DNA of 32,000 nucleotides from Ignicoccus pacificus DSM 13166 (GTDB lineage: Archaea > Thermoproteota > Thermoprotei_A > Sulfolobales > Ignicoccaceae), in assembly GCA_025340205.1 (NCBI GenBank), contig CP006868.1, positions 1,200,001 to 1,232,000 on the forward strand. The letters are read 5' to 3'. This document shows positions 1-32,000 of the stretch, in pieces. The translations under genes and the position numbers were made by a program. The notes under the pieces were generated by a model. The model saw only the letters and a program-made list of their open reading frames with translations. It was not told where the DNA came from and made no database searches. The stretch's first letter is position 1. Each line of letters opens with the position of its first letter.

Positions 1-172
1 GGTCTACTGGGTGGGTCCGAGGGGGGACATAGTTGCTCCCGAGAGCGATTGGCTCCACTTGCCCTTCACCATAACTCCTCCCTTCCAGCTGCTCGCCTAC
101 TACATGGCAGTGCTCAAAGGTTATGATCCCGACAAGCCCAGAAACCTAGCGAAGAGCGTTACGGTTCACTAA
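1..172 (+). CDS. glmS: Glutamine--fructose-6-phosphate aminotransferase (GlmS), C-terminal fragment; 5' end lies outside the window
   Basis: The frame starting at nt 2 translates to ...[37 protein letters not shown]. This is the hallmark GlmS SIS-domain C-terminus ([10 protein letters not shown] ending). Stop TAA at 170-172. Confidence 0.85.
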
Positions 173-233
173 AAGGGATGACTGAGTTTATTCCGGGCTA
201 CCGAGCGGTGAGGATTGGACTACCGCGAGGACC

Positions 234-437
234 TCAGTTGGGATCCATCTCGGCCGCCATTTCGGTGAGTATAGCGAGGCCTCCGAAGAGTATGGCCGCC
301 CCAGTGGTCAGGAGCACTATGTTGGTTGCCAAGTCTGCTGGAATAGTGAACAAGTGAGTGGCGGTAGTCATTATGAAGTCGATAACTATGGCTATTACCA
401 TCAATAGCGTGAATAAGCTGTTAATCTTCCCTATCAC
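234..437 (-). CDS. Small membrane protein (67 aa, two hydrophobic helices), unknown function
   Basis: ORF track. Two long hydrophobic segments (LFTLLMVIAIVIDFIM and IVLLTTGAAILFGGLAIL). GTG start. No recognisable family. Confidence 0.4.
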   Translation of the reverse strand: MIGKINSLFTLLMVIAIVIDFIMTTATHLFTIPADLATNIVLLTTGAAILFGGLAILTEMAAEMDPN

Positions 438-444
438 TTCCCAT

Positions 445-460
445 CCCCATAGCTATGGGG
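445..460. repeat. Perfect 16-bp palindrome CCCCATAGCTATGGGG between the TatD-like stop and the small membrane protein start
   Basis: Read directly from the sequence. The element is self-complementary over all 16 nt. Confidence 0.9.
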
Positions 461-478
461 AGGAAAGGGCTTTTACAT

Positions 479-1324
479 TTAAGGAGGTGATACCGAGAAG
501 CTCCTCACCACGTTCTCGACGTTAAGCTTGTACAGGTAGTCCTCGCTGACCTTCTCCTCGTTCAGTAACTCCAGTTGTACCTTCGCCATCTCCCACGGGT
601 AGATCACTATTCCGGGCCTCTTGGGATCGTCTATGTGGTCGCTCTCAACCATGTAATTAGGGGGTAACTCGAGGGCCTTCTCCAAGCTCCCCTTGACTCC
701 TGGGGCAGTTGCGGGAACTCCTAGCTCCACCGCGGCCTTGAGCGTCTTTCCCCTGGCATGGTGCATTATCACCCTCTCCGACTTAGCGCCTATCCTCCTC
801 ACCCTCTCCTTGACGTCGAGGGCGCTTACCCTCCCCCCTTGCTCTAGGTGTAAGTGCACCACCACGTCGTAGTCTTTGGATATCTCTATAGCTCTGTCCA
901 TAATGTGCTCAGCTATGACCACCGAAATAGGGTTGGTCTTGTAGTGCTGCCTTCCTACCTCTCCCACGCCCTGAAGCCTTCCCTCCTTTACGGCCTTTTC
1001 CACTAAGTCCATTACCTTCATGCCAAAATCGAGCACTTCCTCCGGCTTCATCGATCCCAAGTGCTTGTCCACGTCGGCAGGGTGAAAGCCGTAAAGACAA
1101 GAGACCTTAAGGCCGTAGCTCCTAGCCTTCTCGCACTCCTTGATCGTTAACTCCAGCGTTTTCTCATAGCCCTCCAAGTTGCCTTCAATTCCATAGTGCC
1201 AAGGGCTCAGGCCCACTATCGCTAGGAACCAGCCTCCGGCTTCCTTGAACTTGGGAGCGATCTTTTCCATTCCGAGACCCCTTACGGGATTGGTGTGGGT
1301 GTGAGCATCCGCTATGGGAACCAC
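479..1324 (-). CDS. TatD-family / amidohydrolase-fold metal-dependent hydrolase
   Basis: N-terminal metal-binding motif IADAHTHTNP (compare TatD DxHxH). Later VVHLHLEQG and MHHARG histidine clusters, and a C-terminal ESDHID motif, are typical of TIM-barrel metallohydrolases. 281 aa. Confidence 0.65.
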   Translation of the reverse strand: MVPIADAHTHTNPVRGLGMEKIAPKFKEAGGWFLAIVGLSPWHYGIEGNLEGYEKTLELTIKECEKARSYGLKVSCLYGFHPADVDKHLGSMKPEEVLDFGMKVMDLVEKAVKEGRLQGVGEVGRQHYKTNPISVVIAEHIMDRAIEISKDYDVVVHLHLEQGGRVSALDVKERVRRIGAKSERVIMHHARGKTLKAAVELGVPATAPGVKGSLEKALELPPNYMVESDHIDDPKRPGIVIYPWEMAKVQLELLNEEKVSEDYLYKLNVENVVRSFSVSPP

Positions 1325-1455
1325 TTCATTCCCCCGGAGCGCTTTGAGGAATAGCTTATGAGGAGAGGTTTAGGAAACCATCACGGCTCCGGTCCCTTCA
1401 CGCCGTCTGGAAGGGCGGCGAATGAGAGGGATCCCCGTTGGGCGCCACACATCCC

Positions 1456-2217
1456 TCACACACCAAGTTCCTCTAAGAGGAAGTATAGGAGAACCTTGTT
1501 GTTCTTAATTATTTCAAATGCCCTAAGTACATAGGGCTTATCCATGATTACAAGCTTCTCGCTGAGACTATCTCCTTTGAGCTTCCACCTGAGCATGGCA
1601 TTACCTCTAACATCGAGCACCTCCACCTCTCCTTTTCTTAGAACTAGGAGCAAGTCCTCGTATAATAGAGCGTCCTCAGCTTCTCCTATAACGACTTCAT
1701 CTCCGTTTACTATTGCCCTCCCGTCCCCAGTAATTATCAAACCGTTATCAGTCACCTTTAACGAGTTTAGATCGCCCAGCTTGGAAATGTGAACCTTGCC
1801 AGCTTCCTCCACCTCATCTTCAGCTAAGAGGAGGTGAAGCCAGGGAGGCTTGAGTATGCCTAAAGTAATCTTTCCCTTGATCCTCTTCGCGAAGAGTAAC
1901 CTTCCCTCAAGCGCGAAGACCTTCCCGTCGATCTCGACGATTACTTTGTTACTATTAAGAATTGAAATTAGGCCCTTACTCCCTATGAAGTACACCCTAG
2001 GTCCCTCAGCGAAGACGGAGCGCTCGCCGGCCCCCTCTATTAGCTTCAACCCGTGGGGAGTTTGAAGGAGAAGGGACTTGCAAGTTAGGTCTAAATGTGT
2101 AACTCCTATAATTGGAATAAAGGAGGGTCTCGAATGAGGGTAGGAGAAGGAGTAATATACGCCGTTCTCCCATTTTAGGACAAAAGCGAGTTCGTCCTTA
2201 CACGGAAAAACGAGCAT
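1456..2217 (-). CDS. Hypothetical protein (253 aa)
   Basis: Long ORF with the same codon style as its neighbours. No motif recognised. Confidence 0.5.
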   Translation of the reverse strand: MLVFPCKDELAFVLKWENGVYYSFSYPHSRPSFIPIIGVTHLDLTCKSLLLQTPHGLKLIEGAGERSVFAEGPRVYFIGSKGLISILNSNKVIVEIDGKVFALEGRLLFAKRIKGKITLGILKPPWLHLLLAEDEVEEAGKVHISKLGDLNSLKVTDNGLIITGDGRAIVNGDEVVIGEAEDALLYEDLLLVLRKGEVEVLDVRGNAMLRWKLKGDSLSEKLVIMDKPYVLRAFEIIKNNKVLLYFLLEELGV

Positions 2218-2300
2218 ATTCTCCCTATAGTACTAAACATAGAAAGGATATACAAGTTCTCGTTTAGAGAATACAAGTTTCCAATATATGGAAGCTTCTC

Positions 2301-2310
2301 TATTATTAAA
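2301..2310 (+). promoter_or_regulatory. TATA-box-like element upstream of tyrS
   Basis: TATTATTAAA lies about 30 nt upstream of the ATG at 2337. This fits archaeal TATA-to-start spacing for a short-leader or leaderless mRNA. Confidence 0.4.
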
Positions 2311-2336
2311 GAAAAGCTCTTTTTGAGTGGAGCAGT

Positions 2337-3434
2337 ATGAGGGGACGGGTACTTTGCATGGACAGGTTTGAGCTGATTAAAAGGAACACCGTAGAGATAG
2401 TAACAGAGGACGAGCTCAAGGAGAAGTTAGAGAAGGGAGAGAAGCTGAAGGGCTACATAGGCTTCGAGCCCTCTGGCCTCTTCCACGTAGGGTGGATGGT
2501 GTGGGCGAAGAAGGTCTGGGATTTGGTTGAAGCCGGAGTGGATATGAGGATCTTGGCAGCCACTTGGCACGCTTGGGTAAACGACAAGCTGGGAGGGGAT
2601 CTGGAGCTGATAAGGGACGCTGCTAAGTACGTCTGGCACGTATTGAAGGCCTTAGGCTTACCGATGGATAAGATAAAGTGGGTATATGCTGAGGACTTGG
2701 TAAAGGATGACAAGTACTGGGCTCTGGTGCTGAGAGTTGCCAAGAACACCTCTTTAGCTAGGATGAAGAGAGCGTTGACCATAATGGGGAGAAAGACCAG
2801 CGAGGCCGAGCTGGACAGCTCCAAGCTCATCTACCCGGCAATGCAAGTTAGCGACATCATCTACATGGATCTAGACATAGCCCTCGGAGGGCTTGACCAG
2901 AGGAAGGCCCACATGCTCCAGAGGGACGTAGCTCCCAAGCTCGGAGCGAAGAAGGTAATTGCCATCCACACCCCTCTCCTCACTTCTCTTCAAGGAGGCA
3001 AAAGGATGGACGTCAAGGGAGATATAGACGATTACATGGCTGAGGTGAAGATGAGCAAGAGCAAGCCGGAGACTGCCATCTTCGTCCACGACAGCCCGGA
3101 GGAGATATGGAAGAAGCTCAAGAAGGCTTACTGTCCAGCTAAGGAGACGCAGTTCAACCCAGTTCTCGACATAGTGAAGTACGTGATATTCCCGTGGAGG
3201 AACTACGAACCCTTCGTCGTCGAGAGGCCGGAGAAGTTCGGGGGAACAGTTACTTACAAGAGCTACGAGGAGCTCGAAAGGGACTTCGCGGAGGGCAAGC
3301 TACACCCGTTGGACTTGAAGAAGGCCACTGCTAAGTACTTGGCTGAGATACTTGAGCCCGTGAGGAAGTACTTCGAGGAGAACGAGGAAGCTAGGAGCCT
3401 CTATGAGAGAATAAAGGACAAGATAACTCGCTAG
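2337..3434 (+). CDS. tyrS: Tyrosyl-tRNA synthetase (archaeal type)
   Basis: Class I aaRS motifs are present: GFEPSGLFHVGW (HIGH region) and KMSKSKP (KMSKS loop). The 365-aa size matches crenarchaeal TyrRS. An alternative start, ATG 2358 (MDRFELIKRN...), is possible. Confidence 0.85.
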   Translation: MRGRVLCMDRFELIKRNTVEIVTEDELKEKLEKGEKLKGYIGFEPSGLFHVGWMVWAKKVWDLVEAGVDMRILAATWHAWVNDKLGGDLELIRDAAKYVWHVLKALGLPMDKIKWVYAEDLVKDDKYWALVLRVAKNTSLARMKRALTIMGRKTSEAELDSSKLIYPAMQVSDIIYMDLDIALGGLDQRKAHMLQRDVAPKLGAKKVIAIHTPLLTSLQGGKRMDVKGDIDDYMAEVKMSKSKPETAIFVHDSPEEIWKKLKKAYCPAKETQFNPVLDIVKYVIFPWRNYEPFVVERPEKFGGTVTYKSYEELERDFAEGKLHPLDLKKATAKYLAEILEPVRKYFEENEEARSLYERIKDKITR

Positions 3435-4192
3435 CTCAGCTCATCCAACGCCCACTTGGGCAACTTCACCTCGAGCGCTTTCAATATCTCATCCAAGTGC
3501 TCTTTTCTCTCAGTCTTTGGAATGGGAATAACCACGGGGCTCCTCGAGAGGAGCCAAGCTATGGCAATGGCAGCGGGCGGGACGCTCAGCTCTCTGGCCA
3601 CCTTAGCTATCTTCTGATCATGAAGGAGCCTCCCCTTTTCCAAAGGAGTGTGAGCTTGGAGAGCTATTCCCTTCTCCTCGAGGATCGGCAGTATCTCCTC
3701 AGTTCTCCTAAACCAGTAGGAGTACTTGTTCTGGACAGCAACTATTTCGTGCCTCTTAGGAGCGGTCAAGGCCACCTCGAACTGCTCCTTGGTCACATTC
3801 GAAACACCTATCATCCTCGTAAGTCCCTTCTCGAGGGCTTTTTCCAATACCCTAACTTCGGTCGCAATGTCCTCGGGCCAGTGAACTAAGGTAAGATCAG
3901 GAACCTTTCCTAATCTCCTCCTCTGCCTCTCCAAGGCCTTGAAGCACTCCTCCTCTTCCTTGAGATGCCAAGGGTAGAGCTTTGTGGTCACGAAGATCTC
4001 ATCTGGCTTGCCGTAGACCCTCATGGCCTCCCCTATTATCGGCTCGGTTCTATACATTTCAGCCGTGTCGACCAAGTTTATTCCTCTCTCGAATGCGTAT
4101 AGCAAGGTTTCGTAGAATGCCTTGGGATCGTGGACGTCCCAAGAACCCATTCCTATTGCTGAGACCTCTTCTCCACCTATCTTCCTCTTCAA
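3431..4192 (-). CDS. Aldo/keto reductase family oxidoreductase
   Basis: LVDTAEMY (Asp/Tyr of the AKR tetrad), TTKL (Lys) and LVHWP (His). 253 aa, which is short for the family. The stop overlaps the tyrS stop by 4 nt (convergent). Confidence 0.75.
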   Translation of the reverse strand: MKRKIGGEEVSAIGMGSWDVHDPKAFYETLLYAFERGINLVDTAEMYRTEPIIGEAMRVYGKPDEIFVTTKLYPWHLKEEEECFKALERQRRRLGKVPDLTLVHWPEDIATEVRVLEKALEKGLTRMIGVSNVTKEQFEVALTAPKRHEIVAVQNKYSYWFRRTEEILPILEEKGIALQAHTPLEKGRLLHDQKIAKVARELSVPPAAIAIAWLLSRSPVVIPIPKTERKEHLDEILKALEVKLPKWALDELS

Positions 4193-4202
4193 GACTCAGC
4201 TC

Positions 4203-5300
4203 CTAGTCCCCTTCCTCGTCGCCCTTATCATCTATGACGCCGGTAACCTTGGCCAGCCTCTCAGCCGCCTCACGGGTAAGCCCCTCTTCCCCGAGGATGG
4301 TGTACCTCTCCGGCCTTATCTTGTGAGCCATTAACAAGGCCTCTATTATATGTTCGTCCTTAACGCCTAACTCCTTAGCAGTGGTGGGAAGGCCCAAGAT
4401 CCTCATTATTCTCCTGACCTTCTTCCAGAGCTCAGTTCCGTGCAAGTAGAGCATCATTATGCTCCCAACGGCTACTTGCTCTCCATGTAGAGCGGGCCTG
4501 TTGGCTATTATATCCAACGCGTGGGAGAAGAGGTGCTCGCTTCCACTGGCCGGTCTCGAGGAGCCAGCTATGCACATAGCCACGCCGGAGGATATGAGGG
4601 CCTCTACCAGTATCCTCACTCCCTCCTCGTTCATCCTCTTGAGCACATCCACGTATTTCAGAACGTGCTTCGCGCTCATCAAGGCCAAAGAAGCCGCATA
4701 AGAGCCGTAGTACTCGCCCTTCAGCCTATGGGCCAACCTCCAGTCCCTTACTGCTGAGAACTTGCCCAAGATGTCCCCTACTCCGGCCAAGTTGAGTCTC
4801 TTGGGAGCCTTCACTATTATTGAAGTATCGGCTATTACTGCTATTGGAGTAACGGCCCTAACGCTCGTCGGACCGTTTACCCCCTTAAGGGAAGAGAAGG
4901 GCGAGGTTATCCCGTCGTGGCTGGCAGCTGTCGGTACGCTTATGACCTCCTTTCCTGAGGCCTTGGCCGCGTACTTCGCTATATCTATGGCCTTCCCGCC
5001 TCCAAAGCCTATTATTATATCGCTCTTGAACTCCTCGGATGCCCTCGCTATCTCCAGCGCCACGTCCTTTGTGGCATCCTTTGCTATCTCTACGTTTATC
5101 TGGAACCCCTTGTCCTCCAACAAGTCCTTCAACTCTTTTCCCCACTTGGAGTAGACGTTTGGTCCCGTGACCACGGTTATGTTCTTAAAGTGTCCAAGTT
5201 CGTTCAGCACCTCGGGAATTCTCTTGACTACCCCTTTACCTACTATTACCTTCTTCATCAGCGTGATCTCGTGTACTGGTCGCACCTTCGTTACCGCCAA
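4203..5300 (-). CDS. egsA: NAD(P)-dependent glycerol-1-phosphate dehydrogenase (archaeal lipid backbone synthesis)
   Basis: Iron-ADH/dehydroquinate synthase-like fold with [13 protein letters not shown] and the G1PDH-typical [14 protein letters not shown] segment. Also [11 protein letters not shown]. 365 aa. Confidence 0.75.
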
Positions 5301-5389
5301 TTAAACCGCGTAGGGGGCTTGAAAACTGAGCTCCGGGTAATACGATACTTTCGGCCTACCCAGATGGCATAAAAACTTTCGTTGTATAC

Positions 5390-6658
5390 ATGGGGTCGGT
5401 GAAAGTGAGTTTGAACCTTTTCGACAGAATTCGCTCCGAGAGGAGCCCGCGGATATTTGTAAACAAGGAGGTGTTGGATCAAAGCTACGTGCCAGAGAAG
5501 ATGATCACGAGGGAGCACAAGGTTGAGCAGCTCGCCAGATACTTCCTCGACTTTCTAGACAACCCGGGTTCTACATACCATCCCGTTCTCATAACAGGTA
5601 AGCAAGGAGTGGGAAAAACGCACATGACCTTTAGGTTCTTCAGAGACCTCAAGGAGGCGTTCGTTAGAGAGCATAGGAAGGATCTGGTCATGGCGTATGT
5701 GAACTGCCACTTCAGGAATAGGTCGTTAATGCAGATACTGAGGACGGTGGCGACGTCCCTTAGGGCAAACGTTCCCACGAGGGGAATTTCGGCAGATGAG
5801 GTCTTCAACTCTATTGCTAGAATTCTGGAAAAGAAGGACATGTACATGCTATTGGTTCTCGATGACTTCCAATACGCCCTTCATTACGATCCACAGATAG
5901 CCTCTTTCATTGCTAGAATATACGAGCAGACGGACGAGCTGAAGAAGAAAAGGATTCAAAGCATAATAATAATGGATGATGCATCGAAACTAGATATGTA
6001 TACAAAGGACGAGAGGGTGAGGAGCTGGAAGGATAGACACATCTATATGAATCCCTACAAAAAGGAGGAACTTCGACTGATTTTGGAGGATAGGAGGGAG
6101 AAGGCCTTCTACCCGGACGCCGTACCGGACGAGGTAATAGACAGAATCTCCGAGCTCCTAGGAATAGACACCCATCCCGGATATCCCATCTCCGGAAGCG
6201 CCAGATCCGCTATAGAGACGCTAAGGCTTGCCGGAGAGAGGGCAGAAAATAGGGGAGACATGTTCGTCACGCTGGAGGACGTGAACTACGCTTGGGGAGA
6301 GCTGACGAAGCACGGAGACATAGCCTTGATCTCGGAGGCCTTAGAGGGACTGACGGACCATGAGCTCTTGTTCCTCTACTCTTTGGCAAGCGTCCTCATG
6401 GCTGGAAACGATCCGGCTAGGATAGGCTTAGTGGAAGAGGAGTATAGGAGCCTATGTGAACTACTAGGAGTTGAGCCGAGGAAGCACACCCAAATATATG
6501 AGTACGCAAAGAGGTTGGCTGAAATAGGGATAATCTGGAGGACTACAAATAACAAGGGTATGAGAGGAAGGAGCAGCCTTCTAACAATAGAATATCCTTT
6601 GGAACCCTTCCGAAACAGAGTGGCTGAGATACTGAGGAGGAGAGGCTATGAGATCTGA
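5390..6658 (+). CDS. cdc6: Orc1/Cdc6 replication initiator (AAA+ plus C-terminal winged helix)
   Basis: Collinear with Sulfolobus Cdc6 proteins. Walker A GKQGVGKT (aa 70-77), Walker B LVLDDF (aa 155-160), sensor-2-like GSARSAIETL, and a C-terminal WH segment (RLAEIGIIWRTTNNKGMRGRSSLL). Confidence 0.85.
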   Translation: MGSVKVSLNLFDRIRSERSPRIFVNKEVLDQSYVPEKMITREHKVEQLARYFLDFLDNPGSTYHPVLITGKQGVGKTHMTFRFFRDLKEAFVREHRKDLVMAYVNCHFRNRSLMQILRTVATSLRANVPTRGISADEVFNSIARILEKKDMYMLLVLDDFQYALHYDPQIASFIARIYEQTDELKKKRIQSIIIMDDASKLDMYTKDERVRSWKDRHIYMNPYKKEELRLILEDRREKAFYPDAVPDEVIDRISELLGIDTHPGYPISGSARSAIETLRLAGERAENRGDMFVTLEDVNYAWGELTKHGDIALISEALEGLTDHELLFLYSLASVLMAGNDPARIGLVEEEYRSLCELLGVEPRKHTQIYEYAKRLAEIGIIWRTTNNKGMRGRSSLLTIEYPLEPFRNRVAEILRRRGYEI

Positions 6659-6869
6659 GGAGGTCATTCTCAGAAGACCAACCATGATCAAGGCATTGCT
6701 AAAGCTCAAGGAGGAGCCCAGGAGCCTTAGTTCCCTTGCTAGGGAATTGGGAACCAATAGGAAGAGGCTCAAGGAGTATCTGAAGTTCCTGGAGGAGGAG
6801 GGATACGTGGAAAGGATAGGAGGCGTTTACATGATAAAGAAGGTCCCCAGCTTCCTCAGTACTCGCTAG
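6648..6869 (+). CDS. Small winged-helix DNA-binding protein (73 aa), unknown role
   Basis: wHTH-like pattern SLSSLARELGTNRKRLKEYLKFLEEEGYVERIGGVYMI. The ATG overlaps the cdc6 stop region by 11 nt and is preceded by a GGAGG-type SD. Its 3' end overlaps the mcm 3' end by 14 nt. Confidence 0.5.
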   Translation: MRSEEVILRRPTMIKALLKLKEEPRSLSSLARELGTNRKRLKEYLKFLEEEGYVERIGGVYMIKKVPSFLSTR

Positions 6870-8922
6870 CGGGCTTGAAGCACCCGGGCCTCTTCTCATA
6901 TATCGTCCCATCGTTCCTGAACATCTTTATGGCCTCATCCACTACCTCGGCTTCTATACCTTTCTTCCTCGCTTCCTCCACAAGCTCCTTTAATGGCACA
7001 CACTCCTTACCCTCAGCTAATTCCTTGAGTAACTTTGATACCATCATCATCTTGCTTAATTTGCTTACAGGTCTTCCAGTTAAGATCACATCTATATCTA
7101 TTCTTCCCGTCTCCACGTCCAAGCCCACCGTGTTGAGGAACGCGAGCATCATCCTCACCGCTTCCACGGCGTCCTCAGCCAACACGCTGTTCCTCAGCGC
7201 CATTCTTGCATGAGCTTCGCTCATCCTCACCAGAGCTTCTAGTTGCCTCGCCGTTATGGGAACCCCCATCTCGGGATTGTTAGCGGCCTTTGACCTCAGA
7301 TCAACGAAGAAGTTTTCAATTATTTTCTTCGCGTCCTCGGTGAGCTTCGGTGAGACCGTTTTCTTAGCATAAACTATGTACTTCTTCAGTAAGTCAATAG
7401 GTATCTCAGGCCTTATCTTCTCCGCTTCCTTGTGTACATTGAGTATGTACCTAACCAACCTCCTATCGTTCATCGGATCCGGTCTATCTTGAAGCACGAA
7501 GATCAAGTCAAACCTCGAGAGTATGCTCGGGGGCAAGTTGATGTTCTCCGCAACGGTTCTGTTAGGTAAATATCTTCCGTACCTAGGGTTCCCAGCCGCG
7601 AGGACTGCACACCTAGCGTTGAGCTTAGCCACTATTCCGGCCTTTGCTATCGACACAGTTTGCTGCTCCATAGCTTCGTGTATCGCAACTCTGTCCTCTT
7701 CCCTCATCTTGTCTATCTCGTCTATTACGGCCACTCCTCCATCTGCAATTACCAGAGCTCCGGCTTCTAGGTAGAACTCCCCTGTGACCTTGTCCCTTAC
7801 TACTGCTGCAGTAAGTCCCGCGGCGGTGGATCCCTTTCCGGTAGTGTAAACGCTTCTCGGGGCGACCCTGGCGGCGTACTGCAAGAGCTGGGACTTAGCT
7901 GTACCGGGATCTCCTATTATGAGGACGTGGATGTCTCCCCTTATCCTCGTTCCGTCCTCGAGTTGCTTTGGAACTCCTCCGAACAAGGAGAGGGCTATGG
8001 CTTCCTTTATGTCCCACAAGCCGTAGATCGAGGGAGCTATGCTCATCACTATCCTTTTGTGAATCCACGGATCTTTCGCCAACTCTTGGATTTTCTCCAC
8101 GTCTTCGGGCTCTAAGGCTATGTCCTCTAAGACCTTCTGAGACACCTCTATGTTATTCGCATAAATCCTTATCGTGAATATTGCTGCCGATCCCTTCCTC
8201 AAGAGCTTGTCGGGCTTCGCCTCGACTATTCCCACTATGGTTACCTTATCTCCAGGCCTAGCGATGTCAACCAAGTCGTCCTCTACAATTACTTCTATGC
8301 TTCTAGGAAGCTGACCCGCCGGCAGCTCCTCCGGCTTCTCTTGAACCACCATCATTTGCCAGTTGACGTACTCGTTGTCTGGATGATCTGCTAAGAACGT
8401 GAAGGGACCAGTCCTCTTCGGACACTCCTCGTTGGGACACGAGGAAGGGGTGACTATGTAGATCTCGTTTTGAATTACGGGAAAGATCGTTCCGCAAGCC
8501 TCGCATCTGAAGTAAGCCTTCCTTATCCTCTCCTTTACTTGAGTGACCCTTACCAAGATACCTTCAATCATTATTAGTTTTCCTATGTGGATGTCCCTTA
8601 TCTCCCTCAGTTTTACGGTCTCTGGAAGGTTGCTGAACCTAAGGTTGACCTTGTAGTCCTTCCCAGCGTAAGCGGAGGCTATCTCCTTGAGGACCTTCTC
8701 GAACTTGGGTATGTATTCCCTGGGCTTATCGATTATTAGTGAAGCTAACTCTTGACTGAAGTCAATGATATCGTGAAAGTCAACAACCAAGCTCTTCTTC
8801 CTTTCTATAACTATCCTCTTTAGCATCTCCTTATACTTCGCCTTACCCTCTTCGTCTTGGTATCTCTCGATAAATTCCCTAAACTGCTCCTCCGGGGGGA
8901 GCTGCTCTAACTCCAAGCTCAT
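6856..8922 (-). CDS. mcm: Minichromosome maintenance (MCM) replicative helicase
   Basis: Zn finger CEACG...CPNEECPKR, Walker A GDPGTAKS, Walker B VIDEIDKM, arginine finger SRFDLIF, and a C-terminal WH. 688 aa, with no intein-sized insertion. Confidence 0.95.
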   Translation of the reverse strand: MSLELEQLPPEEQFREFIERYQDEEGKAKYKEMLKRIVIERKKSLVVDFHDIIDFSQELASLIIDKPREYIPKFEKVLKEIASAYAGKDYKVNLRFSNLPETVKLREIRDIHIGKLIMIEGILVRVTQVKERIRKAYFRCEACGTIFPVIQNEIYIVTPSSCPNEECPKRTGPFTFLADHPDNEYVNWQMMVVQEKPEELPAGQLPRSIEVIVEDDLVDIARPGDKVTIVGIVEAKPDKLLRKGSAAIFTIRIYANNIEVSQKVLEDIALEPEDVEKIQELAKDPWIHKRIVMSIAPSIYGLWDIKEAIALSLFGGVPKQLEDGTRIRGDIHVLIIGDPGTAKSQLLQYAARVAPRSVYTTGKGSTAAGLTAAVVRDKVTGEFYLEAGALVIADGGVAVIDEIDKMREEDRVAIHEAMEQQTVSIAKAGIVAKLNARCAVLAAGNPRYGRYLPNRTVAENINLPPSILSRFDLIFVLQDRPDPMNDRRLVRYILNVHKEAEKIRPEIPIDLLKKYIVYAKKTVSPKLTEDAKKIIENFFVDLRSKAANNPEMGVPITARQLEALVRMSEAHARMALRNSVLAEDAVEAVRMMLAFLNTVGLDVETGRIDIDVILTGRPVSKLSKMMMVSKLLKELAEGKECVPLKELVEEARKKGIEAEVVDEAIKMFRNDGTIYEKRPGCFKPASEY

Positions 8923-9515
8923 CTCTCCTCACCCGTCAAGAGGACCTTCTCGTACCACACGTCGATCATGTACTTTAGCTCGTTTACCAAGTGGATCTCC
9001 TCCGGCGTGCACCTCTCTCTGAGCTCGACGGGCACTTCCTTGCTACTTACTACATATTTCATCATCTTGAGGAGCCTTATTTCAGCTATTTCTTCTACGT
9101 CGTTCTTTACTTTCATCAGCTTATTCATTATCGAGAATATGTCGTTCATGTTCCCCTCGAACTCTCCTCTCCTTATGAGCTCCTCCGCCTTCTCTCCTAT
9201 CAACTTTACCATTTTGTAGAAATTCTTCGGCAACTGGACTGGATAAGGGTCGTCCTTGTGCTTGTTTTCAAGGAACTTATACTTGCTTATCTCCTTCGAT
9301 AACTTCACTATGTCCTCTTCCCTGCTGTACTTAGCATATCCCCTAGCTACGAGCTCCTCTGCTAACCATCGAGGGAGATCTATTTCCATACCCTTTCCCA
9401 ATCTTAACAGCTCCTCTCCGTTGAAGACGTCGACCAATTCCTTCAATATCATTACCTTTACTTTTTCCTCCATAAATTTTTCCATCTCTAGGTCTATTGC
9501 TAACTCGAGCTTCAC
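8919..9515 (-). CDS. GINS complex subunit (Gins23-like), co-transcribed with mcm
   Basis: 198-aa helical, K/E-rich protein. Its TGA overlaps the mcm ATG (ATGA overlap). A gins23-mcm operon is established for Sulfolobus. The family assignment rests on context, not on a strong motif. Confidence 0.5.
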   Translation of the reverse strand: MKLELAIDLEMEKFMEEKVKVMILKELVDVFNGEELLRLGKGMEIDLPRWLAEELVARGYAKYSREEDIVKLSKEISKYKFLENKHKDDPYPVQLPKNFYKMVKLIGEKAEELIRRGEFEGNMNDIFSIMNKLMKVKNDVEEIAEIRLLKMMKYVVSSKEVPVELRERCTPEEIHLVNELKYMIDVWYEKVLLTGEER

Positions 9516-9590
9516 GGTCCCCGATGACCCACTAGAGTAGCACTCGCTTTAATCAAGGGGACTCCGCGAGCAAAGTAGTGGTAACACGCT

Positions 9591-10571
9591 TTGAGCAGCG
9601 CGTACGAGATGCTGTGGGCAGAAAAGTACAGGCCGAAGACCCTAGACGAGATAGTGGATCAAGAGGAAATAGTTGCCAGGTTGAAGAAATTCGTTGAAGA
9701 GAAGAACGTGCCTCACATGCTCTTCGCCGGTCCCCCTGGAACCGGAAAGACCACCGCCGCCCTTGCCCTAGCTCATGACTTATATGGAGAGAATTATAGG
9801 CAATACTTGCTCGAGCTCAACGCGAGTGACGAGAGAGGAATAGACGTAATAAGGACTAAGGTAAAGGAGTTCGCAAGGTCTAGGACGCCTCCAAACGTTC
9901 CTTTCAAGATAGTCCTCTTAGACGAGGCGGATAACATGACTGCTGACGCCCAACAAGCCCTCAGGAGGCTTATGGAGCTCTACTCCGCTACCACTAGGTT
10001 CATCCTAATAGCTAACTTCCCTAGCAAGATCATCGAGCCCATCCAGTCCAGATGCGCTTACTTCCGCTTCAAGCCCTTGCCCAAGGATAAGGTAGTGGAG
10101 AGACTCATGTACATATGCAAGAACGAGGGAGTTCAGTGCGAGAAGGAGGCCTTGGAAGAGATATACGAGCTCTCTGAAGGTGATATGAGGAAGGCCATAA
10201 ACATACTCCAAGCTGCAGCCGCCCTCGGGAAGGTTACCGTTGATGCGGTCTACAAGGCGATAGGCTACGCTCATCCAGCTGAGATAAGGGAGGTCATAAC
10301 TAAGGCCCTTAATGGAAACTTCATGGAGGCTAGCAAGCACTTGAGAAAGTTAATGTTGGAATACGGCCTCTCCGGAGTCGACGTGATAAAGAGTATTCAC
10401 AAGGAGATAATGAGTAATAACCTCAAGATAGATGACAGACTAAGGGTGCTCATCGCTGACTACGCCGGGGAGGTCCAGTTCAGGATGACCGAGGGAGCGG
10501 ACGACGAGATCCAGCTCCAAGCGTTCCTAGCCAAGCTCGCCCTCCTCGGCCCTCGCTTTAAGTCAGCCTAG
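9591..10571 (+). CDS. rfcS: Replication factor C small subunit
   Basis: [15 protein letters not shown] (RFC box II), [18 protein letters not shown] and SRC motif [11 protein letters not shown]. Near-collinear with Sulfolobus RFC-S. TTG start at 9591; an alternative ATG is at 9609. Confidence 0.95.
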
Positions 10572-10581
10572 GTGACCTTAG

Positions 10582-12075
10582 ATGAAAAAATCAATTCCCT
10601 GGATCATAAAGTATAGGCCTAAGAGGGTCGAGGACGTAGTAAACCAAGAAAAGGCTAAGGAGCTCTTAATCCCTTGGATCAAGAAGTGGCTCTCCGGAAA
10701 CCCCCCTGAGAAGAAGGGAGCTCTGCTCTGGGGACCTCCCGGCGTGGGAAAGACCAGCTTGGTAGAGGCCATCTGCAACGAGTATAACTTGGAAAAAATA
10801 GAGCTAAACGCGAGCGACTTCAGGAGGAAGAAAGACATAGAGAGAATAGCGCTGGTAGCCGCTACCAAGAGACCCTTGCCCCCCAAGAAGGGAAGGATAG
10901 TTCTGCTCGACGAGGTAGACGGTCTATCTCCCAGAGGAGACGAGGGAGCCATTTCAGCTATACTAGAGCTCTTGGAGAAGGCTAGGAACCCGATAATAAT
11001 GACTGCCAACGATCCTTGGGGCCAGCACCTAAGGCCCATAAGGGAAAGGGTGTTAATGGTTGAATTCAAGAGGATCCCTAAGACGAAGGCCTTACCTTAT
11101 CTCATGAAGATATGTGAATCTGAAGGCATTTACTGCGAGAAGCAAGCTTTAGCTTACATATGGGAGAAGAACAAGGGCGACCTCAGAGCTTGCATAAACG
11201 ACATGCAAGCGATAGCTGAGGCCTATGGGAAGATAACTTTAGACCTAGCTAAGGCGCTGGTCGTAGAAAGGGATAGAACCTTAACCCCTTGGGAGATGCT
11301 CCAACACTTGTTCTACGCTAAGTACTTCTGGCAAGCGAAGAAGGCGGTGACGAGTACAGACTTGGACTACGACACCCTCTTCCTCTGGATAGCTGAGAAC
11401 GTTCCCAAGCAGTACGGAGACGATCCCGAGGACCTTTGGAGAGCCATGGAGGCCCTTTCAAGGGCGGACGTTTATTACGGAAGGATAAAGAGGAGGATGA
11501 ACTGGTCCCTCTTGCCCTATTACTTCGAAATGTTAGGCCCCGGGGTCGCTCTAGCTAAGGAGAAGTACCACAAGAGGGCGAGGTGGAGCTACCCGGAGAA
11601 GATAACGCTTCTCGCCAAGACAAAGGAGCAGAGGAGGATTAGGGAGGAGTTAGCTACCTTGCTTTCCCTAACCCAACACGTCTCTAAGAGCTACGCTAAG
11701 GCTGAGATTATTCCTTTGCTCAAGTTCATAGCCCAGCACAATCCTCAGTACTTCGCGAGATTAGCCTTAGGCTTAAGGCTTACTGATGAAATGATAAAGT
11801 TCTTAGCGGGGAAGGAATATAGGACAGTAATAAGGATAAAAGAAAAACTGTTAAAGGAAATGGAGGAGGAGGCCAAGATAAGGGCAGCCAGGGAGGCGAA
11901 GGAGTACTTGGAGAGGAAGGCGCTTGAGGTCGTCGAAGAGGAGAAGGTCGAGAAGTGGGAAGAGAAGAAAGAAGAAAAGGCGGAGAAGGTGGAGAAAAGG
12001 GAGAAGAAGGAAAGGAAGAGGGAGGAGAGGAGAGGAGGATTAACCCTCCTCGACTTCCTGAACAAGAAGAAGTGA
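10582..12075 (+). CDS. rfcL: Replication factor C large subunit
   Basis: PWIIKYRPKRVEDVV, GPPGVGKTS and LLDEVDG. Long K/E-rich C-terminal tail ending in a PIP-box-like LTLLDFLNKKK. Confidence 0.9.
   Translation: MKKSIPWIIKYRPKRVEDVVNQEKAKELLIPWIKKWLSGNPPEKKGALLWGPPGVGKTSLVEAICNEYNLEKIELNASDFRRKKDIERIALVAATKRPLPPKKGRIVLLDEVDGLSPRGDEGAISAILELLEKARNPIIMTANDPWGQHLRPIRERVLMVEFKRIPKTKALPYLMKICESEGIYCEKQALAYIWEKNKGDLRACINDMQAIAEAYGKITLDLAKALVVERDRTLTPWEMLQHLFYAKYFWQAKKAVTSTDLDYDTLFLWIAENVPKQYGDDPEDLWRAMEALSRADVYYGRIKRRMNWSLLPYYFEMLGPGVALAKEKYHKRARWSYPEKITLLAKTKEQRRIREELATLLSLTQHVSKSYAKAEIIPLLKFIAQHNPQYFARLALGLRLTDEMIKFLAGKEYRTVIRIKEKLLKEMEEEAKIRAAREAKEYLERKALEVVEEEKVEKWEEKKEEKAEKVEKREKKERKREERRGGLTLLDFLNKKK
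11991..12039 (+). repeat. 49-nt uninterrupted polypurine (GA) tract inside the rfcL 3' end
   Basis: Counted by hand: no pyrimidine between 11991 and 12039. It encodes the EKREKKERKREERRGG tail. It also explains the spurious antisense ORF 11745..12122. Confidence 0.85.
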
Positions 12076-12131
12076 GCCGATGAGGTCACGCCCGATAGGC
12101 TGATCGGTGAGGAAACTCCCATGGACCGAGG

Positions 12132-12136
12132 TTTTT
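12132..12136 (+). terminator. Oligo-T tract, candidate archaeal terminator for the rfcS-rfcL operon
   Basis: TTTTT lies 57 nt downstream of the rfcL stop. Archaeal termination commonly uses T-runs. This is weak evidence on its own. Confidence 0.25.
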
Positions 12137-12194
12137 ACCGTCTGGTTAGGCTCAGAACTTAGACCTCCCTAACTCCAAGCCTCCCGGTGAGACC

Positions 12195-12578
12195 TTGAGG
12201 AGACCGACGAAGGCCCTAGAGCAGTTCGATAAGGTCCTCGAGGAGCTCAAGTCCGAAGGAGTAACGGTCGTGGTAACCGATCACTTGGACATACCTCATC
12301 ACGGAGAGGCATCGGCGTTGATAGAGGATCTGGAAGTCTTCAAGAAGTTAGCCAAAAAGAGCGGGACTGTGGCGGCAATGGTAGCCTACGAGGAACACGC
12401 CAACCTATTGGTAATTTATGGGCTGACCAGAGTCGATTGGCTCTACGTGCTCTACAACGTTCACGTGAACGTAGCCGGAAGCAGCTTTAGGCTAAGCGGA
12501 CCGCCTCAGATGAAGGAGGAGGTGAAGAGGAAAGTAAGGGAGTTCTACCAGAAGTGGTTGGAGCTGATGAAGGAGTAG
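12195..12578 (+). CDS. Hypothetical protein (127 aa)
   Basis: ORF track, TTG start. No motif recognised. Confidence 0.4.
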   Translation: MRRPTKALEQFDKVLEELKSEGVTVVVTDHLDIPHHGEASALIEDLEVFKKLAKKSGTVAAMVAYEEHANLLVIYGLTRVDWLYVLYNVHVNVAGSSFRLSGPPQMKEEVKRKVREFYQKWLELMKE

Positions 12579-12641
12579 CGTTTCTCTTCTTTTACCTTTC
12601 TCAAGATCCTTCCGCGTAGAGCACTTAAGTATTGCTATGGT

Positions 12642-12664
12642 ACGGTAGACATAGGGTCTACCGT
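12642..12664. promoter_or_regulatory. Perfect 9-bp inverted repeat (ACGGTAGAC-ATAGG-GTCTACCGT) overlapping the vapB start codon; candidate TA operator
   Basis: Read directly. The right arm ends inside the GTG start (12663). A TATA-like ACTTAAGTATT lies about 30 nt upstream. Confidence 0.4.
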
Positions 12665-12899
12665 GTCCGTCACGGTTAGCTTTAAGGTAAGGAAGGAAGT
12701 TAAGGAAAAGATGGAGAAGTACAAGGGAATAATCAACTGGAACGAGGAGCTGAGAAGGTTTGTGGAACTGAAGATAAAAGAGTTAGAGGCAAAGGAGAGG
12801 TTCGAAGAGATCGTGAGGAAGCTGGAGGAGGCGGATTGGGGCGTCGAGGAGGGTTTCGCGTCGAGAAGCGTGAGGGAAGACAGGGATGGATGTAGCTGA
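12663..12899 (+). CDS. vapB: VapB-type antitoxin (RHH-like N-terminus)
   Basis: 78 aa. N-terminal beta-strand/helix pattern VTVSFKVRKEVKEKM and a C-terminal SVREDRD tail typical of archaeal PIN-partner antitoxins. It overlaps the downstream PIN gene by 14 nt. Confidence 0.6.
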   Translation: MSVTVSFKVRKEVKEKMEKYKGIINWNEELRRFVELKIKELEAKERFEEIVRKLEEADWGVEEGFASRSVREDRDGCS

Positions 12900-13284
12900 C
12901 TCCTCTGCCCTCATATCTTTGTTCCTAAGAGAACCAGGATGGAAGGACCTCAAAGAGCATCTATCCTTCGTTACTACGATAGATCTGAGCTTAAAGGAGA
13001 TCTACAACGCTATATGGAAGGCTCACAAGCTGAGAGGATCCCTAAAAGAAGAACAAATGTGGATGCTCACGAAACTGGTCAAGGAGTACTTCGATTGCTG
13101 TGTGGTAATAGAAGATCAAAGACCTCTCCTCGACGACGCGTTAAGGATCGCGACAAAATACGGGCTCACGATATACAATTCTCTTTTTGTTGTGTTAGCG
13201 TTAACGAAGGATCTACCCCTCGTTTCGCTAGACGCGAAGCAAAGGAGGGTCGCGAGGATGCTGGGCGTCGAAGTCCTTCCGTAA
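12886..13284 (+). CDS. vapC: PIN-domain ribonuclease toxin (VapC)
   Basis: N-terminal VADSSALISL (Asp5), Glu38, and LVSLDAK (Asp116). The usual third acidic residue (yDa.y motif) reads IYNSLF (Asn98). 132 aa. Confidence 0.75.
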   Translation: MDVADSSALISLFLREPGWKDLKEHLSFVTTIDLSLKEIYNAIWKAHKLRGSLKEEQMWMLTKLVKEYFDCCVVIEDQRPLLDDALRIATKYGLTIYNSLFVVLALTKDLPLVSLDAKQRRVARMLGVEVLP

Positions 13285-13408
13285 GATTGGGAGAGATCAG
13301 GAGAAGATGAGAAGCAAGTATGCATGAGGATCGTAACACGTATTATCGAAGGCGCTCACGATGGATCCATTGTACCTCAAAATGCTACTATACTAAGCTT
13401 TTCCTCGA

Positions 13409-13996
13409 TCACGTAACTCTCAGTATCATCATTATGCCCTCCCTTATCATGGCTACTCCAAGGCCTGCTAAGAGTATCGCTATTATCCTCGAGAGGGCCA
13501 GTATTCCGTTCTTACCAAGTACCTTGTACAAGGCCCTCCCAAGCATCAATAAGGGCAGAGTAACTAGCATCACCCCTATGACCGCTATGGCCGTGCAGAT
13601 GGGGCCACATGAGGATCTGTAATACAAGACCAAGCTGATAGCACCTGGACCCGCCAGCATGGGTATTGCCATTGGTACTATGGCCACGCTCTCCGGGTCA
13701 ATCATGCTAGCCTCCGACTGACCTAGCAAGGCTTGAATAGCATAGATAAGGAGGATTAATCCAGTAGCTATTCTTATATCGTTAACGGTCATTCCGAAGG
13801 GCTCTACTATCAGATCGCCGAATAAGGCAAAGAGCAAGAGAACGGCAGTTGCTACGATAACGCTTTTCCTTATTATTTTCTTCCTCTTTTCATCGGAAAG
13901 ACTTGAGGTCATGCTGTAGAATATTGGTCCGTTTGTGAGCGGATCTATTATTATGAAAAGGGCCAAGAACGCGTTTATCAGGCTGGCTATATCCAA
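13409..13996 (-). CDS. marC: MarC-family (UPF0056) integral membrane protein
   Basis: Family-typical FLALFIIIDPLTNGPIF N-terminus and VPMAIPMLAGPGAIS. Six hydrophobic segments. 195 aa. Confidence 0.8.
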   Translation of the reverse strand: MDIASLINAFLALFIIIDPLTNGPIFYSMTSSLSDEKRKKIIRKSVIVATAVLLLFALFGDLIVEPFGMTVNDIRIATGLILLIYAIQALLGQSEASMIDPESVAIVPMAIPMLAGPGAISLVLYYRSSCGPICTAIAVIGVMLVTLPLLMLGRALYKVLGKNGILALSRIIAILLAGLGVAMIREGIMMILRVT

Positions 13997-14029
13997 CTCT
14001 TCCTCCCGCCCTTCAGAGCGTGTGAAAAA

Positions 14030-14971
14030 TTAATACAAGTGACAAGCGACCCAGTGGTTGTGCTCCACCTCCTTCATCTTAGGCTCTTCCTTGCACTTAT
14101 CGAATGCCTTAGGGCACCTCGGCCTAAACCTACATCCCTTAGGAGGATTCGCCAGGTCCGGAGGAGATCCCGGTATCCACTTGAGCTCGCCTCCGCTGAT
14201 CTTCGGGGTCGCTTGCAGGAGCAGCTGGGTGTAGGGGTGGAGGGGATTTCCTAAGACCTTCTCGAGAGGACCGTATTCCACTGCCTTGCCGGCATACATT
14301 ACGAGTATCTTGTCGCTGAGCTCGCTGAGAACTCCTAGGTCGTGTGTAATTAGAATGAGACTCATCCCTACCTTTTCTTGAAGGTCCTTCAGAGCGTTTA
14401 TTATTTGAGCCTGAACCACTACGTCCAAGGCCGTAGTGGGCTCGTCGGCTATCACGTACTTCGGGTCAAGGAGCAAGGCTAAGGCTATCACAACCCTCTG
14501 CTTCTGACCTCCGGAGAGCTCGTGGGGGTACCTCTCGAGTATCTCCTCTTTGAGGCCGACCATCTTCAAGAGCTTTATTGCCTTCTCCCTGGCTTCCTCC
14601 TTGGTTGTGAACATATCATGGGCCTTCAAAGTCTCCACGAAGTGGTCGAAGACCGTGTAGACCGGGGTCAGTGAGTTCATGGCTCCTTGGAAGACCATGC
14701 TTATCCTCTTCCACCTGACCTCCTTTCTGAACTTGTTATCCGGCATGCTGAGAGCATCGAATTCATCGATCTGGATCTTTCCTCCAACTATCTTTCCCGG
14801 AGGCTCGATGAGCCTCATGAGTGCCATAGCAGTGGTGCTTTTTCCGCATCCGCTCTCCCCGGCTATTCCCAAGCTCTCTCCTTCCTTAACATCGAAGGAG
14901 ACGCCGTCGACTGCCTTAACCACTCCCCTTCTGGAATAATAGTAAACCTTGAGGTCCTCCACCTCTATCAA
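14030..14971 (-). CDS. ABC transporter ATP-binding protein, oligopeptide/dipeptide (OppD/DppD) type
   Basis: Walker A GESGCGKST, signature LSGGQKQR, Walker B YVIADEPTTALD, H-loop ITHDL. An Opp-type C-terminal extension carries Cys residues (CRFRPRCPKAFDKC...ACH). Confidence 0.85.
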   Translation of the reverse strand: MIEVEDLKVYYYSRRGVVKAVDGVSFDVKEGESLGIAGESGCGKSTTAMALMRLIEPPGKIVGGKIQIDEFDALSMPDNKFRKEVRWKRISMVFQGAMNSLTPVYTVFDHFVETLKAHDMFTTKEEAREKAIKLLKMVGLKEEILERYPHELSGGQKQRVVIALALLLDPKYVIADEPTTALDVVVQAQIINALKDLQEKVGMSLILITHDLGVLSELSDKILVMYAGKAVEYGPLEKVLGNPLHPYTQLLLQATPKISGGELKWIPGSPPDLANPPKGCRFRPRCPKAFDKCKEEPKMKEVEHNHWVACHLY

Positions 14972-15085
14972 TGAGCTTGACCGAGGTTGGAAGCTTGGAG
15001 GGGATAAAGGGCTCTTTTGATTGCCCGAGCCTTTACGTTAAATAAATCACTTTCGAGAAGGAGAGAGGGAGCAATAGTGTGCGAT

Positions 15086-15253
15086 ATGAAGAGCCTCTTG
15101 CTCTTAGCCGAGGCGATAAGCGTCATTACCGCCTTAGTTAACGGGTTGGTCATATTCTACGCAGTTCCCCATTACGATCTAATTCCCTTAGCGCTAACTT
15201 TGGGAGTTACGCTCTTGGTACTCGCTTTCGCGAAATATTATGGATGCCTCTGA
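15086..15253 (+). CDS. Mini membrane protein (about 55 aa, two TM helices)
   Basis: The ORF track gives 15017..15253. ATG 15086 (MKSLLLL...) is preceded by a TATA-like TTAAATAAAT and a GGAGAGAGGG SD-like run. Two hydrophobic helices. Confidence 0.35.
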   Translation: MKSLLLLAEAISVITALVNGLVIFYAVPHYDLIPLALTLGVTLLVLAFAKYYGCL

Positions 15254-15477
15254 GGAGGGGAGGGCGACGACAAATGGAGTGCGCGGGATGGTACGTAGCG
15301 TTGAGCACCTTGGTCTCGGTGTCCTTGAGCACGGTGCTGTTTTACTTCGTACTCTCTCTAGGAATAAACGACTTGGTTCAAGCCTTCCTAATAGCCTCGA
15401 TCTCAGGATTTATAGCATCCCTAGTAGTTTACTTTATCACATTACTAATAGAAAAGTGTGTATGTAATTGTGCGTAG
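15244..15477 (+). CDS. Mini membrane protein (67-77 aa, two TM helices, C-terminal CVCNC)
   Basis: Overlaps the preceding ORF by 10 nt. An alternative ATG is at 15274. Two hydrophobic helices and a Cys-rich end, EKCVCNCA. Confidence 0.35.
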   Translation: MPLRRGGRRQMECAGWYVALSTLVSVSLSTVLFYFVLSLGINDLVQAFLIASISGFIASLVVYFITLLIEKCVCNCA

Positions 15478-15481
15478 AAAG

Positions 15482-16021
15482 TTAGGCGTTCGCGAACTCC
15501 TTTCCATCTAAGTCTACTAACTCCTTCATCTTGGTGGAGGCTATGGCCTTCGCTTCCTCCAGTATCTTCGCCGCCTCGTGGTCTATGAACACGTCCCCTC
15601 CTATCATGTCCATTCCGAGTCCCTCCGCCGCCAGCTCGTCGAAGCTCTCCACTAGGCTCTCCAGCTCCTCATCTATGTGCGGTATTATTCCTCTGAACTG
15701 CTCTATGGTCTCCTTTAGATCCTTCGCCATTGGTATCACCGCAAACGCCGCGTCGCCGAACGTCAGAGCGGTGTCCAGCCTCAGCTCCGCTTGCTCTAGC
15801 TTTATGTCAAAGGCCATTAGAGCGCTCCTCAGCTTCCTTATGTTAGCTATCTCGCTAGCATATACCTTGGCCCTCATTAAGTCTCCCGACTTCTGAGCCT
15901 CAACTAGCCTCTCCATCAGCATCTTCTCCTTCTGCTCGATTGCGGACAGCTGGTGGTTTAGCTTGTTCCTTACCTTCCTTATCTGATATATCGCCTGAAC
16001 TATCTTCTTCCTGAGCCCCAT
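15482..16021 (-). CDS. cdvB: ESCRT-III / Snf7-family protein (CdvB paralog)
   Basis: Collinear with Sulfolobus CdvB. Compare SGDLMRAKVYASEIANIRKL...LEQAELRLDTA...FAVIPMAKDLKETIEQFRGIIPHIDEEL with CdvB EGDIARATIYAQEISDIRKM...KVRLKLDTV...FPVVRILGELKEQVRGIAPEV. At 179 aa it lacks the C-terminal wH of full-length CdvB. Confidence 0.8.
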   Translation of the reverse strand: MGLRKKIVQAIYQIRKVRNKLNHQLSAIEQKEKMLMERLVEAQKSGDLMRAKVYASEIANIRKLRSALMAFDIKLEQAELRLDTALTFGDAAFAVIPMAKDLKETIEQFRGIIPHIDEELESLVESFDELAAEGLGMDMIGGDVFIDHEAAKILEEAKAIASTKMKELVDLDGKEFANA

Positions 16022-16070
16022 CTGGGTCCCCGTTAACTCCTTAGGTCCAGAGGATAGGTAACTGAGAGAC

Positions 16071-16757
16071 TCAAATGCTACCGGAGGAATACCGAGAGAG
16101 GAGCTCCAGAACTTCCTCCTCGCTCAAGTCCCTCCACTCTTGATACGCTTCAGCGACCGCGAAGTAAGGCCCAGACCTTATGTTCGGAACTACTACCAAG
16201 TCCGCCACCTTAGACACCGCTATAGCCCCATCTAGGCTGGCCGTGGGAGCAGCTGCTATTACCTCTTCAGCTCCCTTGTCTCTTAAGAATTCGACCGCCG
16301 CTATCATAGTATAGCCGGTCGCTATCCCGTCGTCTATTACCACGACCCTAGGGGGAACCTCATAGGGTCTCCCTCCTCTTAGGACCTTCTCCCTTAACAA
16401 CACCTTCTCCAGTGCCTTCCTCACTTGCTCCTTGATCTCCTCCTCGCTTAGCGGAGCCGGGCCCAGCACTGCCCTCCCGTCTGGGGCCACAGCTCCGAAT
16501 CCGGCTTCCGTCGTCCAAGGATAGAGCACTTTCTTCACTATAACCAAGTCCAAGGGTTTTTGGTAGGCTTTCGCTACTTCTATAGCTACTGGAACCCCTC
16601 CCGCTGGAATAGCGAACACCTTGTCGAAGTCTATTCCATGCCTTTTCATGAAAGAAGCTAGGACCCTTCCGGCATGGAAGCGATCCTTGTATATGTAGAC
16701 CTTTTCCGAGAGGTCCGGGTCGAAGATCACGTTCTCGGGCAGCATGCGTTTCTCCAA
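16071..16757 (-). CDS. Predicted phosphoribosyltransferase (COG1926-like)
   Basis: N-terminal YKDRFHAGRVLASFM and the PRPP-binding loop VVVIDDGIATGYTM. 228 aa. Confidence 0.75.
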   Translation of the reverse strand: MEKRMLPENVIFDPDLSEKVYIYKDRFHAGRVLASFMKRHGIDFDKVFAIPAGGVPVAIEVAKAYQKPLDLVIVKKVLYPWTTEAGFGAVAPDGRAVLGPAPLSEEEIKEQVRKALEKVLLREKVLRGGRPYEVPPRVVVIDDGIATGYTMIAAVEFLRDKGAEEVIAAAPTASLDGAIAVSKVADLVVVPNIRSGPYFAVAEAYQEWRDLSEEEVLELLSRYSSGSI

Positions 16758-16862
16758 ATAAGGTTGTAAACAGGGACTTTTTGGTAAGGAGCTTGCATCA
16801 AGGACGCAACCTCCCTTAATCTTTCAAGCTAAGTCTTCGCATCTTGAGCACGGGTAGATGAA

Positions 16863-17279
16863 GTGGAGGTCATCGACCTAGAATGCGTTAAGGAAGTGGC
16901 TGAGAAGTGGGGACTTAGGTACGTAGTGCTTCATGGTTCTCAAGCAAAAGGGTATGCTAAGGAGTTCAGTGACGTCGACCTAGCTATTAAAGTCGGAAGA
17001 GAACTAAATTTTGTCGAGAGAGGCAGACTTTACGGTGAGATGGAGGAGTGCGTTAGCGGCAAGCTCGACTTAAGCTTTCTAGATGATTGGAATCCCATAC
17101 TCGCTTGGGAGGTCTTAACTAACGGAAAGGTCATTTATGCAAGGGACTTAAATGAAGTAATAGAGGATAAGGTAAAGGCCATAGTAGAAGTATGTGATTT
17201 AGAACCTCTCTTGAAGCTGTCATACAAGGAGAACAAGCGTGCCCTCGCCAGGCTTAGCGGCAAGGGTGTCGAGAGCTAG
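16863..17279 (+). CDS. Nucleotidyltransferase-domain antitoxin (MNT)
   Basis: Pol-beta NTase motif LHGSQAKGYAKEFSDVDLAI (GS...DxD). 138 aa. Immediately upstream of, and overlapping, a DUF86/HepT gene. Confidence 0.75.
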   Translation: MEVIDLECVKEVAEKWGLRYVVLHGSQAKGYAKEFSDVDLAIKVGRELNFVERGRLYGEMEECVSGKLDLSFLDDWNPILAWEVLTNGKVIYARDLNEVIEDKVKAIVEVCDLEPLLKLSYKENKRALARLSGKGVES

Positions 17280-17664
17280 GAAGGCTATAGAGAAGTTGAG
17301 GGGGATAAGCGAAGTTCCACTTGAAGAGTACTTATCGGACGAGGACCTTCAAGCACTATCTGAAAGGTACCTCCACATACTCCTAGAAGCGATATTGGAT
17401 TTGGGGGCCTTCGTATTAGCGAAGAAAGGCGTGTCAGTTGGTACTACATATAGAGATATCGTTGAAGGACTCATAAGAATAGGCGTGATACCCGCTGAGC
17501 TGGGGTATTTAGCGAGGGGAATACCGGGAATGAGAAACGTATTAGTACATGGATATGCGGAAATAAGACATGACATAGTTTACCAGCTATTAAAAGATGA
17601 GTTAGGCGATCTTGTGAGAATATTTGAGAGAATCTTAAAGGAAGCTGAGGAGCTCGACCCTTAA
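17239..17664 (+). CDS. HepT (DUF86, HEPN-domain) toxin
   Basis: HEPN Rx4HxY motif in MRNVLVHGYAE. The more likely start is the in-frame GTG at 17266, which gives a 14-nt overlap with the MNT stop. Confidence 0.8.
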   Translation: MPSPGLAARVSRARKAIEKLRGISEVPLEEYLSDEDLQALSERYLHILLEAILDLGAFVLAKKGVSVGTTYRDIVEGLIRIGVIPAELGYLARGIPGMRNVLVHGYAEIRHDIVYQLLKDELGDLVRIFERILKEAEELDP

Positions 17665-17770
17665 TCATCTTAGGGAAAACAGAGGACTCTGAAACTAACT
17701 GAGCATTTGAGTATCTAACAAACTCAAGCTTTTATCCCTCGAGAACTATCTTTCCTACCGGGTTCCAAGC

Positions 17771-18301
17771 TTGTCCCTTCTCGAAAAGGCAAAGGAAAGG
17801 CTTGAGGAGCCAGCAAAGAACGACTTCGTCAAAAAGAAAGTCGAGGACTCTATCTACGAGGCCTTCTTAGCGAAAAAGCTAGTTGAGGAAGGTCTTATCA
17901 GGAACGCTTGTGGGAAAGCCTTCCAAGCTTGGAAAGAATTGCTCTCAGCTCTCCTTTACTTGAAGAAGGACGAGATCTTAAAGCTATTGAAGGATGAAAG
18001 GCAGAAAGAGTGGTTCTTAAAGAGGGGAATATATGCTCCTAGCTCTAGGTTGAAACCTCTGAGCGTGCTCTTGGAGAGAGTGGGCATACGAGACGTAAGC
18101 GCTTGGACCGCTGAAGCGCTTTCCCTTCATACCTACCAATACCATGGACCGGATCCGGAGGGGCTATGGGGAGGGCCAGTGGATAAGGAAGATGCAAAGG
18201 ATCACTTAGAACTGCTCTTGAGGAAGTGGAAGGAATACATAAGCAAGTACTTCGAGAAGTGCTTAGATGAGGACTTGAGGAAGGTTTTGGAAAACGTATG
18301 A
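17771..18301 (+). CDS. PaREP1-family (HEPN-related) protein
   Basis: The helical N-terminus LVEEGLIRNACGKAFQAWKELLSALL and the later EALSLHTYQYHG follow the PaREP1 pattern as I recall it (EEGd...AsEKaW.A...avkA ... LH.n.Y.G). TTG start. Confidence 0.55.
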   Translation: MSLLEKAKERLEEPAKNDFVKKKVEDSIYEAFLAKKLVEEGLIRNACGKAFQAWKELLSALLYLKKDEILKLLKDERQKEWFLKRGIYAPSSRLKPLSVLLERVGIRDVSAWTAEALSLHTYQYHGPDPEGLWGGPVDKEDAKDHLELLLRKWKEYISKYFEKCLDEDLRKVLENV

Positions 18302-18339
18302 TGGACCTTCTGGAGCCTCGAGCTCCGTTGAGACGAACG

Positions 18340-21300
18340 TTAGCTGGAGAGCTTGAAGGCTCTTCTGCGTAAAATCCTCCTCATGCTTGTGACTATAACG
18401 GCGACCAAAGCGGTTCCCGGAATCCTCAGACCAACGGTCACCGTCGTGTAGTCGCGCTCAGTCAGAGTGATATTGATCGATCCGTTGGGCACGAGGTGGT
18501 AGACGTAGAGCGTTGGATTTGAGGGATCCATCTTGATTATGACTGCTCCATCCTTTACTATGAAGCCCCTTACCACGTCGATATCGATGGGCTCTAACTG
18601 TTCTAGAGTCACATAAACCTTTCCGGTCTTCGGATCTATCAGCCCCACCTCGTCGCCCCATTTGAAGCTGAACAGGACCTTCCCGTCGGCGCTGACGGCC
18701 AGTACTTCTGGGTAAGAGATGTTGTTCAAGATATACAGCGTCGGCGAAGAGTTCAATCCGGTTAGCAGCAGTATCTTTCCGTTTTCCATGTCGTAGCTAA
18801 TAGCTATAGCGTTGGAAGTGTTTGCTATTATCTTTACGGACTGTGGAGGTTCGTTGAGAGTTATATTCAGGTTGAAGTCTATGATCTTTGTCTCACCGCT
18901 AAAGCTCTCCGGGAACTCAATTACTCTCAACACAGTTCCTCCATTAGTGAGGTATACCGCGTACATCGTGCCGTTGTCCTCGAATAATATCGGCCCGTTG
19001 TAGATGTCACTAAAGTAAGGATAGACGTGAGCTAGGTAGTAGGAAGTAGCGTTATCATCTACGTTAAAGTCCGTTCCGTTAAACTTCGCTAACTTAACGG
19101 TCGTTATTCCGAAGTAATATATGTAGAATACGGCATAATCGCTGTATTGAATGGGTGTGGGCGGATAGCCTATGCTTACCTTTCCGACGTAGGTTAACTT
19201 GTCGTCTTCTATCTTGAAAATGCTGATGTTAGTATAGCTACCCGTAGGGTCTATTATTACCAGAGGCGTGTTGTTAAGAACCATCGATGAGATGTAAGGT
19301 GTGAAGGTGTGCTTTGAGGGAAGTATGACGTAGCTCACGTTGATTAGCTTACACGTTCCTCCGCACTCCAGCTTGTAGAGCGTCGTGACGTTGTTGTAGC
19401 CATATAGTACTAAGTAATCTGAGTTGTTGTAGACCAACGTCGATTGCACGAAGTGATCGGTCTGCAAGGATAAGGTCTGGCTCTCTTGAACGTTCAGAAC
19501 TCCCCCATTATCAATCCTCTCAATGGTGAGGGCATGCGCGATGAAAACAGCGCTTAGTGCTATCGCTAGTACCAGCTTCTTCCTCCTCCTTAGGAATGGG
19601 AGGAATAAGGCGAGCAGCGCCGGCACGGGAACTCCTTGACCCTTTACAGTGATTATAGTAGTTGAGGTAGTGTTGATAACTTGATTGTTCAGTGTCAAGG
19701 CAACTCCGTTCAAGCTGTCGGATTGAACCAAGGCGGTACGATTCTCCATGCTCAACCCTATTGAAGGCTTCTGGGTGCTGGCGACGAGCGCTCCGGGGGC
19801 GTAGACCTCTCCGTAGCCCGTGTAGCCGTCGAAGCCCGGAGCGTAGAGGTCCCTAGCCCCGTTCATTACGGCGTATACGTTCTTTCCTATGCTGTAGGCT
19901 AAGGCCACTATTCCAGCCGCTATCGGAGAAGCGTAGCTGGTACCGCTGTCATAGGTCACCATGAAGTTGCTCGTGTTCGCTATAGGCTCTGAGAGCTTAG
20001 CTAAGACAGAGTTCGTGGGATAGATACCCAAGACGTCCTCTCCCGGAGCGGCGAAGGCCAAGTAGGGTCCGTAGTTGCTGAAATCCGCTAGGGTGTTGTT
20101 GACGTCCAAGGCGGCCACGGGATAGGTTCCGGGGCACATCGAGGGGAACTCGAAGCCGTTACTACTGCTCAACAACATGCCCTCGTTTCCTGCTGCAACC
20201 ACTACCGTCAGACCGGCGTTAACCATAGGCTCTACCTCATCTTGGCAAGCTTCTTGGAAAGCGTTGTACTCGCTGGAATCGTACCATCCTCCCAAGCTCA
20301 TGTTAACTACCTTCAGCTCGGGTAAGCTCTGGTGCAAGGTACTCACGTAGCTCGCGGCTCCGGCCAGACTTTCGTCGTCGAAGTAGCCGAAGTCCATGTA
20401 AACCGTTCCGTTGAGACAAGCGCTGAGAGTCGTGCAGTTGCTCGTGGGATACAAGACTATGAGGTCGGCTTTAACCGGGACGACCTTGACTTTTCCGAAT
20501 AAAGCAGGAGGCAATACTCCGGTCACGTAACTTGTTCCGTTGCTCAGCGTCAAGTTGCCGGATATCATGGAGGACACGAAGGTTCCATGTCCTACTACAT
20601 CGTATGGCTCCGTGAGTTGGACGAAGATGACTGTCGTGTCGTTCGAATCTTGGGGCGGCACCACGCAGTACTTGTATATCGTCGCGTTGTAAGGCATGTA
20701 ATACGGCGTTGTTATTCCAAAGATCAGGAAGGCGAGCCAATCCAATATTAGGTCAAACCTCTTTCCATAGAGGTTAGCCACGCCGTAGTCGCTGCACTCG
20801 CCGTTGGATATGAGGTAATCCACGAACGAAGTTATCGCCTTCGCGTTGGCCCAATCCGCATTGACCGGGGCTCCCGGCGCTAGGCCGGAGTCTATTACCG
20901 CTACCTCTACCGTTGAGGCAGAGGAGTTCAACTGAGTTAAGTTAGCCTTGATTGGAAGCACGCCCACGTGGACTGAGTCCAACTGCCATCCGTAGTTCGC
21001 CGTTCCATTAACCACCAAGTAGGCGTTCATCTTGTGGAACCTTACGAGCTTGGGATAACATGAGTACTTCATCGCAATTATTGACTTTAGTGAACTTAGG
21101 TCTTTTACGTGCATCATCTTCATTAAGTGCTTCGTGACTGGTACTACCTTCTTCATTTTAGGACAGAGTATAACGCCTTCCAAGGGTCCTCTGATAGCGA
21201 ACGCGACCGCTCCTAGGATCAAGAGGAGCACCAGCGCCCTCTTCTTGTTCCTAAGGAATAACGCGGGAAGAGCTACCATCGGTATGCCGACTTGTGAAGT

Positions 21301-22413
21301 TTGTGCGGGGCTCGTGGTTAAGCTATCCAAAGCCATGTAGAACGACGAGTTGTAGTATTGGTAATCTTGAGTGAAGTAGTCCACTTCGTAAAGGAGGGCT
21401 ACCTTGTTCTCAGCGACCCTCATAGAGTAGAGGTAATAGCCCACGTAAGCGCTACTTGAGAACGGTAGGTTCACATTAGACAAGTCCTTTGAAAAGATCA
21501 CGTGACCTTCGAAGTCCAATTTGTACAAATAGCCTCCCATATCAGCGCAGTAGACGTAGATCCCATCGTTCGATATCTCCCCTCCTATGCCATAACAAGA
21601 CAGTCCGAGGTTCAGTACTGTAGGATCGGTGCTAACCGTTTTTACTAGGTAAAAGTTGCTACCATCGCTTAGCAACATGGTGTCGTTTGCCCAATCATAA
21701 ACGGAGATCGCATCGACGTGCGTTAACTCGTTTAGGTTACCGCCTCCCAGATAGTTACCTTCCTTGCTTATTATGTAATAGTACTGTGCAAAGGGAGAGA
21801 CAGTCTCTACGTATAAACCTAGGTAGCCTTGTCTAGGGAAGAGTTTCAAGTCGGCACAGAATCCCGTGAAGGTTAACGGCAACCTCTTGGCGAGGACCCT
21901 CCTTAAGCCGTCCTCCGTGATCTCGTACTTGTATATCTCTATATAGAACTTGTTGTAGTCGGTTGTGTTCGGAACAGAAGATGCGAGGTAGAGGTAGCCG
22001 TTGTCGAGGGCCACGGACCCGCAATCGGTATAAGAGGAAGGCGACAAGATGTAGTAAGTATTCTCCTTAATCTTTGAGGGATTATCGGTTATATTAAATA
22101 GGTACAGTGTCATATTTGAATTTATGATTGCTAAGAGGCAGTTTTTGCTGTTAGTCTCAAGGTACGTATCGAATCCATCTCCTTGGAGGGTCACGTTTAC
22201 TGCATTTATCATATTCGTATCGTTGTTTACGAAGAACATGAAGAGCTTACCCGCGCTGGAGGAAATCGCTATGGGTATGTAGGTTCCGCTTGCATAGCAC
22301 AAGTACATGGAGCTAATTCCGTTGTAAGGTCCAAGCGTTATGGGATACGGCATCCACGTTAGGGCACGCGCTAAGACTATTAGAACCGACATAAGCATGA
22401 TAGCTCTTCTCAT
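18340..22413 (-). CDS. 1357-aa multi-module surface protein: N-terminal Tyr/Asn-rich ectodomain, central pre-pro-subtilase (S8), and C-terminal Tyr/Asn-rich ectodomain. The modules are separated by anchor/signal junctions.
   Basis: Uninterrupted ORF. N-terminal signal peptide. S8 triad motifs VAVIDSG (D508), VGHGT (H609), AAGNEG (N743) and SGTSYASP (S826). Three [G/R][I/V]P-hydrophobic-Arg/Lys anchors. About 35 N-X-S/T sequons by manual count. Confidence 0.85.
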   Translation of the reverse strand: MRRAIMLMSVLIVLARALTWMPYPITLGPYNGISSMYLCYASGTYIPIAISSSAGKLFMFFVNNDTNMINAVNVTLQGDGFDTYLETNSKNCLLAIINSNMTLYLFNITDNPSKIKENTYYILSPSSYTDCGSVALDNGYLYLASSVPNTTDYNKFYIEIYKYEITEDGLRRVLAKRLPLTFTGFCADLKLFPRQGYLGLYVETVSPFAQYYYIISKEGNYLGGGNLNELTHVDAISVYDWANDTMLLSDGSNFYLVKTVSTDPTVLNLGLSCYGIGGEISNDGIYVYCADMGGYLYKLDFEGHVIFSKDLSNVNLPFSSSAYVGYYLYSMRVAENKVALLYEVDYFTQDYQYYNSSFYMALDSLTTSPAQTSQVGIPMVALPALFLRNKKRALVLLLILGAVAFAIRGPLEGVILCPKMKKVVPVTKHLMKMMHVKDLSSLKSIIAMKYSCYPKLVRFHKMNAYLVVNGTANYGWQLDSVHVGVLPIKANLTQLNSSASTVEVAVIDSGLAPGAPVNADWANAKAITSFVDYLISNGECSDYGVANLYGKRFDLILDWLAFLIFGITTPYYMPYNATIYKYCVVPPQDSNDTTVIFVQLTEPYDVVGHGTFVSSMISGNLTLSNGTSYVTGVLPPALFGKVKVVPVKADLIVLYPTSNCTTLSACLNGTVYMDFGYFDDESLAGAASYVSTLHQSLPELKVVNMSLGGWYDSSEYNAFQEACQDEVEPMVNAGLTVVVAAGNEGMLLSSSNGFEFPSMCPGTYPVAALDVNNTLADFSNYGPYLAFAAPGEDVLGIYPTNSVLAKLSEPIANTSNFMVTYDSGTSYASPIAAGIVALAYSIGKNVYAVMNGARDLYAPGFDGYTGYGEVYAPGALVASTQKPSIGLSMENRTALVQSDSLNGVALTLNNQVINTTSTTIITVKGQGVPVPALLALFLPFLRRRKKLVLAIALSAVFIAHALTIERIDNGGVLNVQESQTLSLQTDHFVQSTLVYNNSDYLVLYGYNNVTTLYKLECGGTCKLINVSYVILPSKHTFTPYISSMVLNNTPLVIIDPTGSYTNISIFKIEDDKLTYVGKVSIGYPPTPIQYSDYAVFYIYYFGITTVKLAKFNGTDFNVDDNATSYYLAHVYPYFSDIYNGPILFEDNGTMYAVYLTNGGTVLRVIEFPESFSGETKIIDFNLNITLNEPPQSVKIIANTSNAIAISYDMENGKILLLTGLNSSPTLYILNNISYPEVLAVSADGKVLFSFKWGDEVGLIDPKTGKVYVTLEQLEPIDIDVVRGFIVKDGAVIIKMDPSNPTLYVYHLVPNGSINITLTERDYTTVTVGLRIPGTALVAVIVTSMRRILRRRAFKLSS
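18343..18426 (-). other. C-terminal anchor of module 3 (RIPGTALVAVIVTSMRRILRRRAFKLSS)
   Basis: Same tripartite layout: IP motif, hydrophobic stretch, Arg-rich tail. Confidence 0.6.
19531..19635 (-). other. Junction 2 (aa 927-961): anchor GVPVPALLALFLPFL, basic cluster RRRKK, and signal-peptide-like LVLAIALSAVFIAHA|L
   Basis: Read from the translation. The first 12 residues align without gaps to junction 1 (8/12 identical). An A-H-A site follows. Confidence 0.6.
19789..20931 (-). other. Subtilisin-like (S8) catalytic domain, aa about 495-875
   Basis: D508/H609/N743/S826 lie in canonical S8 motif contexts. The D-to-H and H-to-S spacings are longer than in classical subtilisin. Confidence 0.8.
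21193..21291 (-). other. Junction 1 (aa 375-407): anchor VGIPMVALPALFL, basic cluster RNKKR, and signal-peptide-like ALVLLLILGAVAFA|I
   Basis: Read from the translation. The A-F-A site follows the second hydrophobic stretch. Confidence 0.6.
22360..22413 (-). other. Signal peptide of module 1 (MRRAIMLMSVLIVLARA|LT)
   Basis: Basic n-region, 12-residue h-region, and an A-R-A site that fits the -3/-1 rule. Confidence 0.6.
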
Positions 22414-22444
22414 TTATCTCCCTAGGGGAAAGCAGTATCGTAAA

Positions 22445-22452
22445 CTTTTAAA
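22445..22452 (-). promoter_or_regulatory. TATA-like TTTAAAAG upstream of the 1357-aa gene
   Basis: About 35 nt upstream of the ATG at 22413, on the minus strand, inside an AT-rich divergent intergenic region. Confidence 0.35.
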
Positions 22453-22637
22453 CATTAAAATAGATTTGCATTGAACATTATTGGTCATCTTGAACTTAGT
22501 AAAGAGTTATACATTCGCTTCCTCGTTCTTTATAGCTCCAAGGAATATTCAATTCCCTTTGGCATATATTATCCAGTGCGAGATGCGTCCTCAACAGCTT
22601 AAACCTCTCGTGACCTCCCCTAAGCTCTGGTGAACCG

Positions 22638-23774
22638 ATGAGCAAGTACAACGACTTGATCGAGAAGTCTGTTAGGGCGATCAAGGTCCTTCTCCCTAAG
22701 GCTCTTGAGAGAAAGGGTAAGGATGTGATCAAGATAATGCACGTCTGCGGAACTCATGAGCACACGGTTACCCACAACGGCTTGAGGTCCCTAGTTCCTC
22801 CGGAGCTCGAGATAATTGCTGGCCCCGGGTGCCCCGTCTGCATCACTCCGGCCTCCGCCGTCGATCAAGTAATAGATCTAGCTCTCCAAGGAGTTAGGGT
22901 TTACGCTTATGGAGACGTCTACAAGCTTCCGGGCACCAAGGGAAGCTTGGCTACAGCTAAGGCTAGAGGCGGGGACGTAAAGGTAGTTTACGGCTTCCTA
23001 GATGCGATAAAGGATGCCAAGGAGAGCGGGAAGGAGGGAGTGTTCTTCGGCGTAGGCTTCGAGACGACAGTTCCCACAGTCGCCTCTCCCATATACTTGG
23101 GGAAAGTTCCCAAGAACTTGAAGGTGTTCTCCGTCTACAGGCTCACCGCTCCCGGCTTGGATAAGGCCTTGGAGGCCCACAAAGCCTTAGGAGTCCCCCT
23201 TGATGGAATAATCGCTCCCGGCCACGTCTCCTCGATAATAGGGGCCAACGCTTGGAGGTACCTTCCAGAAAAATACGGCTTGCCCACGGTGGTAGCCGGT
23301 TTCGAGGCCTATGATTATATGCTAGCGCTGGTCGACCTCCTCCAGCAGATGGCTGAGGGCAAGGCGGAGCTTCACAACGAGTACTCTAGGGTGGTAAAGC
23401 CGGAGGGCAACACGGTGGCTTGGAAGAGGGTCATGGAGGTCTTCGAGGTAGAGGACGCCTATTGGAGGGGAATAGGAGTGCTTCCCAACAGCGGCTTAAG
23501 GTTCAGGGAGGCCTACAAGGACTGGGACGCTGCTAGGGAGTACGGCTTGAAGGTGGAGCCCACGAACAAGGAGCTTCCTCCGGGATGTAAGTGCGCCGAG
23601 ATAAACCTAGGAATAGCGAAGCCTACCGACTGTCCTTACTTCAAGAAGAGATGCACTCCGACCACTCCCATAGGGCCCTGCATGGTCAGCGACGAGGGAA
23701 CTTGCGCTATCTGGGCCAAGTTCGGAGGAGGAGGCCTGGTAATGGAGCTGGCCAAGGAGGCCGGAATATTATAA
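22638..23774 (+). CDS. hypD: [NiFe]-hydrogenase maturation factor HypD
   Basis: All HypD signatures are present: CGTHEH (CGxHxH), GPGCPVC, GFETT, PGHVSSIIG, and the C-terminal Cys cluster (CKC...C...C...C...C). Confidence 0.9.
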   Translation: MSKYNDLIEKSVRAIKVLLPKALERKGKDVIKIMHVCGTHEHTVTHNGLRSLVPPELEIIAGPGCPVCITPASAVDQVIDLALQGVRVYAYGDVYKLPGTKGSLATAKARGGDVKVVYGFLDAIKDAKESGKEGVFFGVGFETTVPTVASPIYLGKVPKNLKVFSVYRLTAPGLDKALEAHKALGVPLDGIIAPGHVSSIIGANAWRYLPEKYGLPTVVAGFEAYDYMLALVDLLQQMAEGKAELHNEYSRVVKPEGNTVAWKRVMEVFEVEDAYWRGIGVLPNSGLRFREAYKDWDAAREYGLKVEPTNKELPPGCKCAEINLGIAKPTDCPYFKKRCTPTTPIGPCMVSDEGTCAIWAKFGGGGLVMELAKEAGIL

Positions 23775-23800
23775 AACTCCTCTTTATCTAGCTGGGCAAG

Positions 23801-24679
23801 ATGATGTTCGAGGACAAGAGAGTTTTATTGATGAGAAACGGAGAGGTAAGGGTGGTAGTTGGATACGAGCACCCTCCCGGTTGCTCCATAGCTTACTTGA
23901 AGTACGTGTACACCGGAAGGGGACCTTGGAAGGGATTCGAGAGGGTCGTCAAGGAATACACTCCCGAGGAGGTGAGGAAGGGTAGCCTAGTTTATGATCC
24001 GAACTTTGGCTCCCTAGTCCCTTGTGCCTCCCACTCTGAGGTTCTAAGGGCTCCGGATCCCTTGGAGAGAGCCAAGGAGGTTATCTCCTCCCCCAAGGAT
24101 CTCCTCGAAGAAAGGTTCGTGGAACTTTACGATTGCCTAAGGATAAGGGACTTGGGTCTCGGGGGAAGCTTGTTGCTCGGAATACAGCACGAGAACTCCG
24201 ATGTGGATTCCTTGATCTATCCGAGGGGCGACCCTCTTTGGATATGGGAGGAGCTGGAGAACTCTGACTTATTAGAGGAGGAGAGGGAGTGGAGCTTAAG
24301 GGTCTCCAAGCTCTTAGGCTTGCCTCTGAACGAAGTAAAAAGATTGTACTCAAAGGCTAAAAGAGCTATGTTTAAGGGTACTGCGGTCTCCTTTGCCTTT
24401 GTGAAGAAGGATCTGGAGAGGTACGGCTCTTCAGTAGCTGATCCTATTGGGAAGATTGAGCTGGTCCTAGATATGGAACCTTGTCCTGAGGCCTTGTACT
24501 ATCCCCATAGGTGCTGGGCAGGGAGGTACCTCATCGAAAGCTATGAGAGTTCCTTTGTTAAGGTATTCGTAAAAGGAGGAAGGGTGAGGGTAAAGGGATA
24601 CTTGTGGAGGAGAAGTGACGGAACGGAGGTCATAAGGATAGGCGGAAGGGAGGAGAGAGGTTACTTGCTCTTTGCATAG
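23801..24679 (+). CDS. Predicted nucleotidyltransferase (Pol-beta superfamily) with a C-terminal OB-like region
   Basis: GLGGSLLLGIQHENSDVDSLIY fits the G[GS]x9-13DxD NTase motif. Beta-rich C-terminus (GGRVRVKGYLWRRSDGTEVIRIGG). The family (COG1665-like) is recalled, not verified. Confidence 0.45.
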   Translation: MMFEDKRVLLMRNGEVRVVVGYEHPPGCSIAYLKYVYTGRGPWKGFERVVKEYTPEEVRKGSLVYDPNFGSLVPCASHSEVLRAPDPLERAKEVISSPKDLLEERFVELYDCLRIRDLGLGGSLLLGIQHENSDVDSLIYPRGDPLWIWEELENSDLLEEEREWSLRVSKLLGLPLNEVKRLYSKAKRAMFKGTAVSFAFVKKDLERYGSSVADPIGKIELVLDMEPCPEALYYPHRCWAGRYLIESYESSFVKVFVKGGRVRVKGYLWRRSDGTEVIRIGGREERGYLLFA

Positions 24680-25266
24680 AGTATCTCCTTCCCATTAACT
24701 ATAACGTCCACGCTCTTTGCCTTACCCCAGACGAGGACTACGTCTATCATCTTGCTAGCCGGGCATATCTTGACCCAAGGCTTTATGGGAATCATTGTTA
24801 TATTTATAATCATATTCTCGCCGTTAATTGTAGCATTTACCTTGACCCTCTTGCATATGGAACCGCTCAAGGGTACCATTACAACAGTTTGATTGCCCTT
24901 GGATATCATCTCCTTTACGTCACTTAGGAGATACCTCTCGCCGCACTCCAAGCCTTTGATGGTAGAGTTCCAAAACACTTGAGGTTTGGGCTGGGCTCCG
25001 AGCAAGTTGAGAGCTTCCACCTTGCAGACCCAAGGTCCCTTAATCAGTTCGTAAATCTTTATCGGTCCGTTGCTGCAGACCAAGTTGACCGGCCACTTTC
25101 CATGAAGGGAATGAGGAATCGTGGGAGAAGCTATTATTCCGCCGTCCGTTATCCACAACCAGAAGTTCCCTGCGGGGATGATGGCGTTAACGGTACCCGA
25201 TATCACGTGCGCTGAAGCCGTGAATATCGCTATTAAGAGAATGACCCCTACTCTTATACCTCTCAA
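24661..25266 (-). CDS. Secreted hypothetical protein (201 aa)
   Basis: TTG start. Sec-type signal peptide MRGIRVGVILLIAIFTASA|HV. No known motif. Confidence 0.5.
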   Translation of the reverse strand: MRGIRVGVILLIAIFTASAHVISGTVNAIIPAGNFWLWITDGGIIASPTIPHSLHGKWPVNLVCSNGPIKIYELIKGPWVCKVEALNLLGAQPKPQVFWNSTIKGLECGERYLLSDVKEMISKGNQTVVMVPLSGSICKRVKVNATINGENMIINITMIPIKPWVKICPASKMIDVVLVWGKAKSVDVIVNGKEILYAKSK

Positions 25267-25277
25267 TAGCTTAACCC

Positions 25278-25862
25278 TTGGGGAATGCAGTGGGAGAGCT
25301 CAAAGGCTTTGTGGTATTGATGTTGCTCACCGCTGTACTCTTCGCCGCTTCTAACACCTTGGTAAAGAGCTCTTTGCCAGTGGTTTGCAAACACGACAAG
25401 AACGCCCCCTCCCCAAAGGCCATAATCATTCACTATAACACGTTGATAATAAGGCACCTAGAGGATCCATGCTTCGTTAAGACAATTGAAGTGCTCTACT
25501 CTAAGGACAAGGTAACGAGGACCCTACTAACAACCAAGCCTATGGCTAAGGTGGCTCCAGATGTCACCGTCACCCTCCCTAAGCCTCCATACACTTTGAC
25601 GGTGATCTACGCTGACATGGCCAACAACACTGGAAGACTATCTTGGACTATAACCGCTGAGCCCTACACGACCCACTACTTGGTCACCATGGTAGCCACT
25701 GGGGGATCGGCGGTCGTTCAAATCAATCCACCTCCCAATAAGCCGCTCCTCCCTCAGCCCTACGCCGACCCTTCATTCCAAGCCTCGGTGATGACCTTGC
25801 TCGCAATAGCGGCCTTCATCTACGGAGCGATAAGGTTCTTCACCTCAGGGAGGTCCAGTTGA
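25278..25862 (+). CDS. Membrane-anchored extracellular hypothetical protein (194 aa); N-terminus resembles a class III (prepilin-like) signal
   Basis: TTG 25278 or GTG 25290 start. ELKG followed by FVVLMLLTAVLFAAS. Pro-rich stalk (PPPNKPLLPQPYADP) and a C-terminal TM plus basic tail (VMTLLAIAAFIYGAIRFFTSGRSS). Confidence 0.45.
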   Translation: MGNAVGELKGFVVLMLLTAVLFAASNTLVKSSLPVVCKHDKNAPSPKAIIIHYNTLIIRHLEDPCFVKTIEVLYSKDKVTRTLLTTKPMAKVAPDVTVTLPKPPYTLTVIYADMANNTGRLSWTITAEPYTTHYLVTMVATGGSAVVQINPPPNKPLLPQPYADPSFQASVMTLLAIAAFIYGAIRFFTSGRSS

Positions 25863-25912
25863 TAAAAGGGAAATAACGGTCCCCTCCTTCACCCTAAGCG
25901 AGGTCAAAGGCT

Positions 25913-26716
25913 GTGCGGGAGCTCCTTTTGTTTGGTCTGGGGCCTATAGGCCTCGAGGTTCTTAGGGCGATCACGAAGGGTCTGCTTAAAGTGGACAAGG
26001 TCTACGCGGTGGCTCCACATGCGGAAATAGCTAAGGCCAGGGAAATACTTCCAAAGCTGATAGAGTTAGACGAGGACGTAGCAGTCAAGATGAAGTTCAG
26101 TGCAGTTTTAGAAATAGCGGGGCCGCAGAAGGCTAAGGAATACGTGCCTAAGTTCTTAATGCAAGGAAATACTGTAATAATGATGACTTCTTCTTTATTA
26201 GCAGACGACGATTATATGGAGGAGATAAAGAGGATAACGAAGGCCTACGGAGGAAGGATAGTGGTTCCCTTCGGAGCGGTGGGCGGATTGGACCTAGTCA
26301 ACGCCTTGTCAGTATTTGAGGATTTGAAGGTTGAAGTCGAGGTGAGGAGGAGGCCGGAGGTGCTGGCAGACGTGCTCAGGGAAGCGGGCTTCGAGGTAGA
26401 TGCCACGGAGGACGTCCCGGTGGTGCTCTACGAGGGATCGGCGAAGGAGGAGCTCAGAAAGGTACAGAAGGGAATAAACACCATAATGGCGGCTGTCTTG
26501 GCAGCTGGAAGGGACGTGAACTTGAGGATAGTTGCCGACGCGAGCGTTAAGGGTTCAAAATACAGTTTAATTATAGAAAGTCCAATAGCTAAGGCGAAGC
26601 TCCAAGCGGAGTATGAGGTGTTCGAGGAAGATCCCAAGCTCAGTAAGATCATGGCCTACTCGGCGCTAAGGGCCTTGAAGGCCGTTCTAGAGGGAGTAGA
26701 GGTGGTAGTGTTCTGA
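25913..26716 (+). CDS. L-aspartate dehydrogenase-like (NadX/DUF108 fold) protein
   Basis: Collinear with Thermotoga TM1643 as I recall it: Rossmann LFGLGPIGLEV, PFGAVGGLD, YEGSAKE...INTIMAAVLAAG...RIVADASV and AYSALRALKAV. GTG start. The His-containing segment after IVADP is not evident. Confidence 0.55.
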   Translation: MRELLLFGLGPIGLEVLRAITKGLLKVDKVYAVAPHAEIAKAREILPKLIELDEDVAVKMKFSAVLEIAGPQKAKEYVPKFLMQGNTVIMMTSSLLADDDYMEEIKRITKAYGGRIVVPFGAVGGLDLVNALSVFEDLKVEVEVRRRPEVLADVLREAGFEVDATEDVPVVLYEGSAKEELRKVQKGINTIMAAVLAAGRDVNLRIVADASVKGSKYSLIIESPIAKAKLQAEYEVFEEDPKLSKIMAYSALRALKAVLEGVEVVVF

Positions 26717-27366
26717 AGGCCGCTGCCTTACTCTCAGGGGGAAAGGACAGCAACTTCGCCCTCCATTGGGCAGCGCTCCACGGCTTGGAGATATGCTGTA
26801 CCGTCACCTTGAAGCCTCCTGAGGACTCGGAGCTCCTTCAGTTCCCCTCAGTAGAGCTGGCCAGACTCCAAGCTGAGGCTATGGGTATTCCCTCGATTTA
26901 CGCTGAGGGAAAGGAGGAACTCTTGGAAGATCTTTTGAAAAAGGCGAAGGAAATGGGAGCCACCCACGTGGTCTCCGGAGCCCTCCTCTCTGATTTTCAA
27001 AGGCAAAGGATGGGCCTTACCGCGAGGAGGCTCGGCTTAATCCCCGTCAACCCTATTTGGAGGATAAATCAAGAGGAATATATGAGGACATTGGTTAGAA
27101 ACGGCTTTAAGTTCATCTTGATAAGGGTGGCTGCCTACGGCTTAGGCCCCGAGTTCTTGGGGAAGGTAGTTGACGAGGAAATGATTGAAGAAATAATAAG
27201 AAGGGCCAGGAAGTATGGCTTCAATCCAGCCTTCGAGGGAGGGGAGGCAGAGACGTTGGTTCTCAAGGCCCCCCTCTACAAGAGGGAGTTGGAGGTCGAG
27301 GGAAGGATAGTTAGCAGAGGAGGTGGGGACTGGGTCTACGTCATTGAGAAGGCTCGTCTGAAGTAG
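26713..27366 (+). CDS. PP-loop ATP pyrophosphatase, MJ0570 / diphthine-ammonia ligase (Dph6)-like
   Basis: Collinear with MJ0570. The PP-loop LLSGGKDSNFAL is encoded at 26731-26766, upstream of the ORF-track ATG (26785). Also SGALLSDFQRQR and EGGEAETLVL. The 5' boundary is placed at CTG 26713 because no ATG, GTG or TTG is in frame after the upstream stop. Confidence 0.7.
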   Translation: MKAAALLSGGKDSNFALHWAALHGLEICCTVTLKPPEDSELLQFPSVELARLQAEAMGIPSIYAEGKEELLEDLLKKAKEMGATHVVSGALLSDFQRQRMGLTARRLGLIPVNPIWRINQEEYMRTLVRNGFKFILIRVAAYGLGPEFLGKVVDEEMIEEIIRRARKYGFNPAFEGGEAETLVLKAPLYKRELEVEGRIVSRGGGDWVYVIEKARLK

Positions 27367-28138
27367 GGAGGAGTATGAATGCCATCACCTTTCTCCTCTG
27401 AGCTACTACCATGACCACGTCCCAGTCAAAGCTTCTGACAGCTCCCGGAAACTTGAACTCCTCTAACTCCTCTCCTTCCGCAGTAAAGGTTACAACCCTC
27501 TTCTTTGACCTGTCCCCAACAGCTAAGACGTCTCCTAACCACGACAGGCCGGTGACCTCAATTCCTTCCTTCCTCCAGAGCTCCTCCGTTCCATCGAACA
27601 CTGCTAGCCCTCCTGGAACGGAAGTGGCTAAGAGGGGGCCGTCCCTAACTAGGTCTACCCTTCCTACGGGAAGGAACTTCTTTCCTATGTGGATTCCTTC
27701 AGTGGTGCCGACGACGAGCTCGTTCCTCCAATCCAAGGAGAGGCCCTCTCCCTTAATCCTCTTCTTCCCCGATCTCACGAACTTCTCTCCGTCGTGTTCA
27801 TAGAAGAGGACGCTCTTAGGGGTGAGCAAGGCAAGCCTATCCTCCTTAAAGGCACAGTCTATTCCCTTAGTGCCGGTTGGGATAACTCCCGAGGGCTTTC
27901 CCCTCTTGTTCTCAAAGAGGAATACGAAATTTTCTGCGGGAAAAGCGGTCAAGGAGGGGGAGATGCAAGGTCTCCCCAGTCTCGTTCCCTTGTAGTACTT
28001 CTTGGCCAGGAGCTTGCCGTCGGCTCTGATGAGGTAAGCAGTGAAGTCGGCGCTCACCGCCACCCTCTCGTGAGAGGCCCTCACTATGGGTTCGTCGCTG
28101 GTTACCCTTCTGGTCCACGCGTGTGCCAGCTTTGTCAA
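27341..28138 (-). CDS. Hypothetical protein (265 aa), beta-rich, possibly propeller-like
   Basis: Long ORF 4 nt downstream of the preceding gene. Repeated G..hV..D/W segments. No firm motif. Its 3' end overlaps the convergent PP-loop gene by 26 nt. Confidence 0.5.
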   Translation of the reverse strand: MTKLAHAWTRRVTSDEPIVRASHERVAVSADFTAYLIRADGKLLAKKYYKGTRLGRPCISPSLTAFPAENFVFLFENKRGKPSGVIPTGTKGIDCAFKEDRLALLTPKSVLFYEHDGEKFVRSGKKRIKGEGLSLDWRNELVVGTTEGIHIGKKFLPVGRVDLVRDGPLLATSVPGGLAVFDGTEELWRKEGIEVTGLSWLGDVLAVGDRSKKRVVTFTAEGEELEEFKFPGAVRSFDWDVVMVVAQRRKVMAFILLPTSDEPSQ

Positions 28139-28142
28139 TAAA

Positions 28143-28679
28143 TCACCGCCTTAGGGCCTGAATCCTCTCCACTATAAAGCGGAGGACGTCGTCCTCCGGT
28201 ACCTCCGCCTTTACCCTCACTCTCTCGTTACCCTCTCCGGCCTCCCTCAAGTGCCTCCTAATAATAGAAGCTACCAGCAGGGCCTCTGGACTCAAGGTGA
28301 AGAACTGAACGCCTCTCTCCTTTAGCATCCTGTAGGTCGGGATGAACACGGATCCCTTAATCTCTATGACCCATCTCTTGGAATCCTCCTTCTTTACGTT
28401 CACTTCCTCCGCTAATCCCAACTCCTTGAACGCCCTTCTCACAGTCTCCTCAACGTTGCTGTAATCAGCTTCTCCGAGGACTTCGTCTACGTATTTGGAC
28501 AACAACTCTCCCAACTCCGTCAACAGCATCTGTGCCATAGCGTTGGAGGCCGAGCCTAGCGTCTTAGTTATCGCTATCTGGTATGCCGCTACAATTCCGT
28601 TAACGAGGGGGGAAGGTATACAAGATTCCTTTGCCTTCATGAGAGCATCTACCTCCGCACTCCTATCACTCATACTCAT
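28143..28679 (-). CDS. Hypothetical protein (178 aa)
   Basis: The ORF track extends to 28904, but that extension overlaps the upstream reductase gene. ATG 28679 (MSMSDRS...) sits about 30 nt below a TATA-like AAATTTTTAAC. Confidence 0.5.
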   Translation of the reverse strand: MSMSDRSAEVDALMKAKESCIPSPLVNGIVAAYQIAITKTLGSASNAMAQMLLTELGELLSKYVDEVLGEADYSNVEETVRRAFKELGLAEEVNVKKEDSKRWVIEIKGSVFIPTYRMLKERGVQFFTLSPEALLVASIIRRHLREAGEGNERVRVKAEVPEDDVLRFIVERIQALRR

Positions 28680-28755
28680 ACCCTTCAGTAATCTTACCCG
28701 GTTTTGAGTTAAAAATTTCGAGCATCTATTTGGGGAGGGAGATACTTCTCTGATT

Positions 28756-29412
28756 TTAGGAGATCCTCTTCCATGAGACGTGAACGCACCTTCCGCACTC
28801 ACAAAGCTCAACTCTTTCGGGTTTAAAGGAAGGAGCTTCCCTAACCTTTTCCACTCCATCACCCCAAGCGAAGGAGGGACCTCCTCCCAGGACCTTTCCC
28901 ACATAAGTTATTTCAAGTCTATCAACTACGTTGTCTTTTATCAAGCTCCAGTTCAAGTTACCTCCTCCCTCTATCATCACCCTCCTTATTCCCATAGTAT
29001 TGAGAACCTCCTTCGCCTTTCCCCAATCAATTGAGGGTCCTTCTCCAGCAACTACGACCTTAACCCCCAGCGATCTAAAGTACCGAAACTTCCAAGGGTA
29101 GTTCCTAATCCCGTGCTCCGTCGTTATTACTAAGCTTAACCACGGCACTTCCTTGAAAAGCCTCAACGTATGAGGGATCCTAAGCCTTCCGTCCACGACT
29201 CCTCTGAAGGGCTGGTGCCTACAAGGAACCCTCTTCACGAAGAGCCCCGGATCGTCCTTCATTGCCGTGTTAGCCCCGACTAATACTAGGTCGCTCCAGC
29301 ACCTCCACTCGTGAAGCCTCCTCAGATCATGCTCACATGAGAGCTCGGAGTCTCCGTAAGCGGTAGCAAGCCTTCCATCAATTGATATAGTAGAGAAGAT
29401 AACCCATTCCAT
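28756..29412 (-). CDS. 2,5-diamino-6-(ribosylamino)-4(3H)-pyrimidinone 5'-phosphate reductase (RibD C-terminal domain family; archaeal riboflavin/F420 pathway)
   Basis: Collinear with MJ0671-type reductases: STISIDGRLAT, LVGANTAMKDDPGL, VVDGRLRIP and MIEGGGNLNWSL. Confidence 0.8.
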   Translation of the reverse strand: MEWVIFSTISIDGRLATAYGDSELSCEHDLRRLHEWRCWSDLVLVGANTAMKDDPGLFVKRVPCRHQPFRGVVDGRLRIPHTLRLFKEVPWLSLVITTEHGIRNYPWKFRYFRSLGVKVVVAGEGPSIDWGKAKEVLNTMGIRRVMIEGGGNLNWSLIKDNVVDRLEITYVGKVLGGGPSFAWGDGVEKVREAPSFKPERVELCECGRCVHVSWKRIS

Positions 29413-29433
29413 CTTTCACGACCAAGGATTGGC

Positions 29434-29715
29434 TCAAGCTAAAGCTTTCATTACTAGTTTGGTTAAAAATAAAAGCATCACCATTTGTATCAAAGTTTGC
29501 CTGAGCATATCCCTTTGTACGTTTAACGAGTGCATTTGTAAGAAGAAGGTAGTAGTCGCTTTTTGAAGGCAGTTGATTGCTTTAGCGAGTTCCAAGTTCG
29601 CTATACAGTTGGTAGCGCTTACTAGAAACTCATTTCTTATCTCGTATTCCCTTTCGTATGTTTCTATCACTTTCTCATTATACCATTTTAAACCGGTCTG
29701 AAGTATACTATTCAT
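29434..29715 (-). pseudogene. Doubtful 93-aa ORF in a low-GC spacer; possibly a frameshifted remnant
   Basis: The N-terminal half looks protein-like. The C-terminal half is low quality. The -1 frame is open from just before an A5 run (29559-29565) and reads more like protein. Confidence 0.25.
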
Positions 29716-29864
29716 TTTACCACCAAAATAGATTGTTCAGAAGCGGTTTATCGCTCAAGGGGGCGGTAATACTTGCCGATTATTCGTATTGAGTGTTCGA
29801 AATACGAACGAGGGCTCAGATACCCCGGAGCGTCTCCCTCACCGCTCGGCGAGCATGACTCTCC

Positions 29865-30536
29865 TCACCGCCTCTTCTCGAGGACGTCGGTGAGGGTTAA
29901 GACTCTCACGAACTTGATACCTCTGTTCCTTATATCTGTCTCCGCTCCTTCCTCTCTATCAAGTAGAGCAGCTGCTAGGATCACTTGAGCTCCAGCGTCC
30001 TCCAAGGCATCTATGGACTTAAGCAAGCTGTTTCCGGTGGTGGTGACGTCGTCGATAACTACCACCTTCTGACCTGGCTCTATTCCCTCAACCAACTTCT
30101 TCTGCCCATACTCCTTCCTCTTGGGCCTTACGTATCCCATGGGCCAGCCTAGGGTAACCGAGAGGTGTGCTGCCAAGGGAATGCCTCCGGTAGCTACTCC
30201 GGCCAAGCTCGCGTAGCTCACATGCTTCTTTATTTCAGCTGCCATTAACAAAGCGGCTATCCTAGCCAGTTTGGGAAAGCTCCAGAGCTTCCTCATGTCA
30301 ACGTATATATTGCTCCTTTTACCAGAGGAGAGTATGAAGGTACCTTTCTTAACCAAACCGTATTCCCTTAACTTCCTGGCCAAGTAGTTCTTGAAGTAAC
30401 AACATCCCAAGTTAAATACTAACATAGGCTCGTTGACTGCCTCGACTAGCGCCTCGGCGTCTAATAAGGATCCGGTCCACGGAAGCTCGCTCAGCACCGC
30501 GATGTTGTAAGCTTCCATGTAGCGGTTCATGTCCAC
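29865..30536 (-). CDS. pyrE: Orotate phosphoribosyltransferase (PyrE) or PyrE-like PRTase
   Basis: GTFILSSGKRSNIYVDMRK, the PRPP loop VVVIDDVTTTGNS, and GGIPLA. The roughly 40-aa N-terminal extension may be an artefact. An internal ATG at 30425 would give a canonical 186-aa protein. Confidence 0.7.
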   Translation of the reverse strand: MDMNRYMEAYNIAVLSELPWTGSLLDAEALVEAVNEPMLVFNLGCCYFKNYLARKLREYGLVKKGTFILSSGKRSNIYVDMRKLWSFPKLARIAALLMAAEIKKHVSYASLAGVATGGIPLAAHLSVTLGWPMGYVRPKRKEYGQKKLVEGIEPGQKVVVIDDVTTTGNSLLKSIDALEDAGAQVILAAALLDREEGAETDIRNRGIKFVRVLTLTDVLEKRR

Positions 30537-30601
30537 AGCTTGCTACCCCGCTCTCTCACCGGGATACCTTTTAATATCCCAAAAGGTTTCAACCTCGAAC
30601 C

Positions 30602-31468
30602 CTAGAACCACTCCCATCCTCTAGGCTCCAAGAGCCTCCCTCGGAAGTATACCCCTTCGCCTTCACTTACCTTTCCCGCCACGATACCTCCTATTCTTTT
30701 AGCGAACTCCTCGGCGACATCGTTTTCGATAATGAAGACTGGTAAGTACTCCTCCCCAGAGAACAAGGCGTCCTCTAGGCTTACCTCTTCAGGCTTGGGA
30801 ACGTCGAATAGGTCTATCCTAACTTTAGATGAGCTAGCTATTCTCCAAAGCGTTATGGCTAGGGAATCGCTAGAGTCGCTGGACGCGTGGATAAAATCAG
30901 CGAACTCCTCAATGACATCAACCAACTCAATCCTTATCCTAGGCCTCTTGCAGTGTTCCAAGATCTCCCCTTCAGCTTCCCCTCTCAGACATGTGCTTAC
31001 ACATCCCCAGCAACCTCTCGGGATGACTAAGGAATCCCCCACCTTGGCTCCTCCTATCGGTATCGGCTTCTTAGCCGTCCCTATAGAAAAGACGTCTATC
31101 GCGTCCTCTCCCTTGTTGCTGTCGGCTCCCATGAAGATGAGGTCGTATTCCCTTATCGCCTCCAACGCCCCTTCGCTCAGCTCCTTTATTCCCTCAATTG
31201 AATTTGAATAAACGGAGAAGGAAGAGGCTAAAGGCCTTGCTCCCTTCGCTACCAAGTCGCTTAAGGAAGCTATTACTCCCCTCCAACCCACGTCCCTCAG
31301 ATCCATGAATTCCATCTTAACATCTTTGGCTCTAAATCCGTCGACGTTGGCACAAAGGAACGAATTCGTGAGCTTCAAGCACTCGCAGTCGTCTCCTAGA
31401 CCTAAGGCCCCGGTCCTCAGTTTCATCGACTTAGCCAGCTTTACTAACTCCTCCTCGACTCTTCCCAC
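30602..31468 (-). CDS. thiL: Thiamine-monophosphate kinase-like (ThiL / PurM superfamily)
   Basis: GLGDDCECL (compare IGDDAAVL), DVGWRGVIASLSDLVAKGARP, GADSNKG and HASSDSSDSL, in the ThiL order. 288 aa. Confidence 0.6.
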   Translation of the reverse strand: MGRVEEELVKLAKSMKLRTGALGLGDDCECLKLTNSFLCANVDGFRAKDVKMEFMDLRDVGWRGVIASLSDLVAKGARPLASSFSVYSNSIEGIKELSEGALEAIREYDLIFMGADSNKGEDAIDVFSIGTAKKPIPIGGAKVGDSLVIPRGCWGCVSTCLRGEAEGEILEHCKRPRIRIELVDVIEEFADFIHASSDSSDSLAITLWRIASSSKVRIDLFDVPKPEEVSLEDALFSGEEYLPVFIIENDVAEEFAKRIGGIVAGKVSEGEGVYFRGRLLEPRGWEWF

Positions 31469-31483
31469 CAGGGTCCCCGAGAG

Positions 31484-31774
31484 TTGAGGAGGGTCGCGTT
31501 TTTGTGGGAGTCTGCCTTCGGCACCGCTTACGCGGCCTTGGGCTTCGATTGTAAGGATAGGGAGGATTGTGTGGAGAGAATTAAGGAAGCAAAGGAAATA
31601 TTGAAGGAACTCGATTCTAACCCCATCCTCACTTGGAGCTCCTACTACAAGATGTTCTTCTTGGTTACTAGGTTTGCGTTCCCAAAGGAAGAAGTAGAGA
31701 GGTTCTCGGAGAAGCTCTCAGTAAGCGGCTGGGAGGTGAAGTGGGGCAAGAGGGAGGAGGTGCTGGGGGAGTAA
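31484..31774 (+). CDS. Hypothetical protein (96 aa)
   Basis: ORF track, TTG start. No motif. Confidence 0.35.
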   Translation: MRRVAFLWESAFGTAYAALGFDCKDREDCVERIKEAKEILKELDSNPILTWSSYYKMFFLVTRFAFPKEEVERFSEKLSVSGWEVKWGKREEVLGE

Positions 31775-31833
31775 CCTCGCTTGGAATAACCCTAAAACTG
31801 CTCTCCGCGATTGCCGACTACATGGGGTAAGTT

Positions 31834-32000
31834 TTGATTCGAAGATATCTCTTGATTGTGTTAACACTTAGTACGCTAACCTTTGCCGTCCCTCTTAGAT
31901 CCTTAAATATGATAGGCACCTACACATTCGAGTTCTACGGGAGGGGCTTGGTCAAAATAGTCGATATAAAAGTAAATGCCAATCTTTTCAAGTTTTTCCT
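31834..32000 (+). CDS. Putative secreted protein, N-terminal fragment (continues beyond the window)
   Basis: My own translation from TTG 31834: MIRRYLLIVLTLSTLTFAVPLRS..., which is signal-peptide-like. The frame stays open to the window end. Confidence 0.3.
   Translation, partial: MIRRYLLIVLTLSTLTFAVPLRSLNMIGTYTFEFYGRGLVKIVDIKVNANLFKFF

Follow-up and report, generated by a model that had tools for sequence, protein, structure and literature searches.

Several viral polyproteins are processed by signal peptidase, among them flavivirus C-prM-E-NS1, HCV E1-E2-p7, alphavirus E2-6K-E1 and bunyavirus Gn-Gc, and the flavivirus proteins prM and E are anchored by two-helix hairpins. In Bradyrhizobium japonicum, a single gene encodes the FbcH cytochrome b/c1 precursor, from which cleavage at an internal signal peptide yields two membrane proteins. 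In vertebrate astrotactins 1 and 2, the ER signal peptidase cuts behind the second TM helix (bioRxiv 10.1101/493858), and internal signal-like TM segments are also cut by signal peptidase in yeast Sps2 and LepH2 (PMC8277137). Crenarchaeal surface proteins have a standard layout of signal peptide, Ser/Thr stalk and C-terminal TM segment (PMC3387779). The tetrabrachion precursor of Staphylothermus marinus is one product that is cut into two chains at Glu700/Gly701; tetrabrachion is a beta-rich surface glycoprotein physically associated with STABLE, a protease of the subtilisin family (PMC5744192). A preliminary description of the locus analyzed here had named the logic as that of viral structural polyproteins, not known to its author for archaeal surface proteins. 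In view of astrotactins and FbcH, it would be too strong to call this logic undescribed outside viruses; for archaea, a literature search found no description of such an arrangement.

The locus, IPA_07110, belongs to Ignicoccus pacificus DSM 13166. Ignicoccus is an archaeon with two membranes and, to our knowledge, has no S-layer.

Integrity and genomic setting of IPA_07110

IPA_07110 is a single intact ORF of 1357 aa (4.07 kb, ATG start) at 18340..22413 on the minus strand of the window, i.e., the whole 32,000-nucleotide stretch of DNA that was analyzed; the ORF is thus present as had been claimed, and its translation is 100% identical to the I. pacificus DSM 13166 protein. The gene adjoins a MNT/HepT toxin-antitoxin pair and a PaREP1 gene, in a neighborhood that looks accessory. 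Homologue searches detected no relatives, and IPA_07110 occurs in a single genome; related MAGs lack a syntenic counterpart. No viral relatives were found in IMG/VR, and PHROGs yielded only a generic S8 match.

A gene known from one genome and one assembly, set in such surroundings and located exactly where synteny with related MAGs breaks, could be an artifact, produced when three adjacent genes were joined by mistake in sequencing or assembly, or else the fusion could be recent, accidental and in decay. Both are very improbable. In the deposited sequence, one continuous reading frame runs through both internal junctions (J1 and J2), and the fusion is not explained by a frameshift; stops are abundant in the other two frames, so neither fusion can have arisen through a single indel. 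Stop codons, start codons and intergenic spacers have left no trace, and neither junction holds an internal start codon that is usable and has an n-region. The two junctions share one compact design, with loops of exactly five residues each, and the catalytic residues of the middle unit are intact. Codon usage is native throughout all units, with a GC3 of 0.60-0.68 per unit versus 0.62 +/- 0.06 in the neighbors. IPA_07110 is a genuine, lineage-specific gene of I. pacificus.

Table 1. Features of IPA_07110 and of the region upstream, in window positions.
Feature	Residues (aa)	Positions	Strand	Sequence and remarks
TATA-like AT-rich element		22445..22460	-	TTTTAATGTTTAAAAG; candidate archaeal promoter, ~33-48 nt upstream of ATG; by eye
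Shine-Dalgarno-like candidate		22418-22422	-	GGGAG, directly before start; by eye
SP1	1-17	22363..22413	-	MRRAIMLMSVLIVLARA, then L; MRR / AIMLMSVLIVL / ARA; N-terminal signal peptide
Ectodomain 1	18-374	21292..22362	-	Orphan, glycoprotein-like, probably beta-rich
Anchor 1	375-387	21253..21291	-	VGIPMVALPALFL; stop-transfer, N-out/C-in
Cytoplasmic loop 1	388-392	21238..21252	-	RNKKR; 4/5 basic
SP2	393-406	21196..21237	-	ALVLLLILGAVAFA, then I407; internal signal-peptide-like segment 2, ends AFA
Lys/Met-rich stretch	407-495	20929..21195	-	Candidate subtilase propeptide, by composition
Peptidase S8 domain	502-841	19891..20910	-	Pfam, PDB and PHROG matches
Stalk	842-926	19636..19890	-	Final 40 residues 28% Ser/Thr, with sequons
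Anchor 2	927-941	19591..19635	-	GVPVPALLALFLPFL; hydrophobic run before basic cluster
Cytoplasmic loop 2	942-946	19576..19590	-	RRRKK; 5/5 basic
SP3	947-961	19531..19575	-	LVLAIALSAVFIAHA, then L962; internal signal-peptide-like segment 3, ends AHA
Ectodomain 3	962-1329	18427..19530	-	Orphan, all-beta
Anchor 3	1330-1344	18382..18426	-	RIPGTALVAVIVTSM; hydrophobic run before basic tail
Basic cytoplasmic tail and stop codon	1345-1357	18340..18381	-	RRILRRRAFKLSS; Arg-rich

Segment architecture and predicted topology

Six short, charge-flanked hydrophobic segments are found in IPA_07110, compared with a mean of 0.2 such runs (maximum 3) in 2000 residue shuffles. Three of these segments are signal-peptide-like, with a basic n-region, 12-15 hydrophobic residues and AxA at the end. 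The other three are anchor-like and consist of [G/R][I/V]P, 11-13 hydrophobic residues and then an Arg/Lys cluster; an AxA terminus is present in none of these three N-out/C-in segments. All segments quoted previously were located where they had been placed, with SP1 corrected from 18 to 17 residues.

In SP1, a basic n-region precedes 12 hydrophobic residues (mean KD 2.95), and the residues at -3 and -1 are small. A neighboring secreted ORF (24661-25266) has a signal peptide of the same layout, ending in ASA before H. SP2 and SP3, both N-in/C-out, have a basic n-region and a hydrophobic core of 13-15 residues, with A-x-A ending the run. Of all segments, SP2 has the highest hydrophobicity (15 residues, summed Hessa -3.7), with Gly at -6 and A-F-A at -3..-1; for SP3, AF2 predicts a helix with low confidence. 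The anchors have the layout reported for them, but because of their prolines they are only marginally hydrophobic, with a summed Hessa of about +2 to +3.6 (+2.1 over 13 residues for anchor 1). Since these values are positive, the anchors are weak on their own, and a strongly hydrophobic partner helix could stabilize them. Short hydrophobic runs are not diagnostic: among the proteins of the window, bona fide polytopic ones likewise contain uncharged stretches 12-16 residues long.

The positive-inside rule is obeyed, i.e., every Arg/Lys cluster of IPA_07110 lies on the predicted cytoplasmic side. From the first domain to the third, N-glycosylation sequons number 2.0, 2.7 and 3.8 per 100 aa, whereas 30 other ORFs average 0.19; this amounts to a 10-20 fold enrichment, and the junctions have zero sequons. 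Ectodomain 1 has 7 sequons and is low in K+R; ectodomain 3 has 14. The three domains are extracytoplasmic in composition. Because charge distribution, sequons, short AxA-ending signals, the intact frame and native codon usage all agree, the proposed chain of three concatenated secretory units, threaded through the membrane and each with signal, ectodomain and anchor, is a well-supported prediction.

J1 and J2 align as G[IV]Pxx-AL-x-ALFL / five-residue basic loop / LVL..L.AV..A, with a score of 55 versus 24.4 +/- 4.8 for shuffles. Their identical residues mostly use different codons (identical codons in only 2/8 and 2/7 cases), and this synonymous divergence argues for long-term maintenance of the junction peptides. 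The junctions look maintained, not accidental.

The anchors, too, are alike beyond composition, with similarity scores of 39 for anchors 1 and 2 (17.4 +/- 4.0 expected from composition) and 33 for anchors 2 and 3 (16.5 +/- 3.5). They have a Pro-containing motif in common, as TM segments they are weak and contain helix-breaking prolines, and they are built in three parts, as sortase and exosortase signals are. These elements might thus be sorting or processing signals, both internal and C-terminal, for a sortase/archaeosortase-like transpeptidase, a rhomboid-type intramembrane protease or outer-membrane targeting in Ignicoccus. A weak similarity to JDVT-CTERM and Synerg-CTERM is in line with such a role; however, the best score is 14.3 bits (anchor 2, JDVT-CTERM) versus a cutoff of 27, and anchors 1 and 3 are unmatched. 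In addition, archaeosortases and their substrates are reportedly lacking in Crenarchaea (PMC3387779), and Pfam searches revealed no sortase-like, rhomboid or related gene among 29 neighboring ORFs. The [GR][IV]P-anchor and hairpin patterns are absent from the other six-frame ORFs of the window and of five related loci, and a metagenome pattern scan did not find the anchor motif either. With no CTERM model reaching its cutoff and archaeosortases reportedly missing from Crenarchaea, the archaeosortase-type alternative raised earlier is disfavored, and sorting signals of any of these kinds are improbable.

The subtilase and its flanking ectodomains

The middle domain is a divergent S8 subtilase. 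It matches Pfam PF00082 over aa 502-841 (E 1.7e-22), subtilisins in the PDB (E 3e-12) and the protease phrog_3677 in PHROGs, and the catalytic set is intact (D508, H609, N743 and S826, with a D-to-H spacing of 101 residues). The mycosin model TIGR03921 aligns with aa 603-928 at 69 bits, far below its cutoff of 278.75; the middle unit was therefore rejected as a mycosin.

This unit had been presented as a full pre-pro-subtilase, a designation that is only partly verified: the S8 domain and a Lys/Met-rich stretch are there (K 12.4% and M 6.7% in aa 407-495), but the identity of that stretch as a propeptide is not borne out, because it matches neither Inhibitor_I9 nor any other family. The AF2 model that covers it is of unusable quality. 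The stalk (aa 845-926) has no family match.

The outer domains are all-beta orphans, ectodomain 1 probably being beta-rich. Ectodomain 1 has no match in Pfam, PDB or PHROGs and no word-index homologue. With ectodomain 3, phmmer searches of 1.84e9 representative proteins retrieved only the protein itself and four weak matches, to single blades of WD40 and NHL/Vgb-lyase propellers; one stretch, at ~aa 1225-1271, is propeller-blade-like. The AF2 model of this domain is all-beta, but with a pLDDT of 37.6.

Predicted processing and comparison with known systems

We tentatively favor the reading that IPA_07110 is a membrane-threaded precursor of three in-frame modules, cut internally by signal peptidase. 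SP1 would target the chain to the Sec translocon, with export of ectodomain 1, until anchor 1 and RNKKR stop transfer. The very hydrophobic SP2 would restart export, now of the subtilase unit; anchor 2 and RRRKK would stop transfer again. SP3 would then export ectodomain 3, and anchor 3 with the Arg-rich tail would hold the C-terminus in the cytoplasm. An archaeal type I signal peptidase may cut after A17, A406 and A961, and three membrane-bound glycoproteins would result, in equal numbers (1:1:1). A two-helix hairpin, formed by a weak anchor and the signal peptide of the next unit, would remain on product 1 (aa 18-406) and likewise on product 2 (aa 407-961), and product 3 (aa 962-1357) would retain a single-span anchor. 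Subtilases remove their own N-terminal segment, and the S8 unit may also do so with its Lys/Met-rich segment.

Cleavage by signal peptidase at A406/I407 and A961/L962 is plausible from the sequence, and a cut into three surface proteins may occur because the hairpins resemble an anchor plus a signal peptide. Nearly as likely, however, is that the chain is threaded as proposed and the internal sites stay uncleaved. IPA_07110 could then be one six-pass membrane glycoprotein (five-pass after removal of SP1), in which two tight helical hairpins hold three ectodomains side by side, the AxA motifs being leftovers of ancestral signals. All topology evidence fits this possibility equally well, uncleaved polytopic proteins of the same window have hydrophobic runs of 12-16 residues, and a protease covalently tied to its partner domains would have a simple functional rationale. 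Moreover, long N-terminal extensions lower signal-peptidase cleavage in the yeast system, where internal signal-anchors that follow them are cut less efficiently (PMC8277137), and R408, at +2 of the first internal site, could disfavor processing or export. On the other hand, SP2 and SP3 keep a complete c-region (AxA, with Gly/Ser upstream) right after a short core, which is never present in the anchors, and the synonymous divergence between J1 and J2 weakens the idea of a recent relic. If aa 407-495 are a true propeptide, maturation of the subtilase would break the chain anyway.

If cleaved as we favor, one archaeal gene would give rise to three surface proteins in the style of a viral polyprotein. 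A membrane-tethered protease would be delivered along with two beta-rich partners, whose role may be binding or adhesion, all facing the intermembrane compartment or the cell surface.

The middle unit resembles mycosins (type VII secretion, TIGR03921) and crenarchaeal type-I anchored exoenzymes in having a signal, an S8 domain that carries an insertion, a linker and, at the C-terminus, a TM anchor, yet we know of no membrane-anchored subtilase that is flanked in frame by two further anchored pre-proteins. Tetrabrachion and STABLE, compared here by description, come from the same archaeal order (Desulfurococcales) and likewise pair a cleaved, beta-rich surface glycoprotein with a subtilase; however, tetrabrachion is not cut at a signal-peptidase site, and its protease is a separate gene product on a coiled-coil stalk. 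FbcH is also a prokaryotic single-gene precursor with an internal signal peptide, but it comprises bacterial respiratory-chain subunits, and its one internal signal is preceded by a polytopic protein. Astrotactins have a similar order of elements (signal peptide, extracytoplasmic domain, TM1, short loop, TM2 and large extracytoplasmic domain), whereas they are eukaryotic, contain one hairpin rather than two, are unrelated in sequence and yield disulfide-linked fragments. Relative to viral polyproteins, IPA_07110 is a cellular gene on an archaeal chromosome, with native codons and a cleavage that is only predicted, and processing would fall to the archaeal type I signal peptidase, a single-subunit enzyme, instead of the ER complex. 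As in viral glycoprotein polyproteins, its ectodomains alternate with a stop-transfer anchor, a very short, basic cytoplasmic turn and an internal signal that ends in small-x-small; once the viral proteins have been cut, a two-helix hairpin stays with the upstream product, and its second helix was the signal of the next protein, as we propose for IPA_07110.

Identity and layout of the reading frame

The gene IPA_07110 is an uninterrupted ORF with an ATG start on the minus strand, at 18340..22413 of the window, and it encodes 1357 residues. The product is 100% identical to the deposited IPA_07110 protein of Ignicoccus pacificus DSM 13166, a hyperthermophile of the Desulfurococcales. It is annotated as "hypothetical protein", and in UniRef as peptidase S8/S53 domain-containing. 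A candidate AT-rich TATA-like element and a GGGAG can be read from the sequence 5' of the ATG. The chain is laid out as three units in frame, each with a signal-like segment (SP1 to SP3), a long domain and a hydrophobic anchor (see table). The segments quoted in the preliminary description were each found at their place in the translation, except that SP1 comprises 17 residues and not 18. Six charge-flanked hydrophobic runs are present in the protein, whereas 2000 shuffled sequences had 0.2 on average and never more than 3.

Segments of the IPA_07110 product (residue numbering) and genes of the replication cluster at window 5390-12075; arrows mark proposed cleavage sites
Feature	Position	Strand	Sequence or context
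SP1	aa 1-17	-	MRR-AIMLMSVLIVL-ARA↓L
Ectodomain 1	aa 18-374	-	
Anchor 1	aa 375-387	-	VGIPMVALPALFL
Loop 1	aa 388-392	-	RNKKR
SP2	aa 393-406	-	ALVLLLILGAVAFA↓I
Lys/Met-rich stretch	aa 407-495	-	
S8 domain and stalk	up to aa 926	-	
Anchor 2	aa 927-941	-	GVPVPALLALFLPFL
Loop 2	aa 942-946	-	RRRKK
SP3	aa 947-961	-	LVLAIALSAVFIAHA↓L
Ectodomain 3	aa 962-1329	-	
Anchor 3	aa 1330-1344	-	RIPGTALVAVIVTSM
C-terminal tail	aa 1345-1357	-	RRILRRRAFKLSS
Cdc6/Orc1	window 5390-6658		replication gene cluster
MCM	window 6856-8922		replication gene cluster
198-aa ORF without assignment	window 8919-9515		replication gene cluster
RFC small subunit	window 9591-10571		replication gene cluster
RFC large subunit	window 10582-12075		replication gene cluster

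That this three-unit frame is an artefact, or a fusion in decay, is very improbable. At both internal junctions, J1 and J2, the two alternative reading frames are crowded with stop codons, so that a single insertion or deletion error cannot have joined separate genes, and a frameshift or assembly fusion was dismissed on this ground. Neither junction offers a start codon (ATG, GTG or TTG) with a basic n-region before it, which also rules out the separate translation of unit 2 or unit 3 from internal starts. GC3 is 0.60-0.68 in every unit, against 0.62 +/- 0.06 in the neighbouring genes, and the codon choices agree; this native usage, together with the absence of viral matches, rules out a foreign or viral origin. 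Exact-protein look-ups of IPA_07110 and HypD in a contig index, made to find an independent assembly, gave no record.

Topology, anchors and junctions

Arginine and lysine clusters occur at the N-terminus, in each of the five-residue loops and in the C-terminal tail, and nowhere else; in a model in which the chain alternates across the membrane, these are the cytoplasmic positions. The three long domains contain about 5-6% Lys plus Arg, whereas cytoplasmic proteins encoded in the window reach about 14%. In domains 1, 2 and 3, the density of N-x-S/T sequons is 2.0, 2.7 and 3.8 per 100 residues, respectively, compared with 0.19 in 30 other ORFs, and none falls in J1 or J2. Given this placement of charge, the low Lys plus Arg content and the sequon density, all three domains look like exported glycoproteins, as the alternating model requires. 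The earlier proposal of three displayed ectodomains on a membrane-threaded chain thus agrees with both the sequon and the charge asymmetry, and the sequence signals support, as a prediction, threading by the Sec route in which three domains are exported and the chain crosses the membrane five times after SP1.

One further ORF of the window, and only one, is rich in sequons: a 201-aa orphan at 24661-25266 (-), with 4 sequons (2.0 per 100 aa) and the typical signal peptide MRGIRVGVILLIAIFTASA↓HV, which ends in ASA↓H and served as a local yardstick for signal-peptide shape. As it combines a signal and sequons with the lack of a C-terminal anchor and of any Pfam match, its product is probably a soluble exported glycoprotein.

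Sec signals were judged by a basic n-region, a hydrophobic core of 7-15 residues and small residues at -3 and -1. All three signal-like segments have this structure (MRR/AIMLMSVLIVL/ARA, KKR/ALVLLLILGAV/AFA and RRRKK/LVLAIALSAVFI/AHA), and no other stretch of the protein is as hydrophobic (summed Hessa values of -3.7 to -0.3). Only SP1 stands at the N-terminus of the translation product; SP2 and SP3 begin at aa 393 and 947 and, having no upstream start codon, can only be internal signal sequences. Run length alone does not discriminate signal peptides from transmembrane helices, since uncharged runs of 12-16 residues are also found in the polytopic proteins of the window. A-x-A directly follows a 12-15-residue core in 3 of 3 N-in/C-out segments, versus 0 of 3 N-out/C-in segments. 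Were these generic transmembrane helices, such a distribution would, by a rough estimate, have a probability of the order of 1e-3.

The anchors described earlier are indeed present as hydrophobic segments, but only marginally so on the Hessa scale (summed values of +2.1 to +3.6), owing to their prolines. Their tripartite shape and their likeness to one another would fit a further reading, in which the [GR][IV]P anchors are targets of sortase-like, archaeosortase-like or other dedicated processing or sorting. We consider this improbable. No curated CTERM sorting-domain model (PGF-CTERM, PEP-CTERM, JDVT-CTERM and others) reaches its cutoff: anchors 1 and 3 have no match, and the best score, 14.3 bits for anchor 2 with JDVT-CTERM, is short of the cutoff of 27, so membership of the archaeosortase-type signals was rejected. 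A Pfam scan of 29 neighbouring ORFs detected no sortase-like enzyme, and crenarchaea are reported to lack archaeosortases (PMC3387779). Nor is there a second ORF bearing the motif: the [GR][IV]P anchor and the hairpin pattern are absent from all other six-frame ORFs of the window and of five related loci.

Outside the six junction and terminal segments there is a single hydrophobic peak, FDLILDWLAFLIFGI (aa 553-567; window 20713-20757 (-); KD 2.0-2.5), within the Asp-His insert of the S8 domain. Because it includes an Asp and is not bordered by a basic cluster, it probably forms a helix that is buried or amphipathic, and not a seventh span of the membrane.

At each junction (aa 375-406 and aa 927-961), a stop-transfer anchor leads through a short turn on the cytoplasmic side into an internal signal that carries a cleavage motif. 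Aligned with each other, J1 and J2 score 55, versus 24.4 +/- 4.8 for shuffled sequences, and have in common the pattern G[IV]Pxx-AL-x-ALFL, five basic residues, LVL..L.AV..A. The residues identical in both are encoded by matching codons in only 2/8 and 2/7 cases, which excludes both recent duplication of the cassette and gene conversion. The likeness would reflect either an old common origin under constraint or convergence.

The encoded domains and their genomic setting

The middle unit contains a Peptidase S8 domain (PF00082, aa 502-841; 80.5 bits versus a cutoff of 21.8, E 1.7e-22), with which PDB subtilisins align at E 3e-12. The catalytic set lies in conserved motifs and in the conserved order, namely D508 (VAVIDSG), H609 (GHGT), the oxyanion residue N743 (AAGNEG) and S826 (SGTSYASP), with an insert that makes the Asp-His spacing unusually long, at 101 residues. 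By profile, PDB matches and motifs the domain is a divergent, apparently active subtilase. Identity as a mycosin (TIGR03921) was rejected, at 69.3 bits versus an equivalog cutoff of 278.75. The preliminary description had called this unit a full pre-pro-subtilase; the signal-like segment, S8 domain and anchor are all there, but a match to a propeptide family is not, as aa 407-505 had no Pfam match, I9-type or other, even at E up to 10. Still, the 89-residue Lys/Met-rich stretch follows SP2, where a propeptide is expected, and its composition and position suggest that aa 407-495 are a candidate subtilase propeptide. If so, the subtilase, in maturing itself, would sever the chain near aa 495, whether or not the chain is cut elsewhere. 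Neither this stretch nor the stalk has a match in Pfam, PDB or PHROG scans, and a single-sequence AF2 model of the unit has a pLDDT of 35.6, too low a confidence to judge the propeptide.

Units 1 and 3 have no match in Pfam, PDB or PHROGs, no detectable relationship to each other and no detectable internal repeats. Word-index searches of a 5.8-billion protein set, with the whole protein, unit 1 or unit 3 as query, gave no match other than the protein itself. The full phmmer search, against 1.84 billion (1.84e9) representative proteins, was made with aa 845-1357, unit 1 being covered by the word-index search. Apart from self, it gave only four weak matches (E 1e-4 to 1e-3), all to a blade-like stretch at about aa 1225-1271 and all from WD40 or NHL/Vgb-lyase propellers. 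A single-sequence AF2 model of unit 3 is all-beta, at a pLDDT (37.6) that makes it unusable. Genome, metagenome and viral contig collections, scanned with 8-mer patterns for relatives, gave nothing, as did a metagenome scan with the alignment pattern of the J1/J2 hairpin. Thus, the protein, genome, metagenome and viral scans yielded neither fused nor split relatives, and IPA_07110 is known as an orphan from one genome.

The gene is flanked by hypD on one side and, on the other, directly downstream, by an accessory-type cluster at window 16863-17664 (+) and 17771-18301 (+). In this cluster, the genes of an MNT-type nucleotidyltransferase (Polbeta/NTP_transf_2) and a HepT-like RNase share 41 nt and make up a toxin-antitoxin pair; a PaREP1-family gene comes next. 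With the adjacent hypD as synteny anchor, a genome collection was scanned for HypD loci. In the nearest MAG loci (79-82% HypD identity), a ThiI-like gene lies upstream of hypD, where I. pacificus has the 1357-aa ORF; in the two closest MAGs it is accompanied by an MBL-fold gene. Synteny ends exactly at the upstream border of hypD (window 22414-22637; 9388-10002 in MAG locus L001 and 1748-2455 in MAG locus L002), and hypD is the only gene of the 32-kb window common to the closest MAG loci. Since no relatives were found and the gene upstream of hypD differs in the MAGs, IPA_07110 is, by these comparisons, a lineage-specific insertion in a variable spot.

Other features of the window may be recorded here. 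Directly downstream of hypD, a 292-aa ORF at 23801-24679 (+) has no Pfam match, and its GGSLLLG...SDVDSL reads like a Pol-beta-type nucleotidyltransferase signature. A 179-aa protein encoded at 15482-16021 (-) has a weak Snf7/ESCRT-III match, at 24.3 bits just under the cutoff of 27.3, and is probably a CdvB-family paralogue; as such it bears on the ESCRT-based division that has been described in Ignicoccus (bioRxiv 10.64898/2026.09.08.750209). In the replication gene cluster, the short spacers flanking cdc6 may hold an origin.

Proposed cleavage at the internal signals and known parallels

In the mechanism that we propose, type I signal peptidase would cut after A406 and A961, besides A17. 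The products aa 18-406 and aa 407-961 would each be held by a hairpin in which a weak anchor is joined by the signal peptide retained from downstream, and the third, aa 962-1357, by a single anchor. To cleavage at both internal sites as well as at A17 we assign, from the sequence features, a little less than an even chance. The same hairpin anchoring is found in flavivirus prM and E, and the cytochrome b/c1 precursor FbcH is a bacterial case of cleavage at an internal signal. Among other cellular proteins, astrotactins are cut by signal peptidase after TM2 (bioRxiv 10.1101/493858), and yeast Sps2 and LepH2 at internal segments (PMC8277137). Long N-terminal extensions and long hydrophobic cores, however, reduce cleavage (PMC8277137), which makes an uncleaved six-pass protein a serious rival, somewhat less likely than cleavage. 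In that case IPA_07110 would be a multi-domain membrane protease of a single species, unusual but otherwise not remarkable.

Our preferred reading, cleavage, leads to a broader proposal, which we put forward tentatively. IPA_07110 would encode a true archaeal polyprotein, which host signal peptidase cuts at two internal signals. The three resulting glycoproteins, a subtilase with two partners, would be stoichiometric and each have its own anchorage, which in two of them is a hairpin of weak anchor and retained signal peptide. The cassette G[IV]P..ALxALFL, five basic residues, LVL..AxA would be a reusable linker by which secretory genes can be fused without loss of function. A hairpin in which a C-terminal anchor (N-out/C-in) precedes a signal peptide (N-in/C-out) is topologically neutral, so that adjacent secretory genes can fuse with no domain misplaced. 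Ignicoccus lacks an S-layer and is bounded by two membranes, an inner and an outer one (PMC3387779; PMC5744192; bioRxiv 10.64898/2026.09.08.750209); in such a two-membrane archaeon, the cassette might contain sorting information as well.

If the internal sites are cut, the archaeal Sec/signal-peptidase machinery can make several surface proteins from one ORF, and IPA_07110 would be the first archaeal example found of a polyprotein strategy that is familiar from enveloped RNA viruses and also occurs in a few proteins of eukaryotes and bacteria. The protein is also a concrete substrate, easy to follow, for studies of export and membrane sorting in Ignicoccus, being large, predicted to be glycosylated and made of three distinguishable domains. 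As I. pacificus is in culture and has already been used for mass spectrometry (bioRxiv 10.64898/2026.09.08.750209), the question of cleavage is readily testable.

The building blocks, namely the Sec signal peptide, the crenarchaeal C-terminal transmembrane anchor and the S8 protease, are all known; the new element is that a single archaeal gene combines them, and does so twice. The earlier proposal knew of no such arrangement in archaeal surface proteins, and a literature search found no description of an archaeal signal-peptidase-type polyprotein, but viruses and a few cellular proteins already work on this principle. Among archaea, the nearest parallel is tetrabrachion of Staphylothermus marinus, whose precursor is one gene product cut at Glu700/Gly701 and whose stalk carries a subtilisin-family protease (PMC5744192). 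The two systems are alike in the single precursor that is, or would be, cut and in the associated protease; the tetrabrachion cut, however, follows a different cleavage logic from the AxA sites proposed for IPA_07110.
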